DNA of 64,000 nt from Vulcanimicrobiota bacterium (GCA_963795855.1 CAWCIZ010000003.1:768001-832000); one strand, 5' to 3'. Shown: positions 1 to 64,000, numbered from the stretch's first letter. Program-made: numbers and translations. Notes: generated from the sequence alone by a model not told the origin.

Positions 1-169
1 CGCGCGCCGGCGGCGTTCCCGGCGTGCGAGGCACCATGCGCGGACGATTTGCTCACCATAGAAAGACAGGTTTGGTCGAGGGCGCTGTCCGCCAAAATTT
101 CCGTTACTTTCGCCGCGTCCGCCCACGGCGCGATTCCGGTGACGAGGTATTCGGGCATTAGGACTCTCC

Positions 170-1375
170 TTACGCCATCGCACGCACCGCCCGCGCGAGG
201 CGTTCGATGCCCACGCGGATTTTTTCCGGTGTCGAGTGCGAGAAATTCAGGCGCATGCCGTCGACCACGTCGCGCTGAGGATAGAACGACACGCCGGGAA
301 CGAACGCCACTTTCTGCTCGGTAGAAATGCGCAGAAGTTCGGTCGTGTCCACATCGCGCGCGCGTGCCCACATGAACATGCCCCCTTCGGGATGATTGAA
401 CTGCACGTTCTCCGGCATGTATTCCCGAAGCGCCGCATGCATCACATCTCGCCGCTCGCCGTAGACCTGAACGATCGTAGCGAGATGGCGCTCGAACGCT
501 TCGCGCTTGGAAACGTATTGCAAAAAGATGTATTGCGCGAGCGTACCGCTTTGTAAGTCGGCGCCTTGTTTGGCGAGAATGAGTTTCTCGCGAACCTCCG
601 CGTCGTGCATGGCCAGCCAAGCGATGCGCAGGCCGGGCGCCATGATTTTGCTGCCCGTACCGCTGTAGATAACCGTTCCCTCGCGCGAAAACGACGAGAG
701 CGACGGTAGATGCGAACCGGTAAAGCGTAATTCCCCGTACGGGTCGTCTTCGACGATAGGAACGCCGAAGTGCTCGCAAATTCGCACGATACGCTCCCGG
801 CGATCGGCGGCGAGCGTTCTGCCCGTCGGATTTTGGAAATTCGGAATCAGATAGACGAACTTCGGAAGCGGCTGCGCGTGCGCGAGCACGTGTTCGAGCG
901 ACTCCGGAATCACGCCGTCTTCGTCCGTGTCGGCCGTGACGTACCGCGCTTGGTACGCGTCAAACGCCTGAATCGCACCCAAATACGACGGATTTTCCAG
1001 TACGATGTGATCGCCGGGATCGACGAGGATTTTCGCGAGCAAATCCAGGCCTTGCTGCGATCCGTTCACGATGATGACGTCGTCCGCGTCGTACGCCGTG
1101 CCGATGTGCCGCGTCAGACGTTCGGCGACCCAGGTGCGAAGTTCCGGAATCCCGTCCGTCACGCCGTATTGCAGCGCGAGCGAACCGACGTCGCGCATGA
1201 CCTCGCGCGTACACTCGGCGATTGCGTCGGTCGGGAACAGTTCGGGCGCGGGCAATCCGCCGCCAAATGATATGACGTCGGGTTGCTGAGTGACCTTGAG
1301 CATTTCACGGATGGTGGACGCGCGCATGCGCGCGGTGCGCGCCGCGAATCGAGCGGTGCGCGATACGGTTGCCAT
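170..1375 (-). CDS. PLP-dependent class I/II aminotransferase (2-aminoadipate transaminase LysN-like)
   Basis: ISFGGGLPAPELFP, NGSQQGLDL, PNFQNPTG, EDDPYGEL, GSKIMAPGLR and PEGGMF motifs. Confidence 0.85.
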   Translation of the reverse strand: MATVSRTARFAARTARMRASTIREMLKVTQQPDVISFGGGLPAPELFPTDAIAECTREVMRDVGSLALQYGVTDGIPELRTWVAERLTRHIGTAYDADDVIIVNGSQQGLDLLAKILVDPGDHIVLENPSYLGAIQAFDAYQARYVTADTDEDGVIPESLEHVLAHAQPLPKFVYLIPNFQNPTGRTLAADRRERIVRICEHFGVPIVEDDPYGELRFTGSHLPSLSSFSREGTVIYSGTGSKIMAPGLRIAWLAMHDAEVREKLILAKQGADLQSGTLAQYIFLQYVSKREAFERHLATIVQVYGERRDVMHAALREYMPENVQFNHPEGGMFMWARARDVDTTELLRISTEQKVAFVPGVSFYPQRDVVDGMRLNFSHSTPEKIRVGIERLARAVRAMA

Positions 1376-1415
1376 ACGTTAAGCGTATATTCCCCGAAAT
1401 CGGGGAGGGGCCCGC

Positions 1416-2285
1416 TTACGTGATCGTCGTCATGGGCGGCCCGCCGATCGGCGGACGCGGTCCCGCGCCCGGCGCGGCGGGCGCTGCCGGAGCCATGAAG
1501 TGCGTCTCACGCACGAACGCGAGAATCGCTGCGCCCAATCCCACGAGGCACACCAGCCCAATCACGAGGTGGCCGATCACCGGCACCATTCCCGCCGCTG
1601 CGATGACGACCAGTCCGAGAATGAGCGCCCCCACGGGCGAGGGCGTCGTATGCGGCAGCATCAGTTCGTACAAGCGCCGTCCGATCAGCATGCTCAGCGC
1701 CGCGTATCCGATAAGCGTCGCGGCAAACACCGCGAGCAGTTCGACCGGAATGAGCGGCCATCCGATGAAACTGATGAAGAGCAGCACTGCGATCGGAATG
1801 ATTGCAACGAGCGCGATGACGCCGACCGCAGCGGAAAGCCCCGGATGGTGTTCGACGCGATCGAGCGCCGCGCGAACGCGCACCGGGAAGATCAGAAACG
1901 CGACCAGCACGATGACGCTGTACGCGAGCCACGCGGTGAGGCGATGATTCTCGCGTGCGATGCCCGACCTTACTTCGAACGGCACGAACGGCACGTAGGA
2001 GCCGAAATTCCCGTCGATCTGCTTTTGTTCGCCGGCGATCTGCGCGCCCGGTTCTTTCGTAAGGGTTCCGCCTACGACCGTGACGTCGCCGTCTACCGTT
2101 CCGGCGACGTCGGCGTTGCCGCCGATCACCGTTACGTCGCCTTTCACCTCTTCGTCCGCGGGAACGACGACGTTTCGGCCGATCGCGGTGATGCCTCGGT
2201 CTATCGTGTTCGCGGATGCAACGCCGAACGACGCGAGAAGTGCGACGGCGAAAAGGCTGAAGACGAGCGGAATACGATACTTCAT
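1416..2285 (-). CDS. Membrane protein with bactofilin-like/polymer-forming beta-repeat N-terminus
   Basis: Signal peptide from MKYRIPL (ATG 2285), GDVTVIGG/GDVTVVGG repeats, several C-terminal TM helices; overlaps anti-sigma stop. Confidence 0.7.
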   Translation of the reverse strand: MKYRIPLVFSLFAVALLASFGVASANTIDRGITAIGRNVVVPADEEVKGDVTVIGGNADVAGTVDGDVTVVGGTLTKEPGAQIAGEQKQIDGNFGSYVPFVPFEVRSGIARENHRLTAWLAYSVIVLVAFLIFPVRVRAALDRVEHHPGLSAAVGVIALVAIIPIAVLLFISFIGWPLIPVELLAVFAATLIGYAALSMLIGRRLYELMLPHTTPSPVGALILGLVVIAAAGMVPVIGHLVIGLVCLVGLGAAILAFVRETHFMAPAAPAAPGAGPRPPIGGPPMTTIT

Positions 2286-2842
2286 GACGCAGACTCCGAA
2301 ACGGACACGAGCCGCGCGGCGAGGCGCGGGCGGATTACGAAATAGAGGAGCGCGAAAGCTGCAGCGATTGCGACGTCGACGACCAGAACGCCCACGCCGA
2401 ACACCGCGAGCGTGGGAGCCAGCGGTGCGACGCCGTGCGAAAAACTTTCCGACATGGCGTCCGAGAAGAATCCCAGGCGTGCCAGTGCGCCGGAAATGGC
2501 GCCGGCAACTGCGGCAGGAGGGGTTCCCGTCACAGCCATGGCGAGAACGGTCGCGACCCATGCGGCCGCGGAATACAGCACCAAAAAACTCCACACGGGA
2601 TGTTGCCGGGCACGCGGAGCCGGGCGCGAGCGCGCTTCAGCCATCACGGCGAACGTGAAATTTTCCGCAAGTTCGAACGTGCGCGTCGTGGCGAGCAAAC
2701 CGTCCACCACCTTGAGTTCTTCGAGCAATCCTCGGCATGACGCGCAGGTCTTGAGATGCGCGGTGATTGCAATCATCGCACGCGGGGGCAGCGTGCCTTC
2801 GACGTACCGGTCGAGCAGCGGCTCACAGGACGAGCAGCGCAT
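2282..2842 (-). CDS. Zinc-binding anti-sigma factor (zf-HC2/ZAS) with TM helices
   Basis: MRCSSCE...HLKTCASC (HxxxCxxC) then hydrophobic segments, directly downstream of ECF sigma. Confidence 0.85.
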   Translation of the reverse strand: MRCSSCEPLLDRYVEGTLPPRAMIAITAHLKTCASCRGLLEELKVVDGLLATTRTFELAENFTFAVMAEARSRPAPRARQHPVWSFLVLYSAAAWVATVLAMAVTGTPPAAVAGAISGALARLGFFSDAMSESFSHGVAPLAPTLAVFGVGVLVVDVAIAAAFALLYFVIRPRLAARLVSVSESAS

Positions 2843-3459
2843 TGTGCCCTCCTTTCTCGGCACGCCTCGCCGGAGCGCCGACGCTCGTCGTGTTCGCGCA
2901 TCTTTTGCGCGAGCGCGATCTTGCCGCGGTGAATCAGCGTTTTCACGTTGCCCAACGAAAGGCCGAGCGTGCTCGCGATCGTGTGATATTCCATGTTGTT
3001 GTAGTAGCGCAGCGTCAGCACGGTCCGCGTCCGTTCCGGAAGGTCGGCAAGCGCTTCCCGCAGCTCGCGCTCCGCTTCGTCGCGAAGGATCCCGCTTGCC
3101 GGATCGCAGTCGCGCGAGAGATCCGGGAGCGCATTTTCGAGTGTTTGATCTTCCGGCAGTTCTTGCGTCGGCACGCGGCGCTGCGATTTGCCCAGATGCG
3201 TGCGGACGACGTTGCGCGCGATTTGGTAGATCCAGGTGGAGAACTTGCCGAGCGCGGGATTGAACGTGTCCAAGTGCGCGTATGCCCGCAGGAACGTTTC
3301 CTGTGAGAGGTCGGCGACGTCCGACGGACTGCGGACTCCGGCGCTGATGAAACTTGCGATTCCACGTTTGTAACGGTCTACCAAGACGGAGAAGAGCTCG
3401 CGCTCGCCGTTACGGACCTGCCGCACCAGAGCCTCGTCGCTCTGCTCTCCGATCTCCAT
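2773..3459 (-). CDS. ECF RNA polymerase sigma factor (SigW-like)
   Basis: DLSQETFLRAY, FSTWIYQIARN, region 4 IASTLGLSLGNVKTLIHRG; GAGGAG SD; C-terminal tail may be extended by an indel. Confidence 0.9.
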   Translation of the reverse strand: MEIGEQSDEALVRQVRNGERELFSVLVDRYKRGIASFISAGVRSPSDVADLSQETFLRAYAHLDTFNPALGKFSTWIYQIARNVVRTHLGKSQRRVPTQELPEDQTLENALPDLSRDCDPASGILRDEAERELREALADLPERTRTVLTLRYYNNMEYHTIASTLGLSLGNVKTLIHRGKIALAQKMREHDERRRSGEACRERRAQCAARPVSRCSTGTSKARCPRVR

Positions 3460-3535
3460 GCTCCTCTAGATTCGGGTTCTTGCGGCGTTCTACCGCCGGG
3501 AGAGGCGTTTGTTACAGGGCGGCCAAGGAAGGGGC

Positions 3536-4410
3536 GTGCCTGCGCTACACCGCGTGCTCATTTTTGGCGGCTCCGGCCAACTCGGCGGCGAGATTCGCCG
3601 GCTCTGGAAAGACCTCGAACTCATCAGTCCCTCGCATGACGAGGTCGACATTACGGACGCCGCGACGGTTGCGGCGGCGATCGCCCGCCATGCCGCCCGA
3701 CGCGGTCGTAAACTGCGCGGCCTTTCACAACGTCGAGCGCTGCGAGGCCGAACCGCAGAGCGCGTTTGCGATCAACGCAATCGCGGTCAACGCCATGGCG
3801 GAGGCATGCGCCGAGCGCGGCACGCCGCTGGTCACGCTCAGCACCGACTACGTATTCGACGGCGAACTCGGCCGCCCGTATACCGAAGCGGAGCGACCGC
3901 GGCCGGTCAGCGTGTACGGCGCCTCGAAGTACGCAGGTGAACTCCTCACGCTTCGTCTGCAGTCGGCCGCGTACGTCGTGCGCACGTGCGGCGTCTATGC
4001 CACGCGCGCGAGCACCAGCAAAGGGTACACGTTCATCGATCGCATCATCGCGCAGGCGCAAGCCGGAGAACCGCTGCGCATCGTTCGCGATCAAACCGTA
4101 TCGCCGACCTATGCGCCGCATCTCGCGGAAGCATTGCTGCGTCTGCTGCAATCGGGCGCGCCCTACGGCGTGTATCACATGGTGAACGAAGGCGCGGTGA
4201 CGTGGTACGACTACGCGCGCGAAGCGTTGCGAATCGCGGGTATAGCGGATGCGGTCGAACCCGTCAGCTACACGGAGTGGCCGTCGAAAGTCCGCCGCCC
4301 GCCGTTTTCAGCGCTCGAGAACGCGAAGCTGCACGACGCTCGGGATACGCTTACCGTCGTGGCGCGAGGGCGTCGCAGCGTATATGCTCGATCGTCTTAC
4401 ACGTCCGTAA
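3536..4410 (+). CDS. rfbD: dTDP-4-dehydrorhamnose reductase (two apparent frameshifts, ~3690 and ~4338)
   Basis: VLIFGGSGQLG in one frame; VVNCAA, STDYVFDG, YGASK, DQTVSPT in a second; LPSWREG...TAA in a third. Confidence 0.85.
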
Positions 4411-5683
4411 GCGGAACGGCGAGCACCGCTTGGCCGTTCGCGAAGAACATCGTGTCGCCGACAATCACCGGCGGCGAAGTGGAAAACGGCTGCAGATACG
4501 AGATCGTGTGCAGGATGCGTCCGGTTTTCCGGTCGATGCGGTAGAAGACGCCCGCCGTATCACCGAAATACACCACGTCGCCTTTGACGACGGACTCATC
4601 TTCACGTTTCCGGACGTGTGCACGGTCCACAGGAGTTTGCCGGTTCGCTCGTTCAGCGCGATAACGCGCGTGAGCGTTGCCGATCGGCTGATACAGCACG
4701 TCGCGATCGGAAACGCCGGCGATCTGGCGTTCTTGTGAAGCGACATACGTATACGGTCCCGGCGGCGCTTCATACGTCCAGCGCGTCTTCCCGCTGCGTT
4801 CGTCTATTGCGGCGACCGTAATCTGTCCGCCGGTGTGAAAGCGCGGATCTTCATCGCGCGAAGCGTTCACGAACACCATACCGCCGTCGACCGTGGGCGC
4901 GCAGTCGCTGCCGCCGTATCGATTCGTCCACCGCGTCTCCCCGTCGCGCACGTCGATGGCGCGCGTCTCGCACGTGTACGGCGCGTTATGGCACGAACTC
5001 GTGAATGCGACGCCGTCGACGACGTTCATCGACGCCATCGTCGGAACGCCGGGCAAAGGCGCGGTCCAGCGCGTCTTTCCGGTAGCAAGATCGAATGCGT
5101 AGGTGTGAAGATCGCCGTTTGCGAGGATCGCCGTGTCGCCGGCTATCGCGGGCGAGGGCATGTTCTCGCCCACCGTATGCACTTTCCAGAGCAAGTGTCC
5201 GTCCGCGGTCGAGAAGGCATACACGTCGTCGCCTTCCGGCCGTCCCCATACTTGCGAGATGTAATCGTCGGGTTTCAGGAAGCCGTCCTTGCCGCTGCCG
5301 ACGATCACGATGCCTTTTCCGACCACCGGCGTAGACATCAGGATGTTGTCCGCAACGGCGCTCCAGCGAACGACGCCGGTCCGCTCGTCCATCGCATAGA
5401 GTTTTTTGTCGAAACTCACCGCGTAAACGACGCCGCCCGTCACCGCGAGGCCGCCGTTGATCTTTCCTCCCAGCACCGTCGTCCATTGAACGCGAAGGCC
5501 GGGGCTCGCGAACACCGCGTTGTGCGTCGGATAGCGCTGGTACATCGGCCATCCGTCGTCCTGGACGGCCGGCGGCTGCAGCGCCGACGGCTCCGCGTGG
5601 GGCGTGCGCAGAAGCAGAACGGCGGCGACCGCTGCGGCCAGCGCGGTCACTACAAAAGGAAGTCCAGGCGGCCGGCGTTTCAT
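4397..5683 (-). CDS. Secreted PQQ-like beta-propeller repeat protein (BamB-like); compensating indels ~4595-4670
   Basis: N-terminal hydrophobic anchor, repeated A(M/F/I)D..TG...W motifs; one repeat lies in an alternative frame. Confidence 0.8.
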   Translation of the reverse strand: MKRRPPGLPFVVTALAAAVAAVLLLRTPHAEPSALQPPAVQDDGWPMYQRYPTHNAVFASPGLRVQWTTVLGGKINGGLAVTGGVVYAVSFDKKLYAMDERTGVVRWSAVADNILMSTPVVGKGIVIVGSGKDGFLKPDDYISQVWGRPEGDDVYAFSTADGHLLWKVHTVGENMPSPAIAGDTAILANGDLHTYAFDLATGKTRWTAPLPGVPTMASMNVVDGVAFTSSCHNAPYTCETRAIDVRDGETRWTNRYGGSDCAPTVDGGMVFVNASRDEDPRFHTGGQITVAAIDERSGKTRWTYEAPPGPYTYVASQERQIAGVSDRDVLYQPIGNAHARYRAERANRQTPVDRAHVRKREDESVVKGDVVYFGDTAGVFYRIDRKTGRILHTISYLQPFSTSPPVIVGDTMFFANGQAVLAVPLTDV

Positions 5684-5726
5684 GGGGCGATTATTCGCTT
5701 GAGGAGAAACGGGTGCATTCCCGTAA

Positions 5727-7322
5727 ATGAAGCGAGATATGGAATTGCACATCGACGGGAGGCTGGTAGAAACCGCACGCGAGCTGGCGGGCGCTATCGC
5801 TGCCCCCGTGAACGACTTCATCGCCGCTCATTCGACCGTTTCCGTCGAGCGCGCCGTGCTGCGTCTGCTTGGCGTGGACGGCGTTGGCGGCGAGGACGTG
5901 CCGGTTCCGAATCTGATCGTCGACGCGCTCGACGACGCGAATCGCGCGCGGGGAGCCGCCGTCGCGTTCGGCCGCGGGCTCGCGCAAACCGGTCTCTCTC
6001 CGGCCGAGCTCGGCGTGGAAATCGCGTCGGGAGCTTTGCAACTGTCCACGTTTTCCGGCGTTCCCGAAGAAGCGGCGCGCGAGATCGTGCGGCGTTACGC
6101 GCGGCGCGCGCTCGATCGAATTGGGGAACGGCGCGAGGAGCGGCGCGAGCTGTTGGCTCGCCTCGCGCAAGAGCCGGCGCCGCTGCTCTACGTCATCGTT
6201 GCAAGCGGCAACATCTACGAAGATCGCACGGCTGCCGTTGCGGCGGCCGAAGCCGGCGCGCAAGTTATCGCGGTGATCCGTTCGACCGGGCAATCGCTGC
6301 TGGACTTTGTTCCGTTCGGTCCGACGACCGAAGGCTTCGGCGGCACGTATGCGACGCAGGCCAACTTCAAGATCGTGCGCGAGGCTTTGGACGAGGCCTC
6401 CGAGCGGCTCGGCCGCTACGTGATGCTCACGAACTACGCAAGCGGTCTGTGCATGCCGGAGATCGCGACGATGGCGGCGATGGAGCGCCTCGACATGCTG
6501 CTGAACGACTCGATGTACGGCATCCTGTTCCGCGACATCAACATGAAGCGCACGTTCATCGATCAGCACTTCAGCCGCATGCTCAACGCCTATTCCGGCA
6601 TCATCATCAACACCGGCGAAGATAACTATCTCACTACCGCCGATGCGGTGGAACAAGCGCCGGCCGTGCTCGCCTCGCAGTTCATCAACGAAGAATTCGC
6701 GCATCGCGCGGGTATGCCGGACGAGCAGATCGGCCTCGGCGACGCGTACGAAATCAATCCGGATTTGCAGGACGGCTTTCTGTACCAAGTCGCGCAGGCG
6801 CAGCTCGCGCGTCAGATTTTCCCCAACGCGCCGCTCAAGTACATGCCGCCGACCAAACACATGACCGGCGACATTTTCAAAGGGCATCTGATCGACGCGA
6901 TGTTCAATCTGACGTCCGTGATGACGCGCCAGACGATTCATCTATGCGGCATGCTCACCGAAGCGATTCATACGCCGTTTATCGGCGATCGCGCGCTCTC
7001 GATCGAAAATGCGCGCTACATCATGAACACGGCGCGGCATTTCGGCGACGAAATCGCGTTCAAGCCGGGCGGCATCATCGAACGGCGCGCGCAGAGCGTT
7101 TTAGCCGACGCCGAAAAACTGCTGCGGCGGGTTGCGGATCAAGGATTGATGAACGCGATCGAAGCGGGTCTCTTCGCGGACGTTTCGCGCTCGCCGGACG
7201 GCGGACGCGGCTTCGACGGCGTGTTCGAGCGCGCGCCGCAGTATTGGAATCCGTTCGAAGAAGAATTGCAACTCGAGCCTCAGGCGCCCAAGGGGAGTGC
7301 ACATGTTACAACGCGTGCTTAG
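5727..7322 (+). CDS. kamD: Lysine 5,6-aminomutase alpha subunit
   Basis: YVIVASGNIYED, AVIRSTGQSLLDFVP, GGTYATQANF, NYASGLCMPEIA, INTGEDNYL, KYMPPTK. Confidence 0.92.
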   Translation: MKRDMELHIDGRLVETARELAGAIAAPVNDFIAAHSTVSVERAVLRLLGVDGVGGEDVPVPNLIVDALDDANRARGAAVAFGRGLAQTGLSPAELGVEIASGALQLSTFSGVPEEAAREIVRRYARRALDRIGERREERRELLARLAQEPAPLLYVIVASGNIYEDRTAAVAAAEAGAQVIAVIRSTGQSLLDFVPFGPTTEGFGGTYATQANFKIVREALDEASERLGRYVMLTNYASGLCMPEIATMAAMERLDMLLNDSMYGILFRDINMKRTFIDQHFSRMLNAYSGIIINTGEDNYLTTADAVEQAPAVLASQFINEEFAHRAGMPDEQIGLGDAYEINPDLQDGFLYQVAQAQLARQIFPNAPLKYMPPTKHMTGDIFKGHLIDAMFNLTSVMTRQTIHLCGMLTEAIHTPFIGDRALSIENARYIMNTARHFGDEIAFKPGGIIERRAQSVLADAEKLLRRVADQGLMNAIEAGLFADVSRSPDGGRGFDGVFERAPQYWNPFEEELQLEPQAPKGSAHVTTRA

Positions 7323-7337
7323 GCGCCATGAAGAGAA

Positions 7338-7391
7338 GGGGGCCCCGCAGCGCGGGGGCCGCGCAGTCCAGGACGGAGCGCCTTTAGAATG
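7338..7391 (+). repeat. ~54-nt leader repeat, copy 1 (ends at kamE ATG)
   Basis: GGGGGCCCC-N7-GGGGGC...AGCGCCTTT..AATG, near-identical to 9886-9939. Confidence 0.65.
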
Positions 7392-8123
7392 ACGCAGCTC
7401 GTCAAGCCCTACGGCGATACGATGAACGACGGCAAAGTGCAGCTCTCGTTCACACTGCCGGTGCAGTGGAGCGAAGCCGCCGACGAAGCCGCGCGGCAGT
7501 TGGCGGTAAAGATAGGCTTCACCGACGTTCAAGTCGTCGAAGGCCGGCCCATCGCATCCGGATTTTCATTTTTCGTCGTTTACGGCAGCACGCCGCACGC
7601 GCTCGACTTTTCGACGATCTCCGCTCCGTCGGCGAAGACGCACGCGATGTCGATGGAGGAAGTCGATGCGTTCGTCGCCGAGCGCATCGGGCGTAAACTC
7701 CGCGTCGCCGGCGCGTGCATTGGTACGGACGCGCATACCGTGGGTATCGATGCAATCCTGAACATGAAGGGCTACAAAGGCGACTACGGGCTCGAACGCT
7801 ACAAGATGTTCGAAACGTATAATCTGGGCAGTCAGGTGTCGGTCGAGGAACTCGTGCGATTTGCGAAAGAAAAACGGATCGACGCGCTGCTGGCTTCGCA
7901 GGTCGTCACGCAGAAAGGCAGCGACGTGAAAAACTTCACGGCGCTCGTCGAATTGCTCGAAGCCGAAGGTTTGCGCGATCGCATCGTGCTGTGCTGCGGC
8001 GGCCCGCGCGTGACGAACTTGATGGCGACGGAACTCGGTTATGATGCCGGTTTCGGACGCGGAACCGTCCCGAGCGAAGTTGCGGCGTTCATCGCGACGC
8101 GCATAGCCGCGCCGGCGCACTGA
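7389..8123 (+). CDS. kamE: Lysine 5,6-aminomutase beta subunit (cobalamin-binding)
   Basis: KPYGDTMNDGKVQLSFTLP dimerisation domain; DAHTVG (DxHxxG) B12 motif; NMKG PLP lysine. Confidence 0.92.
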   Translation: MTQLVKPYGDTMNDGKVQLSFTLPVQWSEAADEAARQLAVKIGFTDVQVVEGRPIASGFSFFVVYGSTPHALDFSTISAPSAKTHAMSMEEVDAFVAERIGRKLRVAGACIGTDAHTVGIDAILNMKGYKGDYGLERYKMFETYNLGSQVSVEELVRFAKEKRIDALLASQVVTQKGSDVKNFTALVELLEAEGLRDRIVLCCGGPRVTNLMATELGYDAGFGRGTVPSEVAAFIATRIAAPAH

Positions 8124-8125
8124 AC

Positions 8126-9121
8126 GTGGGCGATCGGCGCAGCGTTCTGATCACCGGCGCGTCCGGCTTCATCGGATCGCACTTGACGGACGCGTATCTT
8201 GCGCAAGGCTGGATCGTGATCGGCCTCGACAATTTCGTTACGGGAAATCGCGCAAATTTGGCCGATGCATTCCGCTCGCCGCATTTTCGGTTGTTCGAGC
8301 GCGACGTCACGCAGCCGCCGCGCACCCTCATCGACGAAATCGCTCGCGATTGCGGCGCTCCGGACCTCGTCTTGCATTTTGCCTCACCCGCAAGCCCGGT
8401 CGACTACGCGCAGTTGCCGCTCGAAACGCTGGACGTCAACAGCAAGGGCACCGAGTTCTGCGCGCGCGCCGCGCTGGAATGGAATGCTCGTCTGCTCTAT
8501 GCCTCGACCTCGGAAGCCTACGGCGATCCGCTCGAGCACCCGCAGCGCGAAACGTATTGGGGACACGTCAATCCCGTCGGCCCCCGTTCGTGTTACGACG
8601 AGTCCAAACGCTTCGGCGAGGCGCTCGTCATGGCGTTCGTGCGTTCGCGCGGCCTCGACGCGCGCATCATCCGCATCTTCAACACATACGGCCCGCGGAT
8701 GCGCTCGGACGACGGACGGGTCGTTCCGAATTTTATTCTGCAGGCGCTGCGCGAGCAGCCGCTGACCATTTACGGCGACGGCTCCCAAACGCGCTCGTTT
8801 TGCTACGTGGACGACTTGGTGGCGGGAATCATGGCGTGCGCTGCCTGCGGCGGGGCGCGAGGCCGCGTGGTGAATCTGGGAAATCCCGAAGAGTACCCGA
8901 TTCGGGAGTTCGCGCGCATCGTCGCGCAAATTGCGAACGCGGAGTTGCGCACGGAATCCAAACCGATGCCGCCGGACGACCCGACGCGCCGTTGTCCGGA
9001 CATCGCGGTTGCTCGGCAACTGCTCGACTGGGAGCCGAAAGTACCACTGCGCGAAGGGCTGCGCCGCACGATCGAGCAGATGCGGGCCGCGCTCTGCCAG
9101 GCGGAAGCGCGCCTGACGTAA
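8126..9121 (+). CDS. UDP-glucuronate decarboxylase-like NAD-dependent epimerase/dehydratase
   Basis: GASGFIG, HFASPASP, STSEAYGDP, PRSCYDESKR, RIFNTYGP, DDPTRRCPDI. Confidence 0.88.
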   Translation: MGDRRSVLITGASGFIGSHLTDAYLAQGWIVIGLDNFVTGNRANLADAFRSPHFRLFERDVTQPPRTLIDEIARDCGAPDLVLHFASPASPVDYAQLPLETLDVNSKGTEFCARAALEWNARLLYASTSEAYGDPLEHPQRETYWGHVNPVGPRSCYDESKRFGEALVMAFVRSRGLDARIIRIFNTYGPRMRSDDGRVVPNFILQALREQPLTIYGDGSQTRSFCYVDDLVAGIMACAACGGARGRVVNLGNPEEYPIREFARIVAQIANAELRTESKPMPPDDPTRRCPDIAVARQLLDWEPKVPLREGLRRTIEQMRAALCQAEARLT

Positions 9122-9137
9122 GCGAAGAAACCGCTCC

Positions 9138-9810
9138 ATGCTGCCAGAGTCTGCTGGCGTGGTTTACCGGGAAAGAGCCGAACCGCCGCAAGTACCCGCG
9201 CAAGCGGAAACCGTACAGAGCGACGTTTTCGATCGATGCCGGTGCGACCCAAAAGCCGGCCATCGGACTCGACATCAGCGGCGGAGGGTTGTGCGTGCTT
9301 ACGCAAGAGCCCGTCGGAAAAGCTGAATTCGAAATACGGGCGACCATAGAATCGCGCGTGGTTCGCGTGCGCGCGAAGTCGGTCTGGCAAGACACCGTCA
9401 CGCATCAAGGCAAGTCGGTGTGGCGGTACGGCATGCGGTTCACCGGAATCTCCGCCGACGATTGGGACGCAATCATCCGCTATACCACCGACAAACCGAT
9501 CGAAGAGTCGAACAAAGCGCAGGAAGAGTTGACGACGGTGCGCATGACGCCGGACGACGCGAACCGGCTCCTTCCGACGCGGCTGCAGCAGCGCTTGCTG
9601 CAAATGCTCGTGCAGCGCCGGCGGCTTGCTCCGCTCAAGGAAAATCAAACGCCGCTCGTGCAATACTTTTACTCCGGCGTGACACGGCACGAAGGCAAGT
9701 TGGTGCACCGCCTCACGATTCAGTCCAAGGTCGTGGGCATGGAAGGCGACGAGATGTTCGAAACGCGTTTCATGTTCGACGACGGCGGCGAAAACATCAG
9801 TATTTACTAA
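9138..9810 (+). CDS. PilZ-domain (c-di-GMP-binding) protein with C-terminal extension; indel just after start
   Basis: RRKYPR (RxxxR) and DISGGG (DxSxxG); ATG at 9138 is one base out of frame. Confidence 0.75.
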
Positions 9811-9858
9811 TTATTCGATGCTGATCATTGCGGTGCCCTCGGGGAACGCTCATGCTAG

Positions 9859-10914
<1,056 letters not shown>

Positions 10915-10923
10915 GCACGGGCG

Positions 10924-11859
10924 GTGATGCGTGCGCTTGTCACGGGCGCAACCGGCTTCGTCGGCCGCTATTTGGTCGGCCGGCTGGCTGCGGACGAAGC
11001 GATCGTCTTCGCGGCCGGCGGCCCGCGCGAGGCCGGCGCGGATTTTCCGCTCGATTTGCTCGACGCCGATTCGTTGCACGCTGCATTCGAAATCGCGCAA
11101 CCGGACGTCGTTTTTCACTTGGCTGCGCAAGCGTTTGTTCCGCAAGCGATCGAAGCGCCCGCGGAAACGTATGAAACAAACGTGATCGGCACGGCGAATC
11201 TCTTGGCCGCACTGCGGGCATGGCGCGATCGCTGCAAGAGCGACGTGCGCGTGATCTTCGTCAGTTCGGCAGAAGTGTATGGTGCGCAGCCTCAAGAAGC
11301 CATGCCCATAACTGAATCGCGTGCGCCGAATCCCGCGAATCCGTACGCGGCGAGTAAAGCCGCAGCGGAAGCGCTGGTGCTCGGTGAGGCGCGCACGTTC
11401 GGCGTCGACGCCGTCATCACGCGCGCATTCAATCACATTGGACCTGCGCAGAATGAACGTTTCGCCGTTCCCGCATTCGCGGCGCAACTCGCGCGTATCG
11501 CCCGCGGCGCCGAGCCGGTGCTGCTGGTCGGTAATCTGCAAGCGCGGCGAGATTTCTTGGACGTGCGCGACGTCGTCGACGCCTACGCGCAACTCGCGCG
11601 CACCGGCCAAACGGGCGAAGTCTACAATGTGTGCAGCGGCGCAGCCGTCAGCATGCGCGAGATATTGGGTGAACTCGTGCGCATCGCGCACGTGCCGGTG
11701 GAAGTGCGCGAGGACCCCGCCCGCATGCGTCCCGCGGACGTGCCGGTTCTGTATGGAAGCAATGAAAAACTTCGCAGCGCCACGGGCTGGTCGCCGCGCA
11801 TACCGCTGCACAAGACGCTGCAGGACGTCTATGCGTCGTTCGACAAGCTGAACGCGTGA
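10924..11859 (+). CDS. rmd: GDP-4-keto-6-deoxy-D-mannose reductase (GDP-D-rhamnose synthesis)
   Basis: GATGFVG, HLAAQAFV, YAASK, RAFNHIGP, GNLQARRDFLDVRDV; adjacent to gmd. Confidence 0.78.
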   Translation: MMRALVTGATGFVGRYLVGRLAADEAIVFAAGGPREAGADFPLDLLDADSLHAAFEIAQPDVVFHLAAQAFVPQAIEAPAETYETNVIGTANLLAALRAWRDRCKSDVRVIFVSSAEVYGAQPQEAMPITESRAPNPANPYAASKAAAEALVLGEARTFGVDAVITRAFNHIGPAQNERFAVPAFAAQLARIARGAEPVLLVGNLQARRDFLDVRDVVDAYAQLARTGQTGEVYNVCSGAAVSMREILGELVRIAHVPVEVREDPARMRPADVPVLYGSNEKLRSATGWSPRIPLHKTLQDVYASFDKLNA

Positions 11860-12455
11860 CCGATCCGAGAAACGACGAACTGCAAGCGCTCGTGTTCAAA
11901 AACCGCGGCGCGCTGCTCTCCATACCCGCGCTCATGCTGGCGGCGTTCGGCAAACCGAGCGCGTTCGGCGTGACGGTGGGTTTGCCGATCGCGCTTGCGG
12001 GCGAACTGCTGCGCTGCTGGGCCGTGGGCTATTCCGGCGTGACTACGCGCGACGATCGTGTCGTTGCAGCGGAATTCACGACCGCCGGGCCGTACGCGTA
12101 CGTCCGTAATCCGCTCTACGTCGGAAATTTCATCACCGCCGCCGGCTTCGCGATCGCTTTCACCGGTGCGAACACCTTCACCCGGAAGATCGCCTTGATC
12201 GCCGCGTCGCTCGGCACGATGGCCGCGGTTTACACCGTCATCATTCCGCACGAAGAGCAGTACTTGCGTTCGCAGTTCGGCGAGCCGTACGAACGGTACT
12301 GTGCGTCGGTGCCCCAAATCGTGCCGGCACTCGAGCCCGCCGGAGAGCAGCAAGGCAGCTGGAATTCCGACGTCATCGCGCAGGCAGAAAAAAACACGTT
12401 CCTGACCTTCGGCGCGATGCTCGCCGTGCTCGCGCTCAAGGCGCTGAAGAGTTGA
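11856..12455 (+). CDS. Isoprenylcysteine carboxylmethyltransferase/PEMT-family membrane methyltransferase
   Basis: TAGPYAYVRNPLYVG, EEQYLRSQFGEPYERYC. Confidence 0.8.
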   Translation: MTDPRNDELQALVFKNRGALLSIPALMLAAFGKPSAFGVTVGLPIALAGELLRCWAVGYSGVTTRDDRVVAAEFTTAGPYAYVRNPLYVGNFITAAGFAIAFTGANTFTRKIALIAASLGTMAAVYTVIIPHEEQYLRSQFGEPYERYCASVPQIVPALEPAGEQQGSWNSDVIAQAEKNTFLTFGAMLAVLALKALKS

Positions 12456-12456
12456 G

Positions 12457-13368
12457 ATGACGCCGCGCGCGCGGCTCGTCACGGCGCTCGTCATCGTCGC
12501 ATTCGTTGCGGCGCTGGAGTTCTGGGGTGGCATGCGCGCGAATTCACTCGCGCTGTTGACGGATGCGGTGCACGTCTGCATGGACGTCTTCGCACTTGCG
12601 ATCGCGTTGTTCGCGCTGCTTGGCGCTCAACGTCCCGCCACGTTGCGCAAAACGTTCGGCTATGGCCGGCTCGAAATTTTGGCCGCGATGCTCAACGCGA
12701 CCGTGCTGCTTGCAGCGACCGCGTTCATTGCGTACCAGGCGATGCAGCGTTTCTTCGTTCCGCATCGGCCGGAAGGCGCGCTCATGAGCGCGATCGCCGG
12801 CGTCGGTCTGCTGGCGAACGGCACGGTTGGCCTGATGCTGGTGGGACACGGAAAAGAAAATTTGAACCTGCGCGCCGCGCTCTTTCACGTCGCGGGTGAC
12901 GCGCTCGGCGCGTTTGCCGTCATCGTGGGCGGCGCCGTTATCGCGTCCACCGGTGCAGCCTGGATCGATCCGGCGCTCGCGCTGTTCGTTGCGGGCATCA
13001 TCGTCGCCGGCGTCGTGCGCGTGCTCCGCGATGCAGCCGACGTGCTGCTCGAAGGCGTGCCGCGCGGCATGCACGTTTCCGAAGTTCGCGACGCAATGGC
13101 GTGCGTCGCAGGCATCCAAGCGGTGCACGATCTGCACGTCTGGACGATTGGGAGCGGCGCGCTCGCGCTTTCCGCGCACATTCTGGTCAACGACAGCCGC
13201 GTCAGCGAAGCGACGGTGATGCTGCGCGAGATCGACGAGGTGCTTCGCGCGCGCTTCGGCATCACGCACGTCACGCTGCAGTTCGAGTGCGAGAATTGCC
13301 AGCCGGACGAGCGCATCGTCTGCACGCAGTCTTTGCCGCAAGGGGAAGCAAGCGCCCACCGACCTTAG
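12457..13368 (+). CDS. Cation diffusion facilitator (Zn/Co/Cd efflux, CzcD/ZitB-like)
   Basis: SLALLTDAVH, TFGYGRLEILAA, NLRAALFHVAGD, VHDLHVWTI, HVTLQFE. Confidence 0.9.
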   Translation: MTPRARLVTALVIVAFVAALEFWGGMRANSLALLTDAVHVCMDVFALAIALFALLGAQRPATLRKTFGYGRLEILAAMLNATVLLAATAFIAYQAMQRFFVPHRPEGALMSAIAGVGLLANGTVGLMLVGHGKENLNLRAALFHVAGDALGAFAVIVGGAVIASTGAAWIDPALALFVAGIIVAGVVRVLRDAADVLLEGVPRGMHVSEVRDAMACVAGIQAVHDLHVWTIGSGALALSAHILVNDSRVSEATVMLREIDEVLRARFGITHVTLQFECENCQPDERIVCTQSLPQGEASAHRP

Positions 13369-13412
13369 TCGCATCAGGAACGCTCGCGCACTTCCTCGAA
13401 TCGTCCCGGGCT

Positions 13413-14758
13413 ATGACTTCGACGAACTCCAAAGCGGTAGTGCTGGCAACGGCGCGCACGCCGTTCGGCCGCCTGGGTGGAACTCTCGCCCCGCTGGAAG
13501 CAACCACGCTCGGCGCAGCCGCGGTGGTTGCAGCGATTCAACGCTCCGGTATCGATCCGGCGGCGCTCGAGCACATCATCATGGGGCAGGTGCTGCAGGC
13601 GGGCGCCGGCCAGAATCCCGCGCGGCAAGTCGGATTCAAAAGCGGTCTGGCCAAGACGGTGACGGCGGAAACCGTCAACAAGGTTTGCGCTTCCGGACTG
13701 CTCGCGGTCGTGAACGCGGCGCGCTTGGTGAACGAAGGCAGCAATGAAGCCGTCGTCGCGGGCGGTATGGAGTCGATGTCCAACGCGCCGTACATTTTGA
13801 AAGACGCGCGCTCCGGTTATCGTTTCGGCGACGGCCGTCTGATCGATGCGATGATTCACGACGGCCTCTGGGATTACTATTTCCCGATGACGATGGCGAC
13901 GCAAGGATCGAAAGTCGCCGGCGAACTCGGCCTTTCACGCGAAGAACAGGATCGTTTCGCGTACGAAAGCCATCGACGCGCCGCGCAAGCGCAGCAGAGC
14001 GGAAAACTTGCGGAAGAAATTGTGCCGGTCCGCGTCGCAAGCAAAGCGAAAGGCAAAATCGTCGTCGACAAACTGCCCGAGCCGGCGCGCGCGCGCGTGC
14101 CCGTCGCTGCCGGAAGTTCCGCCGCCGCTGCGGATGACGTGTGGGCGCACGAGCCTTCGGCGGAATTTACGCTCGACTACGCGCAGTGGGCGCCGTTCAT
14201 CACGGGCGAGGCCGCGCATACCACGCTGGACCGCGACGAATCCGTTCGCGCCGACGCGAGTTTGGAAACGATGGCGAAGCTCAAACCGCTCGAAAAAAAT
14301 GGAACGGTTACCGCGGGAAACGCGCCGGGCGTCAACGACGGCGCGGGAGCGGTCGTGCTCGCGAGTGCTGAATTCGCGCGGTCGCACGGAGTCAAACCGA
14401 TCGCATCGATTCTCGATCACGCGACCGTCGGCTGGGACTCGCCGTATATCGCGCTGACGCCGGCGATGGCGGCGCAGCGGCTGCTGGCAAAAGCCGGCCT
14501 GAGCAGCCGATCAGATCGACGTGTGGGAAATCAATGAGGCGTTTTCGGCGGTCGCGATCACTTCGGCGCGCAAACTCGGACTCGATCCCGAGGCGATTAA
14601 CAAATACGGCGGCGCCGTCGCAATGGGTCATCCCATCGGCGCATCCGGCGCGCGTTTGGTCGGCACCGTGATTAATCAGCTGCGGGCGCGCGGCGGCGGT
14701 CTCGGCGTCGCGGCGATCTGCAGCGGCGGCGGGCAGGGCGACGCGCTGTTGATTCGCG

Positions 14759-14766
<8 letters not shown>
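13413..14766 (+). CDS. Acetyl-CoA acetyltransferase (thiolase); frameshift ~14505; long internal insertion
   Basis: NKVCASG, GGMESMS, TAGNAPGVNDGA, EINEAF, GHPIGASG, CSGGG. Confidence 0.9.
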
Positions 14767-15605
<839 letters not shown>

Positions 15606-15613
<8 letters not shown>

Positions 15614-16774
15614 CGCCGTCGCAGCGCAGCCGGCGGCGTTCGACCTAACAGACGAACAGCGCCAGGTTGGCGACCTGGCCGCGGAGATCGCTCAGCGCGA
15701 GATCGCGCCGCACATCGCGCAGTGGGATCGCGAGCACACGTTTTCGCGCGGCCTGTATAGCAAACTCACCGCCGCGGGAATTATGGGTCTGCTCATCCCC
15801 GAAGAATTCGGCGGCGCGGGCGCCGATTACGTGTCGTATGCACGCGCAATCGAAGAACTCGCGCGCGTCGACGCGGGGACCGCCGTAACGGTGTCGGTGC
15901 ACTCGATGATCTGCATGGCGATTCTCAAACTCGGCAACGCCGAGCAGAAGCGCGCGTACCTGCCTAAACTCGCGCAGGACGACACGATCGCCGGCTTCGC
16001 GCTTACCGAGCCCGACGCCGGTTCGGATGCCGCGAACATCCGCGGCACGGCAAAACGCGTACCGGGCGGCTACGTGCTGAACGGCCGCAAACAATGGTGC
16101 ACGAACGGCAGACTACTCGACCGTCCTGATGGGCATGTTTCGAACCGGCGGAGCCGGCCCGAAAGGCGTGAGCGCGTTTCTGATCGACAACGACTTGCCC
16201 GGCGTCGCCGTCGAACGCGTGACCGAAAAGCTGGGCATTCACACGAGCAACACGTGCGACGTCGCATTCGATAACGTCACCGTTCCCGAAGCCGCGCTGC
16301 TCGGCGAAGAAGGCGGCGGTTTCAGCAACGCGATGACGGCGCTCACCGGCGGCCGAATCGGCATCGCGGCGCAAGCCTGCGGAATTCTGTCGGCATGTTT
16401 GGACGCGTCGGTGAAATTCGCTCGAGAACGCGTCGCGTTCGGCAAACCGATCGGCGCGTTTGAAGGCATCGCGTTCAAGATCGCGCAGATGGGGACGGAT
16501 CTCGATGCTGCGCGTCTTCTGACGTATCGGGCCGCGGCGCTCTACGACGCGGGAAGACCGTTCGCGACGGAAGGCAGCAAAGCCAAGTACTTCGCTTCGA
16601 CCGCCGCGCGCAAACACGCCGCCGAAGCGATTCAAATTCACGGCGGTTACGGCTATACCACCGAATTTCCCGTCGAGCGCTACTATCGCGACGCGAAGAT
16701 CACTGAAATCTACGAAGGCACGTCGGAGATTCAGCAGACTCATCATCTCGCGTGCCTATTTGGGAAAATTGTAA
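15606..16774 (+). CDS. Acyl-CoA (butyryl-CoA-type) dehydrogenase; frameshifts ~16110 and ~16735
   Basis: FALTEPDAGSD, LNGRKQWCTNG, GRIGIAAQ, QIHGGYGY, RDAKITEIYEGTSEIQ split over frames. Confidence 0.88.
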
Positions 16775-16884
16775 TACCCGTAGCGGTCAGGTTTGTCGAA
16801 CATGCCGCCGGACCACCGAAGCGCCCCAGCAGCGAAGCATTCACGACCTCAACGTAAATCGAAAGACGAGTCGCAAGTATATAT

Positions 16885-18051
16885 ATGAACCTGATGGAGT
16901 ATCAGGGAAAGGAATTGTTCCGGCGTGCCGGCATTCCCGTTCCCCGCAGTCAACACGTCACTACGGCCGATCAAGCGGCGCGCTATGTCGGTCAAAATCC
17001 CGGTAATTGGGTCGTCAAGGCGCAAGTCTTGATGGGCGGACGCGGCAAAGCCGGAAAGATCCAGTTCGCGAAAACTGCGGACGAAGCGCGCGCGAAAGCT
17101 TCGGACATCATGGCGACGCCGATGCCGCCGAACCGGCAAAACCCGAAAGGCGAACCGATCAACTCGCTGCTGATCGAAGAAACGCTCGCGGTCGCGAAAG
17201 AAGCATACGCGGCCATCGCCATCGATCGCACGACGAAGAAACCCGTCATTATGGTCAGCGCCTTCGGCGGTATGGACATCGAAGAAGTCGCCGACAAACA
17301 TCCCGACTCCATCGCGAAAGCGTTCGTGGATGTCGCGGGCGGGTACTGGCCCTACATCGGCCGCGATCTCGCATTCAAGGCGAACCTCGATCCCGGCTAT
17401 CGCAAAGCGCTTCCGTCGGTTCTTGCCGGGCTGTACGATCTGTTCTTCCGCTACGGCGCAAAACTCGTCGAGATAAATCCCCTCGTGCTGACCGAAGACG
17501 GCCGCGTGATAGCAGCCGACGCGAAGGTGGAACTCGACGACGACGCGCTCTTCAAAAATTCCGAATTCAAAGAGTGGCAAACGACGCTGCCGCTCGACGA
17601 AGACGAAACGCTCGCGACGAAAGCCGGCTTGGGCATTCGGAACTTTCGCCGCTTCGAGGGCACCGTCGGAACGATGGCCAACGGCGCGGGCCTGGCGATG
17701 GGCACGATGGATGCGGTGAAGAATGCCGGCGGCGCGTTCGCGAATTTTCTCGACGTGGGCGGCGGCGCTGACGCCGAACGCGTGCGTAACTGCTACGAAC
17801 TGGTGATGAATCACACGGACGCGAAGGCGTTCTTCATCAACATCTTCGGCGGCATCACGCGCTGCGACGAAGTGGCCAAGGGCATCGTCGAAGCGCTGCG
17901 CACGACGACTTCGCGCAAAGTGCCGCTCGTGATCCGCTTGACCGGCACGAACGAACAAGAGGGCCGGCGCATTCTCGCCGACGCAGGCATGACGCCGGTG
18001 GAAACGATGGACGAAGGCGCGGCCGAAGCCGTGAAGCTCGCGAAGGGTTGA
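16885..18051 (+). CDS. sucC: Succinyl-CoA synthetase beta subunit
   Basis: MNLMEYQGK, VKAQVLMGGRGKAG, EINPL, NGAGLAM, NIFGGITRCD. Confidence 0.95.
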   Translation: MNLMEYQGKELFRRAGIPVPRSQHVTTADQAARYVGQNPGNWVVKAQVLMGGRGKAGKIQFAKTADEARAKASDIMATPMPPNRQNPKGEPINSLLIEETLAVAKEAYAAIAIDRTTKKPVIMVSAFGGMDIEEVADKHPDSIAKAFVDVAGGYWPYIGRDLAFKANLDPGYRKALPSVLAGLYDLFFRYGAKLVEINPLVLTEDGRVIAADAKVELDDDALFKNSEFKEWQTTLPLDEDETLATKAGLGIRNFRRFEGTVGTMANGAGLAMGTMDAVKNAGGAFANFLDVGGGADAERVRNCYELVMNHTDAKAFFINIFGGITRCDEVAKGIVEALRTTTSRKVPLVIRLTGTNEQEGRRILADAGMTPVETMDEGAAEAVKLAKG

Positions 18052-18052
18052 T

Positions 18053-18931
18053 ATGTCGATTTTTCTAGACAAGAACAGCAAAGTGATCGTGCAAGGCATC
18101 ACCGGCGGTGAAGGCTCGTATCACACCGGACGGATGCTGGACTACGGCACGAAGATCGTCGGCGGTGTGACGCCGGGTAAAGGCGGTCAGAAGTCCGCGC
18201 ACGGTTTGCCCGTGTTCAACACCGTGCAGGAAGCAGTCGACGCTACCGGCGCGACGCACACGTGCATCTTCGTTCCGCCGCCGTTCGCCGCGGACGCCTT
18301 GTTCGAAGCGCACGCTGCCGGCATCGGATTCGCCGTGTGCATCACCGAAGGGGTGCCCGTGCACGACGTCCTCAGAGTAGTCGCAGCCACGCCCGGCATG
18401 CGTATCATCGGACCGAACTGTCCGGGGCTCATCTCTCCGGGCAAATCCTCGATCGGCATCATGCCCGGGCACGTCTTCAAGGAAGGCAACGTCGGCGTCG
18501 TGTCGCGTTCGGGGACGCTCACGTACGAGGTCGTCGATCTGCTCACGCGCGCCGGCTTCGGACAGTCGACCGCTGTCGGCATCGGCGGCGATCCCATCAT
18601 CGGAACGACGTTCGTGGACTGCTTGCGCGAGTTCAAGAACGACTCCCAGACGGAGGCGCTGGTGCTCTGCGGCGAGATCGGCGGATCCGACGAAGAAGAC
18701 GCTGCCGCCTTCATCAAAGAGCACATGCCCGGCGTGCCGATCGTCGCGTTCATCGGCGGCCGCAACGCGCCCCCGGGCAAATCGCTCGGCCACGCCGGCG
18801 CGATCATCTCCGGGAAATTCGGGACGCCGCAAAGCAAGATCGACGCCTTCAAGGCCTCGGGAGTTCCGGTGGCGGATCGGCCGTCGGAAATTCCGGGGCT
18901 GCTGGCGCAGCGGATGCCTGCGAACGTCTGA
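18053..18931 (+). CDS. sucD: Succinyl-CoA synthetase alpha subunit
   Basis: VQGITG, GPNCPG, SRSGTLTYE, GIGGDP, GHAGA. Confidence 0.95.
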   Translation: MSIFLDKNSKVIVQGITGGEGSYHTGRMLDYGTKIVGGVTPGKGGQKSAHGLPVFNTVQEAVDATGATHTCIFVPPPFAADALFEAHAAGIGFAVCITEGVPVHDVLRVVAATPGMRIIGPNCPGLISPGKSSIGIMPGHVFKEGNVGVVSRSGTLTYEVVDLLTRAGFGQSTAVGIGGDPIIGTTFVDCLREFKNDSQTEALVLCGEIGGSDEEDAAAFIKEHMPGVPIVAFIGGRNAPPGKSLGHAGAIISGKFGTPQSKIDAFKASGVPVADRPSEIPGLLAQRMPANV

Positions 18932-18954
18932 TTCCGTCACGGCCGGCACCCTTT

Positions 18955-18983
18955 AGGCGTACACACTACGTGTGCGCCTTTTT
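18955..18983 (+). terminator. Intrinsic terminator after sucD
   Basis: AGGCGTACAC-loop-GTGTGCGCCT followed by T tract. Confidence 0.7.
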
Positions 18984-19058
18984 CTTGGCGCTGCCAGGAC
19001 TCGAAGCAACGGCACTGTAAGGCGTTGCACAAACAACTCGTCCCCTTACGGAGGCACT

Positions 19059-22000
19059 ATGCCACAATCGAAGAGATTCCGGCATGTGTTGGCAGCCGTG
19101 GTACTCCTCGTCGCAATGCTTGCCCAGGGAACATGGGCACTGGCGGGCACGACGGGCGGTATCAGCGGCACCGTCGTGGACACCGAAACGCAGGCACCGA
19201 TCGCGAACGCGCGAGTGACTGCAGCCTCACCGTCGCAGACGGCCACGACGCAGACCGACGCAACCGGTCACTTTACATTTTTATCGCTTACTCCCGACAC
19301 GTACACGGTGTCGGCCGACAAAGACCAATACGATGCCATGAGTCAAGCCGGCATCACCGTATTCGCGGACGCGACGCAAAACGTTGCGATCGCGATGCAC
19401 AAAACGCTCAAAACCATCGCGCGCGTCACCTCGAAGGCCGCGGGCAGTTTGGTGAAGAGCGGCACGACCGCCGACGTCTATTCCGTCAACTCCGCAACGC
19501 AGGACAAAATCAATGCGCTCGGCGGCGGCGGAAATCTCAATAGCGCGTATGCCGCGGTCGCATCGGTTCCGGGAGCGGTCATGCCGCTCAATCAAGCCGG
19601 CTATTTCCAAACCGTCCACATTCGCGGCGGCGACTACGATCAAGTCGGCTACGAGTTCGACGGCGTGCCGGTAAACCGCTCATTCGACAACTATCCCTCC
19701 GGGCAATTGTCTTCGCTGGGCATGTCGGAACTGCAAGTCTACACGGGCGCGACGCCCGCGAACTCCGAAGGCCAAGGCCTCGCCGGTTACATCAATCAAG
19801 TCATCAAGTCCGGCACGTATCCCGGATTCGGAACGGTGACCGCGGGCATCGGCGCGCCCGTGTTCTACCACAAACTTTCCGCCGAAGTCGGCGGCGCGAC
19901 GCCGAACCGCTTGTTCTCGTACTATCTCGGGATCGGCGGCTACGATCAGGACTTCCGTTACATCAGTCAAGACAACGGCATCGCCTACAGCGATCCGTAT
20001 TCGGGTTACGGTCCGGTCGTAGTCGGGCTTACTCCGGCCGCCGGCTGCAGCGATCCGAGCGCCGTCAACTACACGGAATGCTACGCAAACTACAACGTCA
20101 ACGGCAGCTATGCCGGTCCGGGCGGATTCTTACTCGGGCCGTACAACTGGCTCGCGCCGTCGAGCATCTTCGACCGCGACGTCGTCGTCAATTTGCACTT
20201 CGGCATCCCGCATCACAACGATTCCGGACGCGACGACGTACAGCTGCTCTGGGATTCCGGCATGCTGCTCAACGGCTTCTACGAGGCCGTGAACGACATT
20301 CCGGGCGGCAACGCGGCGTTCTCACCAAACTCGGACGATCCGGGGCCGATCAGCTACATCGATTCGTACCAGTGGAACGGCCCGGTCGGCACGCTGTTGC
20401 CGGCCAATCCGTCGCAGTACGTCTCGCCGTATCTGTATCCGGCTTCGCCGCCGCACGCGCCGAACAGTTTGAACGTCAATCCGAATCAGCGCGATTCGAT
20501 CTTCAACAATCAGGAAATCGTCAAACTGCAGTACCAGAAGAACTTCGGTTCGGATGCCTACTTGCGGCTCTACGGCTACACGTACTACTCGGACTGGTTG
20601 CAGACGGGTCCGGTCTGCGCGTACCTGAACTACAACTGTTTCGTTTCGCCCGATTACGAACTGAGTTCGCACACGCGCGGCGCGTCTGCGACGTTCGCGG
20701 ACCAGCTCAACGCGCAGCATTTGCTGACGATCGAAGGCAACTACACGACGGCCGACTCGATTCGCGACAACAACACGCAGATGTTCAACGGCGGCGGGAG
20801 CCGCAGCCTGGGCGCGATCTTGGTGAGTTCGGCCAATCCCACCGCGGGCTACTGCTACAATACGGGCACTGCGACGACGCCCGGCGGCACGACGTTAGCG
20901 CCGGTATCGTGCGATCAGAGCAACGCCTCGTACATCCCGTGGAGCTGCTTGGCGGACTCGACGTGCGTCAGCCCGCTGCAAGCTGCTGCGCCGGGCTTCA
21001 CCTGCGGCGGTGCGCCGTGCGCGTATCTCGTTGCGGAAAACAGCCTCTACGCAACCTACAACAAGGTCGTGCCGAAGTTCAGTTCGGTTTCGCTGCAAGA
21101 CCAGTGGCGTCCGAACGACCGATGGCTCTTCAACCTTGGCTTGCGTGAAGATCGCTTTGAATTCGACGGACAAAGCACGGGTCCCAACGACCCCGCGCGT
21201 CAATTCTGGTTCAACGCGTTCAACCTCGACAATTGCGTCGCGGCCGACGGCTTCACGCTCGTGAGCGCGACCTCGCCGGGCGTCTGTCCTGCGGGAACCA
21301 GCGCGGCGCAAATGTCGAACCCGTCGAATCAGGTTAACTCCTACAACGTGTTTCAGCCGCGCGTGTCTGGAACGTACACGCTCAGCCCGAACACGGTGCT
21401 GCGTTTCAGCGCCGGCAAATACGTCGAGCCTCCGAACACGGCGTACGAGCAATATAATACGCTGCAGGAAAACCTCGCCGGATATCTGGGTCCGAAATTC
21501 TACAAATTCGGATTCACGACGCCGGCACACGCAGTGCGTCCTCCGACCTCGGACAACTTCGACGTTTCGTGGGAGCAGCAGCTGAAGGGCGGATGGTCTT
21601 TCAAACTCACGCCGTTCTATCGCAAGACGAAAGACCAGATCCAGAACTTCTTCCTCGATCAAGCGACGGGATTCATTTCCGGTTTGAACGTCGGACGGCA
21701 AACCAGCGAAGGCGTGGAGTTCCAACTGCAGAAGGGCGACTTCAACGCGAACGGTCTTTCGGGGCTGGTCTCGCTGACGTACACGCACAGTGACATCAAC
21801 TACGGCACGCTTTCGAACGGCTCGACGATCGTTTCGCAGATCAACGGCGACATCCAAACGTACAACGCGTACACGTCGTTCTGCGCGGCGAACCCGACCG
21901 ATTCGCGCTGCGGCACGACGAGCAGCGGCGTTACCGCAGCGCCGTGTTACGTCGCAACCACGGATTCGACGGGTGCGATCACGGGAGCCAATCCCGCAGC

Positions 22001-22745
22001 GTGCGGAAGCGCGGGATCGTACGCGAATCCGTACTGGAACGCGCCGGTTCAGAACCTGCTCAGTTCTAGTGCGGCCTATCCGACCTACGATATCTTCCCC
22101 GGTTCGATCGGCGGATCGGCGGACTCGTTCGCAATACCGTATGCGGCAACGGTCGTGCTGAACTACAAGCACGACAAGTTGGCGATTACGCCGAGTCTGC
22201 AATTCCTCGCGGGCAACCGGTACGGTTCGCCTGAAACGACGCCGGGCATCGACCCGGCCGCCGGATGCTTCGCGCTCCCGGGCAGCGCGGCGACGGATCC
22301 GCGCTACTCGTACGGCGCGCCGGGCGGCGCTCCGTACGACGCGATGTCGTGCCCGAGCGCCGGGATCGTCATTCCGAATCCCTATACGCACACGTACGAT
22401 CAACCCGGCGCTTTCGTGAATCCGAGCCAGCTGATGATGAACTTGCAACTCTCCTACGACGTCTCGCCGAAAGTGACGCTCGTCGGAACGTTTGCTAATA
22501 TCCTCAACCGCTGTTTCGGCGGCTCGAAAGAAGCCTGGACCGTGACCGATTCCAACGTCTGCAGCTACGGAATCAACAACAGTGCCGGAATCGTCGAGCC
22601 GGTCGGAAACGTCTACAATCCGGGCGCGACGATTCAGCCGTTCGTGCAATATCCGTACGAGCAGTATCTAGCGCCGGTGAACGTCGACGCCACGTCGACG
22701 AAACAGCCGTTCAACTTCTACTTGGAAGCCCGCATCAAGATGTAG
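19059..22745 (+). CDS. Large TonB-dependent receptor-like outer-membrane protein with N-terminal carboxypeptidase-regulatory-like domain
   Basis: Signal peptide, GGISGTVVD..PIANARV, plug IRGG..FDGVPV, barrel motifs NLGLRED and QPRVSGTY; GGAGG SD. Confidence 0.8.
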   Translation: MPQSKRFRHVLAAVVLLVAMLAQGTWALAGTTGGISGTVVDTETQAPIANARVTAASPSQTATTQTDATGHFTFLSLTPDTYTVSADKDQYDAMSQAGITVFADATQNVAIAMHKTLKTIARVTSKAAGSLVKSGTTADVYSVNSATQDKINALGGGGNLNSAYAAVASVPGAVMPLNQAGYFQTVHIRGGDYDQVGYEFDGVPVNRSFDNYPSGQLSSLGMSELQVYTGATPANSEGQGLAGYINQVIKSGTYPGFGTVTAGIGAPVFYHKLSAEVGGATPNRLFSYYLGIGGYDQDFRYISQDNGIAYSDPYSGYGPVVVGLTPAAGCSDPSAVNYTECYANYNVNGSYAGPGGFLLGPYNWLAPSSIFDRDVVVNLHFGIPHHNDSGRDDVQLLWDSGMLLNGFYEAVNDIPGGNAAFSPNSDDPGPISYIDSYQWNGPVGTLLPANPSQYVSPYLYPASPPHAPNSLNVNPNQRDSIFNNQEIVKLQYQKNFGSDAYLRLYGYTYYSDWLQTGPVCAYLNYNCFVSPDYELSSHTRGASATFADQLNAQHLLTIEGNYTTADSIRDNNTQMFNGGGSRSLGAILVSSANPTAGYCYNTGTATTPGGTTLAPVSCDQSNASYIPWSCLADSTCVSPLQAAAPGFTCGGAPCAYLVAENSLYATYNKVVPKFSSVSLQDQWRPNDRWLFNLGLREDRFEFDGQSTGPNDPARQFWFNAFNLDNCVAADGFTLVSATSPGVCPAGTSAAQMSNPSNQVNSYNVFQPRVSGTYTLSPNTVLRFSAGKYVEPPNTAYEQYNTLQENLAGYLGPKFYKFGFTTPAHAVRPPTSDNFDVSWEQQLKGGWSFKLTPFYRKTKDQIQNFFLDQATGFISGLNVGRQTSEGVEFQLQKGDFNANGLSGLVSLTYTHSDINYGTLSNGSTIVSQINGDIQTYNAYTSFCAANPTDSRCGTTSSGVTAAPCYVATTDSTGAITGANPAACGSAGSYANPYWNAPVQNLLSSSAAYPTYDIFPGSIGGSADSFAIPYAATVVLNYKHDKLAITPSLQFLAGNRYGSPETTPGIDPAAGCFALPGSAATDPRYSYGAPGGAPYDAMSCPSAGIVIPNPYTHTYDQPGAFVNPSQLMMNLQLSYDVSPKVTLVGTFANILNRCFGGSKEAWTVTDSNVCSYGINNSAGIVEPVGNVYNPGATIQPFVQYPYEQYLAPVNVDATSTKQPFNFYLEARIKM

Positions 22746-22769
22746 GGCAATAGGAGCAACCGCTGCCAT

Positions 22770-22803
22770 GAGGGGCGTCGCCGGTAGGCGGCGCCCCTTT
22801 GTT
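22770..22803 (+). terminator. Intrinsic terminator
   Basis: AGGGGCGTCGCC-GGTA-GGCGGCGCCCCT + TTT. Confidence 0.75.
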
Positions 22804-22927
22804 CTCAGCAGAGTCTCAGAGGATTAAGAATGCGTGAAAAGAAGCACCCACTAAGTCGCGGGGGAGCGACTTCTGTCCGCATGCCCCCACGGCGATATCA
22901 CCCAAGGCCTCTCTTAGAGGAGGAACC

Positions 22928-25900
22928 ATGCCAAAAACAAGACTCAGGCATGCGTTCGTGGCCGCAACGATCATGCTGGCGATGCTTGCCCAGGGAACAT
23001 GGGCACTGGCGGGCACCACCGGTACCGTTTCGGGCACGCTGACTGACAGCACGACCGGCAAGGCTATCGCTAACGCGAAAATCACTGCCGTGTCGCCGTC
23101 GCAGTCCGCGGATACCACGACCGATGCAGGAGGGCATTTCGGCTTTCTGGCTCTCGCCCCGGACACGTATACCGTGTCGGCAGAGAAGGACGGCTATGCC
23201 CCAGTCTCCACGGCGGGCGTAACGGTCTTCGCAGACCAAAGCCAAACCGTGGCACTGAGCACCCACCCCGAACTCAAAACCATCGCTCGCGTCACTTCGC
23301 GTGCCGCGGGCAACCTCGTGAAACCCGGCGTCACGGCTGACACGTACAGCGTGAACAGCGCCGGCGCTCAGGCGGCTGCGGCCCTCGGCGGCGGCGGCAA
23401 CCTGGACAGCGCCTACTCGGCAATCGCGTCCGTTCCGGGCGTGAACGTGCCGATCGGCGGTGCGGGCTGGAACAACAACGCGGTATTCATCCGCGGCAAC
23501 CAGTCCTTCTTCACGAGCTTCGAATATGACGGCGTCCCCGTCAACCGCGCGTTCGACAACTACAACTCCTCGACCGAGTCCAATCTCGGGCTTCAGGAGC
23601 TGCAGGTGTACACGGGCGGCGGTCCGGCCTCCAATTCGTCGGCCGGCACCTCGGGCTTCGTCAACCAAGTCATCAAGACCGGTACGTATCCGGGCTTCGG
23701 CAGCCTCAACGGCGGCATCGGAACCCCGGCGTACTATCACTCGGCGCGTGTTGAAACCGGCGGCGCAACGCCCAACCGGAACTTCAGTCTACTACGTCGG
23801 CATCAGCGGATACAACCAGGGCTTCCGCTACCTCGATCAGAGCGACGCGGCCTCGCTGTTCCAGCCGGGCGGCACGTTCGACTTCTTCCCGCAGTGGACG
23901 ACCATCGTCGGCGCGACCGGCACCAACGGCCGCGGCGTATGGCCGCTCTGTAATCCCGGAACGAACGTCAGCTCGATCGATCCGGCCAACCCCGTCTACG
24001 GATTCAACGGCGGCGGCAGAGGCTCGTATGCGGGTCAGTGCTTCATCGACACTCCCGCGGCAGCGCTGTTCGGCAATCTGGCCAGCATCGCCGACCGCGA
24101 AGACGTCGTGAACCTGCACTTCGGCATTCCGCATCGCAACGGCCAGCGCGACGACCTCCAGCTTCTCTGGAGCGCATCGGCAATGGATACGGCGTACTAC
24201 AGCAGCCCGAATGATGCCGGCGGCCTTGCCGCTTACACGCTCGCGGTTACCGGCTCGCCGTACGATCCGGTTGCGAACTACCCGAGCTACATCGACGCGA
24301 CGCAAGACTACAACGTACCGTTCGGAACCAACATCCAGCCGGGTGGGACGCCGTTGCCGACGATGCAGTACTTCCAGCCCTCGAGCCCCTCGAACCGTGA
24401 GGCGCTCGCGCAGGTCCCGGCCGATCGCCGTGACACAATTCACAACGACACCGGCGTCATCAAAGCTCAATACACGAAATCGCTCGGTTCGAACGCGTAT
24501 GCCCGCTTATTCGGCTATACGTTCTTCTCCGACTGGACGCAAGCGGGCGCGAATATGGCGTTCAATTGCTACGTCTGGGGCATCGGCGGTCCGAATGACT
24601 GCGGCGTCGCGCAGAACTACGACCTGATCACGCACACGGGCGGTGGCGAGCTGCAGTTGGCAGACCAGCTGACGGCAAAGCACTTGCTCCAATTCACGGC
24701 CAACTACACCACCGCAACGGTATCCCGCTTCAACAACTCGGGCTACATCTTCGATAGCCCCTTTGTGTACGGCGGTTCGTTCGTCGGTTTGGTTAGCCAA
24801 AACAACGGCACGTACACGTGTTACGATCCGTCGACCGGATCGAACGTCGACGCAAGCGGCAATCCGATTGGATGCCGCCCCGGCAGCGGTTCTCCGTTCT
24901 GGAGCGTCGCTGGTGCGGGTCCGTATCCGACTCCTCCCGCGGGCTCACCGGCGGCGGTGAACGGTGCGCAGTGGATCTCGCTGCAAAACGGCTCGACCTA
25001 CGGGACGTACAATACGGTCAAACCGAAGTTCCTCTTCACCTCGCTGACCGACGAGTTCCGTCCGAACGACAAACTCGACATCAACCTCGGCCTGCGTTGG
25101 GACCGTTACCAGTACGACCTCCCGGCACTCTCACCGGGCACCGGGTTCTACGCTCAAATCGAGAGCGCGGACGTGTGCCAAAACACGACAACGGGAGCCG
25201 TTCTGACGACCCCGCTGCGTCCGGGTCAAGCCCCGCCGGCGCCGGTGTTCTACACCGCCGACTGCACGCACGACCAAAACGGCGCTCCGCTGACCGGCTA
25301 TGCACATCCGTCGTTCAGCGCGACCTCGCCGTCGACGTACCTGCTGCAGGCGCTTTCACCGCGTGTCTCGTTCAGTTACACCATGGACCCGAGCACCGTC
25401 GTTCGCGGCGAAATCGGGCGCTATACGGAACCGCCGATTTCGGCGTCTCTGCAGTACCTCAACAGCTCCGGTAATGCGCTGACCGTGTGGAACGCAACGC
25501 TTCCGCTCGGCTTCAACTCGCCGTTCCATCCCATTCCGCTGATGTCGGCTATTCAGTCCGACCTCTCCTTGGAACATCAGTTCCACGGAACGGATATCAC
25601 GGCGAAAATCAGCCCGTTCTTCAACTGGACGAGCGGATACCAACAGCAGGCCTTCATCGGCCCGAACTTCGTGACGCAGGTCCCGGTCGGGTCGTTCCGG
25701 AGCTACGGCGTCGAAGCCTGCCCTTAGCAAGGGCGACTTCAACCGGGAAGGTCTTTCCGGCCAGGCCGCGCTCACGTATACGGATGCAAAGGTTCGCTAC
25801 GAGAGCACATTCTTCGGCAAGAACCAAGTCGCGGATGCCAACGCAGCAATCTCTCAGTTCAATTCGCTGACGAGTGCGGGCGGCGGCGCTCCGTGTTACA

Positions 25901-26733
25901 CGGAGTACGATCCGACCAACACTACCAATCCTGCAGGGCAGCCGACGTCGTGCAGCAATCCGCACGTAGTTACGAATCCGTACTACAACATGGCGCAGCA
26001 GTCGCTGCTCGATCCGTCGGGCTGGTATGCCCCGGGCGGCACCGGCCTCTCGCCAACGAATAACACGACGACGGGATACTTCGACGCGCCGCTCATCGGT
26101 TCGTTGATCCTCAACTACAAGCATAACAACTGGGCCATCACGCCGAGCTTCCAGGTCTCTGAAGGCTCCTCGTATGGCGGACCTTACGACACGACGGGTC
26201 TCGACCCGCGCGCTTGTCAGTTGAACTCGGCCGACGCCGGCATCACCGCCGTCTCGCCGACGACCAACCCCAACCAGTGCGACTATCTGGCGCTGCGCTC
26301 GGGCAACATCTCGCCCTCGCCGGTTGCCGGACAGTTGTTCGTGCCGAATCCACAGACGGGCTTGTTTGCGAAGCCGGGTCAGTTCCGCGATCCGTGGATC
26401 GCGACGTTGAACCTGCAACTTCGCTACGACATCTCGCCGAAGGTAACGGCACTCGCGACGCTCGCCGACATCTGGCACAGATGCTTCGGCGGCAGCAGCG
26501 AACCGTGGACCAAAGCGCCGTATGCGCCTAGCGCAAACGTCTGCAACTACGGTTCGAACTTCAGCTACGTCAGCAACTTCTACAACGGAACCAGCCCCGC
26601 TGACGCAGCTGCGAACGGTGCCGCGGCTCAGTATTGGATTCAGCAATCCTATACGCCGAGTCTGTTCGGGTCGGCCGGCAACGGTAACCCGTGGCCGTTC
26701 AACGCCTACTTCCAACTCCAGATCAAGCTCTAG
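22928..26733 (+). CDS. Second paralogous TonB-dependent receptor-like protein; frameshifts ~23787 and ~25720
   Basis: Same MLAQGTWALAGTTG N-terminus and conserved blocks as 19059-22745, spread over ORFs 22928, 23460 and 25990. Confidence 0.78.
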
Positions 26734-26766
26734 GTTCGCTAGCGCGAGATTCCTGGAAACGGAGCG

Positions 26767-26800
26767 GAGCGCCCCTGCAACGCAGGGGCGCTCTTTTTTT
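26767..26800 (+). terminator. Intrinsic terminator
   Basis: GAGCGCCCCTGC-AAC-GCAGGGGCGCTC + T run. Confidence 0.85.
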
Positions 26801-26819
26801 CTGCCGCATGTTGCAGCGG

Positions 26820-27029
26820 ATGAAAGCCGGTTATCTGTGCGAGGATTGCGAGATTGCGATTTGGCCGACGACGACGCGTTCGGAACTGTCGTGGCTCAAA
26901 GATCGCATCCACGTCGTGCGCGAAGTCGCGAAACATTCGCACGGCGGACTCGAGGGGTGGATGACGGAGGGGCTGGATTTTCTGAACGATCACTCCGGCC
27001 ACAGCGTGATCCTGGTCACGAAGAAATGA
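26820..27029 (+). CDS. Small hypothetical protein, possible zinc-binding
   Basis: MKAGYLCEDCE...HSGH; CxxC plus His pair; start 26808 or 26820. Confidence 0.55.
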   Translation: MKAGYLCEDCEIAIWPTTTRSELSWLKDRIHVVREVAKHSHGGLEGWMTEGLDFLNDHSGHSVILVTKK

Positions 27030-27033
27030 GCGG

Positions 27034-27522
27034 TTAGTCTCCTTCGGGTTCGTTTTGCCGCTTCTCAGCCTCGAGCAGCACCTCGAGTTCGGGAAGGACG
27101 AGCTGGTCCTTGACGCGATTCGCCGCTTTCTTTGCTCGAATCAGCCCTTCGAGCGAGAGCACGAGGACGTCACGCTCGTACAGCGCCATCGTTTGCGCGA
27201 AATTTTTGATTTCCGCGTAGTTGAAAAAACCGCCGACGTGAGCCAAAATGTCGACGTTGCCCGCATCTGTTTTTAGCGTGAAATTGCCCCCGTTATACAG
27301 CGTGTGCTCATCGAACGGGAATGCGATGGCCTCATCCGTGCCGGGAACGCGCAGTTTCGGATTCAGCGGCCTCAATGCTTGCACGAGTTTCGCGATGTTC
27401 TCGCGAGTGTGCGCATAGGCGATGTCAAAGTCTTCCGTTCTGTATGCCGAGCCTTGCGCCGCCAGCGCAACTCCGCCGATGATGACGAAGTCGATCGCGT
27501 TATCGGTTAGAGCCTCTACCAA
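27034..27522 (-). CDS. Nucleotidyltransferase-fold protein
   Basis: FVIIGGVA..QGS.YRTEDFDI (GG...DxD) and LIRAKKAANRVKD. Confidence 0.75.
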   Translation of the reverse strand: MVEALTDNAIDFVIIGGVALAAQGSAYRTEDFDIAYAHTRENIAKLVQALRPLNPKLRVPGTDEAIAFPFDEHTLYNGGNFTLKTDAGNVDILAHVGGFFNYAEIKNFAQTMALYERDVLVLSLEGLIRAKKAANRVKDQLVLPELEVLLEAEKRQNEPEGD

Positions 27523-27529
27523 GACGCGA

Positions 27530-27718
27530 TTATTGTCGACGATGACGGTGGGCCTTTCTCAGCTCCTTCGTGAAGGCCAGACTCTCCGACAATCGCTGCA
27601 AACGTTCGGTGGGCGTCAAGGCGAGATTCTGCTCAGTCAGCGTGAGATCGATGCCGAACTCCCTCGCTCGTTTTACGGCGTTGCTATCGCCCAAATCTGC
27701 AATCGTGATGCGTTTCAT
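27530..27718 (-). CDS. Small partner protein of the nucleotidyltransferase (putative antitoxin)
   Basis: 62 aa GIDLTL..NLALTPTERL; immediately upstream of NTase; TAGAAT -10 upstream. Confidence 0.55.
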   Translation of the reverse strand: MKRITIADLGDSNAVKRAREFGIDLTLTEQNLALTPTERLQRLSESLAFTKELRKAHRHRRQ

Positions 27719-27761
27719 TTCGTGTCCTGTCCGTGATTCTAACATGGGTTGTATGCAAAGA

Positions 27762-27790
27762 AAAAAGACCGCGGGAGGGGCGGTCTTTTT
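27762..27790. terminator. Hairpin terminator downstream of LysM gene
   Basis: AAAAAGACCGC-loop-GCGGTCTTTTT. Confidence 0.75.
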
Positions 27791-27813
27791 CTGTTCCGTC
27801 GAATGACGAAAAA

Positions 27814-28110
27814 CTACATCGGAACGCGCAGCCGTTGACCCGGCTCTATCGAAGGTCCGGCGAGATGGTTCACCTCGCTGATGCGATCGATCGTGTCTTG
27901 CACGTCGCCGGCGCTCGCCGTGTGCGCGGATGCGATGCTCCATAGCGTATCGCCCGGACGCACGACGACCGTTGCGTAATGCTGCGGCGTCGCGGCGTAG
28001 AGATGCATGCTCGAAAGCGCCGGAACCGTTACCATCAAGCTGAGCGCGGCCAGCGTGATAATCGGCATCAAGGTGAATCGTCTGCGCTTGCCCACCGTCG
28101 TACTCCTCAC
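27814..28110 (-). CDS. LysM membrane protein, YneA-like SOS cell-division inhibitor
   Basis: TM helix + VVRPGDTLWSIA...IEPGQRLRVP; divergent from lexA. Confidence 0.78.
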   Translation of the reverse strand: MRSTTVGKRRRFTLMPIITLAALSLMVTVPALSSMHLYAATPQHYATVVVRPGDTLWSIASAHTASAGDVQDTIDRISEVNHLAGPSIEPGQRLRVPM

Positions 28111-28122
28111 TATATGTTGGGC

Positions 28123-28239
28123 CGAACGTCCGTTTGGTTCACTAGCGTTCCTATATGTTGGGCCAAACGCCTGTTCGTCCCCTAGATTTTACCATAGCCG
28201 CTTCGAGCGCTGTCAATAGGTGTCTCGAACATATGTTTG
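28123..28239. promoter_or_regulatory. Three LexA (SOS/Cheo-type) boxes
   Basis: CGAACGTCCGTTTG (28123-28136), CAAACGCCTGTTCG (28164-28177), CGAACATATGTTTG (28226-28239). Confidence 0.8.
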
Positions 28240-28320
28240 CCTTACCGGCCGTTTTATGCTACGGTTGTAAAGCGAACGCATGCCATACGCATGGCATTTT
28301 TTTTGTAGCGGGGAGGACCG

Positions 28321-28929
28321 ATGGAACAGACTACAGAGCGTCAGCAGCGCATTCTCGAGGTGATACGCCAGTTTACGGCCGAGCGCGGCTATCCGCCGTC
28401 CGTGCGCGAGATCGGGGAGCGCGTCGGGCTTTCGTCCTCGTCGACGATTCATGCCCACCTCAAGACGTTGGAGCGGCACGGCCTTATCAGCCGCGACCCC
28501 ACCAAACCTCGCGCCTTGCGCAGCGAGTTCCCCTCGGGCGGCTCACCGGCGCCGGCCACGGTCGTCATGCCGGTCATCGGCAAAGTTGCAGCCGGCGTGC
28601 CGATTACTGCGCAAGAAAACGTCGAGGGCGAGTTCGTGCTGCCGGCCTCGTTCGCGCGCGGATCGGAAAACTTCATGCTGCGCGTCCAGGGCGACTCGAT
28701 GGTCGATGCCGCAATTCTCGACGGCGATCTCATCCTCGTGCGTCCGCAGCGCAGCGCGAACAATGGTGAAATCGTCGTGGCGATGCTCGACGGTGAAGCG
28801 ACCGTAAAACGCTTCTACAAAGAAGACGGCCGCGTACGCCTGCAGCCGGAGAATACGGCGATGGAGCCAATCTACTCCACCGATGTCACTGTCGTCGGCC
28901 GCGTCGAGGCCGTGGTTCGCAAGCTGTAA
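28321..28929 (+). CDS. lexA: SOS repressor LexA
   Basis: GYPPSVREIG HTH, VAAGVP cleavage site, GDSM serine, ATVKR lysine. Confidence 0.95.
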   Translation: MEQTTERQQRILEVIRQFTAERGYPPSVREIGERVGLSSSSTIHAHLKTLERHGLISRDPTKPRALRSEFPSGGSPAPATVVMPVIGKVAAGVPITAQENVEGEFVLPASFARGSENFMLRVQGDSMVDAAILDGDLILVRPQRSANNGEIVVAMLDGEATVKRFYKEDGRVRLQPENTAMEPIYSTDVTVVGRVEAVVRKL

Positions 28930-28951
28930 GAGCATCGCCGACGCGCCGTCC

Positions 28952-30066
28952 ATGGCGGCGGTGCGCGAGGCGTTGCCGTGGAGCCTAGCCGGACTCGTTG
29001 CCGGCCTCATCGGCTTCATGGTGGTCGTGCCGGTGCACGGTTCGTTTTTCGGCAGCCTGCTGCGGCGCATTTCGCTTGCAGAGCTGCCCGCCTTCGGCGT
29101 TATGGCATTCGCGCTCGCCGGCATTTTGCCGTACCGTTTGGCGGTCCATCTGCGGCTCGCGCGATTCGTCGTGGTAACTGCTGCAATGCTGACGTTCCTC
29201 CTTGCGCTTCCGCGTTCGATCGCGCTTTCCGACCCGCTCGCATACTTGCACCGCATCGGCGAGAGCGGATTGTTTTTGGCGATCATCGTTGCACTCGCGG
29301 TCGTCGGCGCGTGCGCCGGTGTGCGTCGTTTCGTGGACTCTCCGGTTCTCGCCGACGTGCTCGGATCGAGTATCGTCGTGGCCGCCGCCGCCGCGCTCTT
29401 CGCGGCGCATTTCTCGCTCGGCAACGAACTAATCGGCGCGCTCGCGCCGCTGGGAAAGCTCGGTGACACGTATCTCGCTCTGCTGATCATCACCGTGGCC
29501 GAAACGCTGCTGTGGACGATCGGCATTCACGGCCCCGCTACGCTCGCGGCGATCGTAACGCCGGTGTATCTCACGCTGCAGTTCCAGAATACGGATGCGT
29601 TCAGTCATCACCGGCCGCTGCCGCACATCGTCGTCGTCTCGCTGTTTTTGTTCGTTTTTCCCGGGGGCGCCGGCGCGACGCTTCCGCTCGCCGGGCTCCT
29701 CGCGCTCAGCAAAGTGGATCGTTTGCGAAAGATCGGGCGCTTGACGATCGTTCCGTCGATCTTCAATATCAACGAGCCGCTGATCTTCGGGCTGCCGCTC
29801 GTGCTCAATCCGTTTTTGGCGGTTCCGTTCACGGTCGTGCCGGTCGTCCTCGCGACGGTCACCTATCTTGCCGTTGCTCACGGCTCGTCGCTCGGCCGGC
29901 CTTGTACATCCCGTCGAGCCTGCCGAGTTTTATCTCCACGTACCTTGCGACGTTCGACGTGCGCGCGATTGCGCTGGTTGCCGCAAACATCGCCATCGCG
30001 ACGATCATCTACATTCCGTTCGTACGCGCGTACGAAGCGCACGAACGCGCGCCGGCCGCCGGATGA
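28952..30066 (+). CDS. PTS EIIC-like (cellobiose/lactose family) permease; frameshift ~29885; start uncertain
   Basis: LWTIGIHG, GGAGATLPL, PSIFNINEPLIFGLPLVLNP, IYIPFVRAYE. Confidence 0.75.
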
Positions 30067-31343
30067 TCGTCCACTCGTTGTGCGCGCGCTTCGGCATCGA
30101 CGGTGCCGTGCGCGAGGCCGCACTGCGCGCCGAAGAGCGCGTGCGGGACGTGCGGTACGATGCGCAAACCCGCGTGAAGGCGAACGTGATCGCGGCGTTT
30201 CTCGATGAAGGAGTGAACGAGAGCGACTTCGCCGGCTCGACCGGGTACGGCTACGACGATGCCGCGCGAGAACGGTACGAGTCGCTGCTTGCGCGCATCT
30301 TCGGTTGCGAACGCGCGCTCGCGCGCCTTTCATTCGTAAGCGGCACGCATGCGATCGTTACGGCGCTCGCGGCGTGCGTCCCGCCGGGCAAAACACTGCT
30401 GAGCATTACCGGCCGTCCCTACGATACGCTGCGCAATGCGATAATGCAGGCGCCGCACAATTTGCTATCCGCGGGCGTCGGCTATTGCGAAGTGATGCTC
30501 GCGCGCACGCCGTCTGCGCACGACGATGCGTTCGATCTCGACGCGATAGCGGCGGCGCTTGCGGATCCCGCCGTCGCCGCCGTATTCGTTCAGCGATCGC
30601 GCGGCTACGCGCCGCGTCCCTCCGTGAACGTCGCCGCATGCGAACGCGCGTTTGCGTTCGTGAAATCGCTGCGCCCCGACGTCGTCATTCTCGTCGACAA
30701 CTGCTACGGCGAGCTCGTCGAAGAGCAAGAGCCGACGCACGCCGGAGCCGATCTCGTCATGGGCTCGCTGATCAAGAACTTGGGCGGTACGCTGGCGCCG
30801 GCGGGGGGCTACGTGGCGGGTCGCGCGGGCTTGGTAGAACGCGTCGCAGCGCGCCTGTATGCGCCGGGTTTGGGAGATGCCCTCGGGCCGACGCTCGGCT
30901 TGGGCCGCGCGTTCATCCAAGGGCTGTTTCTCGCGCCGCTCGTCGTCGAACAAGCGCTGCGCGGGCTCGACTTCGCATCCGCACTCTTCGCCGAACTCGG
31001 TTATCCCGTCGATCCACAGCCGGGCTGCCGCCGAACTGACATCGTGCAGGCCATTCGGCTCGGCGATCCCGATCGGCTCATCCGCTTTTCGCAAGCGTTA
31101 CAAAGTGCGATGCCGGTGAATGCGCGCTTTCGTCCCGAACCAGGCGCCGTCCCCGGCTATGTGGATAAGGTGATCATGTCGAGCGGCGCGTTCGTAGGCG
31201 GCGCCACTATCGAACTCTCGTGCGATGCGCCGCTGCGAGAACCGTACGAAGTATATCTGCAAGGTGGTATGATCGCGGAGCACGCAATGCTCGGCGCGCT
31301 GCGAGCAGCGCAGGCATTGCCGGCAAAGGTACCTTTCAACTAG
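30063..31343 (+). CDS. PLP-dependent methionine gamma-lyase-like / aluminium-resistance family protein (YnbB-like)
   Basis: STGYGYDD, FVSGTHAI, QRSRGY, VDNCYGE, GSLIKNLGG, TIELSCDAP. Confidence 0.85.
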   Translation: MIVHSLCARFGIDGAVREAALRAEERVRDVRYDAQTRVKANVIAAFLDEGVNESDFAGSTGYGYDDAARERYESLLARIFGCERALARLSFVSGTHAIVTALAACVPPGKTLLSITGRPYDTLRNAIMQAPHNLLSAGVGYCEVMLARTPSAHDDAFDLDAIAAALADPAVAAVFVQRSRGYAPRPSVNVAACERAFAFVKSLRPDVVILVDNCYGELVEEQEPTHAGADLVMGSLIKNLGGTLAPAGGYVAGRAGLVERVAARLYAPGLGDALGPTLGLGRAFIQGLFLAPLVVEQALRGLDFASALFAELGYPVDPQPGCRRTDIVQAIRLGDPDRLIRFSQALQSAMPVNARFRPEPGAVPGYVDKVIMSSGAFVGGATIELSCDAPLREPYEVYLQGGMIAEHAMLGALRAAQALPAKVPFN

Positions 31344-31364
31344 CCACGAACGGATATTGCCGCA

Positions 31365-31731
31365 GTGACGACAGAGCAGTCCGGGTCCCCGCAGCAACGG
31401 CGCTTCTTTCGCGCCTCGGTCGACTTTCCGGTGACGGTCATCGTTCCGGGCTGCGGAGCTCGTCATGTACGGCGGCGCCGTGGATTTAAGCGGCGGCGGT
31501 TTGCGCGTCATCACCAAGAATGATTTGAGTTCGGGACAAAACGTGACGCTGCGTTTCACGCTTCCCGATAGCGGTCACGAGATGATGGTGCGCGGACGAG
31601 TCGTCTTGTCGTTCTTCGATGCCGGGAAACAGCAGTTCGCGCACGGCGTCGCGTTTACCCAAATAGCAGCGGCCGATCAAAGCGCAATCGTGGAATACAT
31701 CCACGAACTGCAGCAGCGCGCTCGCGCTTAG
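31365..31731 (+). CDS. Stand-alone PilZ-domain protein; frameshift ~31452
   Basis: QQRRFFR upstream in another frame, DLSGGG in the ORF. Confidence 0.75.
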
Positions 31732-31943
31732 TCGTTCCCGCCTTCGCCCAAAAAGCCGTAGAAGAAATATTTGTTGCCGTCGGACGTCGTGACGACGATC
31801 CGCGTTTCTTCGAGTTCGGCTGCCGTTATGGTCTTGCCGATCATCGTTTCGAGAATCGTCTGCGCTTGCAGAAATTCCGCCTCGCGCAGTGCGTCGGGCT
31901 CAACCTCGATGAGGTGCAGCAACTCGTCGATCCTATCGTTCAT
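31728..31943 (-). CDS. Small hypothetical protein
   Basis: Acidic 71-aa ORF MNDRIDELL...YFFYGFLG with plausible codon usage. Confidence 0.5.
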   Translation of the reverse strand: MNDRIDELLHLIEVEPDALREAEFLQAQTILETMIGKTITAAELEETRIVVTTSDGNKYFFYGFLGEGGND

Positions 31944-32096
31944 CCCCGCCTCAGCGCCCGGCTCGAATATCCTTAGCGTCACTTACAGAGTATCGTCCGG
32001 TGTATCAGAATTGTTAATTACCCGGGATGCGTGTCCTGCGCCGCAAAGGCCTGCGCGGTAGGGCAGCCTTGCTGCCCGCAAGAAAGTGATGCCGCC

Positions 32097-32399
32097 ATGT
32101 CCGCCTCTTATCTCTTGGAGGTCCTCAGCGGGCCCCTGGACGGAAAAACCTGGACGTTCGATGACGAGATCGTCATCGGCCGCGACGAAACGCTCGCCGA
32201 TGCGTGCATTACGCTGGACCGGTACATTTCGCGCCGCCACGCGCGGCTACGCGCGCAAGCCGGCACTTTGCTGCTCGCCGACCTGAAAAGCAGAAACGGC
32301 ACGCGGATCGACGACCGGCCGGTCAGTGACGAACAGCCGCTCGAAATCGGTGCTCCCTTTCAGGTGGGCCGGACGGTGCTGCGGGTTACCAGACGCTAA
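32097..32399 (+). CDS. FHA-domain protein
   Basis: IGR, ISRRHA, DLKSRNGT motifs. Confidence 0.85.
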   Translation: MSASYLLEVLSGPLDGKTWTFDDEIVIGRDETLADACITLDRYISRRHARLRAQAGTLLLADLKSRNGTRIDDRPVSDEQPLEIGAPFQVGRTVLRVTRR

Positions 32400-32404
32400 A
32401 AACC

Positions 32405-33250
32405 ATGCAGCTCGTGACGGCGGCTGCGCCCGCTCGAGCGGCACTTGCCGCTCTGCCGCGCCCGCTCGGATTCGTACCGACCATGGGTGCCCTCCACGCG
32501 GGACATCTCCGGCTCGTGCAGGCGGCGCGTGAACGATGCAGTGCGGTTGCCGTGAGCGTGTTCGTCAATCCGATGCAATTCGGGCCGGGCGAAGACTTCG
32601 ACCGCTACCCGCGCGACGTCGAGGCAGATCGGCGCAAGCTCGATGCGTGCGGCGTGGACGTGCTGCTGGCGCCCGACCTGGAAGCGATGTATCCGCCCGA
32701 TTTTTCTACGTCGGTCGACGTCGGCGATATGGCGAAGACGTACGAGGGCGCAATTCGTCCGGCGCATTTCCGCGGCGTCGCGACGGTCGTCGCGAAACTC
32801 CTGAACATCGTTCGCCCCGACGTGCTTTTTCTCGGCCAGAAAGACGCACAGCAGACGGCCGTGCTGCGCAAAACCGTTCGCGATCTGGATTTTCCGCTCC
32901 GCGTGGAGATCGTTCCCACCGTGCGCGAACCGGATGGGCTCGCGCTTTCGAGCCGAAACGTGTATCTTACGCCGCAGCAGCGCGCCGCGGCCCCGTCGCT
33001 GCATCTAGCGCTGGAAAGAATGCTTGCGGAATTGCGCGCGGGGAGCGATGCGAACGCTGCTCGCGGGCGCGCGCAAAACGTGCTCGACGCCTGCGCGTCG
33101 CTCGATTATCTCGACGTGGTCGACATGGACACGTTCGCACCGCAGCAGCATTTGCACGCGCCGGCGTTCGTCATCGGTGCCGCTCGTTTCGGAACGACGC
33201 GTTTGCTCGACAACTTGCTCGTCCTGGGAGATCGCGATGACGGCGTTTGA
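32405..33250 (+). CDS. panC: Pantoate-beta-alanine ligase
   Basis: VPTMGALHAGH, FVNPMQF, GQKDAQQ, GLALSSRN, TRLLDN. Confidence 0.95.
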   Translation: MQLVTAAAPARAALAALPRPLGFVPTMGALHAGHLRLVQAARERCSAVAVSVFVNPMQFGPGEDFDRYPRDVEADRRKLDACGVDVLLAPDLEAMYPPDFSTSVDVGDMAKTYEGAIRPAHFRGVATVVAKLLNIVRPDVLFLGQKDAQQTAVLRKTVRDLDFPLRVEIVPTVREPDGLALSSRNVYLTPQQRAAAPSLHLALERMLAELRAGSDANAARGRAQNVLDACASLDYLDVVDMDTFAPQQHLHAPAFVIGAARFGTTRLLDNLLVLGDRDDGV

Positions 33251-34442
33251 CGGCGCGCGCATTCTGCTATGCGTGACCGGCGGCGTCGCGGCATATAAAG
33301 CCGCCGCGTTAACCAGCACGCTCGTGCAGGCAGGCGCGCTGGTGGACGTCGTCATGACGGCGGAAGCCGAACGCTTCATCGCTCCGCTCACGTTCTCGTC
33401 GCTGACCGCGCGTCCCGTGTACACGTCGCTGTGGGACGCGCCCGAACGCATTCCGCACATTCGTCTCGTGCGCGAAGCGCGCGTCGCAATCGTCGTGCCT
33501 GCCACCGCGAACCTTCTCGCCAAACTCGCGCATGGAATAGCGGACGATCTCGTGACGACGGCGCTCTTGGCCGCGCGCATTCCGATCGTCATCGCACCCG
33601 CGATGAACGATGCGATGTACGGCAACGAAGCGACGAAGACGAATCTTCGCACGCTGGCCGAGCGCGGCGTTACGTTCGTCGATCCCGACTCGGGATTCTT
33701 GGCCGAACGGGAGCGCGGCGTAGGGCGCCTCGCCTCGGAAGAGGCGATCCTCGGTGTGCTGGAAACCGTGCTCGCGCGTACACAATCGCTGCGAGGAACG
33801 CGCGTCGTCATCACCGCGGGCCCTACGCGCGAAGCGTTCGATCCGGTTCGGTTCGTCAGCAATCCGTCGACTGGCGCAACCGGCATCGCCTTGGCGCGCG
33901 AGGCGGCGCAGCGGGGCGCGGACGTGACGCTGATCCTCGGTCCGACCGATTTAGAACCGCCCACGGGCGTGCGCGTCGCGCGCGTAGAAACCGCGCGTGA
34001 GATGCTCGATGCTTCGCTCGAACACGCTTCGGGATGCGCGCTTTTCATCGCATCGGCCGCGGTATCCGATTGGCGGCCCGAAACCGTGCAAACGCAGAAG
34101 GTGAAGAAGACGGACGCCGATCTCACCGTGACGATGGCGCGCAATCCGGACGTTTTGGCCGCAGTCGCCGAACGCAAAGGCGAAGCGTTCCTCGTCGGCT
34201 TCGCCGCCGAGACGCAGGACCACGAAGCGAACGCGCGCGAGAAGCTGCAGCGCAAGAAGCTGGACGCGATCGTCGTGAACGACGTTTCCGGAAAGCGGGC
34301 GTGGGGAGCACAGCGCAATTCGCTCACCGTTCTTTGGGGCGCGCACGGCCGTCGCGACATCGGCCAAGCCTCGAAAACGGTGTTGGCGGCGCGGCTGCTG
34401 GATTGCATTCACGAGCTTCGGAGCGGTAAGCCGTGCTCTTGA
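33237..34442 (+). CDS. coaBC: Bifunctional phosphopantothenoylcysteine decarboxylase/synthetase
   Basis: TGGVAAYK, PATAN, PAMN, TAGPTRE..DPVRFVSNPSTG, VGFAAET. Confidence 0.93.
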   Translation: MTAFDGARILLCVTGGVAAYKAAALTSTLVQAGALVDVVMTAEAERFIAPLTFSSLTARPVYTSLWDAPERIPHIRLVREARVAIVVPATANLLAKLAHGIADDLVTTALLAARIPIVIAPAMNDAMYGNEATKTNLRTLAERGVTFVDPDSGFLAERERGVGRLASEEAILGVLETVLARTQSLRGTRVVITAGPTREAFDPVRFVSNPSTGATGIALAREAAQRGADVTLILGPTDLEPPTGVRVARVETAREMLDASLEHASGCALFIASAAVSDWRPETVQTQKVKKTDADLTVTMARNPDVLAAVAERKGEAFLVGFAAETQDHEANAREKLQRKKLDAIVVNDVSGKRAWGAQRNSLTVLWGAHGRRDIGQASKTVLAARLLDCIHELRSGKPCS

Positions 34443-35209
34443 CCATCGACGTCGGGAACACGGAAACCAAACTCGGCGCCTTTGCGATGAACGGCTCGGA
34501 GCTGCTGCAGTTTTGGCGCGTCACGACCGAATCGAAACGCACGGCGGACGAATACGGCGTATTTTTCGCGCAGCTTTTCGCGACTGCGGAGTTGCGCGCT
34601 TCGGACGTCGAAGCGGTCGTGATTTCCAGCGTGGTGCCGAAGCTCGACCAAACGCTCGAACACGCGTGCAAGCGCTATCTCGGGTGCAGCCCGCTGTTTT
34701 TCAAATCGCATCGCCAAACGCTCATGCCTATTCTGACCGACCGCCCGGGCGAAGTCGGCGCGGATCTCGTCGCTGCGTCCATCGGCGCGCGCGAGTTGTA
34801 CGGTTCGCCGCTCATAGTCATCAGCTACGGCACGGCAACGGTGTTCATGGCCGTTTCGTCACGGGGCGAATACGAGGGCGTGGCAATCGCGCCGGGCATC
34901 AACATTTCCATCGACGCGCTCGTTGGGCGCACGGCGAAGCTGCCGCAGATCGCGCTCGAAGCACCCGGGCGCGCGATTGGAACCGACACGATTTCGGCGC
35001 TGCAATCGGGCATCGTCTACGGATTCGTCGGCCAGACCGAGGCGCTGGTTGCGCGCATGCGCGCCGAGATGGGCGTGGACGCCAAGGTGGTTGCGACCGG
35101 CGGCATGGCGGACGTCGTCGCGCGGCACACTGCCGTCGTGCACGCGGTCAACCCGCATCTGAGTTTGATCGGCCTGCGGCTGTTCTACCAGAAGCGCGAT
35201 CCCGGCTAA
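34433..35209 (+). CDS. coaX: Type III pantothenate kinase
   Basis: IDVGNT, SSVVP, VGAD, GTAT, IAPG, ATGG. Confidence 0.92.
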   Translation: MLLTIDVGNTETKLGAFAMNGSELLQFWRVTTESKRTADEYGVFFAQLFATAELRASDVEAVVISSVVPKLDQTLEHACKRYLGCSPLFFKSHRQTLMPILTDRPGEVGADLVAASIGARELYGSPLIVISYGTATVFMAVSSRGEYEGVAIAPGINISIDALVGRTAKLPQIALEAPGRAIGTDTISALQSGIVYGFVGQTEALVARMRAEMGVDAKVVATGGMADVVARHTAVVHAVNPHLSLIGLRLFYQKRDPG

Positions 35210-35254
35210 GACCGTAGGCAGGGGCGGCGGGCGCCGTGCTATACTACGCACCGT

Positions 35255-36268
35255 ATGAATCCCCGGACCGTCGAGCCGCTGATCATCGGACCGCACGCTA
35301 TCTGGCCGCCGCTCATTCTGGCGCCGATGTCGGGCGTGACCAACCGCACCATGCGGGCGCTTTACAAGCCCTTCGGTCTGGGCTTGACCGTCACCGAATT
35401 CGTCTCGGCCAACGCGCTGCAGTACGCTTCGAGCGCCAAGCGCACGATGGAGATGATCGATCAGCACGGGCTTGAAAAGCCGGTCAGCACGCAGCTCTGG
35501 GGTGACGATCCGGATGTGATGGCAAAGGCCGCAAAAGTCGTGCGCGAATGCGGCGCCGACATCGTCGACATCAACTTCGGATGCCCCGCACCGAAGATCA
35601 CCAAAATCAACGGCGGTTCGGCGTGCCTTCGCGACGTCGACCGGTGCGAAGCCATTATGCAAGCGGTCGTGAACGCCGTCGATTGTCCGGTTACGATGAA
35701 GATGCGGCTGGGCTGGGGCGAGAGCGACTTGGTGTACGTCGACGTGGCGAAACGCGCGCAGAAGGTCGGCGTGCGCGCCGTCACCTTGCACGCGCGGACC
35801 GCCAAACAGTTTTATAAAGGCAGCGCGAACTGGGAGCACATCAAGCGCCTCAAGCAGTCCGTTGACATCCCCGTCATCGGCAACGGCGACTTGGACGAGG
35901 CGCATCAAGCGATGCAGCGCATGCGTGAGAGCGGCGTGGATGCGATCATGCTGGGACGCGCGACGCTCGGCAATCCGTGGCTCATCTCGCAGATCCGCGA
36001 CCTCATGGAAGGGCGCGACGCGCAGGCGATGCCGTCGCCCGCCGACCGTTTGCGCTATGCGATTCGCGTGCACTATGCCGTGATGATCGAAGAGTTGGGA
36101 GAATCGCGCGCCGTGCCGCAGATGCGCAAGCATCTGGCGCTGTACCTCAAAGGGATTCCGGGCGCTGCGATGCTGCGCGAGCGCATCATGCATCTCGATC
36201 GGGCGCCCGACGTCGTCAACGTGGTCGAGGAAACGATCGCGTCGCTCGAACGCGCGGTGGCGGCGTGA
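35255..36268 (+). CDS. dusB: tRNA-dihydrouridine synthase
   Basis: LAPMSGVT, DINFGCP, KMRLGW, LHART, GNGD. Confidence 0.9.
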   Translation: MNPRTVEPLIIGPHAIWPPLILAPMSGVTNRTMRALYKPFGLGLTVTEFVSANALQYASSAKRTMEMIDQHGLEKPVSTQLWGDDPDVMAKAAKVVRECGADIVDINFGCPAPKITKINGGSACLRDVDRCEAIMQAVVNAVDCPVTMKMRLGWGESDLVYVDVAKRAQKVGVRAVTLHARTAKQFYKGSANWEHIKRLKQSVDIPVIGNGDLDEAHQAMQRMRESGVDAIMLGRATLGNPWLISQIRDLMEGRDAQAMPSPADRLRYAIRVHYAVMIEELGESRAVPQMRKHLALYLKGIPGAAMLRERIMHLDRAPDVVNVVEETIASLERAVAA

Positions 36269-37536
36269 AGGTTGAACTCGAGCCCGCCGGCGGGCAATCG
36301 CTGTACGACGAAGCCTACGAAAACTATAAGAACTACGTGAATCCGCCGCTCGCGCGGGTCATGAAACTTTCCGGCAGCCCGGTGGAAGTGCGCGCGCAAG
36401 GCTGCACCGTGTGGGATCAAAACGGCAAGGCGTATCTCGATTTCGCCGGCGGCTACGGCGTCTTCACGCTCGGGCACAGCCATCCCAAAGTCATCGCGGC
36501 GGTAAAGGCGCAGATGGAGCTGATGTCGCTGTCGGGCAAGACGATGTTCAACATCATGCTGGGCCGCGCGTCGAAACGGCTGGCGGAACTGGCGCCCGGC
36601 GATTTGCAGATCTCATTCTTCGGAAACAGCGGCGCCGAAGCCGTCGAAGGCGCGATAAAGCTCGCGCGCAAGGCGTCGGGGCGAACGAAGATCGTCGCGA
36701 CGAACAACGCGTACCACGGGAAGACGCTGGGCGCGCTTTCCGCGAGCGGGCGCGACTACTTCAAAAGCGCGTATGCCCCGCTGCTCGAGGGCGTCGCGCA
36801 CGCGCAATACGGCGTGGCGGACGGATTGGAAGAACTGCTCGCCGACGCTGCAGCGTTCATCGTCGAACCCGTGCAAGGCGAAGGCGGCGTCAACGTTCCG
36901 CCCGCCGGGTATTTGCGTGAAGTTCGTGCGCTGTGCGATCGCACGGGCGCGCTGTTCGTCGCCGATGAAGTGCAAACCGGTCTGGGCCGGTGCGGCATGC
37001 TGTTCGGCTGCAACCGCGACGGCGTCGTTCCCGACGTCATGACGCTTGCCAAAGGCTTGTCGGGCGGAATCATACCGGTCGGCGCGTACATTGCGCGCCC
37101 GGGCGTGTGGAACGCGGCGTACGCAAAAGATCCGGTCATGCATACGTCGACCTTTGGCGGCAACGAACTCGCATGCGCCGCGGCGCTCGCCGCGATGGAC
37201 GCGTTAATCGAGGAAGACTTGGTCGAGAACGCGCGCGCGCGCGGCGAAGAGTTGCTTTCCGGCGCGCGCGAACTCGCACGCAAATATCCCGCCGTCGTCA
37301 AAGAAGCGCGTGGTTTGGGACTGCTCGTCGGCGTCGAACTAACGAGTGAAGGCTACGGGGGCTGGATCATTCCGGAGATGGTCAAGCGCGGCGTTACGGC
37401 CGCGTGGACGCTGAATATGCAGCGCGTGATTCGCCTGGAGCCGCCGCTCGTCGTCACGCAAGGCGAAGTGGAACGGGCTTTGGATGCGCTCGAAGCAGGG
37501 CTGGCGACTGCCCAAGAGAAGCTCGGCGCACTCTAG
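36265..37536 (+). CDS. Class III PLP aminotransferase (putrescine/acetylornithine aminotransferase-like)
   Basis: NSGAEAVE, YHGKT, EPVQGEGG, DEVQTGLGR, LAKGLSGG, STFGGN. Confidence 0.88.
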   Translation: MKVELEPAGGQSLYDEAYENYKNYVNPPLARVMKLSGSPVEVRAQGCTVWDQNGKAYLDFAGGYGVFTLGHSHPKVIAAVKAQMELMSLSGKTMFNIMLGRASKRLAELAPGDLQISFFGNSGAEAVEGAIKLARKASGRTKIVATNNAYHGKTLGALSASGRDYFKSAYAPLLEGVAHAQYGVADGLEELLADAAAFIVEPVQGEGGVNVPPAGYLREVRALCDRTGALFVADEVQTGLGRCGMLFGCNRDGVVPDVMTLAKGLSGGIIPVGAYIARPGVWNAAYAKDPVMHTSTFGGNELACAAALAAMDALIEEDLVENARARGEELLSGARELARKYPAVVKEARGLGLLVGVELTSEGYGGWIIPEMVKRGVTAAWTLNMQRVIRLEPPLVVTQGEVERALDALEAGLATAQEKLGAL

Positions 37537-37540
37537 CGGA

Positions 37541-38005
37541 ATGCCGTACGTCGAAACATCCATCGTGATTGCCGCTCCCGCTCGCGTCGTCTACGAATTG
37601 GCCAAACAACAGGAACGCTTTCCGGACTTCATGCCCGACGTCGAAACGGTAACGGTGCTGGAGCGCCATCCCGATCATCTGCTCACGCGGTGGAAAACCC
37701 TAGTCGAAGAAGCGCCGATCGAATGGGTCGAGGAAGACCGTTTCAACGACGCCGAGCTTCGCATCGATTACAAACTGCTCGAGGGTGATTTGGACAAATT
37801 CGAGGGCGCGTGGACGTTTGCGGAAAACGGCGGAGAAACGCACGTCGTTCTGGGCGTTGACTACGATTTCGGCGTTCCGACGCTCGCGGAGCTGATCGGC
37901 CCGACGCTCGAACGCAAAGTGCGCGAGAACAGCGACATGATGCTCGCAGCCCTTAAGCGCGAAGCGGAGGGTGCAGCGGGCGCACACGGGGAGAGCGTAC
38001 TGTGA
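37541..38005 (+). CDS. SRPBCC/START-fold (polyketide cyclase/Coq10-like) lipid-binding protein
   Basis: ERFPDFMPDV, EGDLDKFEGAW. Confidence 0.8.
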   Translation: MPYVETSIVIAAPARVVYELAKQQERFPDFMPDVETVTVLERHPDHLLTRWKTLVEEAPIEWVEEDRFNDAELRIDYKLLEGDLDKFEGAWTFAENGGETHVVLGVDYDFGVPTLAELIGPTLERKVRENSDMMLAALKREAEGAAGAHGESVL

Positions 38006-38016
38006 ACGCCTGTAAC

Positions 38017-39126
38017 ATGCCGAAATTCTGTTTCGTCGTGCATCCGCTCTCGATTGACGATATCGAAAGATACGAACCGAGTGCCAAAGGCAAAGGCCCG
38101 GCAATCATCCGCAAGATCATGGAGTGGATGCCGCCGTGGGCCGCCGTCCACGTGACCGGCGTGCGCACGCCCGACGGACGCGAGACCGAAGGATGGTTCG
38201 TTTCCGCCGCGCTGTTTCCGGAACAGATGATCGAGTTTCCGCGTGAAGAGGTCTACAAACGGATCGTTCGCGCGATTGAAATCGGTGCGGAATTGGGCGC
38301 CGAAGTCGCCGGGCTCGGCGCGTTCACCGGCGTTGTGGGCGACGGCGGCGTCACGGTCGCCGAGCGTTCGCCGATTCCGGTAACGACCGGAAACTCGCTG
38401 ACAATCGCAGCGGGCATCCAAAGCCTATTCCGCGGCGCCGAAGAGATGCAAATCGATGCGAAGGACGCAACGGCGGTGATCGTCGGCGCAACGGGGTCCA
38501 TCGGATCGGCATGCGTCCACCTCGTCGCGCCCAGAGTCAAACACGTCGTTCTCGTCGCGCGCAACCAAACGCGCCTTGCGAAATTTCACGAGTCGGTCCG
38601 CGACGATCTTCCGTGCAGTTCATCGGCGACGACGGATATCTCCCAAGCCGTTCGCCAAGGCCGGCTGATCTTGACCGCGACCAGTTCCACGCAGGATGTG
38701 ATCCAACCGGAGGACTTGCAAACCGGTGCCGTCGTCTGTGAACTTTCGCTTCCGCATGACGTGAGCCGGCGCGTCGCGCAGGACCGGCCCGACGTCTTGG
38801 TTACCGAAGGCGGAAACATGCTCGTGCCGGGAAACGTGCGTTTCGAACGCGTGCGGGAACCCGGTTTGGATTGGGATACGAATTTGCCGCCGCGCACGGC
38901 GCTCGCGTGCATGAGCGAAACGATGGTGCTCGCGCTGGAGAACCGCCTCGAGTGTTACACGCTCGGCCGCGGTATCGAACTGGGCAAAGTCGTCGAAATT
39001 GCGGAGATGGCGCAGCGTTGCGGCTTCACGCTCGCGACCATGCGCGCATTCGATACCGCGATCACGCCGGAAAGAATCGCCGCGACGCGTGCTGCAGCGC
39101 AAGAGCGCCGCAAGGTCTTCGCATGA
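38017..39126 (+). CDS. Acyl-ACP reductase-like NAD(P)-dependent oxidoreductase
   Basis: LGAFT, TTGNSLT, VGATGSIG and ACMSETMVLALE resemble cyanobacterial acyl-ACP reductase. Confidence 0.7.
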   Translation: MPKFCFVVHPLSIDDIERYEPSAKGKGPAIIRKIMEWMPPWAAVHVTGVRTPDGRETEGWFVSAALFPEQMIEFPREEVYKRIVRAIEIGAELGAEVAGLGAFTGVVGDGGVTVAERSPIPVTTGNSLTIAAGIQSLFRGAEEMQIDAKDATAVIVGATGSIGSACVHLVAPRVKHVVLVARNQTRLAKFHESVRDDLPCSSSATTDISQAVRQGRLILTATSSTQDVIQPEDLQTGAVVCELSLPHDVSRRVAQDRPDVLVTEGGNMLVPGNVRFERVREPGLDWDTNLPPRTALACMSETMVLALENRLECYTLGRGIELGKVVEIAEMAQRCGFTLATMRAFDTAITPERIAATRAAAQERRKVFA

Positions 39127-40028
39127 AGTCCGTCGTTTCCGTATCGCTCGGAAGCAGCACTCGCGATCATCGCGCACAGGTACGTCTCCTCGGCGAAGAC
39201 TTCGACATCTCGCGCGTCGGGACCGACGGAAAGCTCGATGCGGCGATCGCCAAAGTGCACGAACTCGACGGTAAAGTCGACGCAATCGGCTTGGGCGGCA
39301 TCGACGTTTATCTGTATGCCGGAAAGCACCGCTATGCGCTGCGCGACGGTCTGCGTTTGCTCGAAGCAGCGAAAACGACGCCGGTGGTCGACGGCAGCGG
39401 CCTGAAGAATACGCTCGAGCGGGAAGCGGTGCGCTTCATACAAGAGGATTTGGGCATCGATCTGAAAGGCATGCACGTGCTCATGGTCAGCGCGCTGGAT
39501 CGCTTCGGCATGGCGCAAGCGCTGGTCGATGCGGGCGCTGACGTGCTCTTCGGCGACTTCATCTTCGCGCTCGATCTCGACAAACCGGTCAAAGGGTTGC
39601 ACGAGTTCGAGGAAATGGCGGAAAAGTATCTGCCGGATGCGTGCAAACTGCCGTTTCAGTTTTTTTATCCCACCGGCAAGAAACAAGATCGGCCGCCGCA
39701 GCCGAAGTATCCGCAGTACTACCATGACGCGGACATCGTCGCCGGCGATTTTCACTTCATGCGCCAGTTCATGCCGGACGACATGACGGGCAAGATCGTC
39801 CTCACCAACACGGTCACGGAGAACGACGTGGACGAGCTGCGCAAACGCGGCGTGAAACTGCTGGTCACCACGACGCCCGATTTTCAGGGCCGCTCCTTCG
39901 GAACCAACGTGGTCGAGGCGGCGCTCCTGGTGCTGCTCGGAAAGACCTGGTCCGAGGTCACGCCGGCCGACTACGAGCGTTTGCTTGAGAATCTCCATCT
40001 GCAGCCCCGCGTGCTCAGCCTGAACTAG
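39123..40028 (+). CDS. Conserved uncharacterised protein (family often auto-annotated 'quinate 5-dehydrogenase')
   Basis: VVSVSLGSS.RD, AIGLGG, PVVDGSGLK, GRSFGTNVVEA; ATGA-coupled to upstream gene. Confidence 0.6.
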   Translation: MKSVVSVSLGSSTRDHRAQVRLLGEDFDISRVGTDGKLDAAIAKVHELDGKVDAIGLGGIDVYLYAGKHRYALRDGLRLLEAAKTTPVVDGSGLKNTLEREAVRFIQEDLGIDLKGMHVLMVSALDRFGMAQALVDAGADVLFGDFIFALDLDKPVKGLHEFEEMAEKYLPDACKLPFQFFYPTGKKQDRPPQPKYPQYYHDADIVAGDFHFMRQFMPDDMTGKIVLTNTVTENDVDELRKRGVKLLVTTTPDFQGRSFGTNVVEAALLVLLGKTWSEVTPADYERLLENLHLQPRVLSLN

Positions 40029-40221
40029 CGGGCCCACGATCGGCTGCCACCTTTGCGGCAGAGGGCGGGTTCACGCATACATAACCGGGATGTGGGGAAA
40101 AGCAGCAGGCCAGTACCCCGGGCATTGCGAACCAACCGCGCCAGCGCCCCCGCTTTAGGGGCGCTTCATTGCAGAGGCCGTCCGGTTTTGGCCGGACGCC
40201 TTCATTACTGAGGGTCCGTAC

Positions 40222-40740
40222 TTGAACGAGAAAGAGATCGTCCTTACCAGAGAGGGTCTGGAAAAGCTCGAGCGTGAGCTCGACGATCTGAAGACCATCC
40301 ACCGCAGGGAAGTCAACGACCGCATCCGCCAGGCCAAAGAGTTCGGCGATCTCAGCGAAAACGCGGAGTACGAGGACGCCAAGCAAGAGCAGGCCTTCAT
40401 CGAGGGCCGCATCCTGAAGCTCGAGTCGATGATCCGCAATGCGCGGCTGATAGAAGAGTCCGATTACGCGGCGGGTGAAGTGCACCTCGGCTGCACGGTG
40501 AAGGTGAAAGACCTCAAGACCGGTTCGAGCCACGAGTTTTCAATCGTCGGCTCCGCAGAGGCAGATCCGGCGAACCACCGCATCAGCAACGAGTCGCCCC
40601 TGGGCCGCGCGCTCATGGGGCACAAGAAAGCGGAAACGGTCGACGTCGTCACGCCGCGCGGCACGGTCAAGTACAAAGTCGAATCGATTAAGAGCGGCGG
40701 CATCGCCGCCCCGAAAAAGGCCGCAAAAAAGGCTTCTTAG
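40222..40740 (+). CDS. greA: Transcription elongation factor GreA
   Basis: FGDLSENAEYEDAK, ISNESPLGRAL. Confidence 0.95.
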   Translation: MNEKEIVLTREGLEKLERELDDLKTIHRREVNDRIRQAKEFGDLSENAEYEDAKQEQAFIEGRILKLESMIRNARLIEESDYAAGEVHLGCTVKVKDLKTGSSHEFSIVGSAEADPANHRISNESPLGRALMGHKKAETVDVVTPRGTVKYKVESIKSGGIAAPKKAAKKAS

Positions 40741-40774
40741 TCAGAACCCGCCGTACCCATTTCCAGGAGCACTC

Positions 40775-40800
40775 GAAAACCCGCATCCGTGCGGGTTTTC
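40775..40800 (+). terminator. Intrinsic terminator after greA
   Basis: GAAAACCCGCA-TCCG-TGCGGGTTTTC. Confidence 0.75.
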
Positions 40801-40923
40801 TGTTGCGATGCTTTTTCGAGAGAACAAGTTTTGAAGCAGCCATCCTGGCCGGTTCGAAAAAGCCCAACGCTCCTGGAAACGGATACGACGGGTGCCTGAC
40901 TGTTCGCTGAGAACTATTGCGCG

Positions 40924-42417
40924 ATGAACGAGGACCTGGGAAAGACCGAGGCGGCTCTCGTGCAGGCTCGGCGCGACAATTTGGCGGCAATGCGGTCGCG
41001 CGGCACCGATCCCTTCACGCAAACGCGCTATGCGGTCGACGCGGCGGTTCTCGAACTGCTCGAAAAATATGCGTTCTTGGAAACGGGCCAGCGAGCCGAA
41101 ACGGAAAACTGGTCGCTCGCCGGCCGCATCATGTCCAAACGCGACATGGGCAAGACGATCTTCGCCGATTTACACGACCGAACCGGGCGTCTGCAGCTCT
41201 ACGTTCGCAAAGACGAGATCGGCGATGCGGCGTTCAACGATTGGAAAGACCTGGATATCGGCGATTTGGCGGGCGTTCAGGGGTTCATGTTCCGCTCGCA
41301 AAAAGGCGAGCTCTCGCTGCACGTGCGCAGCTTCGCGGTGCTGTGCAAATCGCTCTATCCGCTGCCCGACAAGTGGCACGGTTTGACCGACGTCGAAAAG
41401 CGCTACCGGCAGCGCTACGTCGACCTGATTGTGAATCCGGAGGTGCGCGACACGTTCGTTCTGCGCAGCCGCATCATCGCCGAAATGCGCAGGTTCATCG
41501 ACTCGTACGGCTTTTTCGAGGTCGAAACGCCGACGCTGCTGCACGTGGCGGGCGGAGCCGCGGCGCGTCCGTTCATGACCCACGTGAACGCCCTCGATCA
41601 ACTGATGCAGATGCGCATCGCGACGGAACTCAATCTCAAGCGGCTGATCGTCGGCGGTATGGAGCGCGTCTACGAAATCGGACGCATCTTTCGCAACGAG
41701 GGCATCGACACGACGCACAACCCCGAATTCACGATGCTCGAACTCTACGCCGCGTACTGGGACGTCAACGATATGATGGCGTTCAACGAAGCGCTGATCG
41801 CGCACTTGGTGTCGACCAGCACGGGCGGCAGAGACGAACTCGTCATCGGCGAGCATACGATTTCGTTCAAGCGGCCGTTCGCGCGGATCGAATATCTCGA
41901 CGGCATCGCACAGTATGGCGGCTACACGCGCGAACGATTGCTCGATCCGCAGGGCGCCGCGGAAATTTTGGCCGATCTCCGCTTGCCCGAATCGCCAACG
42001 CATGGGCACGCGCTCGACAAGATCTTCGAGCGCGTTTTGGAACCGCACCTCACCCAGCCGACCTTCGTGACCGGCTATCCGGTGCTTATTTCGCCGCTCG
42101 CGAAGAGACGCGCCGCCGATCCGGACATCACCGATCGGTACGAACTGTTCTGCGCGAGCATGGAGATCAGCAACGCGTTCACGGAACTCAACGATCCGGA
42201 CGACCAGCGAATGCGCTTCGAAGCGCAGGTCGGCGAACGCGCAAAAGGCGATGAGGAGATTCCCGAACCGGACTGGGATTTCGTGCGCGCGCTCGAGTAC
42301 GGCATGCCGCCGACGGCCGGCATCGGAGTCGGCGTGGATCGGCTCGTGATGCTGTTGACCGGTCAGCAGAGTATCCGCGACGTCATTCTGTTTCCGCTGC
42401 AAAAGCAGCACGGATAG
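40924..42417 (+). CDS. lysS: Lysine-tRNA ligase (class II)
   Basis: YRQRYVDL, EVETP, FRNEGID..HNPEFT, YGMPPTAGIGVGVDRL. Confidence 0.96.
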   Translation: MNEDLGKTEAALVQARRDNLAAMRSRGTDPFTQTRYAVDAAVLELLEKYAFLETGQRAETENWSLAGRIMSKRDMGKTIFADLHDRTGRLQLYVRKDEIGDAAFNDWKDLDIGDLAGVQGFMFRSQKGELSLHVRSFAVLCKSLYPLPDKWHGLTDVEKRYRQRYVDLIVNPEVRDTFVLRSRIIAEMRRFIDSYGFFEVETPTLLHVAGGAAARPFMTHVNALDQLMQMRIATELNLKRLIVGGMERVYEIGRIFRNEGIDTTHNPEFTMLELYAAYWDVNDMMAFNEALIAHLVSTSTGGRDELVIGEHTISFKRPFARIEYLDGIAQYGGYTRERLLDPQGAAEILADLRLPESPTHGHALDKIFERVLEPHLTQPTFVTGYPVLISPLAKRRAADPDITDRYELFCASMEISNAFTELNDPDDQRMRFEAQVGERAKGDEEIPEPDWDFVRALEYGMPPTAGIGVGVDRLVMLLTGQQSIRDVILFPLQKQHG

Positions 42418-42419
42418 CC

Positions 42420-42578
42420 ATGCAACTGCTCAAGTGCGCTCACGAACCATGCACGTGCAGCGTCGACGTCGGCGCGCAATACTGCTGCAGCGCATGCAAG
42501 GAAGACGCCGCCCAAACCACTCCGCCGAGCGCGCATAACGGCTGCCGCTGCCGTCACACTTCTTGCGAAGCCAGGTAA
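42420..42578 (+). CDS. Bacterial metallothionein (SmtA/BmtA-like), 52 aa, absent from ORF track
   Basis: Manual translation MQLLKCAHEPCTCSVDVGAQYCCSACKEDAAQTTPPSAHNGCRCRHTSCEAR: 9 Cys, 3 His. Confidence 0.8.
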   Translation: MQLLKCAHEPCTCSVDVGAQYCCSACKEDAAQTTPPSAHNGCRCRHTSCEAR

Positions 42579-42695
42579 CACAAGACGCTCCGGCGTCCGT
42601 GCTCTTTGCCGCTAGGGTCTTGTCACAATTGCAGGCAGCGTTGGGGTCATTCGTGAAAACCGCCTGATAACCGAGCTTCTTCGAAAGGAAACGCC

Positions 42696-43421
42696 GTGTA
42701 TAGACGGGCGTGGATTGCCGTTTGCCTCTGCGCGCTGCTCGCGCCGGCTTCCGCGCGTGCGGATCAGGCGCAACTCTTTCTCGGCGCGACCGCGTTTACC
42801 GGCGTGCATAAGGATGCGTCGAGCGTCATCAACAATGGCTACGTCGTTGCGCTGCCGCTCTATGCGTTGCGTGCCGAACGCAAGCAGTTCGAAGCGCTCG
42901 TCGAAGACGCACCGCCGATGCATGTGGCTCTGCCCGGCGCGACGTACGGCGTGCATACGGTAAGCGTCGGATACGCGGATGCCGTGGCCCGCTATTGGAT
43001 GCTCGGCGGCCGGCTCGGTGTGGGTTTGGGCGACTCGCTGTACGTTCACGAGAACGACTACGGAAACGGATCGTACGCGGGCGTGCGCGCGGCGGGGACG
43101 CGATACGAACTGCTCGGCGCGCTTCCGCTTTCGCGCGGGCAGCGGGTGGTAGCGCGATTTGCGCTCGCGCCGGACATGCACCAGCGGTTCATGCAGTGGG
43201 CGAACGGCTTGCGGCCGTTCGACGATTTCGGCAGGGCTTCGCTCGTCGACGCGTCGGTGCAATTCGAAATGCCGCGCGGCGGCCGACATACATGGGTCTT
43301 CGGAGCGCGGTATCTCAACTATGCTGGAGGTAATTATCCGCCGTATTGGGATCACGCCGAAGACCGCACCGGCGTCGTCGCCGCGTTCGCGGCGTGGGGC
43401 TTCGCGTTCGGGCGTTTCTAG
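42696..43421 (+). CDS. Putative outer-membrane beta-barrel protein
   Basis: Signal peptide (ARA), amphipathic aromatic-rich strands, C-terminal Phe. Confidence 0.55.
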   Translation: MYRRAWIAVCLCALLAPASARADQAQLFLGATAFTGVHKDASSVINNGYVVALPLYALRAERKQFEALVEDAPPMHVALPGATYGVHTVSVGYADAVARYWMLGGRLGVGLGDSLYVHENDYGNGSYAGVRAAGTRYELLGALPLSRGQRVVARFALAPDMHQRFMQWANGLRPFDDFGRASLVDASVQFEMPRGGRHTWVFGARYLNYAGGNYPPYWDHAEDRTGVVAAFAAWGFAFGRF

Positions 43422-43481
43422 GCGAGCGTCCGGCTATACGGGGTGTGCAACCAACGGAAAGTTGCCGCGGTTTTGGGCAAT

Positions 43482-43922
43482 ATGGATTTGACGAAAACCT
43501 ACCCTCGCAGCGTGCACGAGAAGATGCTCGGCGTCGTGCAGCTGCCGCGGACCATCGACAAAGGCAAAGCGAAAGCGTACGGAAACGTCGGTGAGTACAA
43601 TTACGACTGTCCGATGGACCAGGCACTTTTTGAGTTCCTCGGCGTGGACGGCGATGAACTGCTGGCGGTAATCAAGAACGCGAAGAGCGATGCGGAAATC
43701 GAGGCGTACGGCAAACAGTTCGTCGACCGAAAATCGCCTGACGAGATCGAGCGCTGGAACGATGAATGGCTGACGCACAAACCGGAAGGCTCTTCACTGG
43801 AATACTTCCTGAAACTGCGCAACCAGGTTGCACCGGATCGCACGGACGTGACGAGTTGGGCGGACCTGTTGGATCTGGACGAGAAGCGGACCGTTCCGCG
43901 CCGCGACACGGCGAGCGTGTAA
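43482..43922 (+). CDS. DUF5069-like protein
   Basis: DLTKTYPRS, LPRTIDK, GEYNYDCPMD, LLDLDE. Confidence 0.65.
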   Translation: MDLTKTYPRSVHEKMLGVVQLPRTIDKGKAKAYGNVGEYNYDCPMDQALFEFLGVDGDELLAVIKNAKSDAEIEAYGKQFVDRKSPDEIERWNDEWLTHKPEGSSLEYFLKLRNQVAPDRTDVTSWADLLDLDEKRTVPRRDTASV

Positions 43923-44704
43923 CGATTATTCGCGCCGCCGTTGAGTACGACGGCACGAATTTTTGCGGGCTGCAGTTTCAGCCCGCCGTACGCAGCGTCG
44001 CGGGCGAGTTGGAGCTCGCACTTTCAAAACTGCTGCGCCACCCCGTGAAAGTCACTGCCGCCGGCCGCACCGATTCCGGCGTGCATGCAACCGGACAGGT
44101 CGTCTCGTTTACAACCGAGGCGGCCTTTCCATTCGATCGTCTGGCGATCGCGCTGAATACCTCGCTGCCGCAGGACGTGAGCGTGCGCGACGTCGCAGTC
44201 GCATCCGAGCGTTTCTCCGCGCGCTTTTCTGCAGTCGAGCGCGCGTACGTCTATGCGATTTACAACCGGCGGGAAACCTCGGCGCTGCTCGCGCGGTACG
44301 CCTATCATGCGTGGCAGAACGTTGACGTCGTTCGTTTCGCCGAAGGCGCGCGGCACGTGATCGGCGAGCACGATTTTCGCTCGTTTTGCGGAGCGCTGCC
44401 CGAGAGTGGCCCGACGATCCGTACGGTGAAAAAGTTGGACGTGCGGCGCGACGGAGATCTGATCCGCGTCGAAATTCGCGCCGACGGGTTTCTGCATCGC
44501 ATGGTCCGCACGATTGTCGGCACGCTCATCGAGTGCGCAACGGGGCGCCGCGAGCCTGCGGACGTCGCGCAAATTCTTCTCGCTCGCGAACGCGCTCGCG
44601 CGGGGCTTACCGCGCCGCCGCAAGGCCTCTATCTGGCAGGCGTTCGATACGCCGACGGCTACGATTCGTTCAAGGAGCCGCCGGTCACCGCGTCGTTCGT
44701 GTAA
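43919..44704 (+). CDS. truA: tRNA pseudouridine(38-40) synthase; start codon unclear
   Basis: EYDGTNFCG, AGRTDSGVHA, GFLHRMVR, TAPPQGLYL. Confidence 0.92.
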   Translation, partial: VTIIRAAVEYDGTNFCGLQFQPAVRSVAGELELALSKLLRHPVKVTAAGRTDSGVHATGQVVSFTTEAAFPFDRLAIALNTSLPQDVSVRDVAVASERFSARFSAVERAYVYAIYNRRETSALLARYAYHAWQNVDVVRFAEGARHVIGEHDFRSFCGALPESGPTIRTVKKLDVRRDGDLIRVEIRADGFLHRMVRTIVGTLIECATGRREPADVAQILLARERARAGLTAPPQGLYLAGVRYADGYDSFKEPPVTASFV

Positions 44705-45186
44705 TCGCACCGCACGAAGGTCATCGCGTACGGATTGCGCTCGTCCGGTTTGCACGCGCCGATGATTTCACGCACGCACTTACGCTGCGGCGGCACGTAG
44801 TACACGTCGCCGTCGACCTCCGCGTCGATTTCCGTGACGAACGCGGTGTCGACGTACGGCGCAAATTCGTTGAAGATCGCGGCGCCGCCGATAACGGCGA
44901 TTTCGCGATCGCCCGCAGTAATCTCGAACGTCTCGTTGACCGATCGCGCGATTTCGGCGCCGGCCGGGGAATACTCAGCGTTGCGCGTCAGAACGATGTT
45001 GCGCCGCCGCGGAAGTGCCCTTCCGATGGCTTCGAACGTCTTGCGCCCCATCACCACGGGCTTGTCCAGCGTCAGGCGCTTGAAATGCTTCAAGTCTTCG
45101 GGCAAGTGCCACGGCAGAACGCCGCCGCTGCCCATGACTCGGCGCCGGTCGTGTGCGACGACGAAGATCACGCGCGGACGTCGCAC
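44659..45186 (-). CDS. folA: Dihydrofolate reductase
   Basis: LPWHLPEDLKHFK, VMGRKTF, LPRRRNIVL, IGGA. Confidence 0.93.
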   Translation of the reverse strand: MRRPRVIFVVAHDRRRVMGSGGVLPWHLPEDLKHFKRLTLDKPVVMGRKTFEAIGRALPRRRNIVLTRNAEYSPAGAEIARSVNETFEITAGDREIAVIGGAAIFNEFAPYVDTAFVTEIDAEVDGDVYYVPPQRKCVREIIGACKPDERNPYAMTFVRCDYTNDAVTGGSLNES

Positions 45187-45191
45187 TATGT

Positions 45192-45986
45192 TTAAACGGC
45201 GACTTGCGCGCGAATCGGCGGATGCGCCTCGTAGCCTGCGAAGACGATATCTTCGAAGCGGTAGTCGAACAGCGAGTGCGGGCGCCGCTTGAAGACCAGC
45301 ACCGGCGGGGCAAGAGGATCGCGCGTTAGTTGCAGCTGCGCCTGCTCGAAGTGGTTGCTGTACAGATGGCAGTCGCCGCCGGTCCAGATGAATTCACCCG
45401 GCTCCATGTTGCACTGATGCGCGACCATGTGCGTGAGCAGTGCATACGACGCGATGTTGAACGGCACGCCCAAAAAAACGTCCGCGCTGCGTTGGTAGAG
45501 TTGGCACGAAAGCCGGTTTCCGGCGCTGTAAAACTGAAAAAGAACGTGGCACGGCTGCAGCGCCATCTCCCCCAAGTCGGCGACGTTCCAAGCGCTGACG
45601 ATGAGCCGTCGCGAATCCGGGTTGCGCCGCAGTTCCGCCAAAACGTTCGAAAACTGATCGATCGTGTTTCCGTCGGGCGCGCGCCACGAACGCCACTGCG
45701 CGCCGTATATCGGCCCCAAGTCGCCGTTGTCGTCCGCCCACTCATCCCAAATGGAAACGCCGTGCTCCTTCAGCCAGCGCACGTTGGTGTCGCCGCGCAA
45801 AAACCACAGCAGTTCGTACACGATCGATTTCGTGTGCAGCTTCTTCGTGGTGAGGAGCGGAAAGCCGGCATGAAGATCGAACCGCATTTGATAGCCGAAT
45901 ACGCTGCGCGTCCCGGTGCCGGTGCGATCGGTTTTTTCTACACCGCGTTCGATGATGTGGCGGAGGAACTGCTGATACTGTTGCAC
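45192..45986 (-). CDS. thyA: Thymidylate synthase
   Basis: [31 protein letters not shown]. Confidence 0.95.
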
Positions 45987-46070
45987 GTCGGGATGGCCTA
46001 TTCGCCGCCGGCGCGCGCCGGTCCTCAAAGTGAAGGGCGGTCCCATAACGCAAGCGACACCGATGAGAGA

Positions 46071-46488
46071 CTAATAGCCCAGCCGTTCGAATAACCCGAG
46101 CAGCGCAATGCGATCGGTCCGCGTCACCGTGGATGCGAGCGTCTCGCCGACCACGCGATCGACCTCGTCGAGCGCTTCGTCCAGGCGTTGCCGTCCCGAT
46201 CGCGTGATCGATATGTAAGTCGCGCGCGCATCGCGTTCGTGTGAAGCACGCTCTACGAGACCGATTTTCGCGAGCGGAAGAACGGCCCGCGTTACGCCGG
46301 AGGGCGTTAGCTGCAAGCGGTTGGCCAGGTCGACCGGCCGAAGCCGGCCGCCGACCACGGAAGCCAATTCGTTCAGGATGACGAAGTCGGTGAAGCCGAT
46401 GCCCGGCAGGACGGATTCGACGCGCTTGCGCAGCCAAGCGTCTATGCGAGCCTACGCCCAAGGCGATAGCGACGTTTTCGGTGAGCAT
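46071..46488 (-). CDS. MarR-family transcriptional regulator; frameshift ~46450
   Basis: DLANRLQLTPSGVTR, GLVER, RDAR wing; N-terminus in another frame. Confidence 0.8.
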
Positions 46489-46499
46489 GGCAGACAACA

Positions 46500-46517
46500 T
46501 ACTTGACTAGTCAAGTA
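46500..46517. promoter_or_regulatory. Perfect 18-bp palindrome, probable MarR operator
   Basis: TACTTGACTAGTCAAGTA directly upstream of marR. Confidence 0.7.
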
Positions 46518-46546
46518 CTTGTCAAGAAAATTCGTGCGCAAAGTGC

Positions 46547-46575
46547 TTGACCCGCGCGCGAATTTCCCGTAGACT
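46547..46575 (+). promoter_or_regulatory. Sigma70-type promoter of rplM-rpsI
   Basis: TTGACC-N17-TAGACT, 9 nt before the ATG. Confidence 0.7.
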
Positions 46576-46584
46576 TGCCGGGTT

Positions 46585-47010
46585 ATGCGGACCTACCAAC
46601 AAAAGACCGCCGAAACGAAGCACGACTGGTATATCGTCGATGCGGCCGGGCTGCGTCTCGGCACGCTGGCAGTGCGTATCGCGCGCGCGCTTTCCGGCAA
46701 GCACAAACCGACCTGGACCCCGCACATCGACGACGGCGACCACGTCGTCGTGATCAACGCGGACAAGATCGAACTCGGCGGCAAAAAGTGGGACAACAAG
46801 GTCTACTACCGCCACAGCGGATATCCGGGCGGCCTGAGCATCGAAACCGCTCGTCAGGTCAAAGACAAGCATCCGGAGCGTCTCATCGAACGCGCCGTTC
46901 GCGGCATGCTTCCGACCAACCGCATGCGCAACGTCCAACTGAATCGTCTCAAAGTTTATACCGGAACGGCTCATCCGCATGACGCGCAGCAGCCGATGCC
47001 GCTGGCGTAG
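46585..47010 (+). CDS. rplM: 50S ribosomal protein L13
   Basis: WYIVDA, GKHKP..TPH.D.GD, RGMLP. Confidence 0.97.
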
Positions 47011-47018
47011 GAGTTTAC

Positions 47019-47408
47019 GTGAACGAAAATTTTCAAGGCACCGGCCGTCGTAAGCGCTCCATCGCGCGAGTTCGCATCTCGCTCGGTCAAGGCGTCATCA
47101 CCATCAACAAAAGACCGATCGATGATTACTTCCCGCGCCAGACGCTGCAGCAAATCGTGCGCCAACCGCTCGACGCGACGCAAAGCGGTTCGCGCTTCGA
47201 CATCGACGTCAAAACGCAAGGCGGCGGGCCCACCGGACAAGCCGGCGCCGTTCGGCACGGCATCGCTCGCGCGCTCGTTTCGATGGACGAATCGCTGCGC
47301 GAAGTGCTGCGCAAGCAGGGTCTGCTGACTCGCGATCCGCGCGAAAAAGAATCGAAGAAGTACGGACGCAAGCGCGCCCGCAAACGCTTCCAGTTCTCCA
47401 AGCGCTAA
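47019..47408 (+). CDS. rpsI: 30S ribosomal protein S9
   Basis: GTGRRK, GGG..GQAGA, KKYG..RARK.FQFSKR. Confidence 0.97.
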
Positions 47409-48487
47409 TGAAACCGAAAAGAGCCGCCGAACGCGGCTCTTTTTTGTCCTACACGCTTCCGCTCGACGCGGCACTCATCGTTTTGGGCGTCGTTGCGGCG
47501 CTTTGGCGTCCTTCGCCGGAGTGGGTCGAGCGGCGGTTCAGCAACGGCTACTATCCGGCATGGCAGCATTTTTGGTCGGCATTCACGCCGTCGTTGCCGT
47601 TTGCGCTCGGCGATATAGTCGTGCTGGCCGGCGTCGCGATCGTCGTGGCGGCGCTGATTTTTGCGCGGCCGTGGTGGCGCGCGCTCCTCGGCATCGCCGC
47701 GGTTGCCGGACTCTACGCCGTGTGGTTTTACGCCGGCTGGGGTTTCGGGTACGACCGCCCGCCGGTTCAAACCCGCGTCGTCTACTCGCCCGCCCGATTG
47801 AATTCCGCGCACGTGCTGGCTCTTCGGGCGCGTGCAATCGCCGAAATGAATCGTCTTGCACGGGCTGCGCATGCGCAGCAGCGCGCAGACGATCTCGACA
47901 TCGAGCAGTTGCGCGCCGCCTGGATGCCCGTAGTGGAACGCCTGGGCGACGGCTGGACTCCCCGCGTTCATGCCGCCAAATCACCACTTGCCGGCTGGTT
48001 CATGGACAAGAGCGGCACGAGCGGCTTCACCAACCCGTTTACGCTCGAAACGCAGCTCGCTCCGGATCTGCTGTGGTTCGAGCGCCCGTTTTCACAGGCG
48101 CACGAGTGGAGTCACGTGGCCGGGTTCAACCGGGAAGACGAAGCAAACTACATCGCCGTGCTGACGTGCCTGCGCGATCCCGACGTCGTCGCCCAGTATT
48201 CGGGCTGGCTCGAGCTCTTTCTCTACCTGCCGCAGAAAACGCACTATCGCCGCGCCGAGTTTACGGCCCAGGTATGGGCGGATTTCCAGGCCATACGCGA
48301 ACGCAACGCCCATTTCGTCAACCTGGACCTCTCGCGGTTCTCGTGGCGTGTCTATAACCGCTATCTGAAGAGCAACAACGTGGCCTCCGGCGTCCAAAAT
48401 TACGACCAGGTCACCGACCTCATGGCCGGGATCCCGCTCGATCTGCAGGGGCTGCCGGTCGCCGCGGCCAAGGGGACGGCCCGGTAA
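47408..48487 (+). CDS. DUF3810-like membrane-anchored putative zinc metalloprotein; true start probably downstream of the terminator
   Basis: VERRFSNGYYP, GFTNPFTLE, HEWSH (HExxH)..GFNREDEANY. Confidence 0.7.
   Translation: MKPKRAAERGSFLSYTLPLDAALIVLGVVAALWRPSPEWVERRFSNGYYPAWQHFWSAFTPSLPFALGDIVVLAGVAIVVAALIFARPWWRALLGIAAVAGLYAVWFYAGWGFGYDRPPVQTRVVYSPARLNSAHVLALRARAIAEMNRLARAAHAQQRADDLDIEQLRAAWMPVVERLGDGWTPRVHAAKSPLAGWFMDKSGTSGFTNPFTLETQLAPDLLWFERPFSQAHEWSHVAGFNREDEANYIAVLTCLRDPDVVAQYSGWLELFLYLPQKTHYRRAEFTAQVWADFQAIRERNAHFVNLDLSRFSWRVYNRYLKSNNVASGVQNYDQVTDLMAGIPLDLQGLPVAAAKGTAR
47417..47445 (+). terminator. Intrinsic terminator after rpsI
   Basis: GAGCCGC-loop-GCGGCTC + TTTTTT. Confidence 0.75.
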
Positions 48488-48530
48488 ATCCCTTGGGTTT
48501 TGGGGTGGGATTTGATCGGGTATACCACGT

Positions 48531-48923
48531 GTGATGTTCGACAGCCAAAACACTCAGCGTTTAACCGACCTCGACGCGCATGAAAATGCGATGGCGCTCC
48601 CCATTGCTGAAGTGGTCTCGCAGCTCGTCGAGATTTTAGGCGCCACGACGGTCGCGGTCATCGGCGGCGTCACGGAAACGCGCGCCGTCCAGCAGTGGAC
48701 CACCGGGCGAGAACCCCACCACCCGCACGTACTGCGCTTCGCCCTGCAGATAGCCACGATGATCTCTTCCAAAAACGGCAGCTGCGAGGCTGCTCGCGCT
48801 TGGTTCCAGGGAAGCAATCCTCGTCTCGAGGACGGAATCCCCGCCGTGATGCTGCGCAGCGAACCGCTGGAAAACATTCAAGCGCCGCTCATGAGAGCCG
48901 CGCGCGCTTTCGCCTCCCGCTGA
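48531..48923 (+). CDS. Xre/MbcA-like antitoxin-type DNA-binding protein
   Basis: LGATTVAVIGGV.ETRAVQQW HTH-like; ARAWFQGSNPRL..GIP C-terminal motif. Confidence 0.6.
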   Translation: MMFDSQNTQRLTDLDAHENAMALPIAEVVSQLVEILGATTVAVIGGVTETRAVQQWTTGREPHHPHVLRFALQIATMISSKNGSCEAARAWFQGSNPRLEDGIPAVMLRSEPLENIQAPLMRAARAFASR

Positions 48924-49007
48924 CCCGTATCACACCTGCAACGCCATCTCCGGCGCAGCCGCCAATGCCATCTTGAACGCGTCTGCGCTGCTTGAGAGAA
49001 TGGCGGC

Positions 49008-49661
49008 ATGGTATTACGCGCCGGCGCCGTCGTTCACGAACCCACCCTCCGGGGCGATTCCGTGCATGTCCTCGGCGACGTAGATGAATCCAATTCTTCC
49101 GAATTGGAAGAAGTGCTCGCTCGCGTCGTTCCGCTCGGCCGCAACGTCACCATCGATTTGACTCGCTGCCGATACATCGGATCGGCGGCATTGCGGCTTC
49201 TGCTCCGCGCAAGGCGTAACGCGCATGCCGATTTCGGCACGCTGGTGCGTCCCGAGAGCCTGGCCGATCGCGTGTTGCGGGTCGCAAAGCTCGACACGTT
49301 TTTGAGCGTGCAGCAGGTCGAGGTGGAGCAGGCCGACGTTTATCACTCGGACGAACCGATCCGCGTGGTTGCGCTCGAAGGCGAATGGGATCTTTCCCGC
49401 GGCGCCGAGCTGCGCCGCAAATTGGATCGCGCGAGCCGCGATCCGCGCGTCGTGCTGGATCTTTCGGGTATGCAACTGATCGACTCCAATTGCATGGCGA
49501 TGATCGTCCGCATGCGAACGCAGCGCGTGGCAAAGGGATATCCGTCGGCACCGCTGGTCATTCCGCACCGCGGCGTACGAAAACTCTTCACCATTTCCGG
49601 TTTAGCCCAGTTGTGGAGCATCTTCGATACGCTCGATGAGGCATTTGCGGCACTGCAATAA
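49008..49661 (+). CDS. Tandem STAS-domain anti-sigma-factor antagonist
   Basis: Two STAS units: GDVD..IDLTRCRYIGSAAL and GEWD..LDLSGMQLIDSNCM. Confidence 0.8.
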   Translation: MVLRAGAVVHEPTLRGDSVHVLGDVDESNSSELEEVLARVVPLGRNVTIDLTRCRYIGSAALRLLLRARRNAHADFGTLVRPESLADRVLRVAKLDTFLSVQQVEVEQADVYHSDEPIRVVALEGEWDLSRGAELRRKLDRASRDPRVVLDLSGMQLIDSNCMAMIVRMRTQRVAKGYPSAPLVIPHRGVRKLFTISGLAQLWSIFDTLDEAFAALQ

Positions 49662-49714
49662 TTCGATAACACCGTCGTTGCTCTGAGGACATGGCCGCTG
49701 CTTATCGTAGCGGC

Positions 49715-49933
49715 ATGTTCGACGTAGCCGGACCCCTGGCAAATGCGCTCGCTCTTTCGCGCAACGGTTTAGCCGACGCCGCAACCGGCACCGCTCGCGC
49801 GCAGACGCCGTACGGTTCGCCTCGCAGCGATGCCGCGATGGCCGGCGCTGCGGAACAAGCGATCTTTCAGGAAGCGCTGCTCGACGCGCTGCACGCCCGC
49901 CTTGCCGAAATCAAGAATGCCGCACATGGATAG
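49715..49933 (+). CDS. Minimal FlgB-like proximal rod protein (tentative)
   Basis: 72-aa helical ORF at the flgB position before flgC; DAAMA..AEQAIFQEALL C-terminal helix. Confidence 0.45.
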   Translation: MFDVAGPLANALALSRNGLADAATGTARAQTPYGSPRSDAAMAGAAEQAIFQEALLDALHARLAEIKNAAHG

Positions 49934-50261
49934 CCTCGGGTTATTGAAAACCGCGGCTTCCGGCATGGATGCGCAGCGCGCCGTCCTCGATATCGAGGCG
50001 CGCAACGTCGCCGCTGCCCAGGCCGCAGGGCCCAAAGGTTCGCCGGAGCGGCTCGTGCCCGACTTTCGCGTCGTGGAAAACGACGGCGACGCGCCGCAAG
50101 TTCTGGTTTCCGGATCGCACGTGCAGCGCGGATCGAGTGTCGACGTCATTACGGAAATGGTGTCGGTTCTGAACGCCGCGCGGGCCTACGAAGCCAACGC
50201 GTCCGTGTTCGACATCGGCAAACGTTTGGCCGAACGCACCATCGACATGGGCAAACTATGA
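49926..50261 (+). CDS. flgC: Basal-body rod protein FlgC (short)
   Basis: AASGMDAQR...NVA and VDVITEMVSVLNAARAYEAN. Confidence 0.85.
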   Translation: MDSLGLLKTAASGMDAQRAVLDIEARNVAAAQAAGPKGSPERLVPDFRVVENDGDAPQVLVSGSHVQRGSSVDVITEMVSVLNAARAYEANASVFDIGKRLAERTIDMGKL

Positions 50262-50527
50262 AGGTCGAAGTTCTCGTGCCGGACGTCCCCTTTGAAACCG
50301 AACGTCGCGCGCCTGCGGGCAATGCGGTGTTCGGTAAGGTGCTCGACGATGTGGCCGCGGTGCTGGATAAGGCGGACGCCGCGGAAAACGCGTTCGCGGC
50401 GGGATCGGGCGATCTGCAAAATGCGGTGTACGAACGCGCGCGTGCGGACGTCGCGCTTTCGGTCGCGACTGCGGCTGCGGGGCGTACTGCACAGGCGCTT
50501 GAGTCGATTCTGAACATGCAGGTATAA
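50258..50527 (+). CDS. fliE: Hook-basal body protein FliE
   Basis: F.KVLDDV, GSGDLQ, RADVAL, ESILNMQV C-terminus. Confidence 0.8.
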   Translation: MKVEVLVPDVPFETERRAPAGNAVFGKVLDDVAAVLDKADAAENAFAAGSGDLQNAVYERARADVALSVATAAAGRTAQALESILNMQV

Positions 50528-50530
50528 AGC

Positions 50531-51995
50531 GTGGACGTTCTCGCCGTTCTCGCGCGTTGGAACTCACTGCCCGCGCGGACTCGCGCTATTGCTTCGTTTG
50601 CGTTCGCCGCGGCTGCCGCAGTTTCGATCCTTGCGGGCATCGTAACGCATCCGCAGCGTTCGGCGCTGTTCGCGAGCGCGTTGCACCCCGAGCAGGCTCT
50701 CCGAAGTTGAAGAACGGCTCGCGAGCTGGAACGTCGCATTCACGCCGGTCGCGGACAACGTGCTCGTCCAAACGGGACGGCGGAACGATCTGCTTCTGCG
50801 CCTTTCGATGGCGGGCGTGCCCCACGCGCACATCGACGCCTCTGCGGACGTTCTGGGAAAACTCGGCGCGCTTACGCCGCAAGCGGTCATCGACGCGCAA
50901 GCGCGCGACGGTCTCGCCGGAGACATCGAATTGGGGCTGCGCGGAATTCAAGGAGTGGAAGACGCGCGCGTGATCGTGGCGCCGGCGAAACCGGCATACT
51001 TCGCAGACGACGGTTCACGCGATGCTAGTGCCAGCGTACGGCTGCAGCTCGCGCCGAACTCGCGGCTCTCGGCGGACGCGGTGAACGGCATTCGCTCCTT
51101 CGTCGCCGCAAGCGTGCCCGGGCTGGACGAGCGCCGCGTCACGATCGTGGACGATCGCGGCGTCGCGCTGGGGGACGGTTCCACCCAGGATGACGCGGGC
51201 GATATGCAGCGTTCTCTTCAAACCGCGCTCGACGCGGCGCTCGGCGCGGGAACGTCAATCGTTCGCGTGCACGTCGAATACGACCGTCGCGCGATTACGA
51301 GCAAAGACGTACGGCGCGCTCCGCTTTCGCCGCTGCCGATTAGCGCGACCATGCAGGACGAACGCTACGACGCTGAGGGCAAACGCTACGACCGGTCGGA
51401 CCAGCAACTCGATCGCGGAAGCGAAACGCGCGAGGTGGCATCGTCCGCCGCGCCGGGACGCATTGCGCGCATTTCCGCAGCGGTCTTCGTGGACGCCGCG
51501 CACGGCATCGATCTGGAACAAGTGCGCGAACTCGCAACTGCGGCGCTTGGGCTGGATCCGCACCGCGGCGATACGATCGAGGTTGCCGCGATCGCCTTTG
51601 CACGGGTACCTGCGGTGCGCAAGGACGGCTGGTGGCTGGCATACGGCGCAATCGTACCGCTCCTTCCAACGCTTGCCATCGCCATTGCGGCACTGGTTGC
51701 ACTGAGTTGGGCTCACGGGCCGCTCACATCGCTGATACGAACGATCGCAGAGCGCGCAAGCATTACGCGCGCGGCGCAAGCCGCACAAGGAATTCCGGCG
51801 GCGCGCGTTCGGGGAGCGCTTGCGAACGAACCGCCGCACGCCGCCGCGGCAATCATCAGTGCGCTGCCGGCTGCTACAGCCGCCGCGGTTCTCGATATGT
51901 ATCCGGAACACGAGCGGGCGGCGATTATCCGACGCATGCAGCGGCCTGCATCGCCGCTGCTGTCCGACGCGGAGAGCTTCATTGCCAATGCCTGA
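50531..51995 (+). CDS. fliF: MS-ring FliF-like protein fused to a FliG middle-domain-like C-terminus; frameshift ~50696
   Basis: N-terminal TM, LAGDIELGL..IQGVEDARV, ASASVRL, FVAASVPGL..VTIVD, second TM, then EPPHAAAAIISALP. Confidence 0.8.
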
Positions 51996-52476
51996 AAACT
52001 TTCGCACCTTAGCCGAATTGCTGGGGCCCGCTCCATCGGAACGCGTTGCCGATTCACCGTGCGATGAGGATGACGCAATCGCCGATTGCGGCACCGAAGA
52101 TACGGCCGTCTGGGGTGAGGAAATGGCCGAGCTGGCGCGAGAGGTGCGGCTGTTTCGCGCGCACGTCGCGGAAGCAGTCGACGCGGCGTTGGAAACGCTG
52201 CTCGCCGATATCGCCGCCGAGGTTCTGGCACGCGAATTGCTGTTGGCACCGGTAGACGTTCAGCAAATCGTCGAGCGCGCGGTTCGGCGTTTCGACGGTG
52301 AACGAACGCTTCGCATACGCGTGCATCCCGATGAGGTGCAACGGGTTGAATCCGAGGTACCGGTCATTGCGGATTCGACTCTGCGCCGTGGTGACGCTGC
52401 GATCGAGTTATGCAACGGCAGCGTCGACGTCTCGCTCGGCGTGCGGCTCGAAGCGGTGCTGCGCGCAAACTCGTGA
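51988..52476 (+). CDS. fliH: FliH/SctL-like stator of export ATPase (short)
   Basis: IAAEVLAREL, IRVHPDE, DSTLRRGD...GSVD. Confidence 0.75.
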   Translation: MPENFRTLAELLGPAPSERVADSPCDEDDAIADCGTEDTAVWGEEMAELAREVRLFRAHVAEAVDAALETLLADIAAEVLARELLLAPVDVQQIVERAVRRFDGERTLRIRVHPDEVQRVESEVPVIADSTLRRGDAAIELCNGSVDVSLGVRLEAVLRANS

Positions 52477-53705
52477 TTGCGCGCGGAACGGTGCTCGGCG
52501 CTGCCGGTGGTCTCGTGTCGGCTCGGCTTCCGGGCGCGGTCGTGGGCGCAGGCGTACGACTTCGCACTTCAAGCGGCAGCGTTGCCGGCATCGTAACCGC
52601 GCTGCGAAGCGAACGAACGTTGATTGCCGCATACGATGCACTCGAAGGCCTTCGCGTCGGCGACGACGTGTATGCGCATCCCACGGCACTGATGATGCCG
52701 CTCGGTATGCCGATCCTCGGCCGCGCGATCGACGCCGCAGGCACGCCTTTGGACGGCGGTCCGCCGATACGCGGACGCGCGACGAGCGCTGCGCTCCATG
52801 CGCCCGAACCATCGCAACGCAAAGCAGTTCGCACGGCCTTCTGGACCGGGATCCGCACGGTCGATGCGCTGCTTACCGTCGGGCGCGGAGCGCGCATCGG
52901 CATCTTCGGACCGCCGGGTTGCGGTAAATCGACGCTGCTGCACTCGCTGATTCACGCTTCCGGAGCCGACGCCGTCGTCGTCGGTTTGGTCGGCGAGCGC
53001 GGACGCGAAGCGGAGGAGTGGGTGCGCGTGTGTCCGCCGCACGCATGCGTCGTCTGCGCCACCAGCGATCGCAGTCCTGCGCAGCGCATCCATGCGGCGC
53101 GCGTCGCGATGGCGCAAGCCCACGCGCTGCGCTCGCGGGGTTTACACGTCCTGCTCGTTCTCGATAGCCTTGCGCGGTATGCTGCCGCGCTGCGCGAAGT
53201 CGCATTGGCTTGCGGCGAAAGCGTCGGCCGAGCGGGCTATCCGGCAAGCGTCTTTGCCGAACTCGCGCGTTTCCTTGAAGTGGCGGGCGCGTGCAAGCGC
53301 GGTTCGATTACGCTGGTGGGAACCGTGCTCTCCGACGGTGACGAGCGCGATCCGGTCAGCGACGCCGCGCGCTCGCTGCTCGACGGGCACATCGCGCTTT
53401 CACCGAAGCTCGCGCATGCCGGACGCTTTCCCGCAATCGATCTGCTCGCGAGCGCCAGCCGGACGATGGGCGAGATTGCGGACCCGGTGCATCTCGAGCA
53501 CGCGAGCGCGGTTCGCCGCGCCGTGTCGGTGCTGGCGCAGAGCGAGGACGCGCGCAGCCTGGGCATCGCCCCGACCGACGCGTTCGCCGTCCGCGCCATC
53601 GCCGCGGAACCCTACATCGACCGGCTGCTCCGCCAAGGCAAGCTGCCGTCCTCGCCCGCACAGACGCTATCGGCGCTCGCCGCCGTTGCCGATATCTTGA
53701 GGTAA
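52473..53705 (+). CDS. fliI: Flagellar/T3SS export ATPase
   Basis: TGIRTVD, GPPGCGKST, GERGRE, DSLARYA, LLDGHI.LS, FPAID. Confidence 0.9.
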   Translation: MIARGTVLGAAGGLVSARLPGAVVGAGVRLRTSSGSVAGIVTALRSERTLIAAYDALEGLRVGDDVYAHPTALMMPLGMPILGRAIDAAGTPLDGGPPIRGRATSAALHAPEPSQRKAVRTAFWTGIRTVDALLTVGRGARIGIFGPPGCGKSTLLHSLIHASGADAVVVGLVGERGREAEEWVRVCPPHACVVCATSDRSPAQRIHAARVAMAQAHALRSRGLHVLLVLDSLARYAAALREVALACGESVGRAGYPASVFAELARFLEVAGACKRGSITLVGTVLSDGDERDPVSDAARSLLDGHIALSPKLAHAGRFPAIDLLASASRTMGEIADPVHLEHASAVRRAVSVLAQSEDARSLGIAPTDAFAVRAIAAEPYIDRLLRQGKLPSSPAQTLSALAAVADILR

Positions 53706-53708
53706 GCC

Positions 53709-54260
53709 ATGGACATCAGCACGGATATCGCCGCCGTTCGCCAGCGCATCGCCGAAATTACCGGACAAAGCCTCCTGCCCGCTCCGCCGGTTCAACCGTC
53801 CGGCTCTTTTGCTTCGATGGTGTCGGCTGCGATGAACCCGGAGTCCGTCGCAGGACCGGCTCCCGTTCCACCGCAGCGCATCGCACAGCTCGTGGGCGCA
53901 AATGCGAACGCCTGGGGCGTCGACCCCGCGCTTGTAAAGGCCATCATCGCAAACGAGTCGGGATTCGACGCAAACGCCACGTCGAAGACCGGCGCGCAGG
54001 GCCTGATGCAGCTCGAGCCGGGGACCGCCGCCGGCCTGGGGGTTGCAAACGCTTACGATCCGGCGGAAAATATTTCGGGCGGGACGCGTTACATGAGAGG
54101 CCTTCTGGATCGTTTCCATGGTGATCTGCGCCTGGCAATTGCCGCCTACAATGCGGGGCCGGCGGCAGTGGAGAAGTATGGCGGAGTTCCACCCTATGCC
54201 GAAACGCAGGCCTACGTCGACAACGTACTCGACAGTTATCAGCGGTACAAGACGCAGTAG
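53709..54260 (+). CDS. Lytic transglycosylase (SLT domain)
   Basis: [32 protein letters not shown]. Confidence 0.9.
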
Positions 54261-55813
54261 CATCATACTGCTGCTGGCTGCAGCTCTCGCACTTCCCGCA
54301 ATTACCGCGCGCGCCCAGGCGCAGTCACTTTCCACGGTGCTCGACGCGCGTAAAACCGCGCTCGCCGCGATGCACGTGCACCAGCCCAGGAGCCTCGAGG
54401 TCATCGGCATCGTTACCGGCGGCGGCTTGACGGGCGAATTTCATACTTGGCAAACCGCGGACGGCAAAGCGCGCTTCGAAGAAGATTACGGGGTGCGCAA
54501 AGAGACGACGCTGCGCATCGGACGCAAAGAATATGTCGTGAACGAAAGCGACGACGTGCGCCAGTCTGCATGGGCTACTGCTGCAGCGGCAGCTGACCGA
54601 CGATTTCGTGGACGACGACCGCTTCGTCACTCAGCCGCAATACGACTCGTACATCGGACAAAAGCGCCTTCCGGATGGGCGTTCGGTCTTCGAACTCGTC
54701 GTCGCGCCGCCCGGCGGCCAGCCGGAAACGGTCGATTTGGACGTGAAGACGCTGATGATCGATCGCGTCAGTTACGACGAAGAAGACGGAATCTCGACGC
54801 AGGATTATTACGGCTATAGGCACTTCGACGGCATCGTAATGGCCGAGCGCGAAACGGATTCGAACGGCGATCATGCCTACGACGTCACGCGGATTGCAAA
54901 CAAGGTCTACGTCGATCGGCCGATTGCGTCTTCGTTGTTCGAAGTTCCCCAAGGCGCGGTGGTGCAGAACGACAAGCCGATTACGGTCCCGCTCATCGAG
55001 CGCCAAGGCCATTATTACACGATCGTTCGCATCGGAACGCACGATTACACGTTCTTGGTCGATACGGGAGCGCAGTCTATCGTGCTCGATTCCCACGTCG
55101 CTTCGCAATTGGGTCTGGAGACCGAAGGGCATCTCGAGGTGTCCGGCGTGCAGCGAGTCGGCGGTATGGGCATAACGCCGCTCAAAAGTCTGCAAATCGG
55201 CGGCGCCACGCTGCCGGTGCACGTGGCGACCGTCATCGATCTGCACGGCGTCACCGGCACGTTCGACGCCGACGGCGTGCTCGGATATCCGTTTTTCGCG
55301 GCGGCGGAAGTGACGATCGATCCCGTGGCAAAGACGATGACGTTCGGGAAACCCGGCGCACTGCAGGTAAAAGGTGAGCCGATTGTGGTCGACGCCGACC
55401 GGCAACTCATCGAAGTGGACGGGAAAGTGAACGGCGCGCAAGGGCGTTTTGTGATCGACACCGGCAACAGCACCGAACTCTTGCTGTTCCAGCCGTTCCT
55501 GCACTCGCATCCGTACCTGGTGCAATTCGGCGACCGGCATTTTGCGAACGACTACGGCGTGGGCGGCGAGGTTCGCGCCGTATCCGCGATCATCGACGAA
55601 CTCGACGTCGGGAATTATCGTCTCTACAACAGAAACGTCAGCCTCATGCTGAGCGATCAAGGCGCGTTTGCCGACCGGTTCGACGCCGGCAACATCGGTA
55701 TGGGCGTGCTGCAAAACTTCATCGTGACGTTCGATCTCGCGAACGCGCAAATGTACCTCGAACGCGACGCTGCTTTCGACGACGGACGCTATCGCGCTCG
55801 CCTCGATCACTAA
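54196..55813 (+). CDS. Secreted twin-domain retropepsin-like aspartyl protease; frameshift ~54565; start uncertain
   Basis: Signal peptide [29 protein letters not shown] and [14 protein letters not shown] and GNIG flap motifs. Confidence 0.78.
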
Positions 55814-55873
55814 GACACCGCTCCGCAATAATTCCGAAGCAGCCTCATCACGCGGCGCTCCTAGCGTAAGTGC

Positions 55874-56426
55874 ATGACGATTACGGAGCAGTTGCAGTTC
55901 AGCGTTCTCACGGCGCCCGTCGCTACACTCGACAGACGCGTGCTCTCGCAGGCTTGGTATTCCGCGCTCTATCCCAGCGGCGCTTCACGGGCCGAAAAGT
56001 CGCCGCAACCTCCGAAAGCGCAAGAGCGTCCCGCACCTGCCCCGCGCGCTCGTGAACGAAAGTCACGCGCGCGTTTGGACGAGCGGTTCCTGCGCTCCGC
56101 ATTCGGCCGAGCCGGCAAAAGCATCGAACCGCTCGGGGTTTGCTCCGCTCGATCGGCGCGCGCCGCGATCGCCGCTCGCACGCAAGATCGAACGCACGCT
56201 GCTGCATCCGCGCGCGTCGTCGAGAAAAACATCGTTTACTATCCATGCATCGCACGGCCGGATTCATGTGTTGCTGCAGAACCGGCCGCGCGGTCTGAAA
56301 CTCATCGCCATTTGCCCGCCGAATGCGCGTTCGTACGTCGCGGCGGCGCTCGCTCAGGCGCGTTACGCGCTCGCGCTGCGAGGCATGGCGCTCGATGCGG
56401 ACGTGCGCGCGGAGATGCCATGCTGA
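55874..56426 (+). CDS. Short FliK/SctP-like length-control protein (tentative); frameshift ~56090-56130
   Basis: Pro/Ala/Arg-rich linker then GRIHVLL..LKLIAIC...AAALAQARYALALRGMAL resembling FliK C-domain; lies just before hook/rod gene. Confidence 0.5.
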
Positions 56427-57139
56427 TTTCGAACGCGGCGTCGCGGGCGCTGGATGAGATCGCCGTGCGGGAACGCGACGTGCTGCAGGCGTTCGCGCCG
56501 GGCGCAATACCGGAACGCGCAGACGTCTCCGCGCCGCCGTCGTCGCAACCGGTGCTCGATCCGTTGTCCGCCGCACCACCGGCAGATGCTTATTTCATCA
56601 CGACGGACGATCGCGGGCGCACGCTTTTCACGCGCGACGGTCAGTTCAGCATAGAGAACGGAACGCTCGTCGATCGCCAAGGCCATCCGGTGCTCGGTTA
56701 CGCGCACGATGGAGCGCCTCTGCAACCGCTGCAAGTCGATCCGGTCGACGCTTCGCTCGGCTTTTCGACTAACGCGGCGCTGCAGCCCGACGGAGCCCTC
56801 ACGTACGAGCGAAGCACGATCGATCCCCGAAACGGCCGAAGCGAACTGGTGCGAGCGATCGCGGGGCGGCTCGCGCTGGCACGGTTCGTGCCGGGAACCA
56901 AACTCGCGACGGTCGACGCGCAACATGCAGCCGCGCCAACCGGAATCGCCCCGCACATCGGACGCGCGGCCGACGGCAACTTCGGCGCAATTACGCCCTT
57001 CGCTGCGCAGCGCAGCGGCATTGACATCGACGCGGGTTTGGAGCGTTTGCAGGAAGCGTATCTTGCGCTCGATGCGATTCGCGCTGCCGGCAAAGCGCAA
57101 GGCGGAGTTCAGAAAACCGCGATGGATTTGCTGAAGTGA
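56420..57139 (+). CDS. FlgE/FlgF/FlgG-family rod/hook protein (degenerate)
   Basis: YFIT..GRTLFTRDGQFSI..GTLVDRQGHPVLG; C-terminal SGIDIDAGL..LQEAY helix. Confidence 0.75.
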   Translation: MLISNAASRALDEIAVRERDVLQAFAPGAIPERADVSAPPSSQPVLDPLSAAPPADAYFITTDDRGRTLFTRDGQFSIENGTLVDRQGHPVLGYAHDGAPLQPLQVDPVDASLGFSTNAALQPDGALTYERSTIDPRNGRSELVRAIAGRLALARFVPGTKLATVDAQHAAAPTGIAPHIGRAADGNFGAITPFAAQRSGIDIDAGLERLQEAYLALDAIRAAGKAQGGVQKTAMDLLK

Positions 57140-57894
57140 CGGTTCTCGGATTCGAACGCCAAAGCGAAACGATCGCGGGGCGGCGGATTCGGCGCGCGCG
57201 CTTCGAGCGACGGTCTACGCTTCCGGTGTCCGCGGCATGCCTGGTCGCAAACGGCGTGCGTGAAACGCTTGGCGCGCTGCTCGCGACGCCCGTTTCGTTA
57301 CGGCTGCTCGAGCCGGCAATCCCCGATCCGGCGGCGTGGCGCGCGATTTGCGACGGCGCGCAACTCTACACCGCGCGCGGATCCAATTGCGACGCGGCGT
57401 TCGTGCTGCGCCCGCGCGACGCGGTCGCGCTCGCCGGCACCGCTTTTGGCGAAGAGCCCAACGATTCGCGGCAGTTGTCCGCGGTCGAACAAGAGGTGCT
57501 CGTCCGCATGCTGCAAGGGCTCGCGACCTGCTTGGCTCCGGTTTGCGGCCGCGATCTTCAGCCGCTCGAACGCATTCTTGACATAAACGGATTCACGACC
57601 TATTTCGAGCTGCTGCTCGAACGGCCGGCGTCTGCGCGGATCGGCGTTGCGCTCTCGCGGGATCCGGTTTCGCGAGGCGCCGGAAACCTGCGCATCGAGG
57701 ACCTGCTGCAGGTCGAAATCGAGGTTTCCGTGCAATTCGCGTCGGGCGCCCTTCCGGCCGCCGCATTTCTGGACTTACGCCCCGGGACCGACGTGCCGAT
57801 GAAAACAAGGGTAGGGGAACCGGGCCTGCTCAAACTTGGCGGCGCCGTGCTTGCCCGCGGTGAATGCGGAGTCTCGGCGACCGAAGCGCACTGA
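57136..57894 (+). CDS. FliM-like C-ring protein with C-terminal SpoA domain (possible indel near end)
   Basis: RQLSAVEQEVL, FLDLRPG.DV, VLARGECG. Confidence 0.65.
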   Translation: MTVLGFERQSETIAGRRIRRARFERRSTLPVSAACLVANGVRETLGALLATPVSLRLLEPAIPDPAAWRAICDGAQLYTARGSNCDAAFVLRPRDAVALAGTAFGEEPNDSRQLSAVEQEVLVRMLQGLATCLAPVCGRDLQPLERILDINGFTTYFELLLERPASARIGVALSRDPVSRGAGNLRIEDLLQVEIEVSVQFASGALPAAAFLDLRPGTDVPMKTRVGEPGLLKLGGAVLARGECGVSATEAH

Positions 57895-57930
57895 TCGTGA
57901 CTGCGGTCCGGTAAAGGATACGATACGAGG

Positions 57931-58209
57931 ATGATGGCCGAACAAAAGAAACCGATGGTTGCGGATCAGCAAAACTTGGATTTGCTGATGAATGTGTCGC
58001 TCGAGGTGACGGCGGAGCTGGGCAAATGCAAATTGTCGGTGTCGGACATACTCAAACTCGGTACCGGCTCGATCGTTGAACTCGAGCGTCTTGCCGGCGG
58101 CCCCGTCGATCTGCTCGTGAACAGCAAACTCGTCGCGCGCGGCGAAGTGGTCGCCATCGACGAGAATTTCGGTGTCCGCGTCACGGAGCTGATCCAGAAG
58201 CCGACGTAG
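57931..58209 (+). CDS. fliN: C-ring protein FliN
   Basis: [37 protein letters not shown]. Confidence 0.92.
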
Positions 58210-58251
58210 CGCCCTCACGTTCCGGCAACATCCGCGCGCTACCGTGGCGTA

Positions 58252-58908
58252 ATGGATGGACTGCTTGCCATTGCAAACCACGCTCGCGCCACGCTGCCGC
58301 TCGACACGCTCGCCGCGCTCACCATCTTATCGGTCGCACCGTTTTTGCTCGTCATGTGTACGTCGTTCGTGCGCATCGTCGTCGTGCTCTCGCTCGTGCG
58401 TTCCGCAATCGGCGCCGCGGCGCTGCCGCCCAATACCGTTTTAACCGGTCTCGCGCTCGTTCTCACACTCGTCATCATGTCGCCCACGCTCACGCGCATC
58501 TCGAATGAAGCGGTGCAGCCGTACTCCCAAGGCCGCATCACGCAATCGCAGTTCATCGACCGTGCCGCCGGGCCGCTGCGCGCGTTCATGCTGCGTCAAA
58601 CTCGCGCGGCGGATATCGACCTTTTCGAGCGCGTCGCGCACGGCACGCCGGGGCCGTACGGCAAAACGCCGATGCTCGTTTTGGTTCCTGCGTTCGTCGT
58701 GGGAGAACTGCGCGACGGATTCGCGATCGGATTCGCGCTCTATCTGCCTTTCGTCGCGATCGATCTGGCCGTTGCGTCGATCTTGATGGGCCTCGGGATG
58801 TTCATGCTCAGCCCGCCCGTCATATCGTTGCCGGCCAAACTGCTGCTGTTCGTGATGGTCGACGGTTGGGCGCTGGTCTGCGGAGGCGTCGCCGCGAGCT
58901 TTAGATAA
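58252..58908 (+). CDS. fliP: Export gate protein FliP/SctR
   Basis: MCTSFVRIVVVL, PPNTVL, PAFVVGEL, YLPFVAIDL, LGMFMLSP, KLLLFVMVDGW. Confidence 0.92.
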   Translation: MDGLLAIANHARATLPLDTLAALTILSVAPFLLVMCTSFVRIVVVLSLVRSAIGAAALPPNTVLTGLALVLTLVIMSPTLTRISNEAVQPYSQGRITQSQFIDRAAGPLRAFMLRQTRAADIDLFERVAHGTPGPYGKTPMLVLVPAFVVGELRDGFAIGFALYLPFVAIDLAVASILMGLGMFMLSPPVISLPAKLLLFVMVDGWALVCGGVAASFR

Positions 58909-58921
58909 GAGGTGCGCTGAC

Positions 58922-59815
58922 ATGCGCATAAGTCAGGCGCTCGCGACGCAGCGGCCGTTTTTTTCCTTCGAGTTCTTTCCGCCCAGGACCGACGAGGCGT
59001 GCGCGCATCTGCTGGAAACCGCGCGAACGCTGCGCGAATTGCGTCCGGCATTCGTTTCCATCACGTACGGTGCGGGCGGTTCCACCCGGGCGCGGACCGT
59101 CGAACTTTCCAAGCAGATACAAAGCGAGATCGGGCTCAACGTCATGGCGCACGTAACGTGCGTTGCCAGTTCCCGCTCGGACCTGCGATCGGTCTTGAAC
59201 GACCTCGAGGCGGCCGGCATCGAAAACGTTCTCGCGTTGCGTGGCGACCCGCCGCGCGAAGCGCCGGCTTCCAACACGGCGCCGGCCGCATTCGGCCACG
59301 CCGACGATCTCGTCGCGATGGTGGCGCGAAACTACCATTTCTGCATCGGCGGCGCCTGTTATCCGGAGAAGCATATCGAGGCGGTGAGTCTGGCAGACGA
59401 TCTGCAGTACCTCGTGCGTAAAGTGGATGCGGGAGCGGAATTCCTGATCACGCAGCTGTTCTTCGATAATGACAAGTATTTCGAGTTCGTCGATCGAGCG
59501 CGCCGAATGGGCATCTCTGTCCCGATTCTGCCCGGCATCATGCCGATCACGAACTACGAACAAATTCAGCGGTTCACGGCGATGTGCGGGGCGACGATTC
59601 CGCCAAAATTGCTCGCCGAATTGGAGATTCGTCGGGAAGAGCCCAAGGCGGTGGAAGAACTCGGCGTGGCTTTTGCTACACTCCAGTGCACCGATCTGCT
59701 GCGGCGCGGCGCTCCCGGCGTGCACTTTTACACCTTGAACAAATCGCCCGCAACGCGCGCAATCGTGAGCGCGCTCCTCGCAGCGACCGCGTGGAGGTCG
59801 TTCATCAACAGGTAA
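58922..59815 (+). CDS. metF: 5,10-methylenetetrahydrofolate reductase
   Basis: SFEFFPP, SITYGAGG, LALRGD, KVDAGAEFLITQLFFD, HFYTLN. Confidence 0.95.
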   Translation: MRISQALATQRPFFSFEFFPPRTDEACAHLLETARTLRELRPAFVSITYGAGGSTRARTVELSKQIQSEIGLNVMAHVTCVASSRSDLRSVLNDLEAAGIENVLALRGDPPREAPASNTAPAAFGHADDLVAMVARNYHFCIGGACYPEKHIEAVSLADDLQYLVRKVDAGAEFLITQLFFDNDKYFEFVDRARRMGISVPILPGIMPITNYEQIQRFTAMCGATIPPKLLAELEIRREEPKAVEELGVAFATLQCTDLLRRGAPGVHFYTLNKSPATRAIVSALLAATAWRSFINR

Positions 59816-59849
59816 CGTCGCGGCAACGCCGCTCCGGTAGAGTGCGGCC

Positions 59850-60116
59850 ATGGCGGCATTCGACGGGCTGTTGCGCGAAGCGCTGGTAATTGCGGCGCTG
59901 CTCTGCTTACCCGTGCTGTGCGTGGCGACGCTGGTTGGAACCGTCGTGGCCGTATTTCAGGCGGCTACGCAAGTGCAGGAGCAAACGCTCTCGCTGCTGC
60001 CAAAGCTCATCGCGGTCGGCGTTACCGTCGCCGTATTCGGCGGTTTTGCGATGCACGCGTGCGCGGCACTGTTCACGGACGTTCTCGCGCAAATCCCGGC
60101 GCTCGTCGGCGCGTGA
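59850..60116 (+). CDS. fliQ: Export gate protein FliQ/SctS
   Basis: FQAATQVQEQTLSLLPKL. Confidence 0.92.
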   Translation: MAAFDGLLREALVIAALLCLPVLCVATLVGTVVAVFQAATQVQEQTLSLLPKLIAVGVTVAVFGGFAMHACAALFTDVLAQIPALVGA

Positions 60117-60829
60117 ACGCAACCGCACTTCTGGTCTTCGCGCGTTGTGCGGGCTTTATTTTTCGCGCGCCGGGGTTTTCGCATCCCTCCGTTCCGCCGC
60201 CGGTGCGCGCGGCATTCGCGCTCGTGCTTGCACTTGCGGTCTTCCCCGCCGTACACGCCATCCGCTCGCCGGACGGCGCCGCGTTCGTTGCTGCCGTTGC
60301 AGCGGAGATTGGCATCGGCGCTGCAATCGGTTTTGCGGCGTCGGTGTTGTACGACGGCGCCTACGCAGGTGGGCGCGCGCTCGACGATTACGTCGGTATC
60401 CGCGGCAGCGTCCCGAACGCGCAACTCTACGCGGGCGCCGGTTTTGGGCGCGTCTGGTCGCTCGTCTTTACCGCGGGTTTTTTTCTGCTCGGCGGGTACC
60501 GCGTGCTGATCATCGCGTTTTGCCGAAGCTTCGAAAGCGTGCCGCCGGGCACTGCCATTTCGGCGCACGATTGGTATGCCTATGCGCTCGCGCTCCCGGC
60601 GAGCATCATCGAAGCGGCACTGCTCGTCGCCGGACCGGCGATCGCGATGGTGTTCGTGGCGCAGTTTACGCTCGGAGCGCTCACGCGCGTCATTCCCCGC
60701 TTCGCGAGCTTCACGCTGTCTTTTCCAATCGTTTTCGGCATGGCGCTGATTGCGACGATTCTGGCAGTCCCGCTGCTGTTCGCGCAAAGCGCGCTTCCGT
60801 GGCTCCGCGTTCCTTTTCTTGCGCGATAG
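60113..60829 (+). CDS. fliR: Export gate protein FliR/SctT
   Basis: FARCAG..FRAPGFS..VP..VR, EIGIG, LGALTRVIP..F.LSFP. Confidence 0.85.
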   Translation: MNATALLVFARCAGFIFRAPGFSHPSVPPPVRAAFALVLALAVFPAVHAIRSPDGAAFVAAVAAEIGIGAAIGFAASVLYDGAYAGGRALDDYVGIRGSVPNAQLYAGAGFGRVWSLVFTAGFFLLGGYRVLIIAFCRSFESVPPGTAISAHDWYAYALALPASIIEAALLVAGPAIAMVFVAQFTLGALTRVIPRFASFTLSFPIVFGMALIATILAVPLLFAQSALPWLRVPFLAR

Positions 60830-61826
60830 ATGGCCGGCGAAAAGCAATTCGAAGCGACGCACTCGCATCTCGAACGCGCCAAACGCGAGGGCGACGTCGC
60901 GCGCTCGCAGGAACTGGGCAACGTCGCCGCTTTCGCGGCCGCGTTGGGCTCGGTCGGCGTACTGATTGCGCCGCTTGCGTCGGCGGCGCGAGGCGCGCTG
61001 ATCGCAGCGAGTGCCGGGCGAGTCGACGCGGCGTCGTGCGCAACTGCGGCCGCGCTCATGCTCGTGCCGATTGCAGCAGCCGCGGCAGCCGCGCTCGGCG
61101 CGAACGTCGTGCAAAGCGGCGGTCTGCGCTTGGCTGCCGTTTCGTTCAAAACCGAACGCCTCTCGCCGGGCGAGAACCTCAAGCGCATGTTTTCTCGCGA
61201 AGTCTGCGGTTACGGCCGCGCGAGCGACGATCGCGTTCGTCTGTGCGGGAGCGGCGATCGTTCCGGCGTTTGCGGCAATTTACGCGTCCGCGCTGCACGC
61301 GGCCGGTTTGGGCGGAGCCGCAACGGCGGCGTGGAGCGGAGCGCTGCGCGCCGCAGCCGCCGCATGCGCGATAGGCGGCGTTTTTGCGTGCGCGGATTAT
61401 GGCGTGCAATTCGCGCGTTGGCGTAAGCGGCTGCGCATGTCGTTCGAAGAACTGCGGCGCGACAGCAAGGAGAACGACGGCGATCCGCTCGCGCGCAGCC
61501 GGCGGCGCGCGCTGCACCGCCAAATCGCGCGCGGTTCCCTGCAGCGCGTGAAAGATGCCGCGTTCGTGGTGACCAACCCGACGCACATCGCGATCGCTTT
61601 GGAGTACCGGCCGCCGCAAGTCCCGGTGCCGCGCGTGCTGGTGCGGGCCACAGACGACGCGGCTGCGCGCGTTCGCGATCTTGCATCGGCGTATGGCATT
61701 CCGCTCGTTGAAAACGTGGCTTTGGCGCGGCAGTTGTACGCGTCGGCGAAAGCGGGCGACTTCATTCCGCACGAAACCTACGTTGCAGTCGCGGAGATCG
61801 TCGCGGCGCTGAGCAAGACGCGGTAA
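60830..61826 (+). CDS. flhB: Export switch protein FlhB/SctU; frameshift ~61204
   Basis: EKQFEAT..AKREGDVARSQE, RMSFEELRRDSKENDGDP, NPTH autocleavage, PLVENVALAR. Confidence 0.88.
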
Positions 61827-61863
61827 CGTTGCGGCAATATCGCGGTGGGATGCTGAGGGCAAG

Positions 61864-63882
61864 ATGAATCGCGCTTCGACCTATGCTTTTGCGGCGCTGT
61901 TGCTGTGCATCGTGGCGATTCTCATCGTGCCGCTCCCGCCGTTTCTGCTCGACGTGCTGCTGGGCGTGAATGTCTTCACGTCGGCGCTGGTGTTGCTGCT
62001 GAGCGTGACGATCGAGGAGCCGCTCCAATTTTCCGCATTCGCTCCAGCCCTGCTCATCGCGACGCTTTTCCGATTGTCGCTAGACGTGTCGGCGACACGG
62101 CTGATTCTTACGCAAGGCCATATCCCGGGTGGGGCGGGCGCGATTATCCCGGCGTTCGGCGAGTTCGTCGTGCGCGGAAATCTGGTCGTCGGGCTCATCG
62201 TCTTTGCGATTCTCGTCACGATTCAGTTCATCGTCATTGCGAGCGGATCCCAGCGCGTCGCGGAGGTCGCGGCGCGCTTCACGCTCGACGCAATGCCCGG
62301 AAAGCAGATGGCGATCGATGCGGACGTCCACGCAGGCGTGCTCGATGCGGACGGTGCGCGCCGCAAGCGCGAACGCGTTCAGAAAGAAGCGGATTTCTAC
62401 GGCGCGATGGACGGCGCCGGAAAGTTCGTCAAGGGCGACGCAATCGCGGCGCTCATCATCGTGGTGCTCAACCTCACGGGCGGTGTCGCCGTCGGCGTAT
62501 TCTACCACGGCATGTCCGCCGTCGACGCGCTGCAAACGTTCGCGCTGCTCTCCATCGGAAACGCGCTCGTGACGACGCTTCCCGCGTTCCTGATCTCCAC
62601 GGCAATGGGTATGATGGTCACTCGCGTCGCCGCGGACGGTTCGCTGGGATCGGATCTGGCGTCACAACTGTTTGCGCGTCCGGAGATACTGCGTGCGGCG
62701 GGCGCGCTGCTGCTCGCGCTTGCCGCCGTTCCGGCTTTGCCGCGCCCGGTTTTCATCGTGCTGGGATTGAGCGCGTTTGCGGGTGCACATGCAGCGCAAA
62801 AACGCAAGTCGTTTACGGCGGCGCTCGCGCAGCACGAACGAGACGCTGCTAAGCGTCAAGCGATCCGCCGTCCGGAGATGGCGCTCGGGCTCGTCGGCGT
62901 CGACGCGGTCTGCATCGAAATCGGCTCTAATCTCGCGCACTTGCTTGCATCGCCGCTGGCGGACGCGCTGCTCGACCGCATCGGCGAAGTCCGCCGCGCA
63001 CTTGCAGCGGAGATCGGCATCGTGCTTCCGGGCGTGCGTCTGCGCGACGATTTGACGCGCGATCCGAACACGTATGCGATTCGCGTGCGCGACGAACTCG
63101 CCGGCGAGGGCACATTGCAACTCGATCGTATGATCGCCGTTGCGGAAGACCCAATCCTGGAGCAGATCGACGGCGAAGCGGCCTTCGAGCCCGTCTACGG
63201 ATTGCCCGCGAAATGGATCGATCCCGCGCAGCGCGAGCGCGCGTTGGAACGCGGCGCGCTCGTTTTCGACGCGATCTCGATCGTCGGATCGCACTTGGCA
63301 GAAGCCGCGCGCTCGCACGCCGGCGCGTTGCTTGGGCGTCAGGAACTTCAAACGCTGCTCGAACATTTGCGCGCGACCGTGCCGACTGTCGTGAAAGAGA
63401 TCGGAACGGAAGCGCTGCCGCTTTCCGCCGTGCAGAAGGCGTTTGCGCTCTTGCTCCGCGAGCGGATCTGGCCGCGGGATCCCGTCGCGGTCCTCGAGGC
63501 AATGATCGAAGCGGCGCCGGCGAGCCGCGATCCGCGGGATCTCGCCGAGGCGGCTCGGCGCGCGGTCGTCCCCACGCTGCTGCGGCGGCGCGGGGTCGAC
63601 GAACTCGAACCCTTGCTGCTCGATCCCCAGTTCGAGCGGAGCCTCGGCGATTCGCTGGACCCGCAGCTGGCCTCGCGCCTGCGAGACCATGCGCAAGTCT
63701 ACCTCGCGCAGATGCCGCCGAGCCGCGCTGCGCTGGTTTGCACGACGGCGGTGCGGCCGCTCATCGCCGACTTTCTGCTGCGTTCGGGGGTCAGGCTGGC
63801 GGTATACAGTTATGGCGAAATCCCCGCAGAAACTCGCCTGACCCCCGCGAGTATCCTTAAGGAAGAATCGTTGGCGGCTTAG
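61864..63882 (+). CDS. flhA: Export apparatus protein FlhA/SctV
   Basis: RVAEVAARFTLDAMPGKQMAIDAD, FYGAMDGAGKFVKGDAIA. Confidence 0.95.
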   Translation: MNRASTYAFAALLLCIVAILIVPLPPFLLDVLLGVNVFTSALVLLLSVTIEEPLQFSAFAPALLIATLFRLSLDVSATRLILTQGHIPGGAGAIIPAFGEFVVRGNLVVGLIVFAILVTIQFIVIASGSQRVAEVAARFTLDAMPGKQMAIDADVHAGVLDADGARRKRERVQKEADFYGAMDGAGKFVKGDAIAALIIVVLNLTGGVAVGVFYHGMSAVDALQTFALLSIGNALVTTLPAFLISTAMGMMVTRVAADGSLGSDLASQLFARPEILRAAGALLLALAAVPALPRPVFIVLGLSAFAGAHAAQKRKSFTAALAQHERDAAKRQAIRRPEMALGLVGVDAVCIEIGSNLAHLLASPLADALLDRIGEVRRALAAEIGIVLPGVRLRDDLTRDPNTYAIRVRDELAGEGTLQLDRMIAVAEDPILEQIDGEAAFEPVYGLPAKWIDPAQRERALERGALVFDAISIVGSHLAEAARSHAGALLGRQELQTLLEHLRATVPTVVKEIGTEALPLSAVQKAFALLLRERIWPRDPVAVLEAMIEAAPASRDPRDLAEAARRAVVPTLLRRRGVDELEPLLLDPQFERSLGDSLDPQLASRLRDHAQVYLAQMPPSRAALVCTTAVRPLIADFLLRSGVRLAVYSYGEIPAETRLTPASILKEESLAA

Positions 63883-63902
63883 CGAACACCCCGCAGGCCC
63901 AT

Positions 63903-63931
63903 TTGACCGTCCCGTCCGGGACTGTTAGACT
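63903..63931 (+). promoter_or_regulatory. Sigma70-type promoter for the next gene (mostly outside window)
   Basis: TTGACC-N17-TAGACT, same hexamers as the rplM promoter. Confidence 0.6.
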
Positions 63932-64000
63932 TCTAGGGTTTGGCCCGTCCTTGTGGCGGGTGCTGCTTTTTTCCGCGGTACACATGAGCTGGAATAGATA

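Follow-up and report, generated by a model that had tools for sequence, protein, structure and literature searches.

A reduced second set of flagellar-type III secretion genes in a soil bacterium of the Baltobacteraceae, likely encoding a non-swimming export device

What might a bacterium build with flagellar export genes among which the parts of a motor are missing? This question is raised by a gene cluster, here called T2, at positions 49715-63882 (plus strand) of a 64,000-nt stretch of DNA from a Vulcanimicrobiota bacterium (GCA_963795855.1 CAWCIZ010000003.1:768001-832000; hereafter the window). The host, a soil bacterium whose genome we call G000, belongs to the Baltobacteraceae (Eremiobacterota). 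The first-pass annotation had described a reduced, flagellum-derived type III secretion cluster, and our Pfam and NCBIfam searches found every gene that it had named, on the plus strand and in the place given. The order is flgB-like, flgC, fliE, fliF, fliH, fliI, a lytic transglycosylase gene, an aspartic protease gene, a gene for a small FliK-like protein (mini-FliK), a gene of the FlgE/F/G type, fliM-like, fliN, fliP, metF, fliQ, fliR, flhB and flhA (Table 1). The export gate FliPQR/FlhB/FlhA, together with FliH and FliI, was matched throughout by Pfam or NCBIfam and is intact in relatives, while most T2 proteins scored below the NCBIfam flagellar cut-offs. The short lengths claimed for the FlgB-like, FlgC, FliH and axial proteins were confirmed, as was the presence inside the cluster of a transglycosylase and a secreted protease, the latter with a signal-peptide-like N-terminus in the upstream frame. 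Also as claimed, Pfam gave no match among the T2 ORFs to FliG_C, FliJ, FliO, FlgD, FlgH/I, FlgK/L or flagellin, nor to MotA/B, Che proteins or a secretin. Rotor and stator parts are thus missing from the cluster, in agreement with the motor-less reading proposed earlier.

Table 1. Genes of the T2 cluster and frame breaks in its G000 copy, in window coordinates.
Feature	Position	Strand	Evidence or remark
Putative FlgB-like mini proximal rod protein	49715..49933	+	72 aa from Met aligned in relatives
FlgC, shortened, 111 aa	49926..50261	+	Pfam Flg_bbr_C 31 bits, above cut-off
FliE, 89 aa	50258..50527	+	Pfam FliE 30.6 bits; NCBIfam fliE 30.2 bits (cut-off 30)
FliF MS-ring protein with fused FliG-middle (ARM) motif	50531..51995	+	Pfam YscJ_FliF, YscJ_FliF_C, FliG_M
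FliF frame break	near 50695
FliH, shortened, 162 aa	51988..52476	+	Pfam FliH 44 bits
FliI/SctN-type export ATPase, 410 aa	52473..53705	+	Pfam ATP-synt_ab 211 bits
SLT-family lytic transglycosylase, 183 aa	53709..54260	+	Pfam SLT 98 bits
Secreted double retropepsin-like aspartic protease, ~530 aa, accessory	54196..55813	+	Pfam Asp_protease_2, two stretches
Aspartic protease frame break	near 54565
Candidate mini FliK/SctP-like ruler and substrate-switch protein, ~180 aa	55874..56426	+	Conserved at 51/55 loci; fold match
Mini-FliK frame break	between 55981 and 56106
FlgE/F/G-family axial protein, 239 aa	56420..57139	+	Pfam LlgE_F_G_D1 29 bits; alignment
FliM-like switch/platform protein, ~259 aa	57136..57914	+	Pfam FliMN_C only
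FliM-like frame break	near 57865		Last 13 residues affected
FliN, 92 aa	57931..58209	+	Pfam FliMN_C 86 bits; NCBIfam fliN 97.9 bits (cut-off 84, passed)
FliP export-gate protein, 218 aa	58252..58908	+	Pfam FliP 246 bits; NCBIfam fliP 233.6 (cut-off 217, passed)
metF (methylenetetrahydrofolate reductase)	58922..59815	+	Pfam MTHFR 317 bits; NCBIfam equivalog 342 bits, above cut-off
FliQ, 88 aa	59850..60116	+	NCBIfam fliQ 69.9 bits, below cut-off 88.9
FliR, 238 aa	60113..60829	+	Pfam Bac_export_1 113 bits
FlhB with NPTH autocleavage motif	60830..61826	+	Pfam Bac_export_2, split over two frames
FlhB frame break	near 61200
FlhA, 672 aa, divergent paralogue of canonical FlhA	61864..63882	+	Pfam FHIPEP 669 bits

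The first-pass annotation had asked whether a separate, canonical flagellar set exists in the same genome. A complete flagellar and chemotaxis set was found on contigs C2, C1 and C6, and therefore T2 is a second set. Contig C2 carries a complete cluster that runs from fliF to flhA and includes mot and che genes, and a profile search of the genome found FHIPEP matches in two places, with scores of 669 bits for T2 FlhA and 860 bits for the C2 copy and 40% identity between the two. FliG_C, flagellin, FlgH and FlgI were matched only on contigs other than that of T2, with FlgH and FlgI confined to C1, next to the canonical rod genes. T2 FlhA scored 633 bits on the NCBIfam FlhA model (cut-off 772). 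Two T2 proteins scored slightly better on injectisome models than on flagellar ones: FliI (353 bits for SctN and 347 bits for FliI, both below the cut-offs) and FlhB (201 bits for SctU and 166 bits for FlhB, using an intact ortholog from the relatives, in which the gene runs in one unbroken frame).

We also surveyed FlhA in 101 genomes of the family, counting from the match table. T2-type FlhA (57-85% identity) occurs in 91 of them, the canonical type (36-43% identity) in at least 46, and both sets together in at least 40. The T2 core genes are present at 46-55 of 55 related loci (flgC at 54, fliQ at 51), and their order was kept in all seven relatives that were examined gene by gene. This settles the earlier question of whether the arrangement is conserved: the synteny of T2 extends across the family, and a chance arrangement is ruled out. 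The dN/dS values of 14 T2 genes were approximately 0.04-0.36, similar to that of metF, and the window's branch was no faster than its relatives; across the family, T2 is under purifying selection, being conserved and selected rather than decaying. None of the objections raised in advance by the first-pass annotation is borne out; T2 is not the sole export set of its genome, for example, and relatives do not show the locus in decay.

Four genomes, each complete and in a single contig (G004, G006, G015 and G024), carry T2 only. Neither flagellin (PF00669) nor FliG_C was matched in any of the four, MotB_plug was matched in neither of the two searched (G004 and G024), and FlgI and FlgH were each matched in none of the three searched (G004, G024 and G015). 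Given that most relatives searched keep T2, including these genomes without flagellum genes, its gene content suggests that T2 likely builds a non-swimming protein-export device. We found no earlier description of such a device in print, and if this reading is true, it is of a kind not described before.

What is left of FliG lies in FliF. No T2 protein combines the N, M and C domains of FliG; the only segment present is FliG_M, at the C-terminus of FliF (29.5 bits; Pfam cut-off 25). This tail aligns with residues 150-219 of the FliG of G000 itself, with EPPH over EHPQ, and it is nearly invariant among relatives, in 46 of 48 of which FliF measures 479-494 aa. The motif is predicted to be a dock for FliM. 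For the FliM-like protein, the AF2 model (pLDDT 83) was closest in a Foldseek search to FliM chains of the Salmonella C ring (E 3.6e-10) and to middle domains of FliM, and hhalign aligned the protein with the FliM of G000 (E 3.5e-4, 37% probability). A CheC-like middle domain and a C-terminal SpoA (FliMN_C) domain are both supported by Foldseek and Pfam. When its N-terminus was read by eye, no CheY-P binding peptide was seen.

The rod genes flgB-like and flgC are also shortened. The 72-aa protein matched no Pfam or NCBIfam model, and would be named FlgB from its position and a motif read by eye; the ORF has 80 aa when read from 49691, and the gene holds the same position 5' of flgC at 43 of 55 related loci (tblastn). 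FlgC scored 52 bits on the NCBIfam FlgC model (cut-off 102). Of 206 family genomes, 179 gave a strong match to the profile of the 239-aa axial protein. The gene of this protein lies directly 3' of the FliK-like gene and 5' of fliM, as does that of FlgE in the canonical cluster, so that it occupies the hook (FlgE) position and not one in the rod. The first-pass annotation had counted only one gene of the FlgE/F/G family, which is true within the window but not for the system as a whole. A satellite locus of FlgF-like, FlgG-like and FliA-like genes lies on the same contig, approximately 107 kb upstream of T2. Because its FlgF/FlgG pair belongs to the same system, the axial set is larger than was first thought.

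Of the accessory genes, that of the transglycosylase is present at 48 of 55 loci, and that of the aspartic protease at only 36. The transglycosylase matched the NCBIfam model for flagellar assembly lytic transglycosylase BB0259 (E 5e-20, below cut-off), and reading by eye found no evident signal peptide at its N-terminus. For mini-FliK, the AF2 model of the C-domain (pLDDT >90) had as its top two solved folds 2RRL, the C-domain of FliK (Foldseek E 1.9e-4), and 5CUK, the switch domain of PscP (E 2e-3). VIA gave Z values of 7.4 and 7.2, with an rmsd of 3.0 over 84 residues, which is a moderate similarity, of a size that chance may also produce. Pfam Flg_hook was found in four of 34 members, with a best score of 18.4 bits (cut-off 29.8). 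With the T3S4 fold present and the sequence-family match lacking, we tentatively assign this product as a FliK/SctP-like (T3S4) ruler-switch protein.

A genome from a different family of the phylum, G103, has a less reduced cluster of the same gene order. This cluster encodes full-size FliG, FliJ, FliK, FliM and FliO, with the transglycosylase at the same position, a 164-aa Flg_bb_rod protein at that of the FlgB-like gene and a 324-aa Flg_hook/HpaP protein at that of mini-FliK; hhalign gave no match between mini-FliK and this FliK (E 0.24). No flagellin, MotB or FlgH/I was matched in the G103 genome. To judge from these proteins, the G103 cluster and T2 form a reduction series. We then compared T2 with four to six sampled injectisomes, no Myxococcales sequence being included in the trees. 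In the FlhA tree, which had been suggested with the first-pass annotation, as well as in a six-protein tree, the injectisome (Sct) sequences formed their own clade with 100% support and T2 lay outside it, which clearly sets T2 apart from the injectisomes sampled. The deep position was less consistent: T2 FlhA lay on the FlhA side of the split between FlhA and SctV, whereas the T2 lineage adjoined the injectisome branch in the six-protein tree, and AU tests favored neither placement. T2 may thus be sister to the Sct clade, and a reduction independent of the injectisome lineage, as first proposed, is only a candidate history.

Based on these results, the reading that we favor, with somewhat better than an even chance, is that T2 is a second, reduced flagellar-type III secretion set, which would make a basal body lacking a motor but having a rod and a short hook-like stub, and would then export other proteins. 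FliF would dock FliM directly via the fused FliG-middle motif, which would give a static sorting platform in place of a rotor. The transglycosylase, having no evident signal peptide, would leave via the gate and clear a path through the wall for the rod. The 180-aa ruler protein would gauge the length of a short axial structure and switch FlhB from early to late substrates; the NPTH site of FlhB was seen in the translated C-terminal part, and its cleavage is predicted. Taken together, the ruler-switch protein and the NPTH site suggest that non-flagellar late substrates may be exported. Because T2 has neither an L ring nor a secretin, the periplasm may be where the structure ends; T2 yielded no outer-membrane conduit that would support export beyond it.

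Other readings have to be weighed against this one. Five T2 genes are frame-broken in the G000 assembly, and if these breaks were real, T2 in this genome would be a decaying duplicate, redundant beside the canonical flagellum. T2 has five breaks in its 14.2 kb and the remaining 49.7 kb about six credible ones, which would fit such decay, although the search for breaks was more intensive within the cluster than outside it. However, the outside breaks strike thiolase, acyl-CoA dehydrogenase, RmlD-like, TonB receptor and PTS EIIC-like genes, a genome of the same genus (G083) is broken at other sites, including metF, and no break is shared. In addition, the window's branch has the same dN as its relatives. 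Where relatives have similar breaks, their assemblies consist of few contigs, and the G000 assembly is only 86% complete in 6 contigs; both facts fit indel errors. We therefore consider decay very unlikely, and the five breaks are probably assembly errors. It is hardly credible that T2 is an accessory set for assembling or modifying the canonical flagellum. The coexistence of both sets, in G000 and in the other family genomes counted above, would agree with such a role, but the T2-only genomes lack the flagellum genes that were searched for, which rules out a dependence of T2 on the flagellum.

The satellite locus introduces a further possibility, namely that T2 is a regulatory checkpoint, in which a rod and stub are built, an anti-sigma factor is exported and a FliA/WhiG-like sigma factor is switched on, for gene control and not effector delivery. 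In G000, G004 and G103, some of which have no flagellum genes, the sigma gene adjoins the FlgF/FlgG pair, and it scores 117-123 bits in the family and 200 bits in G103; the ruler-switch protein and the NPTH site also imply a late substrate class. Nevertheless, this seems unlikely, given that the family sigma factor is below the subfamily cut-off, that no target genes are known for it, and that Pfam FlgM was matched in one of five genomes searched, at a weak 27 bits. The FlgM result is itself weak evidence because FlgM is small and divergent. We also considered a structural role, as an envelope-spanning anchor or membrane-tube organizer whose gate builds only its own rod. Neither in T2 nor beside it did the 55 loci show a candidate effector, chaperone or outer-membrane pore, and a preprint reports that flagellar T3SS core proteins form non-flagellar structures and implicates these proteins in membrane tubes (Kaplan et al., 10.1101/2021.09.03.458937). 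This role is distinctly unlikely, since, without export after the axial stage, there is no obvious reason to retain a ruler-switch protein and the cleavage site of FlhB.

How, then, does T2 as an export device compare with known systems? It has in common with the flagellum the gate, ATPase, MS-ring, FliM/FliN and rod families, as well as the order flgB-flgC-fliE-fliF-...-fliK-hook-fliM-fliN-fliP-fliQ-fliR-flhB-flhA, which is also seen in G103 and, from fliF to flhA, in the canonical cluster of G000. The closest flagellar gene order is the Firmicutes/Thermotogae-type fla operon. T2 differs from the flagellum in that its FliG has shrunk to one motif joined to FliF, that FlgB, FlgC, FliH and FliK are much shorter, that FlgD, FlgK/L, FliJ and FliO are missing from the locus, and that flagellin and the FliG torque domain are missing from the T2-only genomes, as are MotB, FlgH and FlgI where searched. 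The hook-basal bodies of Buchnera, which are flagellin-less, motor-less and proposed to be exporters, resemble the predicted T2 device. However, they represent a symbiont's eroded single flagellar set, whereas T2 is a dedicated second set in a free-living soil lineage.

Like the injectisome, T2 is a T3SS that is related to the flagellum, lacks parts for motility and has long been conserved within a single lineage. It differs in keeping FliF, not SctJ plus SctD, in keeping FliE and separate FliM and FliN, and in the FlgB/C/F/G-type rod proteins of the system. Needle, translocon and secretin genes are absent from the locus, and Pfam matched no SctC secretin, SctD or SctF needle among the T2 ORFs or in the G103 cluster. 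The 'Myxo' systems of Myxococcales, described by Abby and Rocha 2012 (PMC3459982) as secretin-less non-flagellar T3SSs, are similar to the T2 locus in this respect. According to another report (PMC7688988), the non-flagellated Lysobacter enzymogenes OH11 expresses an FT3SS-like system, and without FliI it was impaired in secreting FlgD and non-flagellar proteins. That system, like the T2-only genomes, keeps export genes without flagellin. As described there, though, it is the organism's only flagellar set and recently degraded, whereas T2 is an old, separately evolving paralogous set, family-wide and with remodeled parts, often beside an intact flagellum and with a less reduced form elsewhere in the phylum.

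Several features had been overlooked by the first-pass annotation, namely mini-FliK, the FliF-FliG_M fusion, the frame breaks and metF. The last is a housekeeping gene embedded in T2, between fliP and fliQ. It is absent from this junction in the sister family. In G000 it is present in a single copy (tblastn), and it lies between fliP and fliQ at all 51 loci that hold both.

Pfam and NCBIfam profile searches, with coordinates refined afterwards, delimited the reduced flagellar-type III secretion cluster of the window (T2) and placed all of its genes on the forward strand. They run in the order FlgB-like ORF, FlgC (111 aa), FliE, FliF, FliH (162 aa), FliI, an SLT lytic transglycosylase, a double retropepsin-like protease, a conserved gene of ~180 aa, a 239-aa FlgE/F/G-D1 protein, a FliM-like gene, FliN, FliP, a complete metF, FliQ, FliR, FlhB and FlhA. 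The T2 ORFs had no Pfam match to FliG_C, FliJ, FliO, FlgD, FlgH/I, FlgK/L, flagellin, Mot, Che or secretin families. Taken with the genes that were matched, this means that the first-pass annotation, which proposed a motor-less, reduced flagellar system here, had the gene list and sizes right; what had escaped it were a FliG motif in FliF, a miniature FliK, the embedded metF and a satellite locus. In translated sequence, FlhB retains the NPTH motif. The transglycosylase has no evident signal peptide, and the 239-aa protein occupies the same place as FlgE in the canonical flagellar set of the same genome (T1). A 421-aa ORF was rejected as a single gene, since it consists of two genes joined in the source genome (G000) by a frame break. 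Directly upstream of T2 lie a two-STAS-domain protein of the anti-sigma antagonist type and a 130-aa ORF without a family; each is present in only three of 55 related loci, and we therefore rejected them as T2 members and regard them as genus-level neighbours.

Positions of T2 and of the other features discussed (window coordinates unless a contig is named)
Feature	Position	Strand	Content or remark
T2 cluster	49715-63882	+	
~180-aa gene	55874-56426	+	
421-aa ORF	55874-57139		rejected as one gene
metF	58922-59815	+	
STAS-domain gene	49008-49661		
130-aa ORF	48531-48923		
Frame breaks outside T2	~3650, 14505, 16100, 23500, 29884, 31453		
FHA-domain gene	31977-32396		
D-lysine 5,6-aminomutase genes	5727-8120		
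Satellite locus of G000	G000:C3:709834-712845 (L135:6834-9845)		outside the window; FlgF-like, FlgG-like, divergent FliA/WhiG-like sigma factor
Satellite locus of G103 (L134)	G103:C1:11454-15291		
T1 cluster	G000:C2, L008-L009		

FliF is 479-494 aa long in 46 of 48 relatives, and its last ~60 residues are nearly invariant. This tail matched Pfam FliG_M at 29.5 bits (cut-off 25) and aligned, at low probability (E 0.005), with residues 150-219 of G000's own FliG, where EPPH faces EHPQ. The FliG segment concerned is the part that contacts FliM in the solved FliG-FliM complexes. Judged by its modelled fold, the FliM-like product is a genuine FliM: its AF2 model (pLDDT 83) best matched FliM chains in C-ring structures solved from Salmonella (E 3.6e-10), along with middle domains of FliM. 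The ~180-aa gene is located exactly at the fliK position, and its modelled product looks like a small FliK. A conserved N-terminus and a variable, low-complexity middle precede a confidently modelled C-terminal alpha/beta domain, whose top two solved matches were the FliK C-domain (2RRL, Foldseek E 1.9e-4) and the PscP substrate-switch domain (5CUK, E 2e-3). VIA gave Z 7.4 and 7.2 with an rmsd of 3.0 over 84 residues, a Z range that can be coincidental. Pfam Flg_hook matched weakly in 4 of 34 members of this protein family, and hhalign of its profile against the FliK of G103, a genome from another family of the phylum, produced no alignment (E 0.24).

The first-pass annotation asked whether a separate canonical flagellar set exists, and G000 proved to carry one. 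Its second FlhA lies on contig C2 (FHIPEP 860 bits, versus 669 bits for the T2 FlhA), its flagellins are on C1 and C6, and FlgC, FlgF, FlgG, FlgH, FlgI and FlgK are on C1. Metabolic genes are interspersed in the T1 cluster, where genes for anthranilate synthase and a glutamine amidotransferase separate fliI from fliK, and one for adenylosuccinate synthetase lies just upstream of fliF.

We then considered the distribution of T2. The best 80 related loci came from Eremiobacterota/Vulcanimicrobiota, mostly 'Candidatus Baltobacteraceae', with a few under other labels. Within the family Baltobacteraceae/Vulcanimicrobiaceae, 97 of 101 genomes had an FlhA match; counted by hand, T2-type FlhA (57-85% identity, whole or partial) occurred in 91 and, among the matches listed (22 are unlisted), T1-type FlhA (36-43% identity) in at least 46. 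A profile of the 239-aa protein matched strongly in 179 of 206 family genomes, and outside the family gave only weak matches, perhaps to ordinary FlgF/G. The tallies of 101 and 206 include the unpublished genomes G028, G029, G021, G100, G041, G096 and G019, which underlie no other claim. Conservation of gene order, a point raised by the first-pass annotation, was borne out in all seven relatives compared gene by gene. In a sample of 55 loci of at least 15 kb each, six of which are repeat fetches of the same records, the T2 core genes were found in 46-55; less constant were the FlgB-like ORF (43), a short N-terminal FliF piece (39), the protease (36) and the upstream STAS gene (3).

T2 is independent of a flagellum. 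Four single-contig genomes that are 92-99% complete (G004, G006, G015 and G024) have only T2-type FlhA, and neither flagellin nor FliG_C was found in any of the four. MotB_plug was absent from the two of these T2-only genomes searched for it, and FlgI and FlgH were each absent from the three searched. The one cultured family member, Vulcanimicrobium alpinum, is reported to lack flagella as well as a flagellin gene, and Table S8 of the same paper lists fliN only (PMC9758169).

The metF gene (MTHFR) stands between fliP and fliQ in all 51 family loci having both genes, and no such insert occurs in the cluster of the sister family. It is the sole copy detectable in G000 by tblastn, and we suggest that a housekeeping metF locked in the T2 operon may force transcription of the operon. 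The satellite FlgF/FlgG/sigma factor locus belongs to the T2 system and is conserved in genomes having T2 only, where the FlgF/FlgG pair likewise occurs. A search for FlgM in five genomes gave one weak match. The satellite locus of G103 contains a second FliK-like gene (489 aa), a small FlhB-C-like gene, FlgF, FlgG, a rod-binding FlgJ-N protein and FliA. We also observed a Vgb_lyase-family gene just upstream of the G000 satellite locus, and a second gene of this family that splits T1 between fliR and flhB.

Related clusters were found elsewhere in the phylum. A sister-family genome of the same order, G145, has T1 and a whole T2 cluster without metF. The single cluster of G103 has the gene order of T2 with full-size parts, namely FlgB (164 aa), FlgC (165 aa), FliE (138 aa), FliF (566 aa), FliG (366 aa, with N, M and C domains), FliH, FliI, FliJ, SLT, FliK (324 aa, Flg_hook/HpaP), a 273-aa D1 protein, true FliM, two FliN, FliO, FliP-R, FlhB and FlhA. 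No flagellin, MotB_plug, FlgH or FlgI was found in G103. Set against this full-size cluster, the window's version represents the far end of a reduction series, along which FliG dwindled to the tail of FliF, FliJ and FliO were lost, and FlgB, FlgC, FliE, FliH, FliK and FliM shrank.

Solid results of the sequence comparisons are that T2 differs from T1 as well as from the injectisomes sampled, and that it is old within the phylum. In an FlhA tree of 27 sequences (LG+G4), six injectisome SctV proteins were separated from all FlhA (100/100). T2 and two other Eremiobacterota families formed a clade (100/99) that branches in line with family, order and class; T1 formed its own clade (100/100), and T1 and T2 were sisters (80/82) beside Thermomicrobium. 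The alternative grouping of T2 with SctV was not rejected by the FlhA data (AU p 0.29). In a tree of FliP, FliQ, FliR, FlhB, FlhA and FliI (20 taxa, 1946 columns), T1 grouped with Thermomicrobium and Azospirillum, and the T2 lineage stood beside the injectisome branch with support of 77/80 (LG+G4) and 87 (quick LG+C20), both being long branches. With these data, T1 as sister to T2 was borderline rejected (p 0.048), and T2 with T1 and Thermomicrobium was not rejected (p 0.29). Both trees have thin taxon sampling and leave out the Myxococcales systems.

T2 is under selection. Nei-Gojobori estimates for 14 T2 genes and metF, each from three or four genome pairs within the family, gave dN of 0.03-0.38 and dS of 0.6-2.1. 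The dN/dS values were ~0.1 for FlhA, 0.08 for FliP, 0.04 for FliN, ~0.2 for the 239-aa protein and ~0.3 for both the FliM-like protein and FliH, with ~0.1-0.2 for the metF control. Distances involving the window equal those among its relatives, so the window's branch is not accelerated. These values contradict the decay, with dN/dS near 1, against which the first-pass annotation had weighed its proposal.

Nevertheless, FliF, the protease, the ~180-aa gene, the FliM-like tail and FlhB each contain one frame change in G000, whereas each of these genes is in a single frame in relatives. Were these breaks real, they would mean decay of the single T2 copy in this genome, and their density is indeed higher within T2 (5 in 14.2 kb) than in the rest of the window (~6 in 49.7 kb), although T2 was searched much harder. 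We consider such decay improbable, because indel errors fit both the occurrence of many such breaks in few-contig assemblies and the rating of G000 (3.06 Mb, 62% G+C) as only 86% complete on 6 contigs. G083, of the same genus, is broken at other places (another site in FliF, metF and FliQ), and G075 once in metF. Credible breaks outside T2 affect an RmlD-like gene, a thiolase, an acyl-CoA dehydrogenase, a TonB-dependent receptor, a PTS EIIC-like gene and a small ORF. Since shadow ORFs in high-GC sequence also match, automatic comparison with G083 gave a noisy list of breaks, and only those in frames with a Pfam match or long high-identity pieces were retained. The frame breaks are thus probably assembly indel errors, and gene calls in G000 call for frame-aware handling.

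We propose that T2 works as follows. FliF rings would carry the FliM docks directly, and FliM/FliN together with FliH/FliI would make up an immobile sorting platform that has neither torque ring nor stator. The gate would export FliE, the FlgB-like protein, FlgC, FlgF and FlgG, and also the transglycosylase for passage through the wall. The protein at the hook position would add a short stub, its length sensed by the small FliK, upon which FlhB would change over to late substrates; a candidate among these is an anti-sigma factor for the adjoining FliA-like sigma factor. Since no L ring, P ring or secretin accompanies T2, the structure may end in the periplasm.

As an export apparatus, known here from genes, T2 resembles the flagellum, but it lacks the filament, rotor-stator and bushing that define one; likewise, it lacks the secretin, SctD, needle and clade membership of an injectisome. 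Buchnera basal bodies are among the nearest precedents. The others are the secretin-less Myxococcales systems (PMC3459982) and the FT3SS retained in non-flagellated Lysobacter (PMC7688988). From all of these T2 differs in being a dedicated, remodelled paralogous set in most searched genomes of one family, often beside a working flagellum, and in having relatives in other parts of the phylum that are less reduced. Our literature searches on flagellar/type III systems of Eremiobacterota, Baltobacteraceae and WPS-2, and on flagellar T3SS that are reduced or have no flagellin, gave no account of T2, most subscription journals being outside their coverage. To our knowledge, the injectisome is the only well-established case of a flagellum converted to a different machine; its relatives in the Myxococcales may be an intermediate.

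We raise, as a tentative and still rather doubtful reading, that the Eremiobacterota T2 could be a third, unrecognised kind of type III secretion machine, derived from the flagellum but set apart from the injectisome as well as the working flagellum. It would have non-flagellar proteins as its export substrates, its stepwise reduction would be preserved in living genomes, from full FliG, FliJ, FliK and FliO in one family to FliG collapsed to a FliM dock on FliF in Baltobacterales, and it would perhaps be the closest living relative of the injectisome stem, as in the six-protein tree. Such a second transition from flagellum to another machine, with graded living stages, could be studied within one soil phylum. 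The cutting down of FliG to a FliM-docking motif on FliF would amount to a natural rotor-removal experiment, and the miniature ruler protein would be a second useful feature. As the family has in V. alpinum a cultured member that is reportedly non-flagellated and devoid of a flagellin gene (PMC9758169), cryo-tomography, knock-outs and secretomes appear feasible. A caution for annotation is that motility cannot be deduced from the 'flagellar' genes of these abundant soil bacteria.

Elsewhere in the window, a 140-aa FHA-domain protein also matches the Yop-YscD cytoplasmic-domain family; its gene lies 18 kb from T2 among pantothenate genes and is probably unrelated to it. Genes for the alpha subunit and the B12-binding beta subunit of D-lysine 5,6-aminomutase adjoin sugar-nucleotide epimerase and dehydratase genes.
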